Translations under genes and position numbers: made by a program | Source: Burkholderiales bacterium | GTDB lineage: Bacteria; Pseudomonadota; Gammaproteobacteria; Burkholderiales; SG8-39 | Length of the DNA: 62,678 nt | Direction: 5' to 3' | Assembly (NCBI GenBank): GCA_036274335.1 | Contig: DASUFW010000307.1 | Span: 1-62,678 of the forward strand | In this document: positions 1 to 62,678 of the stretch, in pieces | Numbering within the stretch: position 1 is the stretch's first letter | Layout: each line of letters starts with the position of its first letter | Notes under the pieces: generated by a model | Told to the model about the DNA's origin: nothing | The model's database searches: none | Seen by the model: only the letters and a program-made list of their open reading frames with translations

Positions 1-19
1 CTTATTCCTAGGAGAGAAC

Positions 20-1114
20 GTGAAACGCAGATCGTTTCTGAAGAAGGCGGCCGCCGGCGTGGCCGCCGGCGCCGTCGCCGCACCGGCTATCGCGCAATCG
101 CAGCCGACCATCCAGTGGCGGCTCGCCGCGAGCTGGCCCAAGAGCCTGGACACCCTTTTCGGCGGCGCGGAGCTTGTCGCCAAGCGCGTTTCGGAGATGA
201 CCGACGGCAAGTTCCAGATTCGCACCTTCGCCGCCGGCGAGATCGTGCCGGCGCTGCAGGTGCTTGATGCAGTGAAGGCGGGTACCGTGGAGCTCGGCCA
301 CACGGCGACCTACTACTACTTCGGCAAGGATCCGACGTTCGCGCTGCCGTGCGCGGTGTGCTTCGGCATGAACGCCCGTCAGAACAACGCCTGGTGGTAC
401 CACGGCGGCGGTGCGGAGCTGATGGCGCCGCTGTTCAAGGAGCACGGCTGCATCGCGATCCCGGCCGGCAACACCGGCTGCCAGATGGGCGGCTGGTTCC
501 GCAAGGAGATCAAGTCGGTCGCGGACCTGAAGGGCCTCAAGTTCCGCATCGGCGGCATGGCGGGCCTCGTGCTCGCGAAGATCGGCGTGGTGCCGCAGCT
601 GATCGGCGGTCCCGACATCTACCCGGCGCTCGAGAAAGGCACTATCGACGGGGCGGAGTGGGTCGGTCCGTACGACGACGAGAAACTAGGCTTCAACAAG
701 GTCGCGCAGTACTACTACTACCCGGGGTTCTGGGAGGGGGGCCCGATGCTCCACACGCTGGTCAACGAGGCCAAGTGGAACGAGCTGCCGAAGGCCTACC
801 AGGCCGCGCTGCTCGCCGCGTGCGGCGAGGCAAACGCGTGGATGCCTGCGAAGTACGACGCGGAGAACCCGAAGGCGCTGCGCCGGCTGGTGGGCGGTGG
901 CACCAAGATCCGGCCGTTCCCGAGGTCGGTGATGGAGGCGGCGGAGAAGGCGGCCTACGAGGTGTACGACGGCTTCAAGGAGAAGAGCCCGCACTGGGCA
1001 AAGGTCTACCCCGAGTGGAAGAAGTTCCGCGACGAGGAGTTCCTGTGGTTCCGGGTGGCCGAGACCACCTACGACAGCTACACGTTCTTCTCGAAGCTGG
1101 GCGCCGGCAAGTAA
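20..1114 (+). CDS. TRAP transporter periplasmic solute-binding protein (DctP family)
   Basis: 364-aa ORF with a GTG start just after AGGAGAG. N-terminal signal RRSFLKKAAAG...AIAQS. Sequence pattern is typical of TRAP binding proteins, and dctQM genes are adjacent. Confidence 0.9.
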   Translation: MKRRSFLKKAAAGVAAGAVAAPAIAQSQPTIQWRLAASWPKSLDTLFGGAELVAKRVSEMTDGKFQIRTFAAGEIVPALQVLDAVKAGTVELGHTATYYYFGKDPTFALPCAVCFGMNARQNNAWWYHGGGAELMAPLFKEHGCIAIPAGNTGCQMGGWFRKEIKSVADLKGLKFRIGGMAGLVLAKIGVVPQLIGGPDIYPALEKGTIDGAEWVGPYDDEKLGFNKVAQYYYYPGFWEGGPMLHTLVNEAKWNELPKAYQAALLAACGEANAWMPAKYDAENPKALRRLVGGGTKIRPFPRSVMEAAEKAAYEVYDGFKEKSPHWAKVYPEWKKFRDEEFLWFRVAETTYDSYTFFSKLGAGK

Positions 1115-1132
1115 GGCGGGCTGCCCGAATAC

Positions 1133-1163
1133 GAAGCCCCGCTACGGCGGGGCTTCTTTCTTT
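1133..1163. terminator. Hairpin terminator between convergent TRAP genes
   Basis: Perfect 10-bp stem GAAGCCCCGC/GCGGGGCTTC (1133-1142/1147-1156) with a 4-nt loop, followed by TTTCTTT. It lies between the stop codons of two convergent genes. Confidence 0.6.
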
Positions 1164-1168
1164 GCCCG

Positions 1169-2710
1169 CTACTTCTGCTTGAGCAGCTTTTCCAGCTCGT
1201 CGGGCTCGCTCGCCGGCTTTTCCGGCTCCGCCGCGGGCTTGCCGCCCGAGAAGTCCGGCGGCGCCTCCCGTTCGAGCTGCTGGCGCTCGTATTCCGGCAC
1301 CGGCACGATGATCTGCACCTTCGACGGATCGATCTTCTTCTCGTCGAGCCCGCCGGTGACCAGCTTCGGGAACGCGATGACGATGGCCACCATGATCACC
1401 TGGATCACGACGAAAGGCACCGCACCCCAGTAGATCTGGCCGGTGGTGACCGGCGCGGTCGTGCGGCCGGTGATCTTGTCCACGTACTCCTTCGCCGGCG
1501 CCACGCTGCGCAGGTAGAAGAGCGCGAAGCCGAACGGCGGGTGCATGAACGAGGTCTGCATGTTGATCCCGAGCAGCACGCCGAACCAGATCAGGTCGAT
1601 GCCGAGCTTGTCGGCCACCGGCGCGAGCAGCGGGACGATGATGAACGCGAGCTCGAAGAAGTCGAGGAAGAACGCGAGGAAGAAAGTGAGCAGGTTGACG
1701 ACGATCAGGAAGCCGACCTGGCCGCCGGGCAGGCTGGTGAGCAGGTGCTCCACCCACAGATCGCCGTTCACGCCGCGGAACGTGAGGCTGAAGACCGTCG
1801 CGCCGACGAGAATGAACACCACGAAGGACGTGAGCTTGGCCGTCGAGTTCATTGCCTGTCGCAGCAGCGCCCAGCTCAGGCGCCGGTTGATGAGGGCCAG
1901 CGCCAGGGCGCCGGTCGCGCCCATCGCACCGCCCTCGGTGGGCGTGGCGATGCCCAGAAAGATCGTCCCCAGCACGAGGAAGATGAGCGCGAGCGGCGGG
2001 ATCAGGACGAACAGCACCCGGGTGAGCAGCTTCCAGCCGCGCAGGGTGCGCGCCTCGGGCGGCAGTGCGGGCGCCGACTCGGGAGAGCGCAGCGTGCGGG
2101 CGAATACGTACCCGACGTACAGGCACGTCAGCACGAGGCCGGGAAAGATCGCCCCCGCGTACATGTCGCCCACCGAGCGGCCCAGCTGGTCCGCGAGCAC
2201 GATCAGCACCAGCGAAGGCGGGATGATCTGCGCCAGCGTCCCGGAGGCGGCGATCACCCCGCTCGCCAGGCGCCGGTCGTAGCCGTAGCGCAGCATGATG
2301 GGAAGCGAGATGAGTCCCATCGAGATGACCGAGGCGGCCACCACGCCCGTCGTGGCCGCGAGCAGCGCGCCCACCAGGATCACCGCGTAGGCGAGGCCGC
2401 CGCGCACCGGCCCGAACAGCTGGCCGATGGTGTCGAGCAGGTCCTCGGCCATGCCGCTGCGCTCGAGGATGAGGCCCATGAAGGTGAAAAAGGGCACCGC
2501 GAGCAGCGTGTCGTTCGACAGGATGCCGAAGATGCGCTCGGGAAGCGCCTGGAAGAGCTCGGGATGCAGCAGCCCGAGCTGCACGCCGATCGTGCCGAAC
2601 ACCAGGCCCAGGGCGCCGAGCGCGAAGGCCACCGGATAGCCGGTCAGCAGGAACACCACCAGCGCGCAGAACATCAGCGGCGCCAGGTTGGCGGCGAGGA
2701 AGGCGCTCAT
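1169..2710 (-). CDS. dctM: TRAP transporter large permease (DctM family) with a hydrophilic C-terminal tail
   Basis: In-frame ATG at 2710 (MSAFLAANLAPLMF...) inside the longer ORF 1169..3367. Polytopic and DctM-like throughout. ATGA overlap with the dctQ stop. Confidence 0.9.
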   Translation of the reverse strand: MSAFLAANLAPLMFCALVVFLLTGYPVAFALGALGLVFGTIGVQLGLLHPELFQALPERIFGILSNDTLLAVPFFTFMGLILERSGMAEDLLDTIGQLFGPVRGGLAYAVILVGALLAATTGVVAASVISMGLISLPIMLRYGYDRRLASGVIAASGTLAQIIPPSLVLIVLADQLGRSVGDMYAGAIFPGLVLTCLYVGYVFARTLRSPESAPALPPEARTLRGWKLLTRVLFVLIPPLALIFLVLGTIFLGIATPTEGGAMGATGALALALINRRLSWALLRQAMNSTAKLTSFVVFILVGATVFSLTFRGVNGDLWVEHLLTSLPGGQVGFLIVVNLLTFFLAFFLDFFELAFIIVPLLAPVADKLGIDLIWFGVLLGINMQTSFMHPPFGFALFYLRSVAPAKEYVDKITGRTTAPVTTGQIYWGAVPFVVIQVIMVAIVIAFPKLVTGGLDEKKIDPSKVQIIVPVPEYERQQLEREAPPDFSGGKPAAEPEKPASEPDELEKLLKQK

Positions 2711-3282
2711 GGCGATCCCTTGTCGCCGGCCTGCAGCTGCTCGAGCGCCGGGTCCTCGTGGTGCTCGACAGTGTCGGGCATCAGGCCGCGAAGGAACGCG
2801 ATGCGCTTGATCAGCTCGGAGACGCCCTGCAGCGCGAGCAGGCAGAAGCCGACCGGCACCAGCAGCCGAACCGGCCATCGGATCAGGCCGCCCGCGTTCA
2901 TCGAGGTCTCGCCGATGGTCCAGGCGTTCATGAACACCGGCCACGACAGCCACGCGATGTACACCGTGACCGGAAGCATGAAGAAGATGGTGCCGAGCAC
3001 GTCGATCCACACCTGCGTGCGCCGCGACAGGCGGGCGGTAAGGACGTCGATGCGGATGTGCTCGTTGTGCAGCAGCGTGTAGCCCGCGCACAGCAGGAAC
3101 ACGCCCGCGAACAGGTACCACTGCAGCTCGAGCCAGGCGTTCGACGCGCGGTTCAGCGCATAGCGCGAGAGGGCATTCGCCGCGCTCACCAGCACCATGA
3201 TCAGCACGCACCAGTACACCAGGCGGCCGACGCGCTCGTTCAGCCAGTCGACGCCGCGCGCGAAGGCGATCAGGGGCTTCAT
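2707..3282 (-). CDS. dctQ: TRAP transporter small permease (DctQ family)
   Basis: 191-aa four-helix membrane ORF immediately upstream of, and overlapping, dctM. Confidence 0.85.
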   Translation of the reverse strand: MKPLIAFARGVDWLNERVGRLVYWCVLIMVLVSAANALSRYALNRASNAWLELQWYLFAGVFLLCAGYTLLHNEHIRIDVLTARLSRRTQVWIDVLGTIFFMLPVTVYIAWLSWPVFMNAWTIGETSMNAGGLIRWPVRLLVPVGFCLLALQGVSELIKRIAFLRGLMPDTVEHHEDPALEQLQAGDKGSP

Positions 3283-3419
3283 GATGGGGTGGCGTCCTCG
3301 CTCCTGCGCGCAGTACTGCCGCGCGCTGCGCGAATTCTCTCCGAACTGCGAGCGCCGCGGCGAACATTTCGCCGGACCGCGCGCGTCAGCAGGGTGTCAG
3401 CTTTGGCCGCGCAAGCGGC

Positions 3420-4712
3420 CTAGAAGGTCCGCGCGAGGACTTCCTTCAGCGTCGCCGCGACCTGCGGGTCGTTCAGCACTTCGTCGTGGTTATCGTCGAA
3501 GCCGGCCAGCCGCGCGGCCTCGCGCTGCGCCTGTGGCCGCAGCTGGCTCGCGACGGTGACCGTACGATCCGACGAATCCCCGGGCAGGGCGCTGTTGCGC
3601 TTGAAGGTGAACAGCAGAGTGTGGCGCGTCTCCGGGGGCAGCGCGCGCGCGAACAGGCTATCGAGATACTTGCTGCCGGGCGACATGTCGCGCCACACGG
3701 CGACGACCGCGGGCGCCATGCTCACACCCATGCTGGCCGCCGGATCGCCGCCCCACGGCGACGAGATCGTCACGAAGACGGGGATCAGCCCCGCGGTGGA
3801 GGTCCGCGCGTGCCGCAGGATGAACCCGCGCGCGGCCAGCCCGCCCATGCTGTGCGCGACCACCGCGTAGCGCGGCAGAACGTACCGCGCTTCGAGCTTG
3901 GCCATGGTCTGGTTCAGGTGGTCCGCGACCCGTTCCAGCTGAACGCCGGAAGGGTAGTAGTACACCCAGGGCTGATACTTGCTCTTGTCGAGCGCCTCGA
4001 TGAGGTACGCGAAGTTGGTGGGCGAGCCGAACATCCCGTGCACGAAGAGCACCGGCACCTTGCGAGGGTCGTAGGGCTGCAGGAAGTAGATCCCGGCGCG
4101 GGCGGTGAACAGGAAGTCGAAGGGGCGCCACACGCCGTCCTCGACATGCGCCTGGGAGAAGCGCTCGTCGGTGAGCGAGGCGAGCTCGCCCACCGCGGTG
4201 AGTTGCCCGAGCGTGTAGCTGGTCTGCTCTTCCGCCGTGCGCGGGGTCGATTTGGGAAGCACCAGCTGCTGGGGAAAGGGCGCCGCGGCCTCCGTGATGG
4301 TGATTGCCAGGCCCCCGAAATGGCCGCCCCCGGCGCAGGCGATCGGCTGCCCGAAATCGGTCATGCCGTGCGGCTCGGTCGGCTGGTACTGCAGGTCGCC
4401 GTTGCGGTCCTCGAACGCCGATACCGCGTAGCGCCCGTCGCCGACCGAGAAGCCCCAGTTCCCGGGATGCTCCATCACGAAATGGTCGACCACGCGCCAG
4501 CGCGATGCGGCCTGCGGCTGCGCATCGGTCTCGCGCAGCAGCACCACGACGATCGGCGAGCGCGCCTGCTTCGCGGCCGCGACGTTCCCCGAGATCCTGC
4601 AGGTGGCCTCGATGGCGGCGCTGTGCTTCGCGACGTCGAGGAACGTGCAGCCGGCGGCGAGGCCGGCCGCCGAGGCCGCAACGAGGCGGAAGAGAGCGCG
4701 CAGGAAGGACAT
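3420..4712 (-). CDS. Lipoprotein with a C-terminal alpha/beta-hydrolase (lipase/esterase-like) domain
   Basis: Lipobox LAAGC at the N-terminus and nucleophile elbow VVAHSMGG. 430-aa ORF with coding-like composition. Confidence 0.75.
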   Translation of the reverse strand: MSFLRALFRLVAASAAGLAAGCTFLDVAKHSAAIEATCRISGNVAAAKQARSPIVVVLLRETDAQPQAASRWRVVDHFVMEHPGNWGFSVGDGRYAVSAFEDRNGDLQYQPTEPHGMTDFGQPIACAGGGHFGGLAITITEAAAPFPQQLVLPKSTPRTAEEQTSYTLGQLTAVGELASLTDERFSQAHVEDGVWRPFDFLFTARAGIYFLQPYDPRKVPVLFVHGMFGSPTNFAYLIEALDKSKYQPWVYYYPSGVQLERVADHLNQTMAKLEARYVLPRYAVVAHSMGGLAARGFILRHARTSTAGLIPVFVTISSPWGGDPAASMGVSMAPAVVAVWRDMSPGSKYLDSLFARALPPETRHTLLFTFKRNSALPGDSSDRTVTVASQLRPQAQREAARLAGFDDNHDEVLNDPQVAATLKEVLARTF

Positions 4713-4769
4713 TTGGCCGTCGCATCATACTGCGCCGCCGGTCGGCCACGGGTTAGACTACGCACGCCG

Positions 4770-5672
4770 ATGCCAGTTACGTTCGACGGCAAGCTCGTCG
4801 TGGCGATCTCCTCCCGGGCGCTCTTCGACTTCGAGGAGGAGAACCGCGTGTTCGAGCGCGAGGGCGAGCCCGCCTACGTCACCCTGCAGCTCGGCCGCCT
4901 CGACGTCTCCGCCAAGCGCGGCGTGGCTTTCCCGCTGGTGCAGAAGCTGCTCGCCTTCAATGCGCCCGACGCCCAGCGCGTGGAAGTGGTGATCCTCTCC
5001 AAGAACGACCCGGTCAGCGGACTGCGCGTGTTCCGCTCGGCGCAGCGCGAGGGGCTGCGCGTGGAGCGCGGCGTGTTCACGCGCGGGCGCGATCCGTACC
5101 GGTACCTCGATGCGCTGCGCGCCAACCTCTTTCTCTCGGCGAACGAGCGCGACGTGATGGCGGCGCTCGACGCCGACATCCCGGCGGCTCGCGTGCTGCC
5201 CGAGTCCGCGCAGGCGGCTGGGCGCCACCCGGACGAGGTGCGGATCGCGTTCGACGGCGACGCGGTGCTGTTCTCCGATGAAGCGGAGCGGGTCTTCCAG
5301 AAGGAGGGCCTCGACGCTTTCACGCGGCACGAGACCGACCGGGTGGACACCCCGCTGCCGCCGGGGCCTTTCAAGCCGTTGCTGGAGGCGTTGCACCGGC
5401 TACAGACGTCGCGCGGGCCGATGCGGCTGCGCACGGCGCTCGTCACCGCGCGCAGCGCGCCCGCGCACGAGCGTGCGGTAAACACGCTGATGCACTGGAA
5501 GATTTCCGTCGACGAGGCGATGTTCCTCGGCGGGCTGGAGAAGGGCGCCTTCCTCAAGGCGTTCGAGCCCGACTTCTACTTCGACGACCAGCGCGGGCAC
5601 GTCGAGTCGGCGGGCCGGCACGTGGCGACGGGGCACGTGCCCTTCGGTGTCGCCGGAAGGAAACCCGCATGA
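4770..5672 (+). CDS. 5'-nucleotidase family protein (cytosolic 5'-nucleotidase-like)
   Basis: ATG at 4770 in frame with ORF 3486..5672. The 300-aa product (LVVAISSRALFDFEEENRVFE...) resembles the bacterial 5'-nucleotidase family. Upstream ORF sequence is Arg/Gly-rich noise. Confidence 0.7.
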   Translation: MPVTFDGKLVVAISSRALFDFEEENRVFEREGEPAYVTLQLGRLDVSAKRGVAFPLVQKLLAFNAPDAQRVEVVILSKNDPVSGLRVFRSAQREGLRVERGVFTRGRDPYRYLDALRANLFLSANERDVMAALDADIPAARVLPESAQAAGRHPDEVRIAFDGDAVLFSDEAERVFQKEGLDAFTRHETDRVDTPLPPGPFKPLLEALHRLQTSRGPMRLRTALVTARSAPAHERAVNTLMHWKISVDEAMFLGGLEKGAFLKAFEPDFYFDDQRGHVESAGRHVATGHVPFGVAGRKPA

Positions 5673-7525
5673 AATGGCTGAAGATCGCCGGCTACGCACT
5701 GGGCGGGCTGGTCCTCGTCGTCCTCGCGATCATGGCGTTCGTCGCGTTGACCTTCGATCCGAACGCCTACAAGGGCGAGATCGAGAAGCAGGTCAAGGAG
5801 CGGACCGGCCGCACGCTCAAGTTCCACGGCGACATCGGCCTCGCCTTCTGGCCGTCCATCGGCGCCAAGGTCGGCAAGGTGACCTTGTCGCGCCGCGCCA
5901 GCGAGCATGACTTCGCCGCGTTCGACGCGGCGCACGTGTCGGTGCGGCTGCTGCCGCTGCTGCGCGGCGAGGTGCTGGTGAACGAAGTCAGCGTGACCGG
6001 GCTCAAGGCGAGCGTCATCCGCGCCAAGGGCGGCCGCTTCGACTTCGAGGACCTGACGGGCGCGGCCGGCGCGGGCCCGGCACCGGCCAAGCCGGCGCCA
6101 GGCGGCGCTTCGGCGGAGGCGCTCAAGTTCGACATCGCGGGGGTGCGGCTCAAGGACGCGAGTTTCACGTACCTCGACGAGGGCACGGGACAGCGGCTCT
6201 CGCTCGACGACGTCAATCTCACCACCGGCCGCATCGCCGACGGCGTGCCGGGCAAGCTGTCTCTCGGCGCACGCGTGCGGGGCAAGAATCCGGACGTCGA
6301 TCTCATGGTGGCGCTGGACGGCACCTACCGGCTGGGCCTCTCGTCGAAAGCGCATTCGCTCTCCGGCCTGCGTCTCAAGGTCGACGGCGCGGCGGGGGAG
6401 TTCAGCCGCATCGCGCTCGAAGTCGCCGGCGACGTGGGCGCGCAGCTCGCCAAGCAGGCCGTCGACGCGGATCTCACGGCAAAGTTCGACCAGACGGCAG
6501 TGAAGGCGAAGCTCGGTCTCGCAGGGTTCGACGCGCCGCACTACCGTTTCGACATCGACGTCGACCAGATCGACCTCGATCGCTACCTGGTGGCCCAGCC
6601 CGGCGCCAAGCCCGCGCCGTCGCCGGATCGCAAAGGGACCTCGGCAGGAGAGAAAGTGGAGATCGACGTTCCGATCGACCTCAGTCCCCTCGAGGGACTG
6701 AAGGCGGACGGCAAGCTCGCCATCGGCCGCCTCAAGCTGATGAACCTGCGCATCGCCGAGCTGAAAGCGTCGCTGCACGCGGCCGGCGGACGCGCCGAGC
6801 TCGCGCCGCACTCCGCGAAGCTCTACGAAGGCGCGCTGCAGGGCGCGCTGACTCTGGTGGCGAAGGGCAACCGCGTCGCGCTGAAGGAAGACCTGTCCGG
6901 CATCGCCATCGGGCCCCTGCTCAAGGACCTGATGGGGCGCGATGCGCTGGAGGGCCGCGGCAAGGTCGCGCTCGACGTGACCACGGCGGGTCCCACGGTC
7001 GGCGCGATGAAGAAGGCGCTCGCCGGCAGCGCCCGCATGGAATTGACGGACGGCGCAGTGAAAGGCATCAACCTCGCCGAGGCCCTGCGCAAGACCAAGG
7101 CCGCGTTCGGCTCCAAGTCGGCGCGCGAGCAGGCCTCCGACACGTCGGAGCGGACCGATTTCTCCGAGATGTCCGCCAGCTTCGCCCTCCGCAACGGCGT
7201 CGCCCACAACGACGACCTGAGCGTGAAGGCGCCGATCCTGCGCATCGGCGGAGCGGGCGACGTCGACATCGGCGCTTCGCGCCTGGACTACCTCGCGCGC
7301 GCGACCGTGGTCGCTACGTCCAAGGGCCAGGGAGGCGCCGACCTGGACCACCTCGCCGGGCTCACCATTCCGGTCAAGCTGAGCGGCACCTTCGACGCCC
7401 CGAAATACGAAATCGACTACCGCAAGCTCGCCGACGAGGCCGCGAAGTCGAAGGTGAAGCAGGAGCTGAAGGAAAAGGTGCAGCCCAAGCTCGAGCAGAA
7501 GCTGCGCAACCTCTTCAAGCGCTGA
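5669..7525 (+). CDS. asmA: AsmA family outer-membrane biogenesis protein
   Basis: 618 aa with an N-terminal TM anchor (KIAGYALGGLVLVVLAIMAF) followed by a long beta-rich AsmA-like body. ATGA overlap with the upstream gene. Confidence 0.85.
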   Translation: MKWLKIAGYALGGLVLVVLAIMAFVALTFDPNAYKGEIEKQVKERTGRTLKFHGDIGLAFWPSIGAKVGKVTLSRRASEHDFAAFDAAHVSVRLLPLLRGEVLVNEVSVTGLKASVIRAKGGRFDFEDLTGAAGAGPAPAKPAPGGASAEALKFDIAGVRLKDASFTYLDEGTGQRLSLDDVNLTTGRIADGVPGKLSLGARVRGKNPDVDLMVALDGTYRLGLSSKAHSLSGLRLKVDGAAGEFSRIALEVAGDVGAQLAKQAVDADLTAKFDQTAVKAKLGLAGFDAPHYRFDIDVDQIDLDRYLVAQPGAKPAPSPDRKGTSAGEKVEIDVPIDLSPLEGLKADGKLAIGRLKLMNLRIAELKASLHAAGGRAELAPHSAKLYEGALQGALTLVAKGNRVALKEDLSGIAIGPLLKDLMGRDALEGRGKVALDVTTAGPTVGAMKKALAGSARMELTDGAVKGINLAEALRKTKAAFGSKSAREQASDTSERTDFSEMSASFALRNGVAHNDDLSVKAPILRIGGAGDVDIGASRLDYLARATVVATSKGQGGADLDHLAGLTIPVKLSGTFDAPKYEIDYRKLADEAAKSKVKQELKEKVQPKLEQKLRNLFKR

Positions 7526-7532
7526 GCCGCGC

Positions 7533-8714
7533 TCAGCGAGCCGGGAGCGCGTGCTCCGCGAGCGCCGCCAGGTAGCCGGCGCCGAGCGGGATCACCTCGT
7601 CGTTGAAGTCGTAGGACGGGTTGTGCAGCAGGCAGCCGCCCTGCATGCCGCCCTGCCCGAGGAACACGTAGGCCCCGGGTCGGGCCTGCAGCAGGTAGGC
7701 GAAATCCTCACCGCCCATCGTCGGCTCGCCGTCGGTGATCACGTTGGCCGCCCCGAACACCTTCCTGCCGACCTCCGCGGCGAAGCGCGCCTCGCGCTCC
7801 GTGTTCACGGTGGCGGGATAGCCGCGGTGGTACTCGACGCTCGCGCGGCCCCCGAGGGCCTGCGCCACCGAGGGCGCGATCTCCTTGATGCGCCGCTCGG
7901 CCAGGTCGCGCATCTCGGCGGTGAAGCTGCGCACGGTGCCGACCAGCTCGACCGAATCGGGGAGGATGTTGAAGGCGCCGACCTGGCTGGTCTGCATCGA
8001 GCACAGCGACACCACCACCGCATCCACCGGGTTGGCGTTGCGGCTGGCGATCGTCTGCAGCGCGGTGATGACGTGCGCTGCCATCACCACCGGGTCTGCC
8101 GCAAGGTGCGGCAGCGCCGCGTGACCGCCGCGGCCGCTGATGCGGATCTTGATCTCGTCGGTGGCCGCCATGACCGGGCCGGGACGCACCGCGATCTTGC
8201 CCGGCGGCAGGCCCGGCCAGTTGTGGATGGCGTAGACGGTGTCGCAGGGAAAGCGCGTGAACAGGCCTTCCTCGACCATGACGCGCCCGCCGCCGCCGCC
8301 TTCTTCGGCGGGCTGGAAGATGACGTGCACCGTCCCGGCGAAGTTGCGCGTCTGCGCGAGGTAGCGCGCTGCGCCGAGGAGCATCGTCGTGTGCCCGTCG
8401 TGTCCGCAGGCGTGCATGCGCCCGGCGATGCGCGAGCGGTGCGGCGCGTCGCCGGCCTCCTGCAGCGGCAGGCAGTCCATGTCCGCGCGCAGCCCGATCG
8501 CGCCGCCCTCGTGACGGCCGCGGATCACGCCGACCACGCCGGTCTTCGCGAGCCCGCGATGCACCTCGACGCCCCACTCGGCGAGCTTGTCGGCGACCAG
8601 CTGCGAGGTGCGCGTCTCCTCGAAGCCGAGCTCGGGGTGCGCGTGGATGTCCCGGCGGATGTGCACCAGCTCCGCCTGGTAGAGCCTCAGCATTTCGAGC
8701 GCGTCGTTCTTCAT
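7533..8714 (-). CDS. M20 family amidohydrolase (hippurate hydrolase / N-acyl-amino acid amidohydrolase-like)
   Basis: Strong M20/M25/M40 pattern (HAHPELGFEE, HACGHDGH, FQPAEEGGGG). ATG at 8714 preceded by GAGAGGA is preferred over the TTG at 8741. Confidence 0.9.
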   Translation of the reverse strand: MKNDALEMLRLYQAELVHIRRDIHAHPELGFEETRTSQLVADKLAEWGVEVHRGLAKTGVVGVIRGRHEGGAIGLRADMDCLPLQEAGDAPHRSRIAGRMHACGHDGHTTMLLGAARYLAQTRNFAGTVHVIFQPAEEGGGGGRVMVEEGLFTRFPCDTVYAIHNWPGLPPGKIAVRPGPVMAATDEIKIRISGRGGHAALPHLAADPVVMAAHVITALQTIASRNANPVDAVVVSLCSMQTSQVGAFNILPDSVELVGTVRSFTAEMRDLAERRIKEIAPSVAQALGGRASVEYHRGYPATVNTEREARFAAEVGRKVFGAANVITDGEPTMGGEDFAYLLQARPGAYVFLGQGGMQGGCLLHNPSYDFNDEVIPLGAGYLAALAEHALPAR

Positions 8715-8747
8715 GGGGATCCTCTCGCGGCAATCATACAATGCGCC

Positions 8748-9719
8748 ATGCCGTCGTTCGCCGAATCACTCGTCCGCTGGCAGCGACGCCACGGCCGGCA
8801 CGGCCTGCCGTGGCAGGCGACGCGCGACCCTTATCGCGTCTGGCTCTCCGAGATCATGCTGCAGCAGACGCAGGTCGCGACCGTCGTCCCGTACTACCGG
8901 CGGTTCCTCGAGCGGTTTGCGGACGTGCAGGCGCTCGCCGGCGCGGACGAAGAAGAGGTGCTGCGCCTCTGGAGCGGGCTGGGCTACTACGCGCGCGGAC
9001 GAAATCTCCACGCGGCGGCAAAGGCCGTGGCGGCGGCGGGGGCATTCCCCCGGTCGGCCGAGGCGCTTTGCGAGCTGCCCGGCGTCGGGCGCTCTACCGC
9101 TGCGGCGATTGCGGTATTTGCCTTCGGGCGCCGCGCCGCGATCCTCGACGGCAACGTGAAGCGCGTGCTGGCGCGGCGCTTCGGCACAACGGACGAGGCA
9201 GTGCAGTGGGACCAGGCGGAATCGCTCCTGCCGCGCCGGAACCTGCGTGCCTACACGCAGGCGCTGATGGACCTCGGTGCGACCGTATGCACGCGCACGA
9301 AGCCGAACTGCGGCGCCTGTCCGGTTGCGCGCGGCTGCGTCGCGAGGCGCGAGGGGCGGATCGCCGATCTGCCCGCGCCGCGACGCCGCAGGGCGCTGCC
9401 GCTCAGGCGAGCCACCTGGTACGTGCACGTGAACGCCGGCAAGGTGCTCCTCGAGCGCCGCCCGCCGAAGGGGCTCTGGGGCGGCCTGTGGGTGTTTCCC
9501 GAGACGCGGCTGCCCGGCGCCGCGACCCGCCGGCGCCTGCCGGCGCTCGAGCACGGCTTCACCCACTTCCGTTTGCTTGCGCGGCCGGTGGTCTGCACCG
9601 CGCCCGATGCGGCGGCGCCGGGCCAGCGCTGGATGGACGTGGCCGAAGCGCGGGGCGCCGCGGTGCCTGCGCCGGTGCGTCGCGTGCTGGGCGCCCTAGG
9701 CGGCAGTGGGCCGGACTAG
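8748..9719 (+). CDS. mutY: A/G-specific adenine DNA glycosylase
   Basis: In-frame ATG at 8748. Product shows WLSEIMLQQTQV, GLGYYARGRNLH, a helix-hairpin-helix and the 4Fe-4S cluster cysteines (CTRTKPNCGACPVARGC). Confidence 0.9.
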   Translation: MPSFAESLVRWQRRHGRHGLPWQATRDPYRVWLSEIMLQQTQVATVVPYYRRFLERFADVQALAGADEEEVLRLWSGLGYYARGRNLHAAAKAVAAAGAFPRSAEALCELPGVGRSTAAAIAVFAFGRRAAILDGNVKRVLARRFGTTDEAVQWDQAESLLPRRNLRAYTQALMDLGATVCTRTKPNCGACPVARGCVARREGRIADLPAPRRRRALPLRRATWYVHVNAGKVLLERRPPKGLWGGLWVFPETRLPGAATRRRLPALEHGFTHFRLLARPVVCTAPDAAAPGQRWMDVAEARGAAVPAPVRRVLGALGGSGPD

Positions 9720-10286
9720 GCGGCGCAGGATCTCGATGCGATCGAGCGCGGCGTCCAGCTCCAGCAAGCGTTGCTTCGACTCGAGCGACAGGGGCAGCAG
9801 CTCGGCAAGGCGCGCGCTGACCCAGGCGGCGGACTCGTAGCGCGCAGGCGGCTCGAAAAGCCCTTCGCCGCCGGACTCGAGGGCGCGGCGCAGGATGCGT
9901 GCGCACAGGTCGTCGGCGGCGAGGCTCGAGTCCACTTCCTCGTCGAGCAGCGCCACCCGGGCGCGCGCCAGCCCGTCCTTCTGCACGCGCCGCTCGAGGA
10001 TGCGGAAGCGCCGCCCGCCCAGCGCGACGATCTGCAGTACGCCGAGCTGCGCCATGTCCCAGGCGTCGATGCGCGCGAGGCAGCCGACCTCGACGGGCTC
10101 CGCGGGCGCGCCGACCTCGGCGCCTTCACGGATGAGGCAGACCCCGAACGGCGCGTCTTCGCGCAGGCAGGTCTTCGCCATGTCCAGGTAGCGCTGCTCG
10201 AACAGACGCAGCGGCAGGCGCCCGCCCGGGAACAGGACGGTCTGCAGCGGAAACAGCGCGAGATCGGCGAGCTCGGGGGCGCTCAC
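9696..10286 (-). CDS. LON substrate-binding (N-terminal) domain protein
   Basis: GTG at 10286 overlaps the rapZ stop (GTGA). The 196-aa product LALFPLQTVLFPGGRLPLRLFEQRY... is typical of LON N-domain proteins. Confidence 0.75.
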   Translation of the reverse strand: MSAPELADLALFPLQTVLFPGGRLPLRLFEQRYLDMAKTCLREDAPFGVCLIREGAEVGAPAEPVEVGCLARIDAWDMAQLGVLQIVALGGRRFRILERRVQKDGLARARVALLDEEVDSSLAADDLCARILRRALESGGEGLFEPPARYESAAWVSARLAELLPLSLESKQRLLELDAALDRIEILRRLVRPTAA

Positions 10287-11122
10287 TCGCGCGCCAGGCC
10301 CCGGTGGCGCACCAGCACGCGCCAGTCGGCGGCGAATGCCGCCGCCAGCTTCTCGGCGATGTAGACCGAGCGGTGCCGGCCGCCGGTGCAACCGATCGCC
10401 ACCGTCAGATAGCTGCGGTGCTCCTTCACGATCTCCGGCAGCCAGCGCCCGAGAAAGTCCCGCACGTCGCCGAGCAGGCGCTGCACCGGCTCCTGCGCGT
10501 CCAGGAAGGCGGCCACCGGCGCGTCGCGTCCGGTGAGCGGGCGCAGCGCGGGGTCGTAGTGGGGATTGGGCAGCATGCGCGCATCGATGACCCAGTCGGC
10601 GTCGAGCGGGATGCCGTCGCGGAAAGCAAAGGACTCGAACAGCACGGCGAGCGAGCCGATGCCCAGCCCGAGCAGGTCGCGGATCCACTGGCGCAGCACG
10701 CGCGGCTGCAGCTCGCTCGTGTCGATACGGTGCCCGAGCTCGGCGACCCCGGCGAGCAGCGACCGTTCGCGCGCGATCGCCTCGTCGAGCGCGAGGCCCT
10801 CCACGGTGAGCGGGTGCCGGCGGCGGGTCTCCGAGAAGCGCCGCACCAGCGTCTGGGTGTTCGCTTCGAGGAACAGCAGGCGGCATTCGACGCCGCCGGC
10901 CTTGAGGCGGGTGACCTGCTCGGGCAGCGCCGCGAGCGCGGCGCTGCGTGCATCCACGCTCACGGCCGCGCGCTCGTGGCCGGCCTCGCCGAGAAAACGC
11001 ACCACGTCCATCAGCAGCGTCGCCGGCAGGTTATCGACGCAGTAGTGGCCCGCGTCCTCCAGCACGTCGAGCGCGATGCTCTTGCCGGCGCCCGACAGCC
11101 CGCTGACCAGGACGAGCTGCAC
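10283..11122 (-). CDS. rapZ: RNase adapter protein RapZ
   Basis: GTG at 11122 gives VQLVLVSGLSGAGKS (P-loop at the extreme N-terminus, as in RapZ/YhbJ). Conserved position after hprK/ptsN. Confidence 0.9.
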   Translation of the reverse strand: MQLVLVSGLSGAGKSIALDVLEDAGHYCVDNLPATLLMDVVRFLGEAGHERAAVSVDARSAALAALPEQVTRLKAGGVECRLLFLEANTQTLVRRFSETRRRHPLTVEGLALDEAIARERSLLAGVAELGHRIDTSELQPRVLRQWIRDLLGLGIGSLAVLFESFAFRDGIPLDADWVIDARMLPNPHYDPALRPLTGRDAPVAAFLDAQEPVQRLLGDVRDFLGRWLPEIVKEHRSYLTVAIGCTGGRHRSVYIAEKLAAAFAADWRVLVRHRGLARE

Positions 11123-11133
11123 GCGGCGCTGCT

Positions 11134-12042
11134 CTAGCTGCCGTCCATGGCGCGCTTCTGCCTCGCCATGAACTGCGCACCCGAGTGAATGCCTCGCAGC
11201 TGCAGGATGTAGTTGCGCACCGCGGCCTCGAGCAGGACGGCGAGGTTGCGTCCCGCAGCGACCGGGATCACCACCTTGCGCACCGTCACGCCGAGGATCT
11301 CCTCCGACTGCTCGGCGAGCGGCAGGCGCTCCGAGACGTCGCGGCTGCCGGCCGCCGCCGGCTTGTCCAGGTGCGCGATGAGCTTCAGCTTCATCTTCGG
11401 CCGCACCGCGGTTTCGCCGAAGATCGTGCGCACGTCGAGCAGGCCCAGGCCGCGCACCTCGATGAAGTCCCTCAGCATCGGCGGGCAGCGGCCTTCGAGC
11501 GTATCGGGGGCGAGGCGGGAGATCTCGACCACGTCGTCGGCCACCAGCCCGTGGCCGCGGCTGATGAGCTCCAGACCGAGCTCGCTCTTGCCCACGCCCG
11601 ACTCGCCCGTGATCAGGACGCCGAGGCCGAGCACGTCCATCAGCACGCCGTGCCGCTCGGTGCGCTCGGCCAGGGACTTGGCGAGGTAGCGCGCCAGCTT
11701 TTCGATGACGCGCACCGCCGGCTGGGGCGTGGTGAACAGCGGCGTGCCCGATCGCTCGGCGCGCTCCTGGAGCACGCGCGGGACGGCGATGTCGTCGGCG
11801 AGGATGATCGCAGCGGGCGCGCCCTCGAACAGTGCGTCGGCGAATCGCTCGAGCGCGGGCGCCTCGTCGGCGCCCGCGACCTGGATGCGGTTCGGATGGG
11901 TGAGGTTGAGGTGACCGATCAGCGCGGCCGACGCGGCCACGTCGCGGCGCACGACCGCGCCGCCGTCGCGCCCCGCGATCCACGCGAGCGCCAGGGCCGC
12001 GCCGTTGTCGTCATGCAACCGCTTGACGCTGACCTGCTGCAT
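11134..12042 (-). CDS. hprK: HPr kinase/phosphorylase
   Basis: 302 aa with the motif GESGVGKSELGLELISRGHGLVADD. Sits in the rpoN-ptsN neighbourhood. Confidence 0.9.
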   Translation of the reverse strand: MQQVSVKRLHDDNGAALALAWIAGRDGGAVVRRDVAASAALIGHLNLTHPNRIQVAGADEAPALERFADALFEGAPAAIILADDIAVPRVLQERAERSGTPLFTTPQPAVRVIEKLARYLAKSLAERTERHGVLMDVLGLGVLITGESGVGKSELGLELISRGHGLVADDVVEISRLAPDTLEGRCPPMLRDFIEVRGLGLLDVRTIFGETAVRPKMKLKLIAHLDKPAAAGSRDVSERLPLAEQSEEILGVTVRKVVIPVAAGRNLAVLLEAAVRNYILQLRGIHSGAQFMARQKRAMDGS

Positions 12043-12496
12043 CGGGCTGCCACGCGGTGATCAGCTGGTGCAGGGCGGCGGGGTCCGCGGCTGCCGTCAT
12101 GGCATCGCGCAGGGCCCGGTCGCTGAACATCTGCGCGAGCTCGGACAGGATCTGCAGGTGCTTCTCGGTGGCCTGCTCGGGCACGAGCAGCGCGAACAGC
12201 AGGTGCACGGGCTTGCCGTCGGGGGAATCGAACGGCACCGGCTGGGCGAGGCGCACGAACGCGCCCAGCGCGTCCTTCAGGCCCTTGATGCGCCCATGCG
12301 GGATGGCGACCCCCTGCCCGAGGCCGGTGGAACCGAGCCGCTCGCGGGCGAACAGGCTGTCGAACACCAGGCTGCGGCCGATGCCGTGGTTGTTCTCGAA
12401 CAGCAGCCCCACCTGCTCGAACAGGCGCTTCTTGCTCGACACCTGGAGATCGAGCAGGACGTTGGCGGGGGGCAGGAGTTTCGCGACCAGACTCAT
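12011..12496 (-). CDS. ptsN: PTS IIA-like nitrogen regulatory protein
   Basis: 161 aa with the EIIA-Ntr motif GQGVAIPHGR. Located downstream of rpoN-hpf. Confidence 0.9.
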   Translation of the reverse strand: MSLVAKLLPPANVLLDLQVSSKKRLFEQVGLLFENNHGIGRSLVFDSLFARERLGSTGLGQGVAIPHGRIKGLKDALGAFVRLAQPVPFDSPDGKPVHLLFALLVPEQATEKHLQILSELAQMFSDRALRDAMTAAADPAALHQLITAWQPDAAGQRQAVA

Positions 12497-12585
12497 GGAC
12501 GGGCGCCCTTGCGGCGGCGCAGCAGAGGGCGCGGATTATAGCCCAAAGGCGGAACTTGACAGGGACTCGTCAGGTCGCTGCCCGC

Positions 12586-12906
12586 TCAGGCATTGTCCGC
12601 GCGCCGGGGAGTCTCATGAGACTTGTCCTGGCGCTTGTCCTTGTACTTGAGGACCTGCCGGTCGAGCTTGTCGACGAGCAGGTCGATCGCGGCATAGAGG
12701 TCCTGGTCCTCGCTGGCGCAGTGGATGTCCTTGCCGCGCACGTGCAGCGTGACCTCGGCCTTCTGGCGCAGCTTGTCGACCGACAGCACGACGTGCGCGT
12801 CGATGACGTGGTCGAAATGCCGCGTCACGCGTCCCAGCTTCTCGCGCACGTAGTCGCGCAAGGCGGGGGAGACCTCGAGATGGTGGCCGCTCACGTTCAG
12901 GTTCAT
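12586..12906 (-). CDS. hpf: Ribosome hibernation promoting factor (sigma-54 modulation protein)
   Basis: ATG at 12906. The 106-aa product MNLNVSGHHLEVSPALRDYVREKL... is a classic HPF/YfiA N-terminus. Immediately follows rpoN. Confidence 0.9.
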   Translation of the reverse strand: MNLNVSGHHLEVSPALRDYVREKLGRVTRHFDHVIDAHVVLSVDKLRQKAEVTLHVRGKDIHCASEDQDLYAAIDLLVDKLDRQVLKYKDKRQDKSHETPRRADNA

Positions 12907-12914
12907 CGATGCTC

Positions 12915-14327
12915 CTAGAGGCTCTTTCTCTGATTGACAGGGGGGATCTGCAGCGACTCGCGGTACTTGGCGATCGTGCGGCGCGCCACCTTGATGCCCT
13001 GCTGCGCGAGGACATCCGCGATGCGCGAATCCGACAGCGGCGCAAGCGGGTTCTCGGCCGCCACCAGCTGGCGGATGAGGGCGCGGATCGCGGTGGACGA
13101 GGCTGCGCCGCCGGTGTCCGTGGCGACGTGGCTGCCGAAGAAGTACTTCAGCTCGAAGGTGCCGCGCGGCGACGCCATGAACTTCTGCGTGGTGACGCGC
13201 GAGATGGTGCTCTCGTGCAGGCCCAGCGTCTCGGCGATCTCGCGCAGCACCATGGGGCGCATGGCGACCTCGCCGTGCTCGAAGAAGTGGCGCTGCCGGT
13301 CGACGATCGCCTGCGAGACGCGCAGGATGGTGTCGAAGCGCTGCTGCACGTTCTTGATCAGCCAGCGCGCCTCCTGCAGCTTGGAGGCGAGCGCGTTGGT
13401 GCCGTTCCGGCTGCTGCCGGCGAGGTCCGCGTACAGGCGGTTGATGCGCAGGCGCGGCTTCGCCTCGGGGTTGAGGCTCGCGCGCCAGACGTTCTTGACC
13501 TTGCGCACGATCACGTCCGGGATCATGTAGCGCGTCTCGACCCGCGCAAACGCGGCGCCGGGCCGCGGGTTGAGGCTCTGGATGAGCTTCTGCGCCGCGC
13601 GCAGCGCTTCCTCGGGCGCGCCGGTCGCGGCGCGCAGGCGCGCGTAGTCCCGGCCCGCCAGCAGCTCGAGGTGCTTGGCAGCGATCTCCAGCGCGAGCGC
13701 GGCGGCCGGGTGCTCGTCGAGGGCGCGCAGCTGCAGCACCAGGCATTCCGCCACCGAGCGCGCGCCGACGCCGGGCGGCTCGAAGTTCTGGAGGTGTCGC
13801 AGCGCGATGCCGAGCTCCTCGGCGTCCACCTCGACCTCGGGCGCAAACAGGGCTGCGATCTCCTCGAGCGGCTGCGTCAGGTAGCCGTCGTCGTCCAGTG
13901 CGTCGACCAGTACCGCAACGAGCGCGCGGTCCCGCTCGCCGATGCCGGTGAGCGTCAGCTGCTCGTTGAGATGGTCGCGCAGCGTCGGCGTGTCGGCCGC
14001 CGCGAACGTACGGTCGCCGTCGTCGTCTTCGTCCCCGCGCCAGGTCGGCGCGCTCGCCTCCGCGAGCCAGTCCTCGCGGCGCTCCGCCGCGTCTTCGCCG
14101 CCGGCCGCCGCCGGCTCCGCCGTCGTGAGCGCTTCCCGCTGGGGCGCGTACGAACCCGTCGCCTCGAGGTCGGCATCCTCGCGCTCGAGGATGGGGTTCT
14201 CCATCAGCAGGCGCTCGATCTCCTGGTTCAGCTCGACCGTGGACAGCTGCAACAGGCGGATCGACTGCTGCAGCTGCGGCGTCAGCGTCAGGTGCTGCGA
14301 GAGCCGGAACTGCAGGGTGGGCTTCAT
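12915..14327 (-). CDS. rpoN: RNA polymerase sigma-54 factor
   Basis: 470 aa. N-terminus [29 protein letters not shown] and the C-terminal RpoN box [10 protein letters not shown]. Confidence 0.95.
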
Positions 14328-14356
14328 GAACAGTTGGACCAGCGCGGCCGCGCGGT

Positions 14357-15079
14357 TTACATGCGGAAATGCTCGCCGAGATAGACCCGGCGCACGCTGT
14401 CATTATAGACGATCTCCTCGGGGTGACCCGAGGCGAGAACGGCGCCTTCGTTGATGATATAGGCGCGATCGCAGATGCCCAGCGTCTCGCGAACGTTATG
14501 ATCTGTAATGAGCACGCCGATCTGGCGCTCCTTGAGGAACCGGATGATGCGCTGGATGTCCAGCACGGCGATCGGGTCCACCCCGGCGAAGGGCTCGTCG
14601 AGCAGGATGAACACCGGTTTGGTGGCCAGCGCCCGCGCGATCTCCAGCCGGCGCCTTTCGCCCCCCGACAGCGACAGCGCCGCGTGCTTGCGCAGATGCG
14701 CGATGTTCAGGTCCTTGAGCAGCTCCTGGAGGCGCGGCTCGATGTCGCTGCGCGCGATCGCCTGCAGCTCGAGGACCGCCTGGACGTTCTCCTCCACCGT
14801 GAGCTTGCGGAAGACCGAGTTCTCCTGCGGCAGGTAGGAAAGCCCCAGCCGCGCGCGCGCGTGGATGGGCAGGTGCGTCAGCTCGCGGCCATCGAGGTGG
14901 ATGCGGCCCGAGTCCGCGGCGATCAGTCCCACGATCATGTAGAAGCAGGTGGTCTTGCCCGCCCCGTTCGGCCCGAGCAGCCCCACGACCTCCCCGCTCG
15001 CCACTTCGAGCGAGACGTCCTGGACGACGGCTCGCGACTTGTAGCGCTTGCGCAGCCGCTCGCAGCGCAGCTCGCTCAC
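14357..15079 (-). CDS. lptB: LPS export ABC transporter ATP-binding protein
   Basis: GTG at 15079 overlaps the lptA stop (GTGA). Walker [10 protein letters not shown] and signature LSGGERRR. Canonical lptA-lptB-rpoN order. Confidence 0.95.
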
Positions 15080-15690
15080 GGACGCGCCTCGGGCTTGGCG
15101 GGCGCGGCCGTCTCGGACTTCCTGGGGGCGGGCGCCGCCGGCTCCGGCTTCTTCGGCGCGGCGGCCTCCGGCTCGGGCTTCTGCGTCGGCTGGATCACCG
15201 CGGTGACGCGCGGCGCGCCCTTGGCGCTCGATACCGAGAAGAACTCCGAGCGCTGGTCGTAGAGGATGTAGCTGCCGCGCAGCACGTCCTTGTCGCGCGT
15301 CACACGGGCGCTGTCGAACAGCTCGACGCGCTCGCTGCGCTCGTCGATCTCCACGCGCGCGGCCTCTGCCTCGATCCACACGCCTTCCTGGCCGCCGCGC
15401 GGGTCGCTCTTCTGCCGGAAGCGCACCGGGTCGCCGGTGGCGGTGGCGAACTGGAAGCCGTCGGCGTCCTGGCGCACGACGATGCGATCGGCATGGAGCT
15501 GCATCGTGCCCTTGGTGAGCACCACGCTGCCCTCGAAGATGCTGACGCGCCGGGCTTCGTCGGACGTCATGCGATTCGCCTCGACCTGCGTGGGCCTTTC
15601 GCGGTCGGCCTTCTCCGCCCTGGCGGTCGGCGCCGACCCGGCGAGCAGCGCGAGCGCAGCGAGGCATGCCAGGGGGCGCGCGCGGGTCAT
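15076..15690 (-). CDS. lptA: LPS transport periplasmic protein LptA
   Basis: 204 aa with a signal peptide and an OstA-like body. Positioned between lptC and lptB. Confidence 0.85.
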
Positions 15691-16256
15691 CGCTTGGCCT
15701 CGATCTGCCCGCGCACCTCGGAGAGCAGCGTCAGGCGGCGGGCGACGTTGTCGTAGTCCATGCCGCGGCCGGCCAGCATGCGCCCGGGCTCCTCGATCTG
15801 CACTTCGCGATCGGTGGTCGCGACGCCGCGCGTGCGCTGCAAATGAAGATACGAGGTCCGCATGCGCGCCTCCGGCACCTCGCCCGCCGCCTCGCGCACT
15901 AGCAGCACGTTGTCGTTGAGGTAGATGTCTTCCGCGTCGCGCGACAGCGTGCCGCGGTCCGCGCTCAGCACCAGGCGGGGCTGGCCGGCGCGGGTCCGCA
16001 CGAGCCTTGGCGCGGCGAGCACCGTCGTGTCGTCCTCGGGATAGTGCACCATGCGGATCGCGGACAGCGTGGACTCGGGCGAGCCGTCCCGGCCATAGTC
16101 CGTGATCGTGAAATGCTCGGCGCTGTAGTCGGCGTTATGGCGATTCGGGGCCACCGGCCCCGGCGCCTCGCGTGTCGTGCGATCCAGCCAGAAGCTGAGC
16201 AGGGCCAGGGCGAGCATCAGCACCAGCGGGAAGATGCGCGTCGAGCCGAGCCTCAC
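15687..16256 (-). CDS. lptC: LPS export system protein LptC
   Basis: GTG at 16256 overlaps the kdsC stop. 189 aa with an N-terminal TM anchor ([17 protein letters not shown]). Position between kdsC and lptA. Confidence 0.75.
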
Positions 16257-16783
16257 GCGGCCTCCGTATCGGCGCCGAGCTGGCCCTGCGCGCGCAGGAC
16301 GAACTCGCACACCTCGCGCACGGCGCCGGCGCCCGCGGGCGCCTCGGCCACGTAGTGTGCGACGCGCAGCGCGGCCGCGTGCGCGTCGCGCGGCGCGATG
16401 GCGAACCCGCATCGCGACAGCACCGGCAGGTCCGGCAGGTCATCGCCCATGTACCCGGCGGCGGCGGCGTCGACCCCGAGTCGCGACAACAGCTCGTCGT
16501 AGGCCGGCCCCTTGTCCTGCACGCCCTGCAGCACGTGCGCGAGGCCCAGTTCCGCCGCGCGCGCCGCGACGGCGGCCGAGCGCCGCCCGGTGAGCAGCGC
16601 CGTCGCGATGCCGTGCTCGGCCAGCATGCGCAGGCCGTGCCCGTCGCGCACATGGAAGACCTTGAGGGTCTCGCCGTCCGGACCGAACCACAGGCGGCCG
16701 TCCGTCAGCACCCCGTCCACGTCGAAGACCATGAGCCGGAGGCGCCGCGCCCGCTGCAGCGCGTCCGCGGAGACCTGCGCCAT
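16253..16783 (-). CDS. kdsC: 3-deoxy-D-manno-octulosonate 8-phosphate phosphatase
   Basis: 176 aa with the HAD motif FDVDGVLTDG. Follows kdsD. Confidence 0.9.
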   Translation of the reverse strand: MAQVSADALQRARRLRLMVFDVDGVLTDGRLWFGPDGETLKVFHVRDGHGLRMLAEHGIATALLTGRRSAAVAARAAELGLAHVLQGVQDKGPAYDELLSRLGVDAAAAGYMGDDLPDLPVLSRCGFAIAPRDAHAAALRVAHYVAEAPAGAGAVREVCEFVLRAQGQLGADTEAA

Positions 16784-16787
16784 CGCT

Positions 16788-17810
16788 TCACACCACCTTT
16801 GCCCGCAGCAGATCGTTCATGTTGAGCGCGCCGACCAGCGCGCCGCGTCCATCGACCACCAGCAGCTGGCTGATGCGGTGGCGCTCCATCAGGGCCACCG
16901 CCTCGGCGGCCAGCGCCTCGGGGCCGATGGTGCGCGGGCCGCTCGTCATCAGCTTGCCGATGCGCGTGCTCGCGGGGCGCGTGCCCTTCTTGAGCGCGCG
17001 GCGCAGGTCGCCGTCGGTGAAGATTCCCTTCACGCGGCGCGCCGCGTCGACCACCGCCGTCATGCCCAGGCCGCCGCGCGTCATCTCGTCCAGCGCGTGC
17101 TTGAGCGTCGCGCTCTCGCGCACGGTCGGAACGCTCGCGCCGCGATGCATGATGTCGCCGACGTGCTTGAGCGCCTCGCGGTGCAGCGAGCCGCCCGGAT
17201 GGGAACGAGCGAAGTCGGCGGCGGTGAAGCCGCGTGCGTCGAGGAGCGCGATGGCGAGCGCGTCGCCGAGCGCGAGCGCCGCAGTCGTGCTGGCGGTGGG
17301 CGCAAGGTTGTGCGGGCAGGCCTCCTTCGCGACGCCGGCGTCGAGCAGCACGTCGGCCTCCCGGGCAAGCGCCGACGCGGGTTTGCCGGTGATCACCACC
17401 AGCTTCGCGCCCTCGCGCTTCACGGCGGGCACGATGCGCAGCAGCTCGGCGCTCTCCCCCGAGTGCGAGATGCCGATGAACACGTCCTCGGCGCGGATCA
17501 TGCCGAGGTCGCCATGGCTCGCTTCAGCGGGATGCACGAAGTAGGCGGGCGTGCCCGTGCTCGCCATGGTGGAGGCGATCTTGCGCGCGATGTGGCCCGA
17601 CTTGCCGATGCCGCTGACGATGACGCGGCCCCGACGGCTGTCGACGCACGCCTGGATCAGGTGCAGCGCGTCGAGAAATCGCGCATCGAGTCGCTCGATC
17701 AACGCGCGCACGGCGTCGGCTTCGATCGCCAGCACGCGCCGCGCGAGCGCCAGCGCGCCCTCGTCGGTCCGGGGCGCCGCCTGCTCAACGGCACGTGCTG
17801 CGCTTATCAT
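16788..17810 (-). CDS. kdsD: Arabinose-5-phosphate isomerase
   Basis: In-frame ATG at 17810. SIS domain (VSGIGKSGHIARKIASTMASTG) plus tandem CBS domains. Confidence 0.9.
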   Translation of the reverse strand: MISAARAVEQAAPRTDEGALALARRVLAIEADAVRALIERLDARFLDALHLIQACVDSRRGRVIVSGIGKSGHIARKIASTMASTGTPAYFVHPAEASHGDLGMIRAEDVFIGISHSGESAELLRIVPAVKREGAKLVVITGKPASALAREADVLLDAGVAKEACPHNLAPTASTTAALALGDALAIALLDARGFTAADFARSHPGGSLHREALKHVGDIMHRGASVPTVRESATLKHALDEMTRGGLGMTAVVDAARRVKGIFTDGDLRRALKKGTRPASTRIGKLMTSGPRTIGPEALAAEAVALMERHRISQLLVVDGRGALVGALNMNDLLRAKVV

Positions 17811-17856
17811 AGTCACGAAGTATAACCCTGAGTTTTCGAGGACTTTTCCGTCGGAT

Positions 17857-19836
17857 ATGGACGCCACCGGCTTCGCGCTGCTCCCCGTCCTCGTGCTGCT
17901 CGCCGGCGGCGTGCTGGCGGTCGTCGCCTGCCGCAGCCTCGGGCTCCCGCCGGTCATCGGCTACCTGGCGGCGGGGGTGGCGCTCGGCCCGCACGCGCTC
18001 GGTCTGGTCGCCGGCACGGCCTCCGTGCGCCGGCTGGCGGAGTTCGGCGTCGTGTTCCTGATGTTCTCGATCGGCCTCGAGTTCAGCCTGACGAAGTTGC
18101 GCGCCATGGGGCGCTCCGTGTTCGGCCTGGGCCTCGCGCAGGTCGCGGTGAGCATCGCGCTGTGCGTCGCTTCGGCGCTCTTGGTCGGCGGATCCTGGCA
18201 GGCGGGCATCGCGCTGGGCGGCGCGCTCGCCATGTCCTCGACCGCGATCGTCTCCAAGCTCCTGGGCGAGCGCCTGGAGCTGGACACGCCCCACGGCCGC
18301 GACGCCATCGGCGTCCTGCTGTTCCAGGACCTCGCGGTGGTGCCGCTGCTCATCCTGGTCCCCGCGCTCGGCGCGCCGGTCGAAGCGATCGGCCGCGACA
18401 TCGCCGCCGCGCTTCTCAAGGGCGCGATCGTGCTGGCGATCGTGATCCTCGCGGGGCCGCGCGTCATGCGGGCCTGGTTCGGCGTCATCGCCCGGCGCCG
18501 CTCCACCGAGCTGTTCGTGCTCAACGTGCTGCTCATCACCCTGCTGCTCAGCTTCGTGACCGAATTCGCGGGCTTGTCGATGGCGCTGGGTGCGTTTCTC
18601 GCCGGCATGCTGATCTCGGAGACCGAGTTCCGCTACCAGGTCGACGAGGACATCAAGCCGTTCCGCGACGTGCTGCTCGGGCTGTTCTTCGTGAGCGTGG
18701 GCATGCTGCTCGACGTGGGCGAGGTGCTGGCGCGCGCCTGGCTCGTGCTGCTGCTGCTCGTCCTGCTGCTGGCGGTGAAAGGCGCCGTCATCGGACTGCT
18801 CGCGCGCGCCTTCGGCGCCGAGCCGGGGACGGCGCTGCGCACGGCGATCCTGCTTGCGCAGGGCAGCGAATTCGGCTTCGTGCTGCTCGCGCAGGCGCGC
18901 CTCGCCGGGCTGGCGCCCGAGCCGGTGCTGCAGGCGCTGCTCGCCGCCATGATCCTGTCCATGCTGGTGTCGCCCTTCCTGATCTCGGCAAGCGACCGCA
19001 TCGCGCTGCGCTTCGCAGCCTCCGAGTGGATGTCGCGTTCGCTGGCGATACACCGGGTTGCGGTCAGCACGCTGGAAACGGAGCGCCACGTCATCATCCT
19101 CGGCTACGGGCGCAACGGCCAGCGGCTGGCGCGCCTGCTCGAGGCCGAGGGCGTGCGCTATGTGGCGCTCGACCTCGACCCGGAGCGCGTGCGCGAGGCG
19201 GCGCTGGCCGGGGACACCGTGGTGTACGCGGACTGCTCGCGGCGCGAGGCCTTGGTGGCCGCCGGGGTGGCGCGCGCCGCGGCGGTCGTCGTGACGTTCG
19301 CCGACGTGGCCGCCGCGGCGCGGGTGCTTGCGCACGTGCACGCGCTGAATGCCTCGGTCCCCGTGATCGTGCGGGCGCGGGACGAAGGCGACATCGCGCC
19401 GCTGACGGCGGCAGGGGCGTCCGAGGTGGTGCCCGAAGCCTTCGAGTCGGGGCTGATGCTCGCCTCGCATGCGCTGGTTTGGGTTGGCGTGCCGCTGGCG
19501 CGCGTCATGCGGCGCGTAAGCCAGGTGCGCGAGCAGCAGTACGGCCTGTTGCGCGGCCTGTACCACGGGGCGAGCGACGCGCCGGATACGGGCGATAACC
19601 TGCAGCCCCGCCTGCACGCGGTGACGCTCGATGCGCGCGCCGCGGCGCTGGCGCGACCGCTGGACGTGCCGGCGCTGGAGGCGATCGGTGTCCAGGCGCG
19701 TGCCGTGCGCCGCCCCGGCCAGTCCAGGAAGCTCGCGCCCGAGGAGGCCGGCGAGCTGCGGGAAGGCGATGTCATCGTCCTGCTCGGGCCGCCGCCGGCG
19801 CTCGCCGTCGCCGAGATGCGCCTGCTCCAGGGCTAG
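17857..19836 (+). CDS. CPA2 family monovalent cation:proton antiporter with TrkA-N/TrkA-C domains (KefB/YbaL-like)
   Basis: ATG at 17857. 659 aa with a polytopic N-terminal part, then a Rossmann motif IILGYGRNGQRLARLL and a C-terminal regulatory domain. Confidence 0.85.
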   Translation: MDATGFALLPVLVLLAGGVLAVVACRSLGLPPVIGYLAAGVALGPHALGLVAGTASVRRLAEFGVVFLMFSIGLEFSLTKLRAMGRSVFGLGLAQVAVSIALCVASALLVGGSWQAGIALGGALAMSSTAIVSKLLGERLELDTPHGRDAIGVLLFQDLAVVPLLILVPALGAPVEAIGRDIAAALLKGAIVLAIVILAGPRVMRAWFGVIARRRSTELFVLNVLLITLLLSFVTEFAGLSMALGAFLAGMLISETEFRYQVDEDIKPFRDVLLGLFFVSVGMLLDVGEVLARAWLVLLLLVLLLAVKGAVIGLLARAFGAEPGTALRTAILLAQGSEFGFVLLAQARLAGLAPEPVLQALLAAMILSMLVSPFLISASDRIALRFAASEWMSRSLAIHRVAVSTLETERHVIILGYGRNGQRLARLLEAEGVRYVALDLDPERVREAALAGDTVVYADCSRREALVAAGVARAAAVVVTFADVAAAARVLAHVHALNASVPVIVRARDEGDIAPLTAAGASEVVPEAFESGLMLASHALVWVGVPLARVMRRVSQVREQQYGLLRGLYHGASDAPDTGDNLQPRLHAVTLDARAAALARPLDVPALEAIGVQARAVRRPGQSRKLAPEEAGELREGDVIVLLGPPPALAVAEMRLLQG

Positions 19837-19837
19837 C

Positions 19838-20479
19838 CTAGGGCATCTGCCGACAGACGGTGTACACGTTGGTGCCGGTCTCGGCGTACGCGGCGGGCAC
19901 CGAGGTGCCATCCACGGCCGGGCTGGGCGAGCTCTGCGCCAAGGCCCGCACGCTGCCCGTGGCGCCGTCCCCGTCGTCCATCTGCACGTCGACCGCCAGG
20001 GCGATCTTGTCCGGCAGGCTTGTCGAGCAGGCCATCAGCTGGCTCAGGCCGCCGAGCGTCGAGCCACCGGCGGCATCGCCGGTCTGCACGCCGATGATTC
20101 CCGACACCGCGTTGAACGGCTGCCTCTGCCCAGCGCCGACGATGAAGCCTGCCCGGCGCAGGTGGTCCCACCAGAGGCGCGATTCTCCCGAGCCGGCGCT
20201 CGCGTTGTAAGTGCCGCCGAGGATGCCGTCGCCGTTTCCGGGCGTCGCGCCCGTCCAGCGCGTCGCCCCCAGGTCGTCTCCGGGGATCGCGCGATAGCGA
20301 TCCTGGTAGCCGTGGTAGGCCGCGGAAATCCCGGAGAAGTCGGCGATCGCGCCTTTGACCTTCGCCTGCGCGATCAACTCCTGGCCCTTCAGGATGCCGC
20401 CGAGCAGCAGCCCGATGATGACCAGCACGATGGCGACCTCGACGAGGGTGAAGCCGGATTGGCGGCGCCGGGCGGCCAT
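19838..20479 (-). CDS. Type IV pilin, paralog 2 (prepilin-type N-terminal cleavage/methylation domain)
   Basis: ATG at 20479 preceded by AAGGAA. Leader MAARRRQSG followed by FTLVEVAIVLVIIGLL. C-terminal Cys pair. About 70% identical (by eye) to the upstream pilin. Confidence 0.85.
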   Translation of the reverse strand: MAARRRQSGFTLVEVAIVLVIIGLLLGGILKGQELIAQAKVKGAIADFSGISAAYHGYQDRYRAIPGDDLGATRWTGATPGNGDGILGGTYNASAGSGESRLWWDHLRRAGFIVGAGQRQPFNAVSGIIGVQTGDAAGGSTLGGLSQLMACSTSLPDKIALAVDVQMDDGDGATGSVRALAQSSPSPAVDGTSVPAAYAETGTNVYTVCRQMP

Positions 20480-20498
20480 GGGATCGTTCCTTGCTGGC

Positions 20499-20528
20499 AA
20501 AAAAAAGGGCTGGTCCGAGACCAGCCCT
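20499..20528 (-). terminator. Rho-independent terminator between the two pilin genes
   Basis: On the minus strand: AGGGCTGGTC-tcg-GACCAGCCCT (perfect 10-bp stem, 20506..20528) followed by T8 (20499..20506). Confidence 0.7.
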
Positions 20529-20547
20529 GGGATTGCGTCCGTCGCGA

Positions 20548-21189
20548 CTACATCGCGCGGCAGGCGACGTAGGTGTTGGTGCCCGTTTCCGCATAGCTCG
20601 CGGGCGGCGTGCTGCTGGCGTCGACCGTCTGATTGGGCGAAGTCTGCAGCAGCGCGCGCACCGAGCCCGCGTTGGAGGAGCCGTCGTCCACCTGCACGTC
20701 GACCGCGATGGCGATCTTGTCCGGCAGGTTCGCCGAGCAGATGATCAGGCCCGAGAATCCGCCGAGCGTGGTGCCGATGGTGGCTTGGGCGTCGCCGGTC
20801 TGCACGCCGATCATCCCTGCGACCGCGTTGAAGGGCTGCTGCGTGCCGTTTCCGGCCACGAAGCCCGCGCGCCGCAGGTGGTCCCACCACAGCCGGGACT
20901 CGTCGGTGACGGTCGTGCTGTTGTAGGCGCCGGTGACCACGCCATTGCCGTTTCCGGCCGTGGCGCCCGTCCAGCGCGTGGCGCCCGGGTCGTCGCCCGG
21001 GATGGTGCGATAGCGGTCCTGATAACCGTGGTAGGCCGCCGAAATCCCGGAGAAGTCCGCGATGACGTTCTTGATCTTCGCCTGCGTAATCATCTCCTGG
21101 CCCTTCAGGATGCCGCCGAGCAGCAGCCCGATGATGACCAGCACGATGGCGATCTCGACCAGTGTGAAGCCTTTTTGTCGCGCTTTCAT
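20548..21189 (-). CDS. Type IV pilin, paralog 1 (probable major pilin)
   Basis: 213 aa. Leader MKARQKG followed by FTLVEIAIVLVIIGLL with Glu5. AAGGAG lies 8 nt upstream of the ATG. C-terminal Cys...Cys region. A terminator follows directly. Confidence 0.9.
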   Translation of the reverse strand: MKARQKGFTLVEIAIVLVIIGLLLGGILKGQEMITQAKIKNVIADFSGISAAYHGYQDRYRTIPGDDPGATRWTGATAGNGNGVVTGAYNSTTVTDESRLWWDHLRRAGFVAGNGTQQPFNAVAGMIGVQTGDAQATIGTTLGGFSGLIICSANLPDKIAIAVDVQVDDGSSNAGSVRALLQTSPNQTVDASSTPPASYAETGTNTYVACRAM

Positions 21190-21232
21190 TCAATTACTCC
21201 TTAAGGAGCAGACTGGGTGATAAACCGGAGAC

Positions 21233-21247
21233 GCAACATTCATGCCC
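21233..21247 (-). promoter_or_regulatory. Candidate sigma-54 (-24/-12) promoter for the pilin genes
   Basis: The minus strand reads GGGCATGaatgTTGCg, with GG and GC spaced 12 nt apart as in TGGCAC-N5-TTGC. It lies about 45 nt upstream of the pilin ATG. rpoN and a sigma-54 activator are both in the window. Confidence 0.55.
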
Positions 21248-21290
21248 GGCTAAAACTGGCATTTTCAAGCGAAAGCGGCAAAAAGTCACG

Positions 21291-21314
21291 AAAAAACCGT
21301 CGAAGATCCGACAG
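21291..21314 (-). terminator. Weak hairpin plus T6 after the 239-aa gene
   Basis: Minus strand CTGTCG-gatctt-CGACGG (6-bp stem with one G-U pair) followed by TTTTTT, just after the stop at 21320. Confidence 0.3.
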
Positions 21315-21319
21315 GAGCG

Positions 21320-22039
21320 TCAATGTTTCGACGCCGACCGGTGCTCCAGTTCCTCCAGCCGCTGCTTGAGGAACTGGCGCTCGCCCGGATCCTGCAGCTT
21401 GCCGCTTTCGAGCAATCCACCAATCATGATTTTCGCAGCCTCCAGCTCGTTCATATCCTCGGCGATGAAAATTTGCATTTGCCTGGCCCACAGGGGAATG
21501 CTCGGGTCAGTGGTCAGGCGCTCCAGGTCGGCGGCGTAGCGGCGGGCCAGCGGCAGGTCCCTCAGCCGGTGCTTCGCCACGTAGGCCGCCTGGGCGAGCC
21601 ACTGCCAGCGGCGGTTCGGGTCTTTCAGGAAGGCCTGGTGGACGAAGTCCAGCATGAGCCGGATCCGGCCGGGGTCGCCCGCCTCCGCGTAAACCCGGAC
21701 CGCCGAGAACAAGGCATAGCTGCTCCTGGGGTCCGCGTCCAGGATCGCCTGGAGCCAGTCACGAAGCCGGTGGTAATCGAGGCGCTGATAGGGGAGGGAG
21801 TTCCCGGCCCCGAGGTCGAAGGCCTGTACGTACAGCATGGCGAGGCGCGCACCCGCGGCCGGCTCGCCGAGGCTGGCTGCCCGCAGCGCCAGCCCACGCG
21901 GCGCCGGCGGAAGATCGCCGGCGGCCGTCGCAAGCGGCGGACGATGCGCCTGCAGGGCGACCTGCGCGGCGAGCGCACCTCCCAGGAACGTCCAGATCCA
22001 GCCCGGGACCTGCGAAAGCGGTCGCTCGCGGTCGCTCAC
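21320..22039 (-). CDS. Membrane-anchored protein of unknown function (helical, repeat-like periplasmic part)
   Basis: GTG at 22039 overlaps the permease stop (GTGA). 239 aa with one N-terminal hydrophobic helix (PGWIWTFLGGALAAQVAL). I recognise no family. The upstream part of the long ORF is Arg-rich noise. Confidence 0.6.
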   Translation of the reverse strand: MSDRERPLSQVPGWIWTFLGGALAAQVALQAHRPPLATAAGDLPPAPRGLALRAASLGEPAAGARLAMLYVQAFDLGAGNSLPYQRLDYHRLRDWLQAILDADPRSSYALFSAVRVYAEAGDPGRIRLMLDFVHQAFLKDPNRRWQWLAQAAYVAKHRLRDLPLARRYAADLERLTTDPSIPLWARQMQIFIAEDMNELEAAKIMIGGLLESGKLQDPGERQFLKQRLEELEHRSASKH

Positions 22040-22800
22040 AGGTTGCGGCGCTGGAAGTCGAACAGTCCGGCGGCGAGCAGCAGGGCGCCATAGGCGGCGA
22101 GGGAAAGCAGGACCAGACCGTATTCGCCCGCCGGCGGCGCACCGTAGAGCAGCCATTCGCTGCGGGTCGCCGCGCCCAGTCTCGGCAGGAGATAGGCGAC
22201 GCCGTCGACCGCCCACCGCGACAGCGTCTGCGTCCAGCCCTCTTCGGACAGCGGACCGTGCGCCAGCAACTGGATGGAAGCGATGGTGCGCCCGAGCAGG
22301 TAAAGGCCGACGCTCGCCGCCATCGCCGGCAGCACGCTCGCCAGCGTCATCGCGAAAAACAGCGTGGCCGCCGCGACCAGCAGCAGCTCCAGCGCGAACG
22401 AGATGCCCCAGAGCGCGACCGCCGGCGCAGGGCACCACAGCAGAAGCGGCAGCGCGTAGAACGCCGCGAGCGCGAGCCCCACCGCCCCATAGCCGCCGAG
22501 CTTCCCGAGGTAGTAGGCGCGCCGCGACAGCGGCAGCGCGAGCGCGAGTTCCAGGACCTTGTCGCTGGATTCACGTGCGACGCTGGACGCGATATGGGTG
22601 GCGAGCAGGAAGACGCCGCCCGCGCGCAGCAGCGCCGCCGTCGCCGCGGCCTCCAGCTCGCGGCCCTCGATGAGCGCGACCTGGGACAGGAAAGCGGCGA
22701 GCCCGAGCGTCGCCGCGAGCAGCCCGCAAGCGAGCCACGGCAGGCCGGAGCGGCGAGCTTCGAGCGTCGCAGCGCGGGCAAGGAGGAGGGCGGGGGGCAT
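22036..22800 (-). CDS. ABC-2 type permease-like membrane protein
   Basis: 254 aa with about six hydrophobic helices and a NosY/ABC-2-like architecture. Coupled to the downstream gene by a GTGA overlap. Confidence 0.6.
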   Translation of the reverse strand: MPPALLLARAATLEARRSGLPWLACGLLAATLGLAAFLSQVALIEGRELEAAATAALLRAGGVFLLATHIASSVARESSDKVLELALALPLSRRAYYLGKLGGYGAVGLALAAFYALPLLLWCPAPAVALWGISFALELLLVAAATLFFAMTLASVLPAMAASVGLYLLGRTIASIQLLAHGPLSEEGWTQTLSRWAVDGVAYLLPRLGAATRSEWLLYGAPPAGEYGLVLLSLAAYGALLLAAGLFDFQRRNL

Positions 22801-22848
22801 CTATCGCGCGCCGGGGAATCTGCGTATCTTTGCCTGCGCCACTCCATC

Positions 22849-24573
22849 ATGCAAGCCGATCTCCCGGAGACCGCGCCCCCGGCGCGCCTGCCGCAGGCCG
22901 TCTGGGCCTTCAGCCAGCGCTACTGGCGGTTCGTGGTCGTCGCCATGCTCGTGCTGCTGCACGTGGTGTCGCTGCGCGGCGAGGCCGACGATGGCGCGCG
23001 CGTGCTGATGATCGCGCACCTCGGCCTGGTGCTGCTGTGGCAGCCGCTGCTGAAGGCCGAGCGCCGCATGTCGCTCGCGCAGACCGCGCTGATCGCGGCC
23101 TTCGCGGCGTCCCTCGTCCTCTGGCTGAACGGCTGGTTGCTCGCCCTGTGGACCGTGATCCTGGCCGGCCTGGTCGGCGGCAAGGTGTTCCTGCATCAGG
23201 CGCGGTGGCAGCGCCGCTTCTACCTGCTGATGCTCGTGTACCTGCTGGCGCTGCTGGTGGTGATCGTGCTTCCGCAGATCGCGCCCCGCAACGAGATCGA
23301 TCCGGCCATCCACGGCTATGCCGCCTGGGGGCTGCCGGTGATCTTCGTCGTCATGGCGCTGATCCCGACCGAGGCCGATCCGGCCGAATCCGCGCAGGTC
23401 ATCGATTATTTCTACAGCGTGTTCCTGATGCTCATGCTGGGCGTGGTCATCCTGGGCTGCTTCGCGTTCATGATGCTCGGCCGTACGGGCTACCTGGAGG
23501 CGCTCACCTACATCGTCTTCATCATCGCCGGCCTGCTGCTGGTCGTCGGCCTGGCGTGGAATCCGCGCACGGGCTACGCGGGGCTGAACGTCTTCGTGTC
23601 CCGGTACCTCTTCTCCATCGGCCTGCCGATCGAGCAATGGCTGCAGTACCTGGCGCGGCAGTCGCACGCGGAGCCCTCGCCCGACCGCTTCATCGCCGAG
23701 GGCGTCGCGGCGCTCGCGCGGCTGCCGTCGGTACAGGGCGCGGCCTGGCGATCCGGCGGCCGGCACGGCGAGGCCGGGCAGCGCACGCCCTATGCGGTGG
23801 AGTTCGAGAGCGCCGATCTCGCGCTCACCATCTATTCGCGCTATCGCACCAGTCCTGCGCTGCACGGCCACCTGCGCCTCCTCGGCCAGCTGCTGAGCGA
23901 GTTCTATCTCGCCAAGCTCCGCGAGCGGGCGCTGCGCCAGGCGAGCTACCTGGAGGCGGTGCATGAGACCGGCGCTCGCGTGACGCACGACGTCAAGAAC
24001 CTCCTGCAGTCGCTCAATGCCCTGTGCTCGGTCGCGCTGGCCGAGCGCGGGGACTCCCCGGAAGCCATTGCGCTGGTGCGCCGGCAGCTCCCCGCCATCT
24101 CGCAGCGGCTGGCCGCCACGCTGGACAAGCTGCAGCGGCCCGGCGAGGTGGCCGACGCCCGCGCGGCGGCGGCCGCGTGGTGGGACGCCCTGCGCCGCCA
24201 GTACGAGGATCGCGGCGTGCAGTTCGAGGCGCACGGGCTCGAGGACCTGTACCTGCCGCGCGGGCTGTTCGACAGCGTCGCCGACAACCTGCTGCAGAAC
24301 GCGCTCGCCAAGCGCGTCGAGCAGCCCGACCTGCACGTCACGGCGAGATTGGAGGGCGGGCGCAATGCCGAATTGCGGGTGCGCGACACAGGACGCGCGG
24401 TGCCCGCGGAGGTCGCGTCGTCCTTGTTCCGCGGACCGGTCCAGTCGGCGAACGGGCTGGGCATCGGGCTCTATCAAGCCGCCCGGCAGGCACAGGCCGG
24501 CGGTTATCGATTGCGACTCGCTTCCAACCGGGACGGCGACGTGTGCTTTGCGCTTGCGGTGGAGGCGGGTTAG
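22849..24573 (+). CDS. Sensor histidine kinase with a large polytopic N-terminal domain (PilS/PrsK-like architecture)
   Basis: ATG at 22849. About 8-9 hydrophobic helices in the first 330 aa. H-box VTHDVKNLLQSL, N-box DNLLQNA, G-boxes VRDTGR and GLGIGL. Confidence 0.85.
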   Translation: MQADLPETAPPARLPQAVWAFSQRYWRFVVVAMLVLLHVVSLRGEADDGARVLMIAHLGLVLLWQPLLKAERRMSLAQTALIAAFAASLVLWLNGWLLALWTVILAGLVGGKVFLHQARWQRRFYLLMLVYLLALLVVIVLPQIAPRNEIDPAIHGYAAWGLPVIFVVMALIPTEADPAESAQVIDYFYSVFLMLMLGVVILGCFAFMMLGRTGYLEALTYIVFIIAGLLLVVGLAWNPRTGYAGLNVFVSRYLFSIGLPIEQWLQYLARQSHAEPSPDRFIAEGVAALARLPSVQGAAWRSGGRHGEAGQRTPYAVEFESADLALTIYSRYRTSPALHGHLRLLGQLLSEFYLAKLRERALRQASYLEAVHETGARVTHDVKNLLQSLNALCSVALAERGDSPEAIALVRRQLPAISQRLAATLDKLQRPGEVADARAAAAAWWDALRRQYEDRGVQFEAHGLEDLYLPRGLFDSVADNLLQNALAKRVEQPDLHVTARLEGGRNAELRVRDTGRAVPAEVASSLFRGPVQSANGLGIGLYQAARQAQAGGYRLRLASNRDGDVCFALAVEAG

Positions 24574-25352
24574 GGCAAGAGGCCGGCGGCGACCAACCTG
24601 CCGTAGAGCTCGCCCGCGGTGATCCACGTCATCTGGTGGTCGAACTCGCCGTTGGTCGGTCCGGCGGGGTTTGGCGTGTGCCAAACGAATACCCCATCCC
24701 CATTCAGGTTCGCGGCTTCGTCGGCTCCGCCGGTACCCTGGTTGCCTGTCTTCCCGGTGGCGAAGATGACCGCGACTACAGTCGTCTGATTGGTAAGAGG
24801 GGGCTGCGGCGGCGAAGCGCCACAGGTCGTGCTGGTAATGCCGGTCGCCGTCCGGCAAACGACGAGATCGTTCGGCTGGCAGGTCAGGCCGTTGAGCCGC
24901 AAGTTGGTGGCCGAGGTGAAATGCGGCAACGAAGAGGTGCCGGCGCATCCGGTGAGGGCACCGGCAGACACGGCATAGCGTATGCGATTGCCCCAGGCGT
25001 CGACAGCGTAGCCCCCCGCGTCCGTGATCTGAAAGCCGATCGCGCGCGCGGGGAGGAACCCCCCCGTGCCGCTGGGATAGGCTCCCGTGCACGTACCGCC
25101 GCCGGCGGGTGCTTCATCGCCCGCGCTCGTGCTAGTCGCCGGACAGGGCAGGCGGCCATTCGCGACCGCGAAGGCGAGCAGGAGGCTGCGCGCCGCCTCG
25201 ATCCGCTGCCGGGTCTCCTCGAAGTTTCGCTGGTCCGTCTGCGCCGAGAGCGTGTACAGCCCGGCCGCCAGCAGCAGGCTGACGATCGCGAACACGACCG
25301 CGAGTTCCGTGAGCGTGAATCCGCGTTCGTGCCGCTGATCGCGCATGTGCAT
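24570..25352 (-). CDS. Minor pilin-like protein (prepilin-type N-terminal methylation domain)
   Basis: Leader ...RHERG followed by FTLTELAVVFAIVSLLL with Glu5. Six Cys and a GRLPCP motif. Start at 25352 (TGATG junction with the upstream stop) or at 25346. Confidence 0.8.
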   Translation of the reverse strand: MHMRDQRHERGFTLTELAVVFAIVSLLLAAGLYTLSAQTDQRNFEETRQRIEAARSLLLAFAVANGRLPCPATSTSAGDEAPAGGGTCTGAYPSGTGGFLPARAIGFQITDAGGYAVDAWGNRIRYAVSAGALTGCAGTSSLPHFTSATNLRLNGLTCQPNDLVVCRTATGITSTTCGASPPQPPLTNQTTVVAVIFATGKTGNQGTGGADEAANLNGDGVFVWHTPNPAGPTNGEFDHQMTWITAGELYGRLVAAGLLP

Positions 25353-27178
25353 CAGGGCAGATAGTAGGTGCGCACCGGCGAGGTCGACGTGTCGGCGACG
25401 ACCTGCGGGTGGTTGTTCACCGTAGTCAGCAGCAGCGACGTCCCGGTCCAGTCCACCAGGATCACGCGATCGTTCCACGGTCCCTTGGGGTGGGTAACGT
25501 TCGTGAGGCGCCGCATTCGCTGCTGCTCATAGAAGGTTCCGCCGTTCTCGTTGTCGCCTTCGAGGTAGTCCGACAGATTGCCGTTCGGCCTGCTCGCATT
25601 GCTGAGGCTCGCGCCGCCCAGCACCATCAGCGCGCGGATGTTGCAGTAGTTCGCACCGCTGCCGCAGCCGAGGCCTTCATTGAATCGCAGGCAGTTGGTG
25701 CTGCCGCAGCCAAAGGAGGAAAGGCTGTAGGCAGTGTTCTTCTGGGCCGCCGCGTAGTACAGCACGCGCTGCCACTGGTTGCGCGTGAACCACCCGTAGG
25801 TCGGGTCGGTCGACTTCACCAGGGGGTGGTCGGTGATGATCGCGCGCTCGAGGCGCAGCCTGAACTCGCCCTGCGTGTCCCAGCTCATCGCGTCGATGTT
25901 CGGCATCGTCGCCGAGACGCGCACGGTGACCGAGCCGTCGGAATTCATGGTCGCGCTGGGCGCATTGGTCGCGATCGGCGACCAGGGCGGGGTGCCCGAG
26001 TCATCGCGCGCGTAGGCCTGGAAGCGCGCGCCGTCGAGCGCGCGCAGGCCCATGGCCATGTTCGTGAACGTGGCGGTCATTCGCAAGACGATCGGCCGCC
26101 AGGGCTCGGCCGTGTACTCGTGGTAGACGCCCTCGCAAATGCGCACGTCATTCGTCGACTCCCAGGAGCAAGTCTGCGAAACGATGTAGCCGTAGCCCTG
26201 AGTCTCCACGGCGTTCCCAGGCGTCGACTGGTAAGCCACCATCGAAGAAGCCTGGTTCACGGGCAGCAAGCCCTGGCACGGATAGCTGGGGTCCGGAGGG
26301 GACTGGCACAGGGCCGCACTGCCCTGGTAGCTGGACGTGCCTGGATTCGAGAACGGCGCCGGATAGGGGTAGAGCGGGCTGCTCGAGGGAATGCCGGAGT
26401 AGTTCGAGTTGGTATAGACCGTGCGCAATGCCGGCGCGATCTCACGCTGGATTCGATCGGCGACGGCCGCTTCGATCGACGGCATGAGGTCGGCGGCCCT
26501 GACCCGCACCGCCTGGTCGTTGAACGTCTGACCCGGGCGACTGGTGACGAAGCTCGCCGACACGGCGTTCTCGCATTCGAGGTAGTTGCGCACGTCGAGC
26601 GGCCCCGCAACCGGCCGAACCTGCGCCCACGCCGCGGCGCCGCCGCAGGCCGCGGTCGTCATGCGCTCCCCTGGCGCAATGATGAGCGCCACCGAATCGT
26701 TGGCGGCTCCGTCGATCGTCAGCTGCCCTTGGGAGTCGGAGTTGATGACGGTGGGCGTCGTCGAGTTCGGCAGCGCCCAGCCCGGCGATACCACGTACCA
26801 GAGCGGCTCGCCCGCCGTGTCGGTCAGCTTGTCCAGCCCCAGCGTGCGCCAAGGCAGCCGGCCGACCGCAGGCAGGGTGCAGTTGGCGGCGGCGATGCCT
26901 TCGTTCGCGGTGTTGTAGTAGCCGAATGGTTCGGGGCAGGGCAGGCGGCCGGGGTTCGCCTCGCCGGCCTGCGCGGCCAGCTGTGCCACATAGCCGACGA
27001 GCGCCAGCTTCGCGCGCGCCAACATCACTGCATTCTGATTCCGGTCCACCGCGACGAACCGGCTCGCCGCGTTCAGCCGGCTGGTGACCACGTAGGCGAA
27101 CACCAGCACGATCACCGCGACCAGCGCGAGCAGCCCAAACCCGCGCTGCGAGCGAACGCTACCGCTTCGCCGGATCAC
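25352..27178 (-). CDS. Large Cys-rich pseudopilin-like protein lacking Glu5 (candidate tip/adhesin subunit)
   Basis: 608 aa with a GTG start. N-terminus ...SQRG followed by FGLLALVAVIVLVF has Ala at +5. GRLPCP motif, 12 Cys, and a repeated YLE..N...ND(Q/R)-V module. Confidence 0.75.
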   Translation of the reverse strand: MIRRSGSVRSQRGFGLLALVAVIVLVFAYVVTSRLNAASRFVAVDRNQNAVMLARAKLALVGYVAQLAAQAGEANPGRLPCPEPFGYYNTANEGIAAANCTLPAVGRLPWRTLGLDKLTDTAGEPLWYVVSPGWALPNSTTPTVINSDSQGQLTIDGAANDSVALIIAPGERMTTAACGGAAAWAQVRPVAGPLDVRNYLECENAVSASFVTSRPGQTFNDQAVRVRAADLMPSIEAAVADRIQREIAPALRTVYTNSNYSGIPSSSPLYPYPAPFSNPGTSSYQGSAALCQSPPDPSYPCQGLLPVNQASSMVAYQSTPGNAVETQGYGYIVSQTCSWESTNDVRICEGVYHEYTAEPWRPIVLRMTATFTNMAMGLRALDGARFQAYARDDSGTPPWSPIATNAPSATMNSDGSVTVRVSATMPNIDAMSWDTQGEFRLRLERAIITDHPLVKSTDPTYGWFTRNQWQRVLYYAAAQKNTAYSLSSFGCGSTNCLRFNEGLGCGSGANYCNIRALMVLGGASLSNASRPNGNLSDYLEGDNENGGTFYEQQRMRRLTNVTHPKGPWNDRVILVDWTGTSLLLTTVNNHPQVVADTSTSPVRTYYLP

Positions 27179-27596
27179 CGCGCTCGACCTTCAGCTCCCC
27201 CGGGCCGATCGGGTCCTTGATCTCACCGGTCGCGCGGTCGACTTGCTGCCCCACGCGCACGTTGGCAAAGCTTCCCTGCTCCCCGATGCCGATGCGCACC
27301 CGGCTGGGATCGCCGCTCCGGCGCACGCGAACGCCCTCCGGGCGCACGCCGTCCGGGATCGGATTGCCGTCCAGCCAGACCGTCGACTTGCCCTGCGAGC
27401 GCGTCACCACGCCGTCGAGTCGCGTAGTCGGCGAGATTGCCAGCGGTGCGGTGCGATCCTGGATGCCCGCCTTGCGCCGCGCGTCCAGCGCCTCGCGCTG
27501 CTCTGGGGTGAAGAACAGACGGCCGAACTGCTGAGCCCCGGCGAGCGTCGGGCTGAAGAGCCCCAGGGCGAGCAGCGCAAGCGCAAGCCGCCTCAC
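27159..27596 (-). CDS. Small secreted protein (positional analog of MshK/PilP)
   Basis: GTG at 27596 overlaps the upstream stop (GTGA). 145 aa with signal peptide RRLALALLALGLFSPTLAGA. No family recognised. Confidence 0.6.
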   Translation of the reverse strand: MRRLALALLALGLFSPTLAGAQQFGRLFFTPEQREALDARRKAGIQDRTAPLAISPTTRLDGVVTRSQGKSTVWLDGNPIPDGVRPEGVRVRRSGDPSRVRIGIGEQGSFANVRVGQQVDRATGEIKDPIGPGELKVERGDPAKR

Positions 27597-28201
27597 GATT
27601 TCGCCCCGTGGTCGACGATGGTGATGAGGTCGATCTCGCACTCCGCCCGCAGGCGCGGCGCCAGGGTCGGCACGTTGGCGGGCTGGCCGGTGCGAGTCAC
27701 CGTGCAGCGGCGCACGGCGTAATACGCCTTGCCGGAGGCGCGCAGCGCCCACAGGAAGGCGAACAGGTCGCCCTCGTGCAGCAGCGCGAGGTCCACGCGC
27801 ATCATGCTGGCGTAGAAGTCCACCGTGCCCGGCTTGCCCGGCACCGAAGCGAGCGCGCGCTGCCGCTCGACGCGGTAGCGCAGGTCGGGAAGCTCGAGGT
27901 CGCCGCGGATGCGCTTCATCGAATCGGCCCACTCCAGGCGCTGCTCCTCGCCCAGGATGCCGAGCTCCCTGAGCTGCTGGTAGACCTTCAGCTTCTCGCG
28001 GACCTCGCGCTCCTCCTCGGCGATGCGCATCAGGCGCTCCTTCACCTGAACACGCTCCAGGCGCGCGGCCGCGAGCACCGCCGCATCGGCGGCGTGCTTG
28101 TCCTTGGACCAGACGACGAACGAGACGCCGGCCACCAGCAGCACGACGAAAGCGAGCAGCGGGAGGACGAGCTGGCGGACTTCCCGGGCGGTCAGGTTCA
28201 C
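27593..28201 (-). CDS. PilO/MshJ-like bitopic pilus assembly protein
   Basis: GTG at 28201 overlaps the upstream stop. 202 aa with one TM (LVLPLLAFVVLLVAGVSFVVW), then a coiled-coil and a globular periplasmic part. Confidence 0.6.
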   Translation of the reverse strand: MNLTAREVRQLVLPLLAFVVLLVAGVSFVVWSKDKHAADAAVLAAARLERVQVKERLMRIAEEEREVREKLKVYQQLRELGILGEEQRLEWADSMKRIRGDLELPDLRYRVERQRALASVPGKPGTVDFYASMMRVDLALLHEGDLFAFLWALRASGKAYYAVRRCTVTRTGQPANVPTLAPRLRAECEIDLITIVDHGAKS

Positions 28202-29739
28202 GGCAGGTTCCGCGCGAGGAAGATGGTGAAGCGCGGCGCCTCGCCGCCGGACGTCGAGCCGATGTCGCCCGACAGCGTTCCTTCGGAAGTGACGTCGAAC
28301 GGCAGCTGCGTGCGCTCCACCTGGTAGACGCCGCTCTGGCCGAGCGCTTCCGCAAAGCGCTGCACTTCCCCCGTGATCGCCCGATAGTCCGAACGCGCCA
28401 TGCCCGGCACCCGCCCGGAGACCTCGAGGCGCTCGACCTGGGATCCCGGCCCCGACTTCGTCGCCGCGCTCGCCGGCGGCGGCTTTGCGCCTGCGCCGCC
28501 GGACGCCCGGTCGACCTGCCACACGAGCGAGTCGATCTCGATCTGCGGGAATTGGTCGAGCACCTGCGACAGGTAGCGCAGCGTGGGCTCGGGCGCGCCG
28601 CTGCGCTGCGCGATCTTCGTGAACTCGAGCACCGTCGCGCGCAGGTTGTCGACCGTGGTGTAGGTAACCGGGAAAGCATCCGCCTTGCGCCGGTATTCGT
28701 CCTGGTCGGCGCGCGAATCCGCGCGCACCTGGGTGGTTTCCGACCGAATGCCGGCGATGTCGAGCCAGATCGCGCCCGCGTAGAGCGCGCAGGCGGCGAA
28801 GGCGAGTGCGCCGGCCGCCACCAGCCCGCGCTGCATCTGCCAGAGGAAGTACCCGCGCCGCTCCTCGCGCCGCGCGAACTGCTCGCGCGGCGGCCGCCGG
28901 GCGGCCAGCTGCAGATACAGTTGCTCCGCGCCCATGTCCTGCGGCGCTTCCCGGATGCCGACGCGCCGCGCCGCTTCGGCCTGGTCGATCGTGACGAAGG
29001 ACAGGCGCGCATCCGAGACCAGCGTCCGCTCGAAGACCGCCTTGCGGCCGGGCGGCGCGATGACGACGACGTGCACGGGCGGGCCTTCGCGCGGCAGCAC
29101 CCGAAGCGTCGAGAGGTATTGCGCGAGCCGCCCGGTCTCCGAACGCACGAAGGCCGCGAACGCCTCCGGCGTCATATCGGCCGCGCGCTCGAGCCGCGCG
29201 AAGCGCAGCCTGCCGTTGTCGATGAAGCACTGGCGCAGGCCGGCGCGATTGGCGTTCACCACGAAGCAGCGGCCGCCCCGCACCCCGAGGCGCGCCGCCA
29301 GCGCCGGCGCGAGCAGCGGCACCGAGAACATGCCGGCGAGCTTCGCTTCCGATTCCGCCAGCGCATCCAGCCAGGGCGCGATGCGCTGGGTATTGGTGAA
29401 GGACGTGAGCAGCAGGCGCTCGTTGCGCCGCTCGCCGCTCACCTGTCCCAGCGACAGCGCGGTCGCAAGCCGGGTGTCGCGGTAGCGCTGGGCGAGGCGC
29501 CGCCGCAGGACCTGCTCGCGGTCCGAGCCGCGCAGGTACGGAATCAGCTCCTCGTGGAAGTCCTCGCCCGCCTGGTCGACCACCACCGAAAACAGCGCGC
29601 CGCGATGCCCCCCCAGATACTCGCGGAACGCGGAGGCCCCGGTGTCGTCGGACGGGAACTTGGCGTCCAGCGTCAGGCGACCCCGGCGCCACGCATAGAC
29701 GCGGTGCTCGTCGGCGGTGAAATAGGCGATGCGCTTCAT
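28198..29739 (-). CDS. PilM-PilN fusion-like pilus assembly protein (MshI-like)
   Basis: 513 aa: a cytoplasmic part of about 290 aa, one TM (GLVAAGALAFAACALYAGAIWL) and a periplasmic part of about 190 aa. Position and topology match MshI. Not verified by motif. Confidence 0.65.
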   Translation of the reverse strand: MKRIAYFTADEHRVYAWRRGRLTLDAKFPSDDTGASAFREYLGGHRGALFSVVVDQAGEDFHEELIPYLRGSDREQVLRRRLAQRYRDTRLATALSLGQVSGERRNERLLLTSFTNTQRIAPWLDALAESEAKLAGMFSVPLLAPALAARLGVRGGRCFVVNANRAGLRQCFIDNGRLRFARLERAADMTPEAFAAFVRSETGRLAQYLSTLRVLPREGPPVHVVVIAPPGRKAVFERTLVSDARLSFVTIDQAEAARRVGIREAPQDMGAEQLYLQLAARRPPREQFARREERRGYFLWQMQRGLVAAGALAFAACALYAGAIWLDIAGIRSETTQVRADSRADQDEYRRKADAFPVTYTTVDNLRATVLEFTKIAQRSGAPEPTLRYLSQVLDQFPQIEIDSLVWQVDRASGGAGAKPPPASAATKSGPGSQVERLEVSGRVPGMARSDYRAITGEVQRFAEALGQSGVYQVERTQLPFDVTSEGTLSGDIGSTSGGEAPRFTIFLARNLP

Positions 29740-29740
29740 G

Positions 29741-30946
29741 TCAGAACTTCATCTTGCTGATGGTGTCGTAGACGGGACCCAGCACCGACAGCATGACCCA
29801 GCCGAGGATCGCCCCGAGCACCACGGTGAGCAGCGGCTCGACCATGGCCTGCAGCCTGCCGATCGCCTCGCGCACCTCGCGATTGTAGAAGTAGCTGACG
29901 TTCAGAAGCGCCGTGTCCAGGCCGCCCGTATTCTCGCCGATGCGAAGCATGCGGATGACGAGCGGCGGGAACAGTCCCGCGTCCTGGAACGCCACGGTGA
30001 GGTTCTTGCCCTCGGCGATCTGCTGGCCGGCGTCGCGCAGCGCCTGCTCCACGGGCCGGTTGCCGACGATTTCCTCGCAGCTGCGGATCGCATCGAGCAC
30101 CGTGATGCCCGAGGAGTACATCATGGCGAAGCTCGAGGCGAAGCGCGAGAGCACGATGCGCTTCATGATCGGACCGACCAGGGGCATCGAGATCTTGTAG
30201 CGGTCCAGGGCATAGGCGACGGCCGGGTTGGTGCGCGCCGCGAACTTGATGCCGAAGAAGACCACGAACGGCGCTGCGAGCACCAGCCACCAGAAGTCGA
30301 CGCAGAAGTTGGAGACCGCGATCAGGATGCGCGTCTGCATCGGGATGTCCTGACCCATGTTGCGGATGAAGCCGGTCATCTGCGGCACGAGATAGATCAT
30401 CAGGAAGAAGGTCACCAGCAGCACGATCGACCCGACGAACGCCGGGTACATGATGAGCTTCTTGGTCTGCGCGGCGAGCTCGTCCTCCCACTTCAGCGAC
30501 TCGGTCAGGCTCTTCAGGACCTCGGCCAGCCGCCCCGTCTGCTCGCCGGAGCGGACCAGGCTGACGAATACCTTGCTGAACACTTCCGGGTACTCCGCAA
30601 GCGCCTGCGAGAGGTTCTTGCCGCCCTCGATGGCCTCCAGCAGGCCGGAGATGATTTCGCGGAAGCGCCGGTTCTCCGCGCTCTCGCGCAGGTCGACGAG
30701 TCCCTCGACGACCGGCACGCCGGCGTTCGCCAGCTGCTCGAGGTGAAAGCAGAAGTTGATCAGGTCCTGGCGCGAGATACGCGTGCCGCCGATCAGCTTC
30801 GCCGTCTGGCTGGTCGGCGCGCCGTAGACCAGGTCGAGGTTCATGCGCAGCAGGCGCTGCTCGAGGTCGAACGGGTTGACGGCCTCGGTGCGCCCCAGCA
30901 CGCTCTTGCCTTCCGCGTCGATGGCCTTGTACGTGTAGAGGGGCAT
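29741..30946 (-). CDS. mshG: Type IV filament platform protein (GspF/PilC family, MshG-like)
   Basis: 401 aa with a duplicated GspF-type domain pattern and three TM segments. Follows the assembly ATPase gene. Confidence 0.9.
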   Translation of the reverse strand: MPLYTYKAIDAEGKSVLGRTEAVNPFDLEQRLLRMNLDLVYGAPTSQTAKLIGGTRISRQDLINFCFHLEQLANAGVPVVEGLVDLRESAENRRFREIISGLLEAIEGGKNLSQALAEYPEVFSKVFVSLVRSGEQTGRLAEVLKSLTESLKWEDELAAQTKKLIMYPAFVGSIVLLVTFFLMIYLVPQMTGFIRNMGQDIPMQTRILIAVSNFCVDFWWLVLAAPFVVFFGIKFAARTNPAVAYALDRYKISMPLVGPIMKRIVLSRFASSFAMMYSSGITVLDAIRSCEEIVGNRPVEQALRDAGQQIAEGKNLTVAFQDAGLFPPLVIRMLRIGENTGGLDTALLNVSYFYNREVREAIGRLQAMVEPLLTVVLGAILGWVMLSVLGPVYDTISKMKF

Positions 30947-30977
30947 GGCTGTCGCCGATCGGGGCGCCCGGGGGCGC

Positions 30978-32687
30978 TCAGGCCATGCGGTCGGTGAGGT
31001 CGACCACGCGCATCAGCTCGTCGAGGCCGGTGTGGCCCGCCCGGACCATGCGTACGCCGTCGTCGGCGAGTGTCTTGAAGCCCTTGGCGCGCGCGGCCGT
31101 GAGCAGCTCGCGCGCCGTGGCGCGGCGGGCGATCAGCTCGTCCAGCCCGCCGTCGATCTTGAGGATCTCCAGGATGGACTGCCGGCCGCGATATCCCTGG
31201 TAGTCGCACTGGTCGCAGCCGACCGCGCGGAAGAGCGGCGAATTCTCGGACGCACCCATGCCCAGCATGCGCCGCTCCCGGGCATCGGGTTCGTACGACT
31301 GCCGGCAGGTGCGGCACAGCCGGCGCACGAGCCGCTGCGCCACGATGCCGATGATGTTGCCGGACATGACGTCGGGCACGATGCCGATGTCCAGCAGCCG
31401 TGGAATCGCGCCCACGGCGGAATTGGTATGCAGCGTCGAGTACACCTGGTGCCCGGTCATCGCCGCGCGGAACGCCATCTCCGCCGTGTCCTTGTCGCGG
31501 ATCTCGCCGACCAGAATGGCGTCCGGGTCCTGGCGCATCAGCGCGCGCACGCCGTTGGCGAAGTCGAGCTTCGCCGCTTCCGACACCGAGGTCTGGCGAA
31601 TCAGGGTCATCGGATACTCGACCGGGTCCTCCAGCGTCATGATGTTGACGCCGTCCGAGTTGATGTGGTTCAGGATCGAGTAGAGGGTCGTCGTCTTGCC
31701 GCTGCCCGTCGGGCCGGTGACCAGGATGATGCCCTCGGGCCGCGCGATCATGCGCTTCAACAGCTCCAGCGCGCCGTCCTCGAGGCCGAGCCGCTCGAGC
31801 GGAACGATGCCCTTCTGCCGGTCGAGAATGCGCAGCACGATGTTCTCGCCGTGCGTGGTCGGCAGGCTCGCGACGCGGAAGTCGACCACGCGGCCCGACA
31901 TGGTGGCGGAAATGCGCCCGTCCTGCGGTGCGCGCGTCTCGGCGATGTTCATCTTCGACATGACCTTGACGCGCACCGCCATGGCCGGCCAGTAGGTCTT
32001 GTGCAGGGACCGGATCTGCCTCAGCACCCCGTCGATGCGGTAGCGGATGCGCAGGAAGTTCTGCTCGGGCTCGAAGTGGATGTCCGAGGCGCCTCGGTCG
32101 ACCGCGTCGGCGAGAAGCGCCGAAATGAGGCGCACCACCGGCTGGGAGTATTCGTCCCCTTCGGCGATGGTGGCGTAGTCGACCTCGCCCGTCTCGATCT
32201 CGCGCAGGATGCCGTCGATCGAGAACTCGTGGCCGTAATAGTGCTCGACCGCGCGCTCGATCTCGGAGTCGCCCGCCAGGCGCAGCTCGATCTCGACGTC
32301 GCCCTTCAGGTGGGCGCGCAGCTGGTCGACGGCGACGATGTTGTTGGTGTCGGCGAGCGCGACGATGAATCTGTTGGCCTGGCGGTCCAGCGCCACCGGG
32401 AACATGTGGTAGCGCCGCGCCATGTCGCGCGGCAGCATCTTGAGCGCCGCCGGATCCACGATGATGTGCGCCAGATCCACCGACTGCAGTCCGAGCTTTT
32501 CGGAAAGCGCGTCGCGCAGCGTTGCTTCGGAAACGAACCCGAGCTGCACCAGCAGCCGCCCCACCGGCGCCTTGGACTTCGTTTGCTCCAGCAGGGCGAT
32601 CCGCAGCTGGTCTTCGGTCAGGATGCCCTGGTCGATCAGGATCTGCCCGATATGGCGTTTCGCCTGCGGATTGGTGGGCGAGTTCAT
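30978..32687 (-). CDS. mshE: Type IV filament assembly ATPase with an MshE-type N-terminal domain
   Basis: 569 aa. Tandem MshEN-like motifs at aa 11-65, Walker A GPTGSGKTT, a GspE-type Asp/His box, and a tetracysteine (CRTC...CDQC). Confidence 0.9.
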   Translation of the reverse strand: MNSPTNPQAKRHIGQILIDQGILTEDQLRIALLEQTKSKAPVGRLLVQLGFVSEATLRDALSEKLGLQSVDLAHIIVDPAALKMLPRDMARRYHMFPVALDRQANRFIVALADTNNIVAVDQLRAHLKGDVEIELRLAGDSEIERAVEHYYGHEFSIDGILREIETGEVDYATIAEGDEYSQPVVRLISALLADAVDRGASDIHFEPEQNFLRIRYRIDGVLRQIRSLHKTYWPAMAVRVKVMSKMNIAETRAPQDGRISATMSGRVVDFRVASLPTTHGENIVLRILDRQKGIVPLERLGLEDGALELLKRMIARPEGIILVTGPTGSGKTTTLYSILNHINSDGVNIMTLEDPVEYPMTLIRQTSVSEAAKLDFANGVRALMRQDPDAILVGEIRDKDTAEMAFRAAMTGHQVYSTLHTNSAVGAIPRLLDIGIVPDVMSGNIIGIVAQRLVRRLCRTCRQSYEPDARERRMLGMGASENSPLFRAVGCDQCDYQGYRGRQSILEILKIDGGLDELIARRATARELLTAARAKGFKTLADDGVRMVRAGHTGLDELMRVVDLTDRMA

Positions 32688-32736
32688 CCAGCCTTCATGA
32701 TACAGAAAGCCCCAAAAAACCGGGCTTTAGGAACTG

Positions 32737-34113
32737 TCAGCGCGAAAGCGCCTGAACCCTCTCCTCGGCCGCCCGGGGGTCGAAGGAAGGGGTGCGCTTC
32801 AGGCCCAGCGTCAGCGCTCTGCGATATTGCTCCAAAGCGGCCTGGGCCTGGCGCGCGTGCTCCAGGCTGATTGCGTAGTTGTACGCGTAATCCGGATTTT
32901 CCGGCTCGAATGCGACCGCCTTGGCGTAGGCCTGGCGGGCTTCCGCCCAGCGGTTCTGCTGGGCATATTGATTCCCGAGTGAGAAATACAGCACACTTTC
33001 CTCGGACTCCGCCGCGATCAGGCCCTTCAGCCGGGATTCGGCGCTGACCGGGTCGAGCCGGCCGGCGCGCAGGCCGAGCAGCCCCGCTTGCGCGTGCGCA
33101 TCGCGCGGGTCCATTTCCAGCACGCGGCGATAGAGGAGCTCGGCTTCCGGGAATCGCCGGGACTGGGTCTCCACCGCCGCCAGCCCCAAGAGCGCGTCGC
33201 GGTTGCTGGGATCGTCGCGAAGCGCGGTCTCGTAGTCGCGGCGCGCGCGATCCAGGTCGCCGGCCTGATAGGCCGAATAGCCGGCGGACACCGCCGGGTC
33301 GACCATGGGTGCCGGACGACTGCGGGCCACCGTCGTGCGGAGCGGCTCGGACGCCTCCGGCGCACGCGCAACAGCGGGCGCACGGACGCGCGGCTTGGGC
33401 GCCGCGCGCGGTGCGGAAGCCCGCGGCGCGGCCTGCACGGGAGGCGTCGGGGCGGGCGCGGGCTTCGCCGACGGCGGCGTCGGCGCAGGGCCCTGCGCAA
33501 TCAGCGGCTGCGCCGGGGCGGGCGCGACCGACGGCAATCCGGGGATCGCGTTTCCGGGCCCGCCCGGCTGGACGCCGGCGCCCGGCGCGGGCTGGGGCGG
33601 CGCGACCGCCACCGGCTGCTCGCCCGACGGCGGTTTCGGATTCTTGACGTAGATCGAAGGCGGCGAGGACAGCTGAATGTAGAAGTAGATGACCGTGCCG
33701 ATGCAGACCGAGCCCAGCAGGCCCATGGTGATGTAGAAGGGCATGCGCGGATTCGGCTCGCGCACCTTGGCTTCGAAGGGCTTGCGCGCCGCCGCCCGCT
33801 GAGCAGCCTGCGGTTCGGGCGCGGGCCGGGGAGGCGCCTCGCTCGCCGGCCGCGCGGGTGGCTGCAGCGAAAGGTCACTCCCGCCGCCTGCCGCCGCCCC
33901 GCTCGGGAGGTCCTCCGACTGGATTTCCAGCGGCGCCGTGATCGGCGGAAGCTCGTCGCGCGTCACGACCCGCTTCTCGTCGGCGGGCGCGGCCGCCGAC
34001 TCGTCGGCGAGGCGCAGCTCCCCGCCACCGGCGTCGCCGCCTTCCTGGGTGCGCTTCTGCGCCTCTTCCTTGGCCTTCTCGGCCTTCTTCAGCGCCTCGA
34101 GCAGCAGGCTCAT
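32737..34113 (-). CDS. mshN: TPR-repeat pilus biogenesis protein (MshN/GspB-like)
   Basis: 458 aa. GspB-like N-terminus MSLLLEALKKAEK, one TM, a Pro/Ala-rich linker and C-terminal TPR repeats. Confidence 0.75.
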   Translation of the reverse strand: MSLLLEALKKAEKAKEEAQKRTQEGGDAGGGELRLADESAAAPADEKRVVTRDELPPITAPLEIQSEDLPSGAAAGGGSDLSLQPPARPASEAPPRPAPEPQAAQRAAARKPFEAKVREPNPRMPFYITMGLLGSVCIGTVIYFYIQLSSPPSIYVKNPKPPSGEQPVAVAPPQPAPGAGVQPGGPGNAIPGLPSVAPAPAQPLIAQGPAPTPPSAKPAPAPTPPVQAAPRASAPRAAPKPRVRAPAVARAPEASEPLRTTVARSRPAPMVDPAVSAGYSAYQAGDLDRARRDYETALRDDPSNRDALLGLAAVETQSRRFPEAELLYRRVLEMDPRDAHAQAGLLGLRAGRLDPVSAESRLKGLIAAESEESVLYFSLGNQYAQQNRWAEARQAYAKAVAFEPENPDYAYNYAISLEHARQAQAALEQYRRALTLGLKRTPSFDPRAAEERVQALSR

Positions 34114-34117
34114 GGCG

Positions 34118-35857
34118 CTACTGGCCCACCGTTTTCGGGTCTACGCCCTCGGGTACGCCGGTCGGCTTAGTCAGGAAGTTCTTGCCGGGCAGCATCTCGC
34201 GGAAGTTCGCGTAGTCGCCGTCCACGCTCGCGTCGTGGATGACGGTGGCACGCAGAAAGATGACCAGCTCGGTCTTGCGAGTGATCTTCTTTTCCTGCGA
34301 GAAGAGCTTGCCGAAGAACGGAATCTGGTTGAGGCCGGGGATGCCGTCGTCGACCTTCTCCACGGAGTCCTGCATGAGCCCGCCCAGCACCGCGGTCTGG
34401 CCGCTCTGGATGCGGAGCATCGAATCGAATTCGCGGGTTTCGAAGACCGGGATGAGGTTCGGAGTCGTCAGCGCGGGATTGGGGTCAGTGGCGTCGTCCA
34501 CCTTGCGCCGGATCGTCGGCCGCACGTTCAGCACGATCGTTTCGGCCTCGCTGACCTGCGGCAGCACGCTCATCATGAAGCCTTCGGCGGCCACGTTCGG
34601 CGTCGTGGTGAACGACTGCTGGATCACGGTGTTGCCGGACCCGCCGCCCGCGATCGTGATCGGCTGCGTGGACGGCGTCACTGTGAAGTAGACGATGTCA
34701 CGCGTTACCCGCAGTAGCGCCGTCTGGTTGTTGAGCACGCTCACCTTGGGGCTGGACAGCACGCGCACGTCGCCGAACGACTCCAGCATGCGGATGGCAA
34801 TGTTGAAGTTCTGGCTGACGATGGCGCCGCCCAGGACGAAGGCATTCGTGGAGATGTTGGCCGGCGTGCCTGAGGAGATCTGGTTGAATTCCGTGCCGGA
34901 TTGGCCGGTGCCGAAGGCCGGCCGACCGGTGGTGGTGGCGCCGGTGCGCAGCCGCTGCCAGTCGATACCGCGCTGGTACTCGTTATTGAGCTGGACCTCG
35001 GCGACCGTGGCCTCGATCAGCACCTGCCGGCGCACGTTCGCCATGACCGAGTCGAGGAATTCCGCCACCCGCACCTGCTGGCGCGAGGTCGCGCGCACGT
35101 AAATGACCCCGCTCTCCCGGTTGCCGATCACCGAACTCGGGGCCTGGACGCCGGCGGCCGTCGCGACGGCGGCGGGCTTGGCCGCGGCCGCGCCTGCACC
35201 CGAGCCCCCGCCCCCGCCCCCGCCGATGATGTCCTGGATATTCTGCATCAGCGTATCCCACAGCTGGGTGTTGGCGGCGACGTCGACGGTGGTCGTGGAG
35301 CCGGTGCCCGTGTTGCCGGAACCGCCGCCGGCGCTGCCACCTCCCGTGCCCGAGGACCCGGAGTTGAACTGCGTGTTGGTCTCCGACTTCATCTTCACGT
35401 TGCGCGAGGCGGAGACGAAGTCGATGTGATAGGCGCGCAGGTACGGCGCGTCCGGCAGCACCAGGAGATTGGGACCGTGCAGCTCGTAGCGCATGTCCAC
35501 TTGGCGGGCAATCCGCTCGAGCAGCTGCGGCAGGGTCTGGTCGACCGCGTTCAGGGTCACCATTCCCGTAATGCCCGGCGCGACGTCGATGTTGAGGCGG
35601 GCGTCGCGCGCCAGCGCGAACAGCAGTTCCTGGGCCGGGACCCCGTTGACTACGACACTATAGGTTTCGGGTGCCTGCTTGGGGGTGGGCTTCGGCAGCA
35701 CCGGGGCGACCTGAATCGGCGCCGGAATCGCTCCTGGGGGCGGCGAGGACTCCGCCCTTTCGCCCAGATGGGTATCCGAGGGCTTGAACGCCGGCTGGGC
35801 GCACCCCGCCAGGGTGCCGGCAATTGCCGCGACAGCGAGCCCGCGCTTCGAGACCAT
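34118..35857 (-). CDS. mshL: Secretin lipoprotein (MshL-like)
   Basis: ATG at 35857 gives MVSKRGLAVAAIAGTLAGC (lipobox). Gly/Ser-rich linkers. C-terminal secretin domain (VLSSPKVSVLNNQTALL, IPGLNQIPFFGKLF). Confidence 0.9.
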   Translation of the reverse strand: MVSKRGLAVAAIAGTLAGCAQPAFKPSDTHLGERAESSPPPGAIPAPIQVAPVLPKPTPKQAPETYSVVVNGVPAQELLFALARDARLNIDVAPGITGMVTLNAVDQTLPQLLERIARQVDMRYELHGPNLLVLPDAPYLRAYHIDFVSASRNVKMKSETNTQFNSGSSGTGGGSAGGGSGNTGTGSTTTVDVAANTQLWDTLMQNIQDIIGGGGGGGSGAGAAAAKPAAVATAAGVQAPSSVIGNRESGVIYVRATSRQQVRVAEFLDSVMANVRRQVLIEATVAEVQLNNEYQRGIDWQRLRTGATTTGRPAFGTGQSGTEFNQISSGTPANISTNAFVLGGAIVSQNFNIAIRMLESFGDVRVLSSPKVSVLNNQTALLRVTRDIVYFTVTPSTQPITIAGGGSGNTVIQQSFTTTPNVAAEGFMMSVLPQVSEAETIVLNVRPTIRRKVDDATDPNPALTTPNLIPVFETREFDSMLRIQSGQTAVLGGLMQDSVEKVDDGIPGLNQIPFFGKLFSQEKKITRKTELVIFLRATVIHDASVDGDYANFREMLPGKNFLTKPTGVPEGVDPKTVGQ

Positions 35858-35965
35858 GGGAACCCGATTTCTCCCCCGAGAAACTGAGCATAGCATGGTC
35901 GCGCCTGAAGAAAAGCGGCTAAGCGACTGTCGCGTGAGAGTTTTCAGGAATTTGCAAATGGGGCC

Positions 35966-37420
35966 TCACAGGACGCGCCGAATATCCGAAAAAGGCCGGG
36001 GGGTGAGGGGGAAGGCCTTTTGGTAGCGGGGAGGCAGCCGTTTGGCGGCCTGCGCCGCGCTCGCGGCATCGGCAAAATCTCCGTAGACCGCCCAAATCCT
36101 GTACTTGCCGGCCTCCGGAACGGGGACGACATAGAGGTTCTCCAGCGGCACCAGGTCCCGTGCCCGCTGCAGAAAGCGCTCGACCCGGGCCGGATCGCTG
36201 TTGTCGGAGATGTACAGCTCCAGGGTCATACGATTGTCCGGTGCTGCGGCCAGCTTGTCGTGGGTCGCGGAGAGCCGGGCGGTCAGCAGCGGCAGCCGGG
36301 CAGCCGAGTAGCCCGCAAAGGCAGCCTCCTGATCACGGTCCAGCAGGGACGGTGGCGGCCGGGAGGGGAGCACCGCCACGGCGGCGGCAACCGAGGCCAT
36401 CGCAGGTGCAGCGTGCGAGTCGGGAGGTTGCGGGGCCGGGGGAGGCCGAGAGACCGGCAGGCTGCGAATCTCTCCGCTGGCCTGCACGGGGGCCGGTCCG
36501 GGGCCGGGCGCGCCGAACTCGAGGATGCGATAGGCCGCCAAGCCGACGAGCAGTCCCGCTGCGCCGGCGCCCGCCGCCAGCCACAAACCGAGGGGTTGGC
36601 GGCGGCGAGGCGCGAACTCCGAGTCTCCGACCGCCGCCCGGACCTGCTTGGCCGTGACCGCATGGGTGCCCTCGCTGAACGCGGCCAGCAGCGACTTGTC
36701 CGCGAGGATGTTGATGCGCCGCGTGAGGCCCCCGGAGGCGCGCGCGATACGCGTCAGCGCCTGGGGCGTGAAGACCTCGGGGCCACGATATCCCGCGGCG
36801 CGCATGCGGAAGGACACGTAGGTCGCGACCTCCGCCGCGGACAGCGGCCGGGTGCGAAAGCTGTGCGTGATGCGGTCCTTGAGCTGGCGCATCGACGACT
36901 TGTCGAGGATGTCGTCGAGCTCCGATTGCCCGAACAGCACGATCTGCAGGAGCTTGTGCCGGCTGGTCTCCAGATTGGACAGCAGCCGCACCTGCTCGAG
37001 CGCGTCCTCGGGCATGGCGTGGGCCTCATCGATCAGCACGACCGTACGCCGGCCCCGCGCGAAGGACTCGATCAGCCGCTCCTGCAGCGCGTGGAGCACG
37101 CCCGTGGCGCGCCCGGGCGTGACGGCGACCTTGAGCTCGTCGGCGACCGTGAGCAGCACCTCGTCGCGCGTGACCGACGGATTGGCCAGGTAGATGGTCT
37201 CGACGTGCGGCGGCAGCCGCTCCATCAGCATGCGGCACAGCATGGTCTTGCCGCTGCCGACTTCGCCAACCACCTTGACGATGCCCTCCTCGTGCAGCGT
37301 CGCGTACTGCAGGGCCTCCAGGGTCGTGCCGCGGTCCGCGCCGTCGAAGAAGAAATCGGTATGCGGCGTGATCCGGAACGGCGCTTCGTTCAACCCGAAA
37401 TGCTCGAGATACAGCGACAT
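35966..37420 (-). CDS. mshM: ExeA/MshM-like AAA+ ATPase with a TM segment and a C-terminal SPOR-like domain
   Basis: 484 aa. N-terminus YLEHFGLNEAPF, Walker A GEVGSGKT, TM at aa 277-299, a Pro-rich linker and a C-terminal module of about 90 aa that resembles SPOR. Confidence 0.85.
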   Translation of the reverse strand: MSLYLEHFGLNEAPFRITPHTDFFFDGADRGTTLEALQYATLHEEGIVKVVGEVGSGKTMLCRMLMERLPPHVETIYLANPSVTRDEVLLTVADELKVAVTPGRATGVLHALQERLIESFARGRRTVVLIDEAHAMPEDALEQVRLLSNLETSRHKLLQIVLFGQSELDDILDKSSMRQLKDRITHSFRTRPLSAAEVATYVSFRMRAAGYRGPEVFTPQALTRIARASGGLTRRINILADKSLLAAFSEGTHAVTAKQVRAAVGDSEFAPRRRQPLGLWLAAGAGAAGLLVGLAAYRILEFGAPGPGPAPVQASGEIRSLPVSRPPPAPQPPDSHAAPAMASVAAAVAVLPSRPPPSLLDRDQEAAFAGYSAARLPLLTARLSATHDKLAAAPDNRMTLELYISDNSDPARVERFLQRARDLVPLENLYVVPVPEAGKYRIWAVYGDFADAASAAQAAKRLPPRYQKAFPLTPRPFSDIRRVL

Positions 37421-37424
37421 GCGC

Positions 37425-38829
<1,405 letters not shown>

Positions 38830-38849
<20 letters not shown>

Positions 38850-39573
38850 GCACGCAACGCAGGTAGGCGCGCTCGAGATTGGGCTCCGCGTAGCGCGCGC
38901 ACAGCTCGGCGGGCGAGCCGCGGAAGCGCAGCCGGCCGCGCTCGAGCACGGCGATCCCGGAGCACAGCTCCTCGACGTCCGAGAGCACATGCGAGGTGAA
39001 CAGCAGCGTGCGCCCCTCGCGGCGCAGCCGCGCCAGCACTGCCTTGACCGCCAGGCGGCTGGCGGGGTCGAGCCCGCTCATCGGCTCGTCGAGCACGGTC
39101 AGTTCCCGGGCGAGGAGGAACCCGCCGGCGAGGCCGAGCTTCTGCGTCATGCCCTTGGACAGTTCGCGGACCGGGCGCTCGAGGGCGTCGGCCTCGAGCG
39201 CGAGCTCGTCCAGCAGGGCGCGCGCCTCGGCCTCCCGGTACGCGCCGCCGCCCAGCTGCACGGTCATCGCCAGGAACTCGCGCCCCCGCAGGTAGTGCGG
39301 CGGCAGGAACCGCTCGGGCACGTAGGCCAGGCGCACGCGGGACTCGGCCCGGCTGCTCACCACGTCGAAGATCTCGATGCGCCCGGCGTCGAAGGCGCAG
39401 AAGTCAAGCATGCATTTGAGCAGCGTGGTCTTGCCGGCGCCGTTCGCGCCCACCAGCCCGAACGCCTCGCCCTGCGCGACCTCGAGGTCGACGCCGCGGA
39501 GCGCCTCCCGCGCGCCGAAGCGCTTGGTGAGGCCCGTCACGCGCACGGCGGCGCCGGTCACGGCTCTGTCCAC
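38830..39573 (-). CDS. ABC transporter ATP-binding protein (ABC-2/DRR-type)
   Basis: 247 aa with a GTG start. Walker A GANGAGKTT, signature LSKGMTQKL, Walker B LTVLDEP. First gene of the pilus operon. Confidence 0.85.
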
Positions 39574-39608
39574 GCCCCTACTATATTGGAATCCGGCATG
39601 GCTCGATC

Positions 39609-40481
<873 letters not shown>

Positions 40482-40484
40482 GCC

Positions 40485-41270
40485 ATGCGCGCGCTGCTCG
40501 TCCGGCTCGGCTCGAAAGTCACCCACGGCGTCTGGCGGCTCGGCTACGCGGCCCGCTTCTTCGTCTATCTGCTCATGCACTCGGGCACCGCGCTGCGGCG
40601 CTTTCGCCTCACGCTGCGCGAGATCTATTTCGCCGGCGTGCTCTCGCTCATCATCATCCTGGTCTCGGGACTGTTCGTCGGCATGGTGCTCGGGCTGCAG
40701 GGCTACGACACGCTGCAGCGCTACGGCTCCTCGGAGGCGCTCGGCGTGCTGGTCGCGCTGTCGCTGGTGCGCGAGCTGGGGCCGGTGGTCGCCGGGCTGC
40801 TGTTCGCCAGCCGCGCGGGCAGCGCCATAACCGCCGAGATCGGCCTCATGAAGGCGACCGAGCAGCTCTCGGCCATGGAGATGATGGCGGTCGATCCGAT
40901 CGCGCGCGTGGTGGCGCCGCGCTTCTGGGGCGGCGTGATCTCGATGCCGCTGCTCGCGGCGCTGTTCTCGGCGATGGGCGTGTTCGGCGGCTACCTGGTC
41001 GGCGTGGTGCTGATCGGCGTGGACCAGGGCGCGTTCTGGTCGCAGATGCAGGCGGCCGTGGACGTGCGCAACGACATCCTGAACGGCGTGATCAAGAGCC
41101 TGGTGTTCGGCGTGGCGGTGACGCTGATCGCCGTGTTCGAGGGCTACGACGCCGCGCCGACGGCAGAAGGCGTCTCGGGGGCCACGACGCGCACCGTGGT
41201 CACCTCTTCGCTCGCCATCCTGGCGCTGGACTTCGTGCTCACGGCGCTCATGTTTACCGGAGGAAACTGA
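40485..41270 (+). CDS. mlaE: Phospholipid ABC transporter permease MlaE
   Basis: 261-aa polytopic protein of MlaE/Ttg2B type, between mlaF and mlaD. Confidence 0.9.
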
Positions 41271-41271
41271 A

Positions 41272-41748
41272 ATGACCCGTTCCACCATCGATCTCTGGGT
41301 CGGCTTGTTCGTCGCCATGGGCCTGGGGGCGCTCCTGTTCCTCGCGCTCAAGGTCGGCAACCTGGCGTCGTTCTCCACGGCCGACACCTACCATCTGGAA
41401 GCGCGCTTCTCCAACATCGGCGGCCTCAAGGTGCGCGCGCCGATCAAGAGCGCGGGCGTGGTGGTCGGGCGGGTCGGCGAGATCGGCTTCGACGGCCAGA
41501 CCTACGAGGCCGTGGTGACGCTCAACGTCGACGCGCGCTACAAGTTCCCGCGCGACACGTCGGCCAAGATCCTGACCTCCGGACTGCTCGGCGAACAGTA
41601 CATCGGCATGGAGGCGGGCGCCGATACGCGCATGCTGGACAACGGCGGCAAGGTGCGCCTGACCCAGTCGGCAGTGGTGCTGGAGAACCTGATCAGCCAG
41701 TTCCTGTTCAACAAGGCCGCCGAAGGCGGCCCGCAGGACAAGAAGTGA
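41272..41748 (+). CDS. mlaD: MCE-domain phospholipid-binding protein MlaD
   Basis: 158 aa with an N-terminal TM followed by an MCE domain (GGLKVRAPIKSAGVVVGRV). Confidence 0.9.
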   Translation: MTRSTIDLWVGLFVAMGLGALLFLALKVGNLASFSTADTYHLEARFSNIGGLKVRAPIKSAGVVVGRVGEIGFDGQTYEAVVTLNVDARYKFPRDTSAKILTSGLLGEQYIGMEAGADTRMLDNGGKVRLTQSAVVLENLISQFLFNKAAEGGPQDKK

Positions 41749-42440
41749 AGGGGCGCATGCTCGCACTGGCGCTGCTGGTCGCCGCGTCGGGGTGCGCCAG
41801 CACCGGCGATCCGCGCGATCCGCTGGAGGGCATGAACCGCGGCGTGCTCGCGTTCAACGACGCCGCCGACAACGCGGTGCTCAAGCCCGTGGCGCGCGCC
41901 TACAACTACGTGACCCCCGAGCCTTTGCGCGCCATGGTGCGCAATTTCTTCAACAATCTCGGCGATCCGTGGATCGGCACGAACAACCTGCTGCAGGGCA
42001 AGCCGCTCGAGGCCATCACCGACTGGATGCGCTTCGCCATCAATACGACGATCGGCTTCTTCGGCATCATCGACGTGGCGAGCCAGGCGAGGCTGGAAAA
42101 GCACGACGAGGACTTCGGCCAGACGCTCGCGGTCTGGGGCGTCGGCAACGGCCCCTATCTCATGCTGCCGTTTCTCGGGCCGAGCACGACCCGGGACACG
42201 GCCGCCCTGCCGGTCGACTGGTACAAGGACCCTGTCCTGACCGCGCGGCCGATCGCCCTGCGCAACACGGCCACGGCGGTCCGCTTCATCGAGCGGCGCG
42301 CCGACGTGCTGGCCGTGTCCAATACGCTGGAGGAGGCGGCGCTCGACCGCTACGTGTTCCTGCGCGAGGCCTTCTACCAGCACCGGCGCAACCTGATTTA
42401 CGATGGCCGCCCGCCCCGCGAACGGCCGCCGGCCGATTGA
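41745..42440 (+). CDS. mlaA: Outer-membrane lipoprotein MlaA/VacJ
   Basis: GTG start overlaps the mlaD stop. Lipobox VAASGC and the VacJ motif PLEGMNRGVLAFND. Confidence 0.85.
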   Translation: MKGRMLALALLVAASGCASTGDPRDPLEGMNRGVLAFNDAADNAVLKPVARAYNYVTPEPLRAMVRNFFNNLGDPWIGTNNLLQGKPLEAITDWMRFAINTTIGFFGIIDVASQARLEKHDEDFGQTLAVWGVGNGPYLMLPFLGPSTTRDTAALPVDWYKDPVLTARPIALRNTATAVRFIERRADVLAVSNTLEEAALDRYVFLREAFYQHRRNLIYDGRPPRERPPAD

Positions 42441-42451
42441 GGAGACGCACC

Positions 42452-43075
42452 ATGTGGAAGACGCTGGTCATCGTCGCACTTGCGCTGTTCGCCGGCCCCG
42501 CGCCGGCGCAGCAGCCGACCTCGCCCGACGAGCTGGTCAAGAAGGTGATGCTCGACATCCAGAATGCCATCGTTGCCGACAAGGACATGAAGGCCGGCGA
42601 CCGGGACAAGAGCATCCGGCTGATCGAGGAGAAGGCGCTGCCGTACTTCGATCAGAGGGGCATGACGGCGCTCGCGGTCGGCGTCAACTGGCGCAAGGCG
42701 AGCCCGGAGCAGAAGGAGCGCCTGGTGCAGGAGTTCCGCACGCTGATCCTGCGCACCTACGCGAGCTCGATCAGCGCGTTCGCCGACCAGAAGTTCGAGT
42801 TCCGTCCCGTGAAGCTCGCGCCCGAGGACACCGAGACGACCGTGCCGGTGCGCATCGTGCAGTCGGGCTCGCAGCCGGTGCTGGTCGAGTACGACATGGA
42901 GAAGAAGCCCGACGGCTGGAAGTGCTACGACGTGCGCATCGCCGGCGTCAGCCTGGTGATCAACTACCGCACCGAGTTCGGCATCCTCGTGCGGGACAAG
43001 GGCATCGACGGCCTGATCGACGCGCTGACGAAGAAGAACCGCTCGCTCGACGCGAAAGGCGGCGCCGGCAAATGA
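42452..43075 (+). CDS. mlaC: Periplasmic phospholipid-binding protein MlaC (Ttg2D family)
   Basis: ATG at 42452 preceded by GGAGA. 207 aa with a signal peptide. Position in the mla operon. Confidence 0.85.
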   Translation: MWKTLVIVALALFAGPAPAQQPTSPDELVKKVMLDIQNAIVADKDMKAGDRDKSIRLIEEKALPYFDQRGMTALAVGVNWRKASPEQKERLVQEFRTLILRTYASSISAFADQKFEFRPVKLAPEDTETTVPVRIVQSGSQPVLVEYDMEKKPDGWKCYDVRIAGVSLVINYRTEFGILVRDKGIDGLIDALTKKNRSLDAKGGAGK

Positions 43076-43359
43076 CGCATGTCGAGGGCAGCCGCCTGAG
43101 CGTGAGCGGGCCGGCGACGCTCGCCACCGCGACGCGGCTGCTCGAGGAAACGCGCGCCGCGCTGGCGGGCGGCGTGACCGAGGTGGACCTGGGCGAAGTC
43201 ACCGAGCTCGACTCCTCGCTCCTTGCCGTGATCTTCGCCTGGATGCGCGAGGCGCGCGCGCAGGGCCACACCCTTGCCCTGCGCCGAGTGCCGGCCGACC
43301 TGACGAGCCTCGCCCGTCTGTACGGCGTGGCCGAGCTCCTCCCGCAAGACGCCCGCTGA
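43072..43359 (+). CDS. mlaB: STAS-domain protein MlaB
   Basis: ATGA overlap with mlaC. 95 aa and STAS-like (EVDLGEVTELDSSLLAVIFAW). Confidence 0.75.
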   Translation: MTHVEGSRLSVSGPATLATATRLLEETRAALAGGVTEVDLGEVTELDSSLLAVIFAWMREARAQGHTLALRRVPADLTSLARLYGVAELLPQDAR

Positions 43360-43382
43360 ACCCGGCCATCGACGTCGTCGGC

Positions 43383-44087
43383 GTGGAGAAGCGCTACGGC
43401 GCGCTGCGCGCGCTCGCCGGCGTTTCGCTGCAGGTGCTGCCCGGGGAATTCTTCGGGCTGCTCGGGCCGAACGGCGCGGGCAAGACCACCCTCATCAACG
43501 TCATCGCCGGCCTCGCCCGGGCGGACGCGGGGCATGTGCGGGTGCTGGGCGCCGACGTTTCCTCCGAGTACCGGCGCGCGCGGCGCCTCCTCGGGGTCGT
43601 GCCGCAGGAGCTGGTCTTCGACCCTTTCTTCACGGTGCGCGAAACGCTCCGGCTGCAGTCGGGGTACTTCGGCCTGCGCGACAACGACGCCTGGATCGAT
43701 GAAGTCATGCACCACCTCGACCTGGCCGGGAAGGCGGACGCCAACATGCGCGCGCTCTCCGGCGGCATGAAGCGCCGCGTGCTGGTCGCCCAGGCGCTGG
43801 TGCACAAGCCGCCGGTCATCGTCCTGGACGAGCCGACGGCCGGCGTGGACGTGGAGCTGCGCCAGGGCCTGTGGCAGTTCATCCGGCGCCTGAACGGCGA
43901 CGGTCACACCATCGTGCTCACCACGCACTACCTGGAAGAAGCCGAGGAGCACTGCCAGCGCATCGCCATGCTGAAGGCGGGCCGCATCGTCGCGCTCGAC
44001 ACGACCCGCAACCTGCTCGCGAGCTTCGCCGGCCCGCACCCCGCGGACCTCGAGGACGTCTTCCTGCACCTGATGCGCAAGACCTAG
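43383..44087 (+). CDS. ABC-2 type exporter ATP-binding protein
   Basis: Walker [10 protein letters not shown] and signature LSGGMKRR. The GTG start at 43383 leaves an unusually short N-terminus, so the true start may be further upstream (see findings). Confidence 0.85.
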   Translation: MEKRYGALRALAGVSLQVLPGEFFGLLGPNGAGKTTLINVIAGLARADAGHVRVLGADVSSEYRRARRLLGVVPQELVFDPFFTVRETLRLQSGYFGLRDNDAWIDEVMHHLDLAGKADANMRALSGGMKRRVLVAQALVHKPPVIVLDEPTAGVDVELRQGLWQFIRRLNGDGHTIVLTTHYLEEAEEHCQRIAMLKAGRIVALDTTRNLLASFAGPHPADLEDVFLHLMRKT

Positions 44088-44089
44088 CC

Positions 44090-44845
44090 GTGTCCGGCTT
44101 CGCCACGCTGTTCTACAAGGAGGTGCTGCGCTTCTGGAAGGTCGCCTTCCAGACCGTGGGCGGCCCGGTGCTCAGCTCGCTCCTCTACCTGGTCGTCTTC
44201 TCGCAGGTGCTGGGCGAGCGGGTGCGCATGTTCGGCGAGGTGCCGTACACGGCGTTCCTGGTGCCCGGCCTGGTGATGATGAGCCTGCTGCAGAACGCCT
44301 TCGCCAACAGCTCGTCCAGCCTCATCCAGTCCAAGGTCACCGGGAATCTCGTCTTCGTGCTGCTTGCGCCGATCTCGCACGTGGAATTCTTCGCGGCCTA
44401 CGTGCTGGCGTCCGTCGTGCGCGGCCTGGTGGTCGGCGCGGGGGTGCTCGCGATCGGCGTCTGGTTCATCGACCTGCCCATCGCGGCGCCGCTCTGGGTG
44501 CTGGCCTTCGGCCTGCTGGGCGCCGCGCTCGCCGGCGTGCTCGGGCTGCTCGCGGGGCTGTGGGCGGACAAGTTCGACCAGATCGCCGCGTTCCAGAGCT
44601 TCCTGGTCCTGCCGCTCACCATGCTCTCCGGGGTGTTCTACTCGATCCACAGCCTGCCGCCCGCCTGGCAGGCGGTGTCGCGCTTCAATCCCTTCTTCTA
44701 CATGATCGACGGGTTCCGGCACGGCTTCTTCGACGCCGGCGACGTGTCGCCGGCCGCGAGCCTCGCCTTCGTCGCGGTAAGCTTGGCGGTCCTGTCCGGG
44801 CTGGCCATCCGCCTGCTCGCCCGGGGATACAAGATCCGGACCTGA
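44090..44845 (+). CDS. ABC-2 type exporter permease
   Basis: GTG at 44090. 251 aa with six hydrophobic helices, YadH-like. Follows its ATPase gene. Confidence 0.85.
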   Translation: MSGFATLFYKEVLRFWKVAFQTVGGPVLSSLLYLVVFSQVLGERVRMFGEVPYTAFLVPGLVMMSLLQNAFANSSSSLIQSKVTGNLVFVLLAPISHVEFFAAYVLASVVRGLVVGAGVLAIGVWFIDLPIAAPLWVLAFGLLGAALAGVLGLLAGLWADKFDQIAAFQSFLVLPLTMLSGVFYSIHSLPPAWQAVSRFNPFFYMIDGFRHGFFDAGDVSPAASLAFVAVSLAVLSGLAIRLLARGYKIRT

Positions 44846-44852
44846 GCCCCTT

Positions 44853-45092
44853 ATGGTGACTCCCGAAAGCATCGAGCAAAGCATCCGCGCGGGCCTGGCC
44901 TGCGATCGCGTGGAAGTGATCGGCGATGGCCAGCACTTCCAGGCGCTCATCGTCTCGCCGGCGTTCGCCGGCAAGAGCCGCATCCAGCGCCACCAGCTCG
45001 TGTACGCGGCGCTCGGCGAGCGCATGCGCGAGGAGGTGCACGCGCTCTCCATGAAGACGCTCACGCCCGAGGAAGCGGCCGCCGGTGGATAA
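44853..45092 (+). CDS. ibaG: BolA family protein (IbaG/YrbA-like)
   Basis: 79 aa with the BolA pattern ([17 protein letters not shown]). Conserved position upstream of murA. Confidence 0.8.
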
Positions 45093-46338
45093 GCTGCGCA
45101 TCACGGGCGGCCGGCCGCTGGCCGGCGAGGTGCGCATCTCCGGCGCCAAGAACGCCGCGCTGCCGATCATGGCGGCGGCGCTGCTGACCGAGGGGCCGCT
45201 CGCGCTCGAGAACCTGCCGCGCCTGATGGACGTGCGCACCATGGGGCGCCTGCTCGCGCAGATGGGCGTCGAGGTCGGCGCGCAGGACGACGGCCGCCAG
45301 ACGCTGCGGGCCCGCGAGGTTCGCGAGCCGGTCGCCGGCTACGAGCTCGTCAAGACCATGCGGGCGTCCGTGCTCGTGCTGGGGCCGCTGGTCGCCCGCT
45401 GCGGGCAGGCGCGCGTGTCGCTGCCGGGCGGCTGCGCCATCGGCGCGCGGCCCGTGGACCAGCACGTGAAGGGCCTGCAGGCCATGGGCGCCGAGATCTC
45501 GGTGGAGCACGGCTACATGAACGCGCGTGCGCGGCGGCTGCGCGGCGCGCGGATCGCGATGGACCTCGTTACGGTGACGGGCACCGAGAACCTGATGATG
45601 GCCGCGGTGCTCGCCGAGGGGACCACGGTGCTGGAGAACGCCGCCTGCGAGCCCGAGGTGGTGGACCTCGCCCGCTGCCTGGCGGCGATGGGCGCGAAGA
45701 TCGACGGCGCGGGGACACCGACGATCCGCATCGAGGGGGTGGGCTCGCTTTCCGGCGCAACCCATGCGGTGATGCCCGATCGTATCGAGACGGGCACCTA
45801 CCTCGCCGCGGTGGCGGCGGCGGGAGGCGAGGTGACCCTCACCCACGCGGCGCCGGATACGCTCGGGGCCACGCTGGAGAAGCTCCGCGAAGCCGGCGTC
45901 CAGCTGGCGGTGGCCGGGAGCGACCTGCGCGTTCGAGCGGCCGGGCGCCCGAAGAGCGTCAGCGTGAGCACGGCGCCCTACCCGGGGTTCGCGACGGACA
46001 TGCAGGCGCAGTTCATGGCGATGGATTGCGTCGCGGAGGGCACGGCCACCATCACCGAGAACATCTTCGAGAACCGGTTCATGCACGCGCTCGAGCTGCA
46101 ACGCCTGGGGGCGGACATCGCGATCCACGACAACACGGCGGTCGTGAAGGGGGTCGCCCGGCTGCAGGGCGCGACCGTGATGGCGACCGACCTGCGGGCC
46201 TCCGCCAGCCTGGTGGTGGCGGGGCTGGTCGCCCAGGGCGAGACGGTCATCGACCGGATCTACCATCTGGACCGGGGCTACGAGGCCCTGGAACGCAAGC
46301 TGGCCGGGCTGGGCGCGCGGGTCGAGCGGGTGCGCTAA
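45085..46338 (+). CDS. murA: UDP-N-acetylglucosamine 1-carboxyvinyltransferase
   Basis: 417 aa. [28 protein letters not shown] is a canonical MurA N-terminus. Confidence 0.95.
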
Positions 46339-46364
46339 AATCCTGTTCCGAATCAAGCTTGAAT

Positions 46365-46385
46365 GGGCCCTTCGGGGCCCTTTTT
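46365..46385 (+). terminator. Hairpin terminator after murA
   Basis: GGGCCC-ttcg-GGGCCC (UUCG tetraloop) followed by TTTTT. Confidence 0.6.
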
Positions 46386-46398
46386 CATTGTGACGACG

Positions 46399-47043
46399 AT
46401 GAGCGGCATCGGGCTGGCGCTGTCCAAGGGACGGATCCTGGAGGAGACGGGGCCGCTGCTCGCGCGCGTCGGTCTCGCCCCGAAGGAGGATCCGGAGCGC
46501 TCGCGCAAGCTCATCATCCCCACCGCGCGCCGCGATGTGCGCCTGGTGATCGTGCGCGCGTCGGACACGCCGACCTACGTCGCGCACGGCGCCGCCGACC
46601 TCGGCATCGCCGGCAAGGACGTGCTGGTCGAGCAGGGCGGGGAGGGCCTGTACCAGCCGATCGACCTCGGCATCGCGCGCTGCCGGATGATGGTCGCCGT
46701 GAGAAAGGGCTTCGACTACGCCGGGGCGGTGCGCCAGGGGGCGCGGCTGCGCGTGGCGACCAAGTACCTGAACACCACGCGCGACTTCTTCGCCGACAAG
46801 GGCGTGCACGTCGACCTGATCCGCCTGTACGGGTCGATGGAGCTCGCGCCGATCCTCGGGCTCGCCGACGCGATCGTCGACCTCGTCTCGACCGGCAAGA
46901 CGCTGCGGGCCAACAAGCTGGTGGCGGTCGAGGAGATCATGCCGGTTTCGGCGCGGCTCATCGTCAACGAGGCGGCGCTGAAGACGCGGCGCGCGCTGCT
47001 GCAGCCGCTGATCGACGGCTTTCGCCGCGCGGTGGAGCGATGA
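46399..47043 (+). CDS. hisG: ATP phosphoribosyltransferase, short form
   Basis: The ATG at 46399 ([16 protein letters not shown]) lies downstream of the terminator hairpin. 214 aa, consistent with the HisZ-dependent short form. Confidence 0.9.
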
Positions 47044-48323
47044 ACATGCGGCGGCTGTCGACTGCGGAGGCGGGCTTCGGGCGCGAGCTCGAGGCGCTGA
47101 CGCGCTACGAGGCGGCGCAGGACGAGGCGGTCGAGGGCGCGGCGCGCGCCATCATCGCGGACGTGCGGCTGCGCGGCGACGCGGCGCTGCTCGAGTACAC
47201 GAGCAAGTTCGACCGCGCGGCCGCGGGCTCGGTGGCCGAGCTCGAGGTGCCGCGCGCGAAGCTCGAGGCGGCGCTCGCCGCGCTGGCGCCCGCGCAGCGC
47301 GCGGCCCTGGAGCAGGCGTCGGCGCGGGTCCGCGCCTTCCACGAGCGCCAGCGGGCCGAGTCCTGGGAATTCACCGATGCGGAAGGCACGCGGCTCGGGC
47401 AGCGCGTCTCGCCGCTCGAGCGGGTCGGCGTGTACGTCCCGGGCGGCAAGGCGGCCTACCCGTCCACGGTGCTGATGAACGTGATCCCGGCCAAGGTGGC
47501 GGGCGTGGGCGAGATCGTCATGGCGAGCCCCAACGCCGAGCCGATGGTGCTCGCCGCGGCCGCGCTCGCCGGCGTGGACCGCGCGTTCTCGATCGGCGGC
47601 GCGCAGGCCGTGGCGGCGCTCGCCTACGGCACGGCGAGCGTGCCGCGCGTGGACAAGATCGTCGGCCCGGGCAATGCCTACGTGGCGGCCGCCAAGCGCC
47701 AGGTGTTCGGGCAGGTGGGCATCGACATGATCGCCGGGCCCTCGGAAATCCTGGTCATCGGCGACGGCACGACGCCCGCCGACTGGGTGGCGCTCGATCT
47801 CTTCTCGCAGGCCGAGCACGACGAGGTGGCGCAGGCGATCCTGCTCTCGCCCTCGGACGAGTACCTGGACGCCGTCGAGGCGAGCATCGCGCGGCTGCTG
47901 CCGACGCTCGAACGCCGCGCGGTCGCGCAGGCCTCGCTCGCCGCGCGCGGCGCGCTCATCCGGACCCGGAGCCTCGAGGAGGCCTGCGCCGTTGCCGACC
48001 GCATCGCGCCCGAGCACCTGGAGCTGTCGGTCGCAGACCCCGAGCCGCTGCTCGCGCGCCTGCGCCACGCCGGCGCCATCTTTCTGGGGCGCTGGAGCTC
48101 GGAGGCGATCGGCGATTACTGCGCCGGGCCGAACCACGTCCTGCCCACCGCGGGCACGGCGCGCTTTTCGTCCCCGCTCGGCGTCTACGACTTCCAGAAG
48201 CGCACGAGCGTGATCGGCGTATCCGAGGCGGGCGCGCGCACGCTCGGGCGCATCGCGGCGACCCTCGCTTCGGGCGAGGGGCTGCAGGCGCACGCGCTGT
48301 CCGCGCAGGCGAGGCTCAAGTGA
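47040..48323 (+). CDS. hisD: Histidinol dehydrogenase
   Basis: ATGA overlap with hisG. 427 aa, HisD-like throughout (e.g. SQAEHDE). Confidence 0.95.
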
Positions 48324-49378
48324 GCTCGCCCGGGCAGCTGATCCGGCCGGAGATCCTCGCGCTCAAGGCCTACCCCGTCGCCGACAGCGACGGCATGGTG
48401 AAGCTCGACGCGATGGAGAACCCCTACCCGCTGCCCGCGGCACTGCGCTGCGAACTGGCGGAGCACCTCGCGCGAGTGGACCTGCACCGCTATCCGGACC
48501 CGACCGGCCGCAAGCTGCGCGCGCTGCTCGCGGACAAGATGCGGGTGCCCGCGGGCATGGAGATCCTGCTCGGCAACGGCTCCGACGACCTGATCCAGAT
48601 CGTCACCTTCGCGATGGCGAGGCCCGGCGCCGCGATGATGTTTCCGTCGCCCACCTTCGTCATGTACGCGATGAACGCGACGCTCTCGGGCATGCGCGCG
48701 GTGCGCTACGCGCTCAAGGCCGACTACACGCTCGACCGCGAGGCGTTCGTCGCACAGATGCGGCAGGAGCAGCCGGCGCTCATCTTCCTCGCCTACCCGA
48801 ACAATCCCACCGGCGTGCTCTACCCGGAGGAGGACGTGGTCGCGGTGCTGCGCGCCGCGAAGGGCCTCGTCGTGATCGACGAGGCCTATCACGTGTTCGC
48901 GCAGAAGAGCTTCCTGCCCAGGCTCGCGGAGTTCCCCAACCTGGTCGTGATGCGCACCGTGTCCAAGCTCGGCCTCGCGGGCATCCGCCTCGGTTACCTG
49001 GTCGGGCGTCCCGAATGGATCGGCGAGTTCAACAAGGTGCGCCAGGCCTACAACGTGAACGTCCTCACGCAGGCGGCCGCGACCTTCGTGCTGGAGCGGG
49101 TGGACGTGCTGGAGGCGCAGGCGGCGACCCTCCGCGCCGATCGCGCCGGCCTGGGCAAGGCGCTCGCCGCGCTGCCGGGCGTGACCGTGTACCCGTCGGC
49201 CGCGAACTTCTTCCTCGTGCGCGTGCCGGACGCCGACCGCGCGTTCGAGGCGCTCAGGCGCCAGGGCGTGCTGGTCAGGAACCTGAACGGCCCGGGGCTC
49301 GAGAACTGCCTGCGCATCACCGTCGGCACGCCCGACGAAAACCGTATACTGCTCACCGCCATGAAGGAGGCCCTGTGA
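48320..49378 (+). CDS. hisC: Histidinol-phosphate aminotransferase
   Basis: GTGA overlap with hisD. 352 aa with the PLP lysine motif ([10 protein letters not shown]). Confidence 0.9.
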
Positions 49379-49965
49379 GCCGCGTCGCCGAGGTGACGCG
49401 CAGCACCAAGGAAACGAAGATCCGGGTGAAGCTGGATCTGGACGGCAAGGGCGCCGCGCGCCTGTCCACGGGCATCCCGTTTCTCGAGCACATGCTCGAC
49501 CAGGTCGCGCGCCACGGCCTGCTGGATCTCGAGATCGAGGCGCAGGGCGACCTGCACATCGACGGCCACCACACGGTCGAGGACATCGGCATCACGCTCG
49601 GGCAGGCCTTCGTCAAGGCGATCGGCGACAAGTCGGGCGTGCGGCGCTTCGGGCACGCCTACGTGCCGCTCGACGAGGCGCTGTCGCGCGCGGTGATCGA
49701 CTTCTCGGGCCGGCCGGGCCTCGAGTACCACGTGAAGTTCACGCGCGCCCTCATCGGCGAGTTCGACGTCGACCTGGTGCACGAGTTCTTCCAGGGGTTC
49801 GTCAACCACGCGCAGGTCACGCTGCACCTGGACAACCTGCGCGGCGACAACGCGCACCACCAGTGCGAGACCCTGTTCAAGGCGTTCGCGCGGGCCGTGC
49901 GGATGGCCGCCGAGGCCGATCCGCGCGCCGCCGGAACCATCCCGTCCACCAAGGGAAGCCTGTAG
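49375..49965 (+). CDS. hisB: Imidazoleglycerol-phosphate dehydratase
   Basis: GTG at 49375 overlaps the hisC stop. [16 protein letters not shown] and [11 protein letters not shown] motifs. Confidence 0.9.
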
Positions 49966-50586
49966 TTGGACATTGCGGTGGTCGACTACGGCATGGGCAA
50001 CATCCGCTCGGTGTCGAAGGCGCTCGAGCGGGTGGCGCCGCGCGCGCGCGTGCGGGTGACGGCCGATCCGGCGCAGATCCGGGCCGCCGACCGGGTCGTG
50101 GTGCCCGGGCAGGGCGCGATGCCCGACTGCATGCGGCAGCTCGCGGCGAGCGGGGCGCGCGACGCGGTCGTCGAGTCGACGCGGGCCAAGCCGTTCCTCG
50201 GCATCTGCATCGGCATGCAGATGCTCTTCGAGCACGGCGAGGAGGGCGACACGCCCGGACTCGCGCTGCTGCCGGGGCGCGTGCCGCGCTTCCCGGCGCC
50301 GCGCATGAAGGGCCTCAAGGTGCCGCACATGGGCTGGAACGAGGTCCGCCAGTCCCGCCCGCATGCGCTGTGGGGGGGCATCCCCAGCGGCGAGCGCTTC
50401 TATTTCGTGCACAGCTATTTCCCGGCGCCGGCCCAGGCCGACATCACGGCGGCGACGACCGAGTACGGGCTCGCCTTTACCTGCGCGATTGCCCGCGATA
50501 ACATCTTCGCCGTGCAGTTCCACCCGGAAAAGAGCCAGTCCGCCGGGCTTCGCCTGCTCTCCAACTTCGTGGAGTGGCGGCCTTAG
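49966..50586 (+). CDS. hisH: Imidazole glycerol phosphate synthase, glutaminase subunit
   Basis: TTG start. VVDYGMGNIRSV, catalytic GICIGMQ, and the HisH motif FHPEKS. Confidence 0.9.
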   Translation: MDIAVVDYGMGNIRSVSKALERVAPRARVRVTADPAQIRAADRVVVPGQGAMPDCMRQLAASGARDAVVESTRAKPFLGICIGMQMLFEHGEEGDTPGLALLPGRVPRFPAPRMKGLKVPHMGWNEVRQSRPHALWGGIPSGERFYFVHSYFPAPAQADITAATTEYGLAFTCAIARDNIFAVQFHPEKSQSAGLRLLSNFVEWRP

Positions 50587-50613
50587 CCACCTGAGCCGTA
50601 CCCGCAGCACCCC

Positions 50614-51360
50614 GTGCTGATCATCCCGGCAATCGATCTGAAGGACGGCCGTTGCGTGCGCCTCAAGCAGGGCGACATGGCGAGCGCGACCGTGTTCAGC
50701 GAGGATCCCGTCGCCACCGCGAAGCACTGGGCGGCGCAGGGCGCGCGGCGGCTGCACGTCGTCGACCTGAACGGCGCGGTCGCAGGCCGGCCCAAGAACG
50801 AGAAGGTCATCCGCGAGATGGTGAAGGCGGTGGGCGACGCGATGCCGATCCAGCTGGGCGGCGGCATCCGCGACCTCGACACGATCGAGAGCTACATCGA
50901 CGCGGGCATCGCCTACATCATCATCGGCACCGCGGCGGTCAAGAACCCCGGATTCCTCTCGGACGCGAGCTATGCGTTCCCGGGGCACATCATCGCCGGC
51001 CTGGACGCGAAGGAAGGCAAGGTCGCGGTCGACGGCTGGTCGAAGATGACCGGCCACGACGTCGTCGACCTGGCGAAGAAGTACGAGGACTTCGGCATCG
51101 AGGCGCTGGTCTACACCGACATCGGGCGTGACGGCATGATGACCGGCATCAACCTCGAGGCGACGCTCAAGCTCGCGCAGGCGATCAAGACCCCGATCAT
51201 CGCCTCGGGGGGGCTGAACAGCCTGAAGGACGTGCAGGCGGTGTGCGAGACGCTGGTGCCCGAGGGCGTCGTCGGCGCCATCGCCGGGCGCGCGCTCTAC
51301 GAAGGCACGATCGACTTCAAGAAGGCGCAGGCCGCGGCGGACAAGGCCGTCGGCAAGTAG
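50614..51360 (+). CDS. hisA: ProFAR isomerase
   Basis: GTG start. [16 protein letters not shown] is a typical HisA N-terminus. Confidence 0.9.
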
Positions 51361-51367
51361 CTCCGCC

Positions 51368-52129
51368 ATGGGCCTCGCCAAGCGCGTCATTCCCTGCCTC
51401 GACGTGACCGCCGGCCGGGTGGTCAAGGGCGTCAACTTCGTCGGCCTGCGCGACGCGGGCAATCCCGTGGAGATCGCCGCGCGCTACGACGGCGAAGGCG
51501 CCGACGAGCTCTGCTTCCTCGACATCACGGCGAGCTCGGACGAGCGCGACATCCTGCTGCACGTGATCGAAGCGGTCGCCGCCCAGGTCTTCATCCCGCT
51601 CACGGTGGGCGGCGGCGTGCGCAAGGTCGAGGACGTGCGCCGGCTGCTCAATGCCGGGGCGGACAAGGTGTCCATCAACACGGCGGCGGTGCAGAACCCG
51701 GCGCTGGTCGAGGCGGCCTCGGGCATCGTCGGCAACCAGTGCATCGTGGTGGCGATCGACGCGAAGCGCCGCGCCGGCGGCGGCTGGGAGGTGTTCACGC
51801 ACGGCGGCCGCAAGCCCGCCGGGCTCGATGCGGTCGATTGGGCGCGGCGCATGCAGGCCGCGGGCGCGGGCGAGATCCTGCTCACCAGCATGGATCGCGA
51901 CGGCACGCGCGACGGCTTCGACCTGGAGCTGACGCGCGCCGTGTCCGACGCGGTGGGCGTGCCGGTCATCGCCTCGGGCGGGGTCGGCACGCTGGAGCAC
52001 TTCGCCGAGGGCGTGCTCGGCGGCGGCGCCGACGCGGTGCTCGCCGCGAGCGTCTTCCACTTCGGCGATTTCACGGTGCGCGCCGCCAAGGAGCGCATGC
52101 GCGAACGCGGCATCGAGGTCAGGCTGTGA
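51368..52129 (+). CDS. hisF: Imidazole glycerol phosphate synthase, cyclase subunit
   Basis: [24 protein letters not shown] is a canonical HisF N-terminus. Confidence 0.95.
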
Positions 52130-52509
52130 GCTGGCTCGACGAGGTCCCCTGGGACCAGGAAGGCCTGATCACCGCGATCGCGCAGGACGCCGGCTCCGGC
52201 CGGATCCTGATGGTGGCGTGGATGAACCGCGACGCACTCGCCGCCACGGTGGAAAAGGGCGAGGCCGTGTACTGGTCGCGCTCGCGCCGGCGCCTGTGGC
52301 ACAAGGGCGAGGAGTCGGGCCACGTGCAGAAGGTGAGGGAGGTGCGCCTGGACTGCGACGCCGACGCGGTGCTGCTGCAGGTGGAACAGGCGGGCGGCAT
52401 CGCCTGTCATACGGGACACGAACGCTGCTTTTTCCGCAAACTCGAGAACGGGAGGTGGGTGAGCACGGATCCGGTCCTGAAGGACCCGAAGCTCATCTAC
52501 GGCAAATGA
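52126..52509 (+). CDS. hisI: Phosphoribosyl-AMP cyclohydrolase
   Basis: GTG overlaps the hisF stop. LITAIAQD...[10 protein letters not shown]...CHTG motifs. Confidence 0.9.
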
Positions 52510-52838
52510 AACAGGGACTGGCCGAGACGCTGGAGCGCATCGCGCAGGTGATCGACAGCCGCCGCGGCGGCGACCCCGAGACGTCCTACGTCGCGCGCCT
52601 GCTCGGCGCCGACGAGGACGCGGTGCTGAAGAAGATCGGCGAGGAAGCCACCGAGACGGTGCTCGCCGCCAAGAGCGGGGATCAGCTGCACCTCGTGCGC
52701 GAGACGGCGGACCTGTGGTTCCATTGCCTGATCCTGCTCGCGCGCCGCGGCCTGGGGCCCGGCGACGTGCTCGCGGAGCTGCACCGCCGCGAGGGCATCT
52801 CGGGCATCGACGAGAAGTCGGCGAGGAAGAAGCGATGA
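52506..52838 (+). CDS. hisE: Phosphoribosyl-ATP pyrophosphatase
   Basis: ATGA overlap with hisI. 110 aa, MazG-like (SYVARLL...EEATE...ETADLWFH). Confidence 0.9.
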
Positions 52839-53194
52839 GCGCCGCGGACTGCCTGTTCTGCAGGATCGTGCGCGGCGAGATCCCCGCGAAGAAGGTCTAC
52901 GAGGACGAGGACGTGCTCGCGTTCCACGACATCCGGCCGGTGGCGGCGGTGCACTTCCTGATCATCCCGAAAGTGCACGTCGCCACCCTGTACGACGCGA
53001 ACATGTCGCACCACCGGCCGCTCGGCAAGCTGCTCGCCTTGGCGGGCGAGCTGGCGGCGAAGGAAGGCGCGACGGACGGCTTCCGCACCATCGTCAACAC
53101 GGGGAAAGTGGGGCATCAGGAGGTGTATCATGTGCACATGCACGTCATCGGCGGGCCGCAACCGCTCGGACCGATGATCGTGAGACAAAGGTAG
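52835..53194 (+). CDS. HIT family (histidine triad) protein
   Basis: ATGA overlap with his[21 protein letters not shown] and the histidine triad HVHMHVIGG. Confidence 0.85.
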
Positions 53195-53203
53195 GAGGCA
53201 AGC

Positions 53204-53437
53204 ATGGGTTCGTTCAGCATCTGGCACTGGCTGATCGTCCTGGTCATCGTGATGCTCGTGTTCGGCACCAAGAAGCTGCGCAACATGGGCGCGGACCTGG
53301 GCGGCGCGGTGCGCGGCTTCAAGGACGGCATGCGCGAAGGCAGCAGCGAGAAGGGCGCCGAGGGCGGCGCCGCGCCGCAGGTCACCGGCACCACGATCGA
53401 AGGCGAAGTGAAGGGCAAGACCGAGACCAAGGCCTGA
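53204..53437 (+). CDS. tatA: Twin-arginine translocase subunit TatA
   Basis: 77 aa. [26 protein letters not shown] is the TatA signature. Confidence 0.9.
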
Positions 53438-53462
53438 GCGGCGGAACGCCGCCGACGCACAC

Positions 53463-53490
53463 GGGCGCCTGCGGGCGCCCTTCGTTTCTG
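53463..53490 (+). terminator. Hairpin (possible attenuator) between tatA and tatB
   Basis: GGGCGCC-tgcg-GGCGCCC followed by TTCGTTTCT. The T-tract is imperfect. Confidence 0.35.
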
Positions 53491-53503
53491 AGGGCCGCCT
53501 GCC

Positions 53504-53854
53504 ATGTTCGACCTGGGATTCTCCGAGTTGCTGGTGATCGCGCTGGTGGCGCTCGTCGTCATCGGCCCCGAGCGGCTGCCGCGCGTCGCCCGCACGGTCG
53601 GGCACCTGCTCGGGCGCCTGCAGCGCTACGTCGCCGACGTGAAGGCGGACATCAACCGCGAGGTGGAGATGGACGAGCTGCGCAAGATGCGCGACTCGAT
53701 GCAGAGCGCGGCGAGCGAGATGCAGTCGAGCTTCGACGCGGAGGTGCGCAAGACGGAGTCTGGCTTGAATGCGGCCGCGGAAGGCCGGGCGGAGCCCGAC
53801 GTTTCGAGCCCGCCAAAGACGGCGGGCTCGATCGAAGAAAAGCAGAAGGCGTGA
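53504..53854 (+). CDS. tatB: Twin-arginine translocase subunit TatB
   Basis: 116 aa. [26 protein letters not shown] is the TatB signature. Confidence 0.85.
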
Positions 53855-53861
53855 GCGGCGC

Positions 53862-54620
53862 GTGAGCAGCCCGCAGGAAACCTTCATCTCGCACCTGATC
53901 GAGCTGCGCGAGCGCGTGGTGCGTGCGCTGCTCGCCTTCGCCGTGACTTTCATCGTGCTGTTCTTCTATCCGGGCTCGGCCGCGATCTACGACTTCCTCG
54001 CGGCGCCGCTCATGCACGCCCTGCCGGAGGGCGCGAAGATGATCGCCACCGGCGTCATCACGCCGTTCATGGTGCCGGTGAAGGTCACGGCGCTGGTCGC
54101 GTTCCTGGTCGCGCTGCCGTACCTGCTGTACCAGGCCTGGGCCTTCGTCGCGCCCGGCCTGTACGAGCACGAGAAGCGCCTGGTGCTGCCCACCGTGGTC
54201 GCGAGCACGGTCCTGTTCCTGCTGGGCGTGGCGTTCTGCTACTACTTCGTCTTCGGCAAGGTCTTCACGTTCATCAACAGCTTCGCGCCGAAGTCGATCA
54301 CGCCGGCGCCCGACATCGAGGCCTACTTCAGCTTCGTCATCACCATGTTCCTGGCGTTCGGCATCACCTTCGAGATTCCCATCGTGGTGCTGATCCTCGT
54401 GCGCTTCGGCGTGGTCAGCGTGGAGCGCATGCGCGACGCGCGCCCCTACGTGATCGTGGGCGCGTTCATCGTCGCGGCGGTCATCACCCCGCCCGACGTG
54501 CTCTCGCAGCTGATGCTGGCGATCCCGATGTGCCTGCTGTTCGAGTCCGGGCTGTTCCTCGCGCGCTTCGTCGGCAAGCGCGCCGACGAAGCCAAGGCGG
54601 CCGGGGCGACCGAGGAGTAG
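53862..54620 (+). CDS. tatC: Twin-arginine translocase subunit TatC
   Basis: GTG at 53862 gives ...ETFISHLIELRERV, a typical TatC N-terminus. Six TM helices. Confidence 0.9.
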   Translation: MSSPQETFISHLIELRERVVRALLAFAVTFIVLFFYPGSAAIYDFLAAPLMHALPEGAKMIATGVITPFMVPVKVTALVAFLVALPYLLYQAWAFVAPGLYEHEKRLVLPTVVASTVLFLLGVAFCYYFVFGKVFTFINSFAPKSITPAPDIEAYFSFVITMFLAFGITFEIPIVVLILVRFGVVSVERMRDARPYVIVGAFIVAAVITPPDVLSQLMLAIPMCLLFESGLFLARFVGKRADEAKAAGATEE

Positions 54621-54624
54621 CGCT

Positions 54625-55629
54625 TCAGCGGCGCAGCCGGCCCACGATGCCGGTGGGAAAGTAGTACACGCACAGGATGAACAGCACCCCGAGCCACAGC
54701 AGCCAGCGGTCGGGATGCAGCAGGGCCGGCAGGAGCGGCAGGCCCTCGAGCGCGCCGCTCGCCGCCTTCATGAGGTCGCGCAGGTAGTTCTGCGCCAGGA
54801 CGAAGATCGTGGCGCCCAGCACCGAGCCGTACATCGTGCCCATGCCGCCGATCACCACCATCAGCAGGATGTCGACCATGATGCTGAAGGCGAGCGTCGT
54901 GTCGGGCCCCGTGTAGCGGAGCCAGAGCGCGTACAGGATGCCCGCCACGGTCGCGCCCAGCGCGGCAAGGCAGTTCGCCGCGGTGCGATAGGCGACCAGC
55001 CGGTAGCCGATCGCCTCGGCGCGGAACTCGTTCTCGCGGATCGACAGCAGCACCCGGCCGAAAGGCGAGTTCACCACGCGCAGCAGCGCGAGGAAGAGCG
55101 CGAGCGACACCCCGAGCACGAGGTAGTAGGCCACCAGCCGCTCGCGCAGCAGCCCGGGCACGCGGAAGCTCAGGCCGTCCTCGCCGCCGGTCAGGCCCGA
55201 GAGCTGCGAAGCGAGGATCTGGAAGAAGGAGGCCACCGCGAGCGTGATCATGGCGAAGAAGATGGCGCGCACCCGCAGGCTGAGCAGGCCGATGGCGAGC
55301 GCCACGGCGAGCGACAGCCCGATCGCCGCGGCCGCGCCGGCGGCGAGGGCCCCCCAGCCGGTGCCCAGCTTCGCCATGGCGATGCCCACGCCGTAGCCGC
55401 CGATGCCGAAGAACATGGTGTGCGCGAAGGACACGATGCCCGTGTAGCCGAGCAGCAGGTCGTAGCTCGCGACGAGCAGCACGAACACGGCGACCTTGGC
55501 GGCCACGTTGAGCGAGCGCGTGCCCGGGAACAGGAACGGCGCCAAGGCGAGGCTGACCAGGATCGCGATCAGCAGCGCCGTCAGCAGCCGGCTGCGCGGG
55601 AAGTCGCCCGAGAGGAGCCTGGCGAGCAC
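54625..55629 (-). CDS. Branched-chain amino acid type ABC transporter permease (LivM-like)
   Basis: 334-aa polytopic protein with the LivM pattern, in an operon with LivH/G/F-like genes. Confidence 0.85.
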   Translation of the reverse strand: MLARLLSGDFPRSRLLTALLIAILVSLALAPFLFPGTRSLNVAAKVAVFVLLVASYDLLLGYTGIVSFAHTMFFGIGGYGVGIAMAKLGTGWGALAAGAAAAIGLSLAVALAIGLLSLRVRAIFFAMITLAVASFFQILASQLSGLTGGEDGLSFRVPGLLRERLVAYYLVLGVSLALFLALLRVVNSPFGRVLLSIRENEFRAEAIGYRLVAYRTAANCLAALGATVAGILYALWLRYTGPDTTLAFSIMVDILLMVVIGGMGTMYGSVLGATIFVLAQNYLRDLMKAASGALEGLPLLPALLHPDRWLLWLGVLFILCVYYFPTGIVGRLRR

Positions 55630-55632
55630 GGC

Positions 55633-56607
55633 TCAGTCCTTGCCGATCGGGAACAGGCCGCGCGGGCGCCAGAGCAGCACCAGCACCATGAGCAGGATGT
55701 TGGAGCCGAGGGCGAGCTTGGGCGCGAGGTAGCCCGTGTAGTTGGCCAGCAGCCCGACCAGCAGCGCGCCCAGGAAGCAGCCGCCCACCGACCCCAGCCC
55801 GCCGATGATCACGACGATGAAGATCATCACCAGCACCTGCGCGCCCATCTGCGCGTTGACCTGCTCCTGGTACATGGCCCACATGGCGCCCCCCAGGCCC
55901 GCGAGCCCCGAGCCGGCGACGAACACGGCGACGAACAGCCGCCGGATCCGGTAGCCCAGCGACTCGACCATCTCGGGGTTTTCCACGCCGGCGCGCACCA
56001 GCAGGCCGATGCGCGTGCGGTTGAGGAGCAGCCACATCGCGGCGAAGACCGCGAGCCCCACCACCACGGCGGCGACGCGGTAGCGCTCGATGGCCGCCTC
56101 GCCGACGATGAAGGACCCGGTGATCGTGCCCGGCCGCGGCAGCGGAATCATGTCCGGCCCCCAGACCACGTGGATCAGCTGCTCGAACACGATCAGCCCG
56201 CCCATGGTGATCAGGATCTGCTTCAGATGGTCGCCGTACACGGGGCGGATCAGCACGCGCTCGAAGAACGCGCCCAGCAGCGCCGCCAGCCCGATCGCCG
56301 CGAGCACCGCCGGGACCATCGCCGAGAGGTCGGAGGCGAGGCTCGCCGTCTCCATCTGCTTCGTCATCCGCGTGAGGACCGTGGCCGCCCCATAGGCGCC
56401 CACGGAGATGAATACGCCGTGCGCAAAATTGAGCACGTCCATCAGGCCGAAGACCAGCGTCAGGCCCGAGGCCATCAGGAAGATCATCATGCCCATGGCG
56501 AGGCCGGCGACCGTCAGCGTGATCCAGGTCGGCGCGCTGCCCACCAGCGGCAGCGCGAGGAGCGCGAGCACCGGGACCAGCGCGAGGGGCATCCAGTCGC
56601 GATTCAC
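55633..56607 (-). CDS. Branched-chain amino acid type ABC transporter permease (LivH-like)
   Basis: 324-aa polytopic protein. GTGA overlap with the upstream ATPase gene. Confidence 0.85.
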   Translation of the reverse strand: MNRDWMPLALVPVLALLALPLVGSAPTWITLTVAGLAMGMMIFLMASGLTLVFGLMDVLNFAHGVFISVGAYGAATVLTRMTKQMETASLASDLSAMVPAVLAAIGLAALLGAFFERVLIRPVYGDHLKQILITMGGLIVFEQLIHVVWGPDMIPLPRPGTITGSFIVGEAAIERYRVAAVVVGLAVFAAMWLLLNRTRIGLLVRAGVENPEMVESLGYRIRRLFVAVFVAGSGLAGLGGAMWAMYQEQVNAQMGAQVLVMIFIVVIIGGLGSVGGCFLGALLVGLLANYTGYLAPKLALGSNILLMVLVLLWRPRGLFPIGKD

Positions 56608-57329
56608 TGGTGCGAATCCAGCGACAGGCCGAGCAGCCGCGTCTGCAGCGCGGCGTCGGCGGCGAGCGCCTCCATGCGCCCGGCGTGCACGATGCGCCCC
56701 GAGTCCATGACCGCGACGGTGTCGCCCAGGGACCTCGCGAAGTGGAAGTTCTGCTCCACCACCAGCAGGGTGGTGTCGGTGCGCTTGAGCTCCCGGAACG
56801 CCTCCACCATGTTGGCGACGATGGCGGGCGCCAGGCCCTTGGTGGGCTCATCGACCAGCAGCAGCCGCCGCGGCTCGACGATCGCGCGCGCGATGGCCAG
56901 CATCTGCTTCTGCCCGCCCGAGAGGTTGCCGGCGAGCGAGCGGAGGAAGGTCTGCAGGGCCGGGAACAGGTCGAAGATCCAGGCCAGGCGCCGCGCGTCG
57001 GGCTCGCCGCCCCGCGCGGCGATCCGCAGGTTCTCCTGCACCGTGAGGCCGGCGAAGATGCCCATGTTCTCCGGCACGTAGGCCACCCCGAGCCGCGCCA
57101 CGTCGGGGGTCGCCGCCTTCGCGATCTCGCGGCCGTCGATGCGGATCGACCCCGCCGAAGCGCGCCACAGCCCCATGATGGTCCGCAGGCAGGTCGTCTT
57201 GCCCGCGCCGTTGCGCCCGAGGAGCATGGTCAGGCCGCCCCGCGGGACCTCGAAGTCCACGCCCTGCAGGATGTGGTACTGCGCGATGTGCGTGTTGACC
57301 CCGGCGAGGGACAGCAGGGGCTCAGGCAT
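56604..57329 (-). CDS. ABC transporter ATP-binding protein (LivF-like)
   Basis: 241 aa. Walker A GRNGAGKTT and signature LSGGQKQM. Confidence 0.9.
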   Translation of the reverse strand: MPEPLLSLAGVNTHIAQYHILQGVDFEVPRGGLTMLLGRNGAGKTTCLRTIMGLWRASAGSIRIDGREIAKAATPDVARLGVAYVPENMGIFAGLTVQENLRIAARGGEPDARRLAWIFDLFPALQTFLRSLAGNLSGGQKQMLAIARAIVEPRRLLLVDEPTKGLAPAIVANMVEAFRELKRTDTTLLVVEQNFHFARSLGDTVAVMDSGRIVHAGRMEALAADAALQTRLLGLSLDSHQ

Positions 57330-58086
57330 GCGCCGGCATTCCCAGGTAGGCCTCCTGCACGATCGGCGAAGCGATCACGCTCGCGGGGTCGCCGTCGGCC
57401 ACCAGCTCGCCCTGGTGCAGCACGATGATGCGATCGGCCAGCGAGCGGACCACGTCCATCTTGTGCTCGACCAGCAGCACCGTCTTGTCGCCCTGCGCCT
57501 TGATGTGCTCGATGAGCTCGAGGATGACGGGCACCTCGTCGACGCTCATGCCGGCGGTGGGCTCGTCGAACATGAACACGTCCGGCTCGAGCGCGAGCAG
57601 GATCGCCACCTCGAGCTTGCGCTGGTCGCCGTGGGGCAGCGCCGACACCACCGTGTCGCGGCGCCCGGCGAGCGCCACGCGGTGCAGGTAATGCTCGGCC
57701 TTCTCGACCAGCTCGACGTGCCGCCCCCACCTCGACCACAGGTCGCGGCCGAGGCCGGCGCGCGACTGGACCGCGAGGCGCACGTTCTCCAGCACCGTGA
57801 GGCGGGGGAAGAGGCTGGTGAGCTGAAAAGCACGCCCGATGCCGCGATGCGTGCGCTGCGGCGCGGACAGGCGCGTGATGTCCTCCCCGAACAACGACAC
57901 GCGGCCGGCGCTCGCCTTCAGCTGCCCGGAGATCAGGTTGAAGTAGGTGGTCTTGCCCGCCCCGTTCGGCCCGACGATCGCGGTGAGCGTGCCCGGCGCG
58001 AACGCGCAGCTCACCGCGTTGACCGCCGTGTGCCCGCCGAAGCGGATCGTCAGGCCCTGGGTCTCGAGGACCGGGTGCTCCGCCAC
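57322..58086 (-). CDS. ABC transporter ATP-binding protein (LivG-like)
   Basis: 254 aa. Walker [10 protein letters not shown] with a LivG-type C-terminal extension. Confidence 0.9.
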   Translation of the reverse strand: MAEHPVLETQGLTIRFGGHTAVNAVSCAFAPGTLTAIVGPNGAGKTTYFNLISGQLKASAGRVSLFGEDITRLSAPQRTHRGIGRAFQLTSLFPRLTVLENVRLAVQSRAGLGRDLWSRWGRHVELVEKAEHYLHRVALAGRRDTVVSALPHGDQRKLEVAILLALEPDVFMFDEPTAGMSVDEVPVILELIEHIKAQGDKTVLLVEHKMDVVRSLADRIIVLHQGELVADGDPASVIASPIVQEAYLGMPAHA

Positions 58087-58105
58087 GCGGTTCCCCGCGC
58101 CCCCG

Positions 58106-59293
58106 CTACTTGTTGCGGATCGGGATCGGCATCGTCATCGCGGGGATCTCGCGCACGAACTCCAGCAGGTCCCACTCGCTCGCCGGGTTCTTCTTGATCC
58201 GCCACTCGTACATGGACTGCAGCGCCTGGTGGTCCTCCCGGCGGAAGGTCATCTGGCCCTTGGGCGTGTCGAACGACATGCCTTCCATGGCGGCGATCAG
58301 CTTCTCCGTGTCGGTGCCGCCGGCCTTGGTGATGCCGGCGACGATCGCGCTCGCCGCGGCGAAGCCGCCTGCGGTGAAGAAGTCCGGCGGCATGCCGTAG
58401 CGCTTCTGGTGCTCGGCGACCAGCCAGGCGTTCATCTTGTTGCTGGGGAACGCGTAGTAGTAGTAGATCGCGCCCTCGGTGCCGGCGAAGTCCTTCCAGC
58501 CCTTCATCACCGGCAGGATGTTGCCGCCCGGCGCGACCTCGATGCCGAAGCGCTGGGGCTTGAGGTCCATGATCTTGGCCATCGGATTCGGGCCCGCCCA
58601 GATGATCGAGATGATCTTGCGGCCGGGCTTGTCCTTCAGCGCCTCGAACAGCCGCTGGGCCGCCGCCGTGAAGTCGGTGGTCTGCTGCGGCGCGTACTCC
58701 TCGTGCACGATCTTGGCGTTCGAGCCGACGGCCGCGAGCGCCTCCTTGTACGCCTTCACGCCGTCGCGCCCGAACGCGTAGTCCTGCGCGAGCATGCCGA
58801 TCGACGCGCCGGCCGGGGTCACGGCGGCGGCGCCGAAGGCGTCCTGCGTCGAGTTGCGCGACGTGCGGAAGATGTAGCGGTTCCATTTGTCGCCGGTGAT
58901 CGAGTCGGCGACCGCCGGCTCGACGATGAGCAGCTTCTTGTATTCCTCGGCCACGGGCAGCATGGCGAGCGCCACGCCCGAGCTCACCGGGCCGACCGCG
59001 AGGTCGACCTTGTCGTCGCCGTAGGCGGCGGCGAGCGCCGACTTGCCGAGGTCGGGCTTGAGCTGGGTGTCCTTCTCGAGGACGACGATCTTGCGGCCGA
59101 GCAGCTCCATCTTGCCGCCGGTCAGGTATTCCAGGCCCATCATCAGGCCGGTGTGGCTCTGCTTGGCGTAGGCCTCGAGCGGCCCGGTCTTGCCGTAGAT
59201 GTGCGCGATCTTCAGATCCGGCGCCTGGGCGAACGCCAGGCCGGTCGCCGCGGCCAGCAGCGGCGCTGCCAGCCACTTCGTCGTGCGGTTCAT
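58106..59293 (-). CDS. Periplasmic substrate-binding protein (LIV / type 1 PBP family)
   Basis: In-frame ATG at 59293 preceded by GGAGAA. Signal peptide MNRTTKWLAAPLLAAATGLAFA. 395 aa. The upstream ORF extension is Arg-rich noise. Confidence 0.85.
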   Translation of the reverse strand: MNRTTKWLAAPLLAAATGLAFAQAPDLKIAHIYGKTGPLEAYAKQSHTGLMMGLEYLTGGKMELLGRKIVVLEKDTQLKPDLGKSALAAAYGDDKVDLAVGPVSSGVALAMLPVAEEYKKLLIVEPAVADSITGDKWNRYIFRTSRNSTQDAFGAAAVTPAGASIGMLAQDYAFGRDGVKAYKEALAAVGSNAKIVHEEYAPQQTTDFTAAAQRLFEALKDKPGRKIISIIWAGPNPMAKIMDLKPQRFGIEVAPGGNILPVMKGWKDFAGTEGAIYYYYAFPSNKMNAWLVAEHQKRYGMPPDFFTAGGFAAASAIVAGITKAGGTDTEKLIAAMEGMSFDTPKGQMTFRREDHQALQSMYEWRIKKNPASEWDLLEFVREIPAMTMPIPIRNK

Positions 59294-59394
59294 GCTTTCT
59301 CCTCGGAGTGTGTGTGCGGGGCCGGCGGGACGCACTGTCTGCGCCGTCTCCCACGTTGAAGAATCTACGCCGAAACGGGCTTCGTGGGGCCGCC

Positions 59395-60570
59395 CTATTC
59401 GCGCGGCTGGGGCTTGGGCCGCCGCCCGACCGTCACCTCGACCTCGAGACGCTCCGCCTGGCGCTGCAGCTGCATGCGCGCGCGCGAGCCCGGCTGCAGC
59501 TCGGCGACGAGATTGAGCATCACCTGCGGGTCGGAGACCGGCCTGCCGTTGATCGCGGTGAGCACGTCGCCCGGCTTCACGCCGGCGTGGTCGGCGGGGC
59601 CGCCGCGCAGCACGCCGGCGATGATCGCCCCGCGCACGTCCCCGAGCTTGAAGGATTCCGCGAGGGCCGGCGTGAGCTCCTGCACCTCGACGCCGATCCA
59701 GCCGCGCGTCACGGTGCCGCTCTTCACGATCTGGTCGAGCACCATCTTCGCCGTCGACACGGGGATCGCGAAGCCGATGCCCATCGAGCCGCCGGTGGGC
59801 GAATAGATCGCCGTATTGATGCCCACCAGCTCGCCATTGGCGTCCACCAGCGCACCCCCCGAGTTGCCCGGATTGATGGCGGCGTCGGTCTGGATGAAGT
59901 TCTCGAAGGTGTTGATGTGCAGGCCGCTGCGCCCGAGCGCGGACACGATGCCCGAGGTCACGGTCTGGCCGAATCCGAACGGGTTGCCGATGGCGAGCAC
60001 CGGGTCCCCGACCTGCAGGGACTCCGAGCGGCCGAAAGTGATGGCGGGCAGTCCTTCGGCGCTGACGCGCAGCACGGCGAGGTCGGTGTCCGGGTCGATG
60101 CCCACCACCTTGGCGAGCATCTTCTTGCCGTCGGAGAGCGCCACCTCGATTTCGTCGGCCGCATCCACGACGTGGTGGTTGGTGAGGATGTAGCCCGACG
60201 GGCTCACGATCACCCCGGAGCCGAGGCTCGAGGCGCGCTGCGGCTCGCTGCCCAGCTGGTCGCCGAAGAAGCGCCGGAACAGGGGATCGTTGAGCAGCGG
60301 GTTGCGCCGCGCGGGCAGCTCCTTGGACGTGAAGATGTTGACCACGGCGGGCGTGGCGCGCCCGACCGCGTCGTGGAACGACGCCGTCTGGCGGACGCTG
60401 CGCGCGGGCGGCGGCGCGGCGACGACCGGCGAGGGCGCGGCGGCCGCCGGGGCCGGCTCGCGATCCGCCGAGCCGGGCAGCCACTCCGGCTTGAAGGTCG
60501 ACACGACGAACAGCACCGCGACGCAGACGGTCGCGGTCTGCGCAAAGATCAGCCAGAGGCGGTGCAGCAT
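59395..60570 (-). CDS. HtrA-family serine protease with one PDZ domain (DegS/AlgW-like)
   Basis: 391 aa with an N-terminal TM anchor. The catalytic triad context is present (TNHHVV, DLAVL, GNSGGAL), followed by a single PDZ domain. Confidence 0.85.
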   Translation of the reverse strand: MLHRLWLIFAQTATVCVAVLFVVSTFKPEWLPGSADREPAPAAAAPSPVVAAPPPARSVRQTASFHDAVGRATPAVVNIFTSKELPARRNPLLNDPLFRRFFGDQLGSEPQRASSLGSGVIVSPSGYILTNHHVVDAADEIEVALSDGKKMLAKVVGIDPDTDLAVLRVSAEGLPAITFGRSESLQVGDPVLAIGNPFGFGQTVTSGIVSALGRSGLHINTFENFIQTDAAINPGNSGGALVDANGELVGINTAIYSPTGGSMGIGFAIPVSTAKMVLDQIVKSGTVTRGWIGVEVQELTPALAESFKLGDVRGAIIAGVLRGGPADHAGVKPGDVLTAINGRPVSDPQVMLNLVAELQPGSRARMQLQRQAERLEVEVTVGRRPKPQPRE

Positions 60571-60627
60571 GGAGTTCGCGAATCTAGCACATTTCCCTGC
60601 AAATTGAATCGCTTACGGCCAAAATCG

Positions 60628-60656
60628 TGGACATTTCCGCAGTGCGTCGCTAGAAT
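60628..60656 (+). promoter_or_regulatory. Candidate sigma-70 promoter for petABC
   Basis: TGGACA, a 17-nt spacer, then TAGAAT, about 50 nt upstream of the petA ATG. Confidence 0.5.
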
Positions 60657-60704
60657 GGCGCCTCTTCCGCAGACTCCCCCTCCTTCCAGAACCCGAACAA
60701 GCCC

Positions 60705-61298
60705 ATGAGTGAACAGAAGAAAGTGGACAAGACGCGCCGCAACCTCGTGGTCGCGACCTCCGTCGTCGGCGGCGCGGCCAGCGTGGGCGCCGCGGTGCCG
60801 TTCGTGACCAGCATGTGGCCCTCGGAGCGGGCCAAGGCGGCGGGCGCGCCGGTGGAAGTGGACGTCTCGTCGCTCGCGCCGGGGGAGATGAAGGTCGTCG
60901 AATGGCGCGGCAAGCCGGTCTGGATCCTGCGCCGCACCCAGGAGATGCTGGAGGGAATCCGCAAGTCCGATCCGCGCGTCTCGGATCCCAAGTCCGAGGT
61001 GCTCCAGCAGCCCGAGTACGCGCAGAACGAGTTCCGCTCGCGCAAGCCCGACCTGATGGTGGTGGTCGGCGTGTGCACGCACCTCGGCTGCTCGCCGAAG
61101 GAGAAGAGCCGGGAGGACACGGCCGAGATGGGCGCCGACTGGCTGGGCGGCTTCTACTGCCCCTGCCACGGCTCCAAGTTCGACTTCGCCGGCCGCGTCT
61201 ACAAGGGCTCGCCCGCGCCCACCAACCTGGTGGTGCCGAAGTACGAGTTCCTGTCCGAGAGCACCCTCCTCATCGGCGAAGACAAGAAGGGGGCGTAG
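60705..61298 (+). CDS. petA: Ubiquinol-cytochrome c reductase iron-sulfur (Rieske) subunit
   Basis: 197 aa with a Tat-like N-terminus (TRRNLVVATS) and Rieske boxes CTHLGC and CPCHGS. Confidence 0.95.
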   Translation: MSEQKKVDKTRRNLVVATSVVGGAASVGAAVPFVTSMWPSERAKAAGAPVEVDVSSLAPGEMKVVEWRGKPVWILRRTQEMLEGIRKSDPRVSDPKSEVLQQPEYAQNEFRSRKPDLMVVVGVCTHLGCSPKEKSREDTAEMGADWLGGFYCPCHGSKFDFAGRVYKGSPAPTNLVVPKYEFLSESTLLIGEDKKGA

Positions 61299-61301
61299 AC
61301 G

Positions 61302-62537
61302 ATGGCATCGCGACTGATGGCGCTGTGGGACTGGTTCGACGCGCGCATGCCGAGCGTCGCCGAGGAGTGGCGCAAGCACGCCGCGGAGTACTACGCGCCC
61401 AAGAACTTCAACTTCTGGTACTACTTCGGCTCCCTGGCGCTGGTCGTACTGGTGCTGCAGATCGTCACGGGCATTTTCCTGACGATGAACTACAAGCCGT
61501 CCGCGGCCGATGCGTTTGCGTCGGTCGAGTACATCATGCGCGATGTCGACTGGGGCTGGCTGATCCGCTACATGCATTCCACGGGTGCGTCGGCGTTCTT
61601 CATCGTCGTCTACCTGCACATGTTCCGCGGCATCATGTACGGCTCCCACAAGAATCCACGCGAACTGGTGTGGATCTTCGGCATGCTCATTTATCTGTGC
61701 CTGATGGCGGAAGCCTTCTTCGGCTATCTGCTGCCCTGGGGCAACATGTCGTACTGGGGCGCACAGGTGATCGTGTCGCTGTTCGGTGCGATCCCGGGAG
61801 TCGGTGAGTCGCTGGTCGAATGGATCCGTGGCGACTATTACATTTCCGATATCACCCTGAATCGCTTCTTCGCGCTGCATGTGGTCGCGCTGCCGATCGC
61901 GCTGATCTTCCTGGTGATCGCGCACATCTTCGCGCTGCATGAAGTGGGATCGAACAACCCTGACGGTATCGAGATCAAGAAGCTGAAGGGTCCGGACGGC
62001 CATCCGGTCGACGGCATCCCGTTCCATCCCTACTACACGGTGAAGGATCTGGTCGGCTTCGTGGTCTTTGCCGCGCTGTTCTCCTGTGTCGTGTTCTTCG
62101 CACCCGAGATGGGCGGCTATTTCCTCGAGCACGCCAATTTCGAGCCGGCGAATGCGCTGCAGACACCGGAGCACATTGCGCCTGTCTGGTACTTCACGCC
62201 GTTCTACGCAATCCTGCGTGCGGTGCCGAACAAGCTGCTCGGTGTGATGCTGATGGGCATCGCCGTCGTGTCGTTCTTCTTCCTGCCCTGGCTGGATCGG
62301 TCCAAGGTCAAGTCGATCCGCTATCGCGGCTGGCTGTACCGCGGCTTCCTGATCGCGTTCGCCATCAGCTTCCTCGCGCTGGGTTATCTGGGTCTGAAGC
62401 CGGCAACGCCGACGTACACGAATGCGGCGCGCATCTTCGCCGTCGTTTACTTCGCATTCTTCTTCCTCATGCCCTGGTACACGCGTGCAGACCAGACCAG
62501 GCCCGTGCCCGATCGAGTGACCTATGATGCTCATTAA
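61302..62537 (+). CDS. petB: Cytochrome b
   Basis: 411 aa with a canonical cytochrome b N-terminus (YYAPKNFNFWYYFGSLAL) and haem-ligand histidines in TM helices. Confidence 0.95.
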   Translation: MASRLMALWDWFDARMPSVAEEWRKHAAEYYAPKNFNFWYYFGSLALVVLVLQIVTGIFLTMNYKPSAADAFASVEYIMRDVDWGWLIRYMHSTGASAFFIVVYLHMFRGIMYGSHKNPRELVWIFGMLIYLCLMAEAFFGYLLPWGNMSYWGAQVIVSLFGAIPGVGESLVEWIRGDYYISDITLNRFFALHVVALPIALIFLVIAHIFALHEVGSNNPDGIEIKKLKGPDGHPVDGIPFHPYYTVKDLVGFVVFAALFSCVVFFAPEMGGYFLEHANFEPANALQTPEHIAPVWYFTPFYAILRAVPNKLLGVMLMGIAVVSFFFLPWLDRSKVKSIRYRGWLYRGFLIAFAISFLALGYLGLKPATPTYTNAARIFAVVYFAFFFLMPWYTRADQTRPVPDRVTYDAH

Positions 62538-62678
62538 GAAGCCAGTCATCGTTTTTGCGCTGAGCCTCGTCGCGGCAGCGGCGGTGCCCGCGCTCAGCAG
62601 CGCTTCGGAAAGTGGCGGCCTGCAGGTTGCTCACAATGACGTGGCCAATGTCGCCTCGCTGCAGCGTGGCGCGCGCAA
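62524..62678 (+). CDS. petC: Cytochrome c1 (5' fragment, truncated by the window end)
   Basis: ATG at 62524 overlaps the petB end. Signal peptide MMLIKKPVIVFALSLVAAAAVPALS, then ...ASLQRGAR as found upstream of the c1 haem motif. Position after petB. Confidence 0.75.
   Translation, partial: MMLIKKPVIVFALSLVAAAAVPALSSASESGGLQVAHNDVANVASLQRGAR

What the first reader, a model, noticed from the sequence alone, without database searches (positions are those of the whole stretch)
21320..22800. ABC transporter split across the pilus locus: ATPase at one end, permease plus an unknown membrane protein 16 kb away next to the pilins
Seen: the ATP-binding subunit (38830..39573; GANGAGKTT, LSKGMTQKL) is the first gene of the long operon. 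The only candidate membrane partner is a 254-aa ABC-2-like permease with about six helices (22036..22800), which lies just upstream of the pilin genes. It is translationally coupled (GTGA overlap) to a 239-aa protein (21320..22039). That protein has one N-terminal TM helix and an all-helical, repeat-like remainder, and I recognise no family for it. Established knowledge: in Myxococcus xanthus an ABC transporter encoded inside the pil cluster (PilH ATPase, PilI ABC-2 permease, PilG of unknown function) is required for type IV pilus biogenesis. Inference: these three genes could form an analogous pilus-dedicated exporter, with the 239-aa protein as its accessory subunit. The substrate is unknown.
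Basis: partly seen in the sequence, partly recalled or inferred. Interest (0 to 1): 0.6.

Follow-up and report, generated by a model that had tools for sequence, protein, structure and literature searches.

The report
Pilus-linked ABC transporter, PilGHI-like
Three genes scattered through an MSHA-like type IV pilus locus encode a transporter ATPase, a membrane permease and a membrane-anchored helical-repeat protein; they are distant relatives of the Myxococcus PilH/PilI/PilG pilus transporter, whose mechanism is still unknown, and they travel with this pilus locus in hundreds of beta- and gammaproteobacterial species.

Summary
The permease (22036-22800, minus strand) and the 239-aa protein (21320-22039, minus strand) overlap by GTGA just upstream of two pilin genes. 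An ABC ATPase (38830-39573, minus strand) heads the pilus gene run 16.8 kb away. One correction: a plus-strand sensor kinase (22849-24573) splits the locus, so it is not one long operon.

- In 201 genomes of the same order, the 239-aa protein occurs in 70 and the ATPase ortholog in 66, all 66 among those 70. None of the other 131 genomes has the ATPase.
- The permease lies directly upstream of the 239-aa gene in 30 of 30 loci.
- In other gammaproteobacterial lineages the order is permease, accessory, pilin, ATPase. The ATPase moved but stayed in the locus.
- Profile comparisons link the 239-aa family to Myxococcus PilG (probability 95-96%, E 2e-9) and the permease to PilI (94.8%). Controls score 0.1-30%.
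- The modelled permease is closest to NosY. The accessory protein is one membrane helix plus a TPR-like domain.

I read it as a divergent PilGHI-type, pilus-dedicated ABC-2 complex attached to an MSHA-like pilus. What it transports or acts on is still inferred, not shown.

The parts
38830..39573 (-). ABC ATPase (247 aa), the PilH-like nucleotide-binding subunit. It is the first gene of the minus-strand pilus gene run and is divergent from mlaF.
   Evidence: Walker A, signature and Walker B motifs read. Pfam ABC_tran hit at 4.6e-21; DrrA/NodI/GldA-like. The ortholog is present in 66 of 70 genomes that have the accessory protein and in 0 of 131 that lack it. It is 35% identical to Myxococcus PilH.
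22036..22800 (-). ABC-2 (type V) permease (254 aa, six TM helices), PilI-like with a NosY-like fold.
   Evidence: Marginal Pfam ABC2_membrane_3/_2 hits. AlphaFold pLDDT 86.8. Best Foldseek match is NosY (7o12_E), TM-score 0.68-0.70, E 1.8e-5. hhalign against PilI gives 94.8%, E 5e-8; the control against a GldF-like paralog gives 29.5%.
21320..22039 (-). Accessory protein (239 aa): an N-terminal TM helix, a Pro-rich linker and a TPR-like solenoid. It is a remote homolog of Myxococcus PilG and its start overlaps the permease stop (GTGA).
   Evidence: Sequence read. AlphaFold model. Only generic TPR matches in the PDB. hhalign against the PilG family gives 95.1-96.3%, E 3.4e-8 to 2e-9, over about 200 columns. 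Controls against the locus's own TPR family give 0.1-3.2%.
21297..21314 (-). Terminator-like hairpin immediately after the accessory gene.
   Evidence: 7-pair stem followed by TTTTTT. A weak consensus match only.
21233..21247 (-). Sigma-54-type -24/-12 element (GGCAT-N5-TTGC) upstream of the first pilin gene.
   Evidence: Read by eye in the sequence. Not tested further.
20548..21189 (-). Major-type pilin 1 (213 aa).
   Evidence: N_methyl / GFxxxE domain. A pilin lies downstream of the accessory gene in most related loci.
20506..20528 (-). Strong intrinsic terminator after pilin 1.
   Evidence: 10-pair stem (7 GC pairs) followed by a T7 run.
19838..20479 (-). Pilin 2 (213 aa), a paralog of pilin 1.
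   Evidence: 71% identity to pilin 1.
22849..24573 (+). Polytopic sensor histidine kinase. It is divergent from the permease and convergent with the minor pilin gene.
   Evidence: GC-frame analysis, ORF, HATPase_c hit. The arrangement with the kinase divergent from the permease is conserved in most loci.
37425..38849 (-). Sigma-54-dependent response regulator. Its start overlaps the end of the ATPase gene by 20 nt.
   Evidence: Pfam Response_reg, Sigma54_activat and HTH_8 hits. PrsR-like but below the family cut-off. ATG at 38849 read.
24570..37420 (-). MSHA-like pilus machinery, in order: AAA_22 (MshM-like), secretin, TPR protein, MshE-type ATPase with MshEN domain, T2SSF platform protein, a 513-aa protein, a protein of about 202 aa, a protein of about 145 aa, a 608-aa pseudopilin-like protein, and a minor pilin.
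   Evidence: Pfam hits, ORFs, and synteny in 20 genomes from different families.

Best explanation
The three genes encode one PilGHI-type ABC-2 (type V) complex that belongs to the MSHA-like type IV pilus locus. Its parts are a dimer of the ATPase (38830-39573), a dimer of the six-helix permease (22036-22800), and the 239-aa accessory protein (21320-22039). The accessory protein is anchored in the inner membrane by one helix and most likely presents its TPR-like domain to the periplasm.

Shown:
- The three genes are co-conserved and always lie inside this locus.
- The permease has a NosY-like fold.
- The accessory protein and the permease are remote homologs of Myxococcus PilG and PilI.
- The module is tightly linked to the major pilin gene.

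Inferred:
- ATP hydrolysis in the cytoplasm drives conformational changes in the permease. These changes are passed to, or used together with, the TPR-domain partner to handle the adjacent major pilin or to prime pilus assembly. Examples would be releasing or chaperoning pilin at the inner membrane, or engaging the assembly platform.
- This follows what is reported for PilGHI, which is required for piliation and pilin export in M. xanthus.
- It also follows the NosDFY precedent, in which a NosY-type ABC module powers a periplasmic partner.
For: Co-occurrence:
- The accessory protein is present in 70 of 201 genomes of the same order.
- The ATPase ortholog (E<1e-50) is present in 66, all of them within those 70, and in 0 of the other 131.
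- In 41 of 41 cases where both lie on one contig, the ATPase is on the same strand, 10-20 kb upstream.

Adjacency and synteny:
- The permease lies directly upstream of the accessory gene in 30 of 30 loci.
- Synteny of the whole locus holds in 20 genomes from different families.

Independent rearrangement:
- In Thiotrichales, Ectothiorhodospiraceae and Chromatiales-type genomes the order is permease, accessory, pilin, ATPase.
- Of 80 named loci, 42 have this order and 21 have the split order.
- In loci with this order that reach the head of the cluster, no ATPase lies there (L082, and L071 up to the locus end). The ATPase therefore moved rather than duplicated.

Orphan status:
- There is no second P0002-like permease in the assembly.
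- Of the three closest ATPase paralogs, two lie directly beside their own ABC-2 permease, and the third sits in an HlyD-like efflux operon.

Homology to PilGHI (Myxococcus pilA-pilG-pilH-pilI locus fetched; PilG identity confirmed):
- Accessory family against PilG family: 95.1-96.3%, E 3.4e-8 to 2e-9, about 200 collinear columns.
- Permease family against PilI: 94.8%, E 5.2e-8.
- Controls: 0.1-3.2% against TPR proteins and 29.5% against a GldF-like permease.

Fold: best match is NosY of NosDFY, TM-score 0.68-0.70.

Literature:
- pilA-pilG-pilH-pilI form one operon encoding an ABC exporter complex (PMC3546991).
- PilGHI is necessary for pilus assembly and PilA export (PMC3924187, PMC3724824, both citing Wu et al. 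1998).
Against: - There is no experimental evidence for any member of this proteobacterial family.
- Co-occurrence is confounded. The whole locus is inherited as a block at a fixed chromosomal site (between mlaF and kefC) in the Burkholderiales-type genomes, so the Fisher p-value overstates independence. The alternative gene order in other lineages is the main independent support.
- The ATPase is 35% identical to PilH. That equals its identity to paralogs in its own genome, and PilH's best hit in this genome is a GldA-like ATPase.
- Topology of the accessory protein is only weakly indicated. Net flank charge is +0.6 on the N side against 0.0 on the C side. The periplasmic assignment leans on the Sec-like N-terminus of PilG.
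- About 22 of 72 genomes with an MshI-like 513-aa protein lack the accessory protein, so MSHA-type pili do not generally need this module.
- In this genome the permease and accessory genes are transcribed separately from the ATPase and possibly from the pilin.
- No complex was modelled.
Confidence: 0.7

Rival explanations
1. The ABC module is a co-sensor for the adjacent two-component system, in the manner of Bce-type transporter/kinase pairs. The permease and accessory protein would report pilin load or envelope state to the polytopic kinase transcribed divergently from them, and so tune sigma-54-dependent pilin expression rather than take part in assembly.
For: - The kinase is divergent from the permease in most loci.
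Only its HATPase_c domain was tested here.
- A sigma-54 regulator gene overlaps the end of the ATPase gene.
- A -24/-12 element precedes the pilin gene.
Against: - Several lineages keep the ATPase, permease and accessory protein but have no kinase or regulator in the locus (L038, L041, L048, L050, L053).
- Bce-type permeases belong to the FtsX family, not to ABC-2.
- Homology to PilGHI points to a biogenesis role.
Confidence: 0.1
2. The transporter exports a non-protein substrate that the pilus needs, for example a lipid-linked glycan or another small molecule used for pilin modification or pilus function. It would work like Wzm/Wzt-type ABC-2 exporters and would not act on pilin itself.
For: - The permease has the ABC-2 / type V exporter fold shared with ABCG/ABCA-type exporters and CcmB.
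- Charged residues are invariant within predicted TM helices (R59, E138, R171), which is compatible with a substrate cavity.
Against: - No glycosyltransferase or substrate-synthesis gene was seen in the conserved locus.
- The closest fold match, NosY, belongs to a machine that works with a periplasmic partner.
- The conserved TPR-like partner suggests protein-protein interaction.
Confidence: 0.12
3. The ATPase and the permease-accessory pair are unrelated. The ATPase serves another system, for example the divergently transcribed mla genes, and the permease pairs with an ATPase encoded elsewhere. On this reading the co-occurrence only reflects shared synteny.
For: - The ATPase is divergent from mlaF in nearly all Burkholderiales-type loci.
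- The assembly is 89% complete, so a partner gene could be missing.
Against: - No ATPase ortholog occurs in the 131 genomes that lack the accessory protein.
- In other lineages the ATPase sits next to the pilin, accessory and permease genes and away from mlaF.
- mlaFED encodes its own ATPase, MlaF.
- In the streamlined genome G266 the ATPase still lies 1.4 kb from the permease and accessory genes.
Confidence: 0.04

Closest known systems
Myxococcus xanthus PilG/PilH/PilI (TC 3.A.1.144.5), the ABC module of the pilA-pilG-pilH-pilI operon
   Same: - Same three-part make-up: an ABC ATPase, a six-helix ABC-2 permease, and an accessory protein with an N-terminal hydrophobic segment plus a TPR-like domain.
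- The genes are linked directly to the major pilin gene.
- Remote homology was detected for the accessory protein (95-96%) and the permease (94.8%).
   Different: - It is attached to an MSHA-like machine (MshEN-type ATPase, MshM-like AAA_22, extra TPR protein), not to a PilBTC/PilMNOPQ type IVa pilus.
- The gene order differs: ATPase, then 16.8 kb, then permease-accessory-pilin here; permease-accessory-pilin-ATPase in other lineages; pilA-pilG-pilH-pilI in Myxococcus.
- The accessory protein is 239 aa against 303 aa and lacks the C-terminal part of PilG.
- The ATPase is 247 aa against 326 aa and lacks the C-terminal extension of PilH.
- ATPase orthology cannot be resolved.
NosDFY(L), the nitrous oxide reductase maturation ABC complex
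   Same: The best structural match of the permease is NosY (TM-score 0.68-0.70, 21% identity). Both are ABC-2 modules that work with an extracytoplasmic partner rather than as plain pumps.
   Different: There is no NosD-type beta-helix protein, no NosL and no nos gene context. The partner here is a membrane-anchored TPR-like protein.
GldA/GldF/GldG gliding-motility ABC transporter
   Same: Both are motility or surface-organelle-associated ABC-2 transporters with an accessory membrane protein. The ATPase scores against the GldA model but below its cut-off.
   Different: A separate, complete GldA/F/G-like operon sits elsewhere in this genome (C419). Its permease matches the permease family here only weakly (29.5%). 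The accessory protein is not a large GldG-like protein.
PmtCD phenol-soluble modulin exporter
   Same: It is the second-best fold match of the permease (6xjh_A, TM-score 0.64) and the only weak sequence hit in the PDB (E 0.12). It is a precedent for an ABC-2 exporter that removes amphipathic helical peptides from the membrane.
   Different: PmtCD is a Gram-positive system with no accessory TPR protein and no pilus context. The sequence match is not significant.

Membership tests
PilGHI-type pilus ABC transporter (M. xanthus, TC 3.A.1.144.5) | An ABC ATPase subunit with intact Walker A, signature and Walker B motifs. | tested here: met
   GANGAGKTT, LSKGMTQKL and LTVLDEP read. ABC_tran hit at 4.6e-21.
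PilGHI-type pilus ABC transporter (M. xanthus, TC 3.A.1.144.5) | The ATPase is specifically orthologous to PilH. | tested here: inconclusive
   It is 35% identical to PilH, E 3e-36. That equals the 35.7% identity to a paralog in the same window. PilH's best hit in this genome is the GldA-like ATPase. P0003 also lacks the C-terminal extension of about 80 aa found in PilH.
PilGHI-type pilus ABC transporter (M. xanthus, TC 3.A.1.144.5) | A six-helix ABC-2 permease homologous to PilI. | tested here: met
   hhalign of the permease family against PilI gives probability 94.8%, E 5.2e-8, over 207 columns. The control against a GldF-like permease of the same genome gives 29.5%, E 5.7e-4. PilI's top tblastn hit in the genome is this permease, although weak.
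PilGHI-type pilus ABC transporter (M. xanthus, TC 3.A.1.144.5) | An accessory protein homologous to PilG (N-terminal hydrophobic segment plus TPR-like domain). | tested here: met
   Profile-profile comparison gives 95.1% (E 3.4e-8) and 96.3% (E 2e-9) over about 200 collinear columns. Controls against the locus's own TPR family give 0.1-3.2%. A single PilG sequence alone was not detected.
PilGHI-type pilus ABC transporter (M. xanthus, TC 3.A.1.144.5) | Genes linked to the major pilin gene. | tested here: met
   A pilin gene lies downstream of the accessory gene in most loci. In the order permease-accessory-pilin-ATPase the pilin sits between the transporter genes.
PilGHI-type pilus ABC transporter (M. 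xanthus, TC 3.A.1.144.5) | Required for piliation and pilin export. | not testable with these tools
   This needs deletions and pilin fractionation. For M. xanthus the requirement is reported in PMC3724824 and PMC3924187, both citing Wu et al. 1998.
PilGHI-type pilus ABC transporter (M. xanthus, TC 3.A.1.144.5) | Embedded in a type IVa pilus (PilB/T/C, PilMNOPQ) gene cluster. | tested here: not met
   The locus is MSHA-like: T2SSE with an MshEN domain, an AAA_22 MshM-like protein, a TPR protein and a secretin. The Myxococcus locus carries PilS/R, PilD and PilM/N. This is a feature of context, not of the proteins.
NosDFY | A NosY-type permease together with a periplasmic NosD beta-helix partner, within a nos gene context. 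| tested here: not met
   The fold match to NosY is the best in the PDB. No NosD- or NosL-like gene and no nos context is present.
GldAFG | A GldF-type permease with a large GldG-type accessory protein. | tested here: not met
   A separate GldA/F/G-like operon lies on contig C419. The permease family matches that GldF-like protein only at 29.5%. The accessory protein here is a 239-aa TPR-like protein.

The most novel reading that the evidence does not exclude
PilGHI-type modules may be an old and widespread fourth energy-using component of certain type IV filament systems. In this reading, an ABC-2 motor uses a periplasmic TPR arm to extract, chaperone or hand over major pilin subunits from the inner membrane to the assembly platform. 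This would be mechanotransmission rather than substrate pumping. Its recurrence next to the pilin gene in both Myxococcota type IVa pili and proteobacterial MSHA-like pili would reflect a property of these particular, large pilins.
Probability: 0.3. Interest if true: 0.7.

Novelty: new variant of a known kind. Interest (0 to 1): 0.55.

Why it matters
M. xanthus has been known since 1998 to need the PilGHI ABC transporter for type IV pilus formation, but nobody knows what the transporter does. It has been treated mostly as a myxobacterial or deltaproteobacterial peculiarity (PMC6060248).

This work shows a divergent version of all three parts built into an MSHA-like pilus locus. The accessory family has at least 502 matches across species-representative genomes and 713 sequence clusters at 50% identity. 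It spans sulfur- and iron-cycling beta- and gammaproteobacteria.

That gives the PilGHI question:
- a comparative data set of invariant residues and two gene orders that both keep the pilin gene next to the transporter genes;
- a structural frame, namely a NosY-like permease with a membrane-anchored TPR partner;
- additional organisms in which to test it.

It also supplies a function for a large family of proteins currently labelled hypothetical.

Tried and rejected
- Pfam and NCBIfam gave nothing for the 239-aa protein.
- A profile search of PDB sequences gave only non-significant TPR hits (E about 0.09) and PmtD hits (E 0.12).
- Foldseek of the accessory model gave only generic TPR matches (E at least 0.04). 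The match to PilW (2vq2) at rank 12 is not specific.
- A single PilG sequence against the accessory profile failed (probability 0.65%). Only profile-profile comparison detected the relation.
A narrower alignment worked.
- M. xanthus is not among the control genomes of the genome search. I reached the Myxococcus pil locus by querying with a PilA sequence recalled from memory. The database returned a 99% identical Myxococcus PilA, and its locus was then fetched.
- The positive-inside analysis of the accessory protein was too weak to settle its topology.
- My simple hydropathy scan missed the weakly hydrophobic TM helix of the accessory protein.
- I considered that the small genomes G266 and G463 keep the transporter without the pilus. 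I rejected this because both still encode the MshI-like 513-aa protein elsewhere on the same contig.
- A model of the complex could not be made.
Full report
**1. What is in the sequence**

The window is about 70% G+C, so I used codon-position GC to separate real genes from spurious ORFs.

On the minus strand the permease gene (22036-22800, 254 aa) and the 239-aa gene (21320-22039) both show the real-gene pattern. The GTG start of the second overlaps the TGA stop of the first (…CTGTGAGC…).

Downstream, in order, come:
- a short terminator-like hairpin (21314-21297);
- a -24/-12-type element (GGCATgaatgTTGC);
- pilin 1 (20548-21189);
- a strong terminator (20528-20506);
- pilin 2 (19838-20479).

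The ATPase (38830-39573) has intact Walker A, signature and Walker B motifs and is DrrA/NodI/GldA-like.

Between the ATPase and the permease lie these minus-strand genes:
- a sigma-54 response regulator, whose start overlaps the ATPase gene by 20 nt;
- an MshM-like AAA_22 protein;
- a secretin;
- a TPR protein;
- an MshE-type ATPase with an MshEN domain;
- a T2SSF platform protein;
- four proteins with no family assignment (513, about 202, about 145 and 608 aa);
- a minor pilin.

The real gene there is a plus-strand polytopic histidine kinase. The locus is therefore not a single operon, and the permease-accessory pair is a separate transcription unit divergent from the kinase gene.

**2. Do the three genes belong together?**

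The 239-aa protein has more than 2,300 close relatives, all unnamed or labelled 'hypothetical'.

In a sample of 201 genomes of the same order:
- 70 have the 239-aa protein, nearly always in a single copy.
- The ATPase ortholog (E<1e-50, at least 43% identity) is present in 66 genomes, all of them among those 70.
- None of the other 131 genomes has it. Those genomes give only paralog-level hits, E 1e-41 to 1e-44, in three cases.
- The four exceptions are incomplete genomes (two), a partial ATPase hit at a contig end (one), and one 99%-complete genome (G041) that I cannot explain.
- In all 41 cases where both genes lie on one contig, the ATPase is on the same strand, 10-20 kb upstream.

The permease is directly upstream of the 239-aa gene in 30 of 30 loci. 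The entire gene order is conserved in 20 genomes from different families: mlaF divergent from ATPase, then (regulator), AAA_22, secretin, TPR, MshE, MshG, 513, 202, 145, 608, minor pilin, (kinase on the opposite strand), permease, accessory, pilin.

This block sits at a fixed site between mlaF and kefC, so these counts are not independent events.

The independent evidence comes from outside the order.
- In the class-level sample, 53 of 400 genomes carry the accessory protein.
- In Thiotrichales-, Ectothiorhodospiraceae- and Chromatiales-type genomes (names) the order is permease, accessory, pilin(s), ATPase, usually followed by the regulator on the opposite strand.
- Of 80 named loci, 42 have this order, 21 have the split order and 17 are too short to tell.
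- In loci with this order that reach the head of the cluster, no ATPase lies there.

So the ATPase gene has moved within the locus but has never left it.

In the streamlined genome G266 the genes read ATPase, serS, permease, accessory. The pilus genes are still present about 22 kb away.

In this genome there is no second permease of this type. Of the three nearest ATPase paralogs, two lie directly beside their own ABC-2 permease: the pair next to the mla genes and a GldA/F/G-like operon. The third lies in an HlyD-type efflux operon.

**3. What the parts look like**

The permease model (pLDDT 86.8) has an N-terminal elbow helix and six TM helices. Its best matches among solved structures are NosY of NosDFY (TM-score 0.68-0.70, E 1.8e-5), then PmtD, then ABCG/ABCA-type exporters. 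This is the ABC-2 / type V exporter fold.

The accessory model (pLDDT 80.6) has a TM helix at 13-31 that contains an invariant Gln, a Pro-rich linker, and about five helical hairpins. It gives only generic TPR matches.

The accessory family has 713 clusters at 50% identity among 1.84 billion representatives. It has at least 502 matches across species-representative genomes.

**4. Relation to Myxococcus PilGHI**

I fetched a Myxococcus pil locus, pilS-pilR-pilA-pilG-pilH-pilI-pilD. [quoted passage not shown] Many PilG homologs are annotated as TPR proteins.

| Comparison | Probability | E-value |
|---|---|---|
| Accessory family vs PilG family | 95.1% | 3.4e-8 |
| Accessory family vs PilG family (second alignment) | 96.3% | 2e-9 |
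| Either family vs the locus's own TPR protein or family (controls) | 0.1-3.2% | |
| Permease family vs PilI | 94.8% | 5.2e-8 |
| Permease family vs a GldF-like permease of the same genome (control) | 29.5% | 5.7e-4 |

The accessory-PilG alignment covers about 200 collinear columns, from the membrane segment to the end of the repeat domain. It includes the WLQ… and …LDP… motifs.

The ATPase is 35% identical to PilH. That is no better than its identity to paralogs, so ATPase orthology is unresolved.

PilG begins with a Sec-type signal-like segment. Together with a weak positive-inside bias, this suggests that the TPR domain of the 239-aa protein is periplasmic.

**5. How it most likely works**

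Shown:
- The three-gene module is co-conserved and tied to the pilin gene.
- The permease has a NosY-like fold.
- The accessory protein and the permease are homologous to PilG and PilI.

Known from the literature:
- pilA-pilG-pilH-pilI form one operon encoding an ABC exporter complex (PMC3546991).
- PilGHI is needed for pilus assembly and PilA export or translocation (PMC3924187, PMC3724824, both citing Wu et al. 1998).
- MSH-like clusters with rearranged gene order were noted in Sideroxydans and Gallionella, with no function assigned and no ABC transporter mentioned in the passages that discuss them (PMC3770913).
- My searches found no paper describing an ABC module in such clusters.

Inferred: an (ATPase)2(permease)2 core with the membrane-anchored TPR protein uses ATP to act on the major pilin or on an early assembly step. 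It may work by mechanotransmission to the periplasmic TPR domain, as in NosDFY, rather than by pumping a solute.

The module is not a general requirement of MSHA-type pili. The MshI-like 513-aa protein occurs in 72 of 401 class-level genomes, and about 22 of these lack the accessory protein. Conversely, 50 of the 53 genomes with the accessory protein have the 513-aa protein.

**6. Rivals**

- A Bce-like co-sensor role for the adjacent kinase is weakened because several lineages keep the transporter without the two-component system.
- Export of a pilin-modifying substrate is not excluded, but no synthesis genes accompany the module.
- Mere synteny between unrelated genes is made unlikely by the alternative gene order.

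**7. Verdict**

It is widespread and, as far as I could find, undescribed in this setting. Its substrate and mechanism remain untested.

Noticed in passing
window 17551-41748 and loci L034-L053: In Burkholderiales-type genomes the whole pilus locus sits at a fixed chromosomal site. It lies between mlaFED (divergent from the ATPase gene) and a kefC-like gene, which is followed by kdsD-kdsC-lptC-lptA-lptB-rpoN. In E. coli, by general knowledge, the mla and kdsD-lpt-rpoN gene groups are direct neighbours.
   Followed up: partly
L038, L041, L048, L050, L053; L103 and L122: The two-component system is optional and mobile. Several lineages lack the kinase, the regulator or both, and then all locus genes run in one direction. 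In Sulfuricella sp. T08 (L103) the regulator and kinase lie between the accessory gene and the pilin gene.
   Followed up: partly
L075 (G266) 12446-16133; L068 (G463): In two streamlined genomes of 1.5-1.7 Mb the module is dispersed. The order is ATPase, serS, permease, accessory, with no pilin next to it. The MshI-like gene lies about 22 kb away in one genome and about 500 kb away in the other. The accessory protein there also has a C-terminal extension (292-aa ORF).
   Followed up: partly
genome contig C419 11196-14730: A complete GldA/GldF/GldG-like ABC-2 operon (307-aa ATPase, 244-aa permease, large accessory protein) exists elsewhere in the same genome. It is PilH's best ATPase hit in this genome.
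   Followed up: partly
L169 3749-4660 (Myxococcus PilG, residues about 215-275): The C-terminal part of PilG is absent from the 239-aa protein. It has a conserved motif (consensus LVxxGxLxxxPxDPLGGxxxLGxDGRxYS) that by eye resembles the conserved motif of GspG-type pseudopilin globular domains. No Pfam hit is on record for it, and I did not test the resemblance.
   Followed up: no
window 24570-24573: The stop codons of the plus-strand kinase gene and the convergent minus-strand minor pilin gene overlap, so the two genes share their last bases.
   Followed up: no
window 22036-22800 (alignment A4): The permease family has invariant charged residues. R59, E138 and R171 lie inside predicted TM helices, and the R76/E77 pair lies at the cytoplasmic end of TM2. 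They could line a substrate cavity or contact the accessory TM helix, which has an invariant Gln at position 26.
   Followed up: no
genome contigs C20, C197, C367, C63: At least four further pilin-like genes lie elsewhere in the genome, which suggests further pilin or pseudopilin genes besides the MSHA-like locus. No prepilin peptidase gene lies in the locus itself.
   Followed up: no

Follow-up and report, generated by a model that had tools for sequence, protein, structure and literature searches.

The 608-residue protein encoded at 25352-27178 on the minus strand is probably (probability approximately 0.6) a minor-pilin-like component at the apex of an MSHA-like type IV pilus, in the position of GspK or PilK. 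This assignment draws on an MSHA-like locus with conserved synteny, a GspK-type leader that lacks Glu5, homology to a prepilin over its full length, and a predicted structure of helix plus sheet. It draws also on the coupling of the gene to that of its partner pilin, with which it occurs as an orphan pair in locus L078, on a divergence greater than that of any other gene in the locus, on a variable middle domain that short variants dispense with, and on the cysteine pattern and the presence of a prepilin peptidase gene in the genome. The full-length prepilin homology, the GspK-type leader, the duplication of the head module and the variable, dispensable middle domain are new here.

Domain architecture and kinship with a minor prepilin

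The open reading frame of the sequence-only reading (25352-27178, 608 residues) was borne out, and its strand can now be given as minus. It starts with a GTG codon 20 nt inside the upstream gene, is a real gene, and its product is a member of an unnamed, widespread betaproteobacterial family of more than 1,300 relatives, all annotated as hypothetical. Scanned against Pfam and NCBIfam, the protein gave nothing above noise, nor did 64 relatives and further relatives that are distant or short; profiles of the full length and of the N-domain, searched against PDB sequences, returned chance-level matches only (a small NE1300/HAO-associated protein, over motif 1, at E-values of 0.2-0.9). A 794-residue relative (locus L084) possesses an additional C-terminal domain, for which a by-eye reading as a legume-lectin-type domain was unsupported by Pfam and PDB sequence searches.

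The leader is composed of residues 1-13 (MIRRSGSVRSQRG; 27140..27178, minus strand). It is basic and ends at an invariant glycine, Gly13, the putative prepilin-peptidase site. The sequence continues as FGLLALVAVIVLVFAYVV, with about 20 hydrophobic residues after the leader, as in class III signals, and with Ala18 at position +5, in agreement with the earlier description of a class III-like N-terminus with alanine in this place. Among relatives, Gly13 is conserved in 71 of 71, Gln11 in 64 and Arg12 in 55; position +5 is A, V, G, L or I in all 71 and Glu in none, and position +1 is variable, not Phe. Absence of Glu5 is the recognized exception by which GspK-type subunits are defined. The family consensus r-QRG-x-ALL can be aligned with the N-terminus of Escherichia coli K-12 GspK (NEQRGVALLIVL, NEQRG/VALLIVL), and the alignment marks the leader as GspK-type (QRG/xALL, Glu5 absent). 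Likeness to GspK detected by hhalign ends after the 19 N-terminal residues. Although the protein had been likened to GspK and PilX, HMM searches for GspK (T2SSK, PF03934 and related) and PilX (PilX_N, PF14341) gave no match. The N-terminal methylation models PF07963 and TIGR02532 did not match the protein at E ≤ 0.1, and the Pfam models N_methyl, PilX_N and T2SSK matched none of 64 relatives even at E ≤ 1, which speaks against the tip assignment. A distant, 376-residue relative has a sub-threshold match to PilX_N (E-value of 0.012, 16 bits with a cut-off of 25.5). A search of the source genome revealed no T2SSK domain and a single Peptidase_A24 (prepilin peptidase) gene, located elsewhere than the locus.

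The full-length AlphaFold2 model has a pLDDT of 81 and a pTM of 0.80, and shows an N-terminal helix of 62 residues and, after it, a small sheet. The N-domain modelled alone has a pLDDT of 93 and a pTM of 0.84, with a helix spanning residues 8-69, as in the full-length model, and five short strands. The hydrophobic N-terminal segment and helix α1 thus comprise residues 14-69 (26972..27139, minus strand). Head module A (residues 70-227; 26498..26971, minus strand) contains the landmarks GRLPCP, GRLPWRTLGL, EPLWYVVSPGW and ALIIAPG, and motif 1 (YLECEN...FNDQAVRV, 26501-26587); predicted strands lie at residues 104-107, 127-130, 153-168 and 222-226 (N-domain model). It is followed by a second helix, composed of residues 228-255 (26414..26497, minus strand; residues 228-254 in the model).

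Module A and the globular part of the 260-residue minor prepilin encoded at 24570..25352 (minus strand) are homologous, and the second helix aligns with the C-terminal ITAGELYGRLVAA of the prepilin, its C-terminal helix. The prepilin has a leader ending HERG/FTLTE, with Glu5, and matches Pfam N_methyl (26.4 bits, cut-off 21.2) and TIGR02532 (19.7 bits, cut-off 16.3); Gly-1, Phe+1 and Glu+5 are present in 65 of 65 of its relatives. Comparison of the two family profiles with hhalign (probability of 97.9%, E-value of 4.7e-13, 220 columns) aligned prepilin residues 4-256 with residues 6-238 of the 608-residue protein, and HMMER recovered the same homology at an E-value of 1.6e-8. By profile comparison, residues 1-238 are a complete, end-to-end paralogue of the minor prepilin. 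The GRLPCP motif at residues 77-82, previously noted as common to both proteins, is indeed shared, but it understates the kinship, as the entire neighbour aligns. The idea of a pilin-like head behind the N-terminus was likewise supported. The proposal of a pilin fold split around an inserted domain did not hold, given that the complete minor-pilin paralogue is contained in residues 1-238 and that these fold confidently alone (pLDDT of 93).

The full-length model had no Foldseek match in PDB or BFVD at E ≤ 1e-3; the top matches were generic Ig-like or jelly-roll sandwiches and uncharacterized phage proteins. The N-domain model matched no solved pilin in the PDB (best E-value of 2.6), a result that weighs against the tip assignment, and no solved adhesin was matched. 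The head domain, modelled at a pLDDT of 93 yet lacking any structural neighbour, makes a sensible candidate for experimental structure work.

A linker and a variable, β-rich middle domain make up residues 256-455 (25814..26413, minus strand; eight or nine strands). This region corresponds to the segment formerly described as rich in Ser, Thr, Pro and Tyr. The enrichment is real (34.6% against 27.6% for the whole protein), but the region is not a low-complexity linker: AlphaFold2 predicts a folded β-rich domain with a pLDDT of about 90. Its mean identity among relatives is the lowest in the protein (32-39%, against 58% for module A), its length ranges from 136 to 224 residues, its identity pattern is mosaic, and it is absent or reduced in relatives of 376-425 residues. 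Neither Pfam nor Foldseek matched it to a family or fold.

The count and positions of the 12 cysteines (81, 100, 178, 202, 291, 301, 337, 348, 491, 496, 505 and 512) proved exact. Eight are conserved family-wide (81, about 100, 178/181, 202, 337, 348, 491 and 496), and the pairs 291/301 and 505/512 are lineage-specific, each gained or lost together. Disulfides C81-C100 and C178-C202 are probable in module A, and the middle domain contains C337-C348 and the lineage-specific C291-C301. The number of cysteines is even in 62 of 64 relatives. Even counts and co-varying pairs fit an oxidized extracytoplasmic protein, consistent with the suggestion of disulfide stabilization.

Head module B (residues 456-578; 25445..25813, minus strand) is a stem-less duplicate of module A. 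It contains GWFTRNQWQRVLYYAAA, GCGSTNC (C491-C496), IRALMVLGG and motif 2 (DYLEGDN...WNDRVILV, 25454-25570). Both copies of the motif reported earlier, NYLECENAVSASFVTSRPGQTFNDQAVRV (residues 198-226) and DYLEGDNENGGTFYEQQRMRRLTNVTHPKGPWNDRVILV (residues 537-575), were found in place, and they mark a real internal duplication. Invariant columns among 64 relatives are E201, C202, N220, D221 and Q222 in motif 1, and E540, N543, N569, D570 and R571 in motif 2. Local profile-profile alignment of residues 70-255 with residues 456-608 (hhalign) gave an E-value of 1.2e-4 and a score of 33.4, above all of 100 column-shuffled controls (maximum of 21.9) and above the reversed profile (12.7). Searched with the N-domain HMM, 21 of 72 relatives have a match in the C-terminal module at i-E < 0.01; the match in the 608-residue protein itself is weak (i-E of 1.2). 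HMMER also detects reciprocal matches between modules A and B in distant relatives. Profile evidence therefore identifies module B as a genuine duplicate of the β module of the head, without the stem helix. Module B is missing from some relatives, for example the 342-residue protein of locus L082, an observation at odds with the tip-subunit assignment.

The C-terminal tail (residues 579-608, ending PQVVADTSTSPVRTYYLP; 25352..25444, minus strand, including the stop codon) has a pLDDT of 34-41 and is subclade-specific: of 71 relatives, only about 15 possess it. Some 50 of them all end six to eight residues past FNDR, the second ND motif, so that most terminate with the conserved strand FNDR-V-V-V-V-D-x-N at the end of module B. 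Mean-field direct-coupling analysis of a contact between the C-terminal strand and the N-domain (296 sequences, Meff of 221) was swamped by indel and lineage signal, owing to the subclade-specific tail.

An MSHA-like locus and its distribution

The expected type IV pilus context was confirmed, with the gene located in such a locus and beside a minor pilin gene. The locus encodes an MshE-type ATPase with a c-di-GMP-binding N-domain (NF053729, 59.4 bits, cut-off 38), an MshL-type secretin (TIGR02519, 240.3 bits, slightly below the cut-off of 250.2), a GspF/PilC platform protein, an ExeA/MshM-like ATPase, a TPR protein and two 213-residue major pilins, and judged by these matches it is an MSHA-like type IV pilus locus. 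The gene order is MshM-MshL-TPR-MshE-MshG-p513-p202-p145-[608-residue protein]-260-residue pilin, in which p513, p202 and p145 are unannotated, machinery-like and in one operon with the gene that they directly precede. Some 45 long loci, as well as complete genomes from other families, keep this order from MshM to the 260-residue pilin. Across the loci, the 608-residue protein is the most divergent product (33-60% identity, against 85-93% for MshE).

The gene lies directly upstream of the 260-residue prepilin gene and is translationally coupled to it, its TGA stop overlapping the partner ATG by one base (TGATG). The two genes adjoin in 72 of 80 related loci, and in locus L078 they form an orphan pair away from the machinery. 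No GspI/GspJ (PilV/PilW)-type partners are recognizable in the locus, which argues against the tip assignment. Within the window, that is, the entire 62,678-nucleotide stretch that was analysed (62 kb), only three prepilins carry Glu5: the 260-residue protein and the two 213-residue major-type pilins. No second copy of the 608-residue protein was found in the genome, and minor-pilin-like proteins in the MSHA-like system seem to number only two.

MSH-like loci with this layout are present in 136 of 301 genomes and 64 of 143 genera sampled in the order; carriers include iron-oxidizing Gallionellaceae and many uncultured soil Burkholderiales. The tip proteins of these pili are all annotated as hypothetical. 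Ferrigenium kumadai An22 is a cultured carrier of the locus, where a relative is likewise annotated as hypothetical, and MSH-like clusters are reported from Sideroxydans ES-1 and Gallionella ES-2 (PMC3770913). With such a locus in nearly one in two of the genomes sampled, assignment of the family matters, and its probable identity as cap and initiator provides a concrete genetic handle in cultured carriers.

Proposed role and alternative explanations

The absence of Glu5, the genes around it and the analogy with GspK and CpaL lead us to infer a location at the tip and a role in initiation; cleavage is predicted, and a contribution to adhesion is a possibility. The hydrophobic N-terminus would insert the protein into the inner membrane, where the single prepilin peptidase of the genome would cleave after Gly13. 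Lacking Glu5, the protein would need no subunit above it and would therefore enter the filament first. The co-translated 260-residue pilin would join it in a complex that primes and caps the filament and on which the pair of major pilins polymerizes. The 608-residue protein would thus end at the tip, where its variable middle domain would be exposed and might serve for binding. In module B the conserved terminal strand would complete the sheet; it may also attach to the partner pilin, much as in the β-strand addition of PilK-type subunits.

The absence of Glu5, the variable +1 position that is not Phe, and the lack of any match to a pilin HMM or pilin fold would also suit an uncleaved, bitopic assembly factor of the inner membrane and periplasm, anchored by its N-terminal helix, analogous to GspC/L/M or PilN/O/P and never part of the filament. 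The gene follows directly on the machinery-like p513, p202 and p145 in one operon, as expected of such a factor. However, an invariant Gly between a basic leader and a hydrophobic segment has no obvious use in a plain anchor, and the homology extends to an entire genuine prepilin, head included. Translational coupling to the 260-residue pilin and the orphan pair argue in the same direction, and the least conserved gene of the locus, with its hypervariable domain, is unlike those of core assembly proteins; a role outside the filament is accordingly quite improbable.

An initiator at the tip could alternatively be the strict equivalent of GspK, non-adhesive, with extra domains that control assembly or gate the secretin; the filament, in this case, might be no adhesive pilus but a short secretion pseudopilus. 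The GspK-type leader and the absence of a detectable adhesin-type domain favour this explanation, as do the variants of 376-425 residues, which lack the middle domain and reduce the conserved core to the two head modules; GspK too has a large, non-adhesive insertion (PMC13533445). We nevertheless consider it unlikely, because the MshE-type c-di-GMP domain and the MshL-like secretin are hallmarks of MSHA rather than of type II secretion, the locus encodes two 213-residue major pilins, and the variability and mosaic identity of the middle domain suggest an exposed, diversifying surface.

Within the preferred assignment as an apical pilus subunit, two heads on one stem and the 260-residue pilin could together constitute a pseudo-trimeric, GspI-J-K-like minimal cap built from two polypeptides, with a head fold that has no solved counterpart and a C-terminal strand that performs β-strand addition. 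This arrangement is a speculative one, to which we attach a low likelihood. Such strand addition was recently proposed to license the assembly of all type IV filaments, and the family offers a natural test case for the terminal β-strand of an apical subunit as that licence.

Comparison with known filament systems

GspK-type subunits are apical and lack Glu5 (PMC13533445), and PilK homologues with a large insertion before the C-terminal donor strand occur in Tad pili (CpaL) and in Thermus and Vibrio competence pili (PMC13533445; PMC11870444). Like GspK, PilX and PilK, the 608-residue protein has a basic leader ending in QRG, followed by x-A-L-L without Glu5, is bigger than the other minor pilins, has extra domains and is presumed to be first in the filament. 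Unlike them, it has no T2SSK or PilX_N match, no α-domain insertion and no GspI/GspJ partners; its head is paralogous to the adjoining Glu5 pilin, and Foldseek matched it to neither solved GspK nor solved PilX.

The MSHA pilus of Vibrio cholerae, in which MshP and MshQ have been modelled (PMC13533445), shares the same broad machine, with MshE/G/L/M/N-like genes, a Glu5-less pilin in the PilK position and a large tip-associated protein encoded beside the minor pilins. The Vibrio components are separate proteins of an mshB/A/C/D/O/P/Q set, whereas here, on a comparison by description only, one 608-residue protein and the 260-residue pilin replace the set; the MSHA-pilin models of Pfam and NCBIfam do not match the 608-residue protein. 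The PilY1/PilC tip adhesins have a C-terminal β-propeller and no pilin-type N-terminus, unlike the 608-residue protein with its own pilin-like stem, which has no Pfam match to the Neisseria_PilC domain and no propeller among its Foldseek matches. Adhesin, lectin and vWA families were also unmatched in Pfam, NCBIfam and Foldseek.

In overall architecture the protein resembles CpaL/TadG of Tad (T4c) pili, with approximately 600 residues, a minor-pilin-like N-terminal module without the usual register residue (PMC11870444; PMC13533445), and a large, partly dispensable region followed by a conserved C-terminal β-strand. The predicted position of CpaL is apical, and few minor pilins act with it (PMC11870444; PMC13533445). 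However, CpaL contains two β-barrels and a vWA domain bearing a MIDAS motif, and is encoded in a Tad locus rather than an MSH-type one, no vWA or Tad Pfam model matched the 608-residue protein or 64 relatives, and the C-terminal part of the 608-residue protein, unlike that of CpaL, duplicates its own head module. No sequence or fold similarity to CpaL/TadG was detected, and the likeness is confined to overall architecture. ComZ of Thermus thermophilus, with PilA2, is similar: large and pilin-like, it carries a sizeable inserted domain, pairs with one small pilin and has a proposed tip location (PMC6561018). Its insertion is a β-solenoid acting in DNA uptake (PMC6561018), and Foldseek searches of the PDB, presumed to include ComZ if deposited, gave no match. 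The relationship of the 608-residue protein to CpaL/TadG and ComZ is thus probably one of analogy rather than homology.

Domain architecture of the 608-residue protein

The 608-residue open reading frame runs on the minus strand from position 27178 to 25352 and begins with GTG. The window has a G+C content of 69.6% and carries long open reading frames in several frames, including a 603-residue frame on the opposite strand (25409–27220, plus strand) that spans the entire gene; given the 70% G+C and the lack of independent support, this frame is most plausibly an artefact of composition. The minus-strand frame is the real gene: a search with its product finds over 1,350 relatives (E ≤ 1e-3), with identity down to approximately 48% within the best 120. 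The translated product contains the features that had been read from sequence: the N-terminus ...SQRG/FGLLALVAVIVLVFAYVV with alanine at position +5, all 12 cysteines at the positions claimed, GRLPCP at residues 77–82, and two copies of a YLE..N...ND motif at residues 198–226 (motif 1) and 537–575 (motif 2).

The N-domain (residues 1–255) is related to the 260-residue pilin encoded by the adjacent gene (24570–25352, minus strand). Alignment of the pilin profile (65 relatives) with residues 6–238 of the 608-residue family gave an hhalign probability of 97.9% (E = 4.7e-13) over 220 columns, spanning pilin residues 4–256, and HMMER matched the pilin to the family with an E-value of 1.6e-8. The two share, in order, a helix, GRLPCP, a cysteine, G-x-LP-x-R-x-(I/L)-G, a D-x-(W)G-x-x-(I/W)-Y-x-V-S strand, a hydrophobic strand ending in A-x-G, an (E)-x-x-N ... 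F-(N/D)-D-(Q/H) motif and the C-terminal-most helix. Because these features extend from the first helix to the last, residues 1–255 form a complete pilin-like unit, and the earlier proposal of a pilin fold split around an inserted domain is contradicted. In the region around motif 1 (window 26501–26620, residues ~187–238), the stretch D-YLEC-...-N-x-x-V-x-V-x-x-x-D also shows weak, chance-level similarity (E = 0.2–0.9) to NE1300, a small hydroxylamine oxidoreductase-binding protein of Nitrosomonas (PDB entries 4n4n_B and 4fas_D).

The AlphaFold2 model of the full-length protein has a pLDDT of 81.4 and a pTM of 0.80, and that of the N-domain a pLDDT of 93.1 and a pTM of 0.84. The predicted N-domain comprises helix 8–69, strands 104–107, 127–130, 153–155, 158–162, 164–168 and 222–226, and helix 228–254, an order that fits a pilin. 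Foldseek searches against solved structures returned no match for the N-domain (best E-value of 2.6) and none for the whole protein (best E-value of 8e-3, with an Ig-like heme-transfer protein). Possibly the head has a variant fold of which no relative has been solved; alternatively, Foldseek may handle this helix-plus-loops domain poorly. Eight conserved cysteines form four sequence-local pairs (81/100, 178–181/202, 337/348 and 491/496), the remaining two pairs being lineage-specific and co-occurring. Cysteine number is even in 62 of 64 relatives, a pattern that fits a disulfide-bonded extracytoplasmic protein.

Variable middle domain and duplicated C-terminal module

Residues 256–455 are predicted by AlphaFold2 to form a folded, strand-rich domain, for which searches of families, solved structures and viral models gave no significant match. 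Here relatives share on average 32–39% of residues with the window protein, versus 58% in module A of the head (residues 70–227). The domain spans between 136 and 224 residues among relatives, and in variants of 376–425 residues it is shrunk to a short cysteine-containing linker. With 76% identity overall, the closest relative, P0004, reaches 89% in the middle domain, 79–80% in module B (residues 456–578) and the tail, and 62–63% in the stem and module A, a mosaic that suggests recombination between pilin-like and distal modules. The variability and dispensability of the middle region would be compatible with an exposed, specificity-determining surface, as we infer, and are not evidence of adhesion.

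The internal repeat proposed from sequence was borne out by local profile–profile alignment of residues 70–255 with 456–608 (E = 1.2e-4, score 33.4, against a maximum of 21.9 in 100 column shuffles and 12.7 for the reversed profile). The aligned pattern is RP-x-(D/N)-YLE-x-x-N ... (F/W)ND(Q/R)-V-x-V, and a weaker but longer alignment reaches back to a W-x-x-x-x-Y-Y-A strand. In an exhaustive search, most proteins of 550–650 residues matched the N-domain profile twice. Of 72 relatives, 21 have a C-terminal module that the N-domain HMM matched at i-E < 0.01, some second matches spanning HMM positions 121–226, the entire beta part of the head; among distant relatives from complete genomes, the cross-hits are reciprocal. 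Since the second HMMER match in the window's own protein is weak (i-E of 1.2), the repeat is clear at the family level and eroded in this member.

In approximately 50 of 71 relatives the chain ends 6–8 residues past the second ND motif, with the consensus ...FNDR(I/V)(V/I)V(V/I)D(S/A)N(P), a pattern that the 376–425-residue variants share, as do relatives outside the family within the same order. An extra C-terminal tail of 19–37 residues marks the subclade that includes the window's protein (pLDDT 34–41 in its own model). A 794-residue relative in a complete 2.7-Mb genome (L084:9435–11900) carries ~300 additional residues ahead of the terminal ND strand; by eye, ~330 residues lie between the NYLEGGN that makes up the first part of its motif 2 and the terminal ...RANDQLITINDFFTTWLP. 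This suggests, with partial HMMER backing, that the motif 2 loop accepts insertions while the ND strand stays terminal. A resemblance of the extra residues (GEGFTFAIIDGD...IGIEIDT) to a legume-lectin-type domain, also noted by eye, found no support in Pfam or PDB sequence searches. A terminal strand retained despite such variation resembles the donor strand that Ellison et al. [quoted passage not shown]

Operon context and distribution

The gene belongs to a minus-strand operon encoding, in order, a sigma-54 response regulator, an MshM/ExeA-like ATPase, an MshL-like secretin, a TPR protein, an MshE-type ATPase with a c-di-GMP-binding N-domain, a GspF/PilC-type platform protein, unannotated proteins of 513, 202 and 145 residues, the 608-residue protein and the 260-residue prepilin. 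Downstream lie a convergent polytopic histidine kinase, an ABC-2 permease, a 238-residue protein and two 213-residue major-type pilins. The three unannotated genes (27159–29739, minus strand) sit where MshI/J/K-type assembly genes would lie and are conserved in nearly all related loci; their products have no match in Pfam or NCBIfam. The GTG start lies 20 nt within the 145-residue gene, and the TGA stop overlaps the pilin gene's ATG by a single base (TGATG), which fits coupled translation of the 608-residue protein and the pilin. The genome that contains the window (3.04 Mb in 444 contigs; 89% complete) has one copy of each of these two genes. Elsewhere it encodes a canonical T4aP set, distinct from this locus, and a single prepilin peptidase.

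A search of one genome per species yielded 409 loci that encode a relative, 80 of which were fetched, nearly all from metagenome-assembled genomes (MAGs) of uncultured soil or groundwater Burkholderiales or 'Betaproteobacteria'. Gene order is identical in ~45 loci of sufficient length. The 608-residue protein is the least conserved product of the locus (33–60% identity, versus 85–93% for MshE and 70–94% for the platform protein). One MAG contains both a full locus (L037) and an orphan pair, comprising only the 608-residue homologue and pilin genes, amid unrelated metabolic genes (L078); the two genes therefore act as a unit. A class III adenylate/guanylate-cyclase-like gene lies immediately 3' of the pilin gene in another locus (L029:12668–14032), a cyclase-like gene also follows the orphan pair (L078:12395–13504), and eight further loci (L030, L034, L040, L042, L044, L045, L049 and L053) carry ~2 kb of additional DNA at the same spot. 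These neighbours may reflect a recurrent tie of the gene pair to nucleotide signalling.

Across the order, the N-domain profile (E ≤ 1e-20) detected the family in 136 of 301 sampled genomes and 64 of 143 genera. Each of six complete or near-complete genomes that were examined carries the gene, and in five it lies in this type of locus; for the sixth (L083), the 20 kb fetched showed only the homologue plus the pilin gene. In one complete genome (L082:10000–11000), the homologue has just ~320–340 residues, with the N-domain, an unrelated ~100-residue tail and no module B, and the ABC-2 permease and 238-residue genes were not detected at its locus; the system therefore also occurs in a reduced form. 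Gallionellaceae relatives, including that of the cultured Ferrigenium kumadai, bear no annotation beyond 'hypothetical protein' or the COG label 'pseudopilin PulG'. Rearranged MSH-like clusters of unknown function were reported in Sideroxydans ES-1 and Gallionella ES-2 (Emerson et al. 2013, PMC3770913), and our literature search found no paper on the 608-residue family.

Leader sequence and relation to known tip subunits

Among 71 relatives, the leader has Gly13 in 71, Gln11 in 64 and Arg12 in 55, followed by A, V, I, M, L or F at +1, alanine at +2 (60) and leucine at +3 (69); none has glutamate at +5. In the 260-residue pilin family, in contrast, all 65 relatives have Gly-1, Phe+1 and Glu+5, and the window's pilin clears the methylation-motif cut-offs of Pfam and TIGRFAM. 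GspK-type subunits, which lack Glu5, are established at the filament apex (PMC11870444, PMC13533445).

The sequence-only proposal of a tip or adhesin subunit thus keeps its pilin-like, Glu5-less and internally duplicated protein and loses its split fold; the tip and adhesin roles are those we infer. Most likely, the 608-residue protein is an apical priming and capping subunit of the MSH-like pilus, acting with the co-translated 260-residue pilin. In its leader it is closest to GspK: that of E. coli K-12 (NEQRG/VALLIVL) matches the family consensus r-QRG/x-A-L-L, although the hhalign alignment is limited to this 19-residue stretch (E = 0.0037); GspG and GspJ align more poorly. Its architecture comes nearest to those of CpaL/TadG and ComZ. 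Sequence and fold comparisons did not place it in any of these families.
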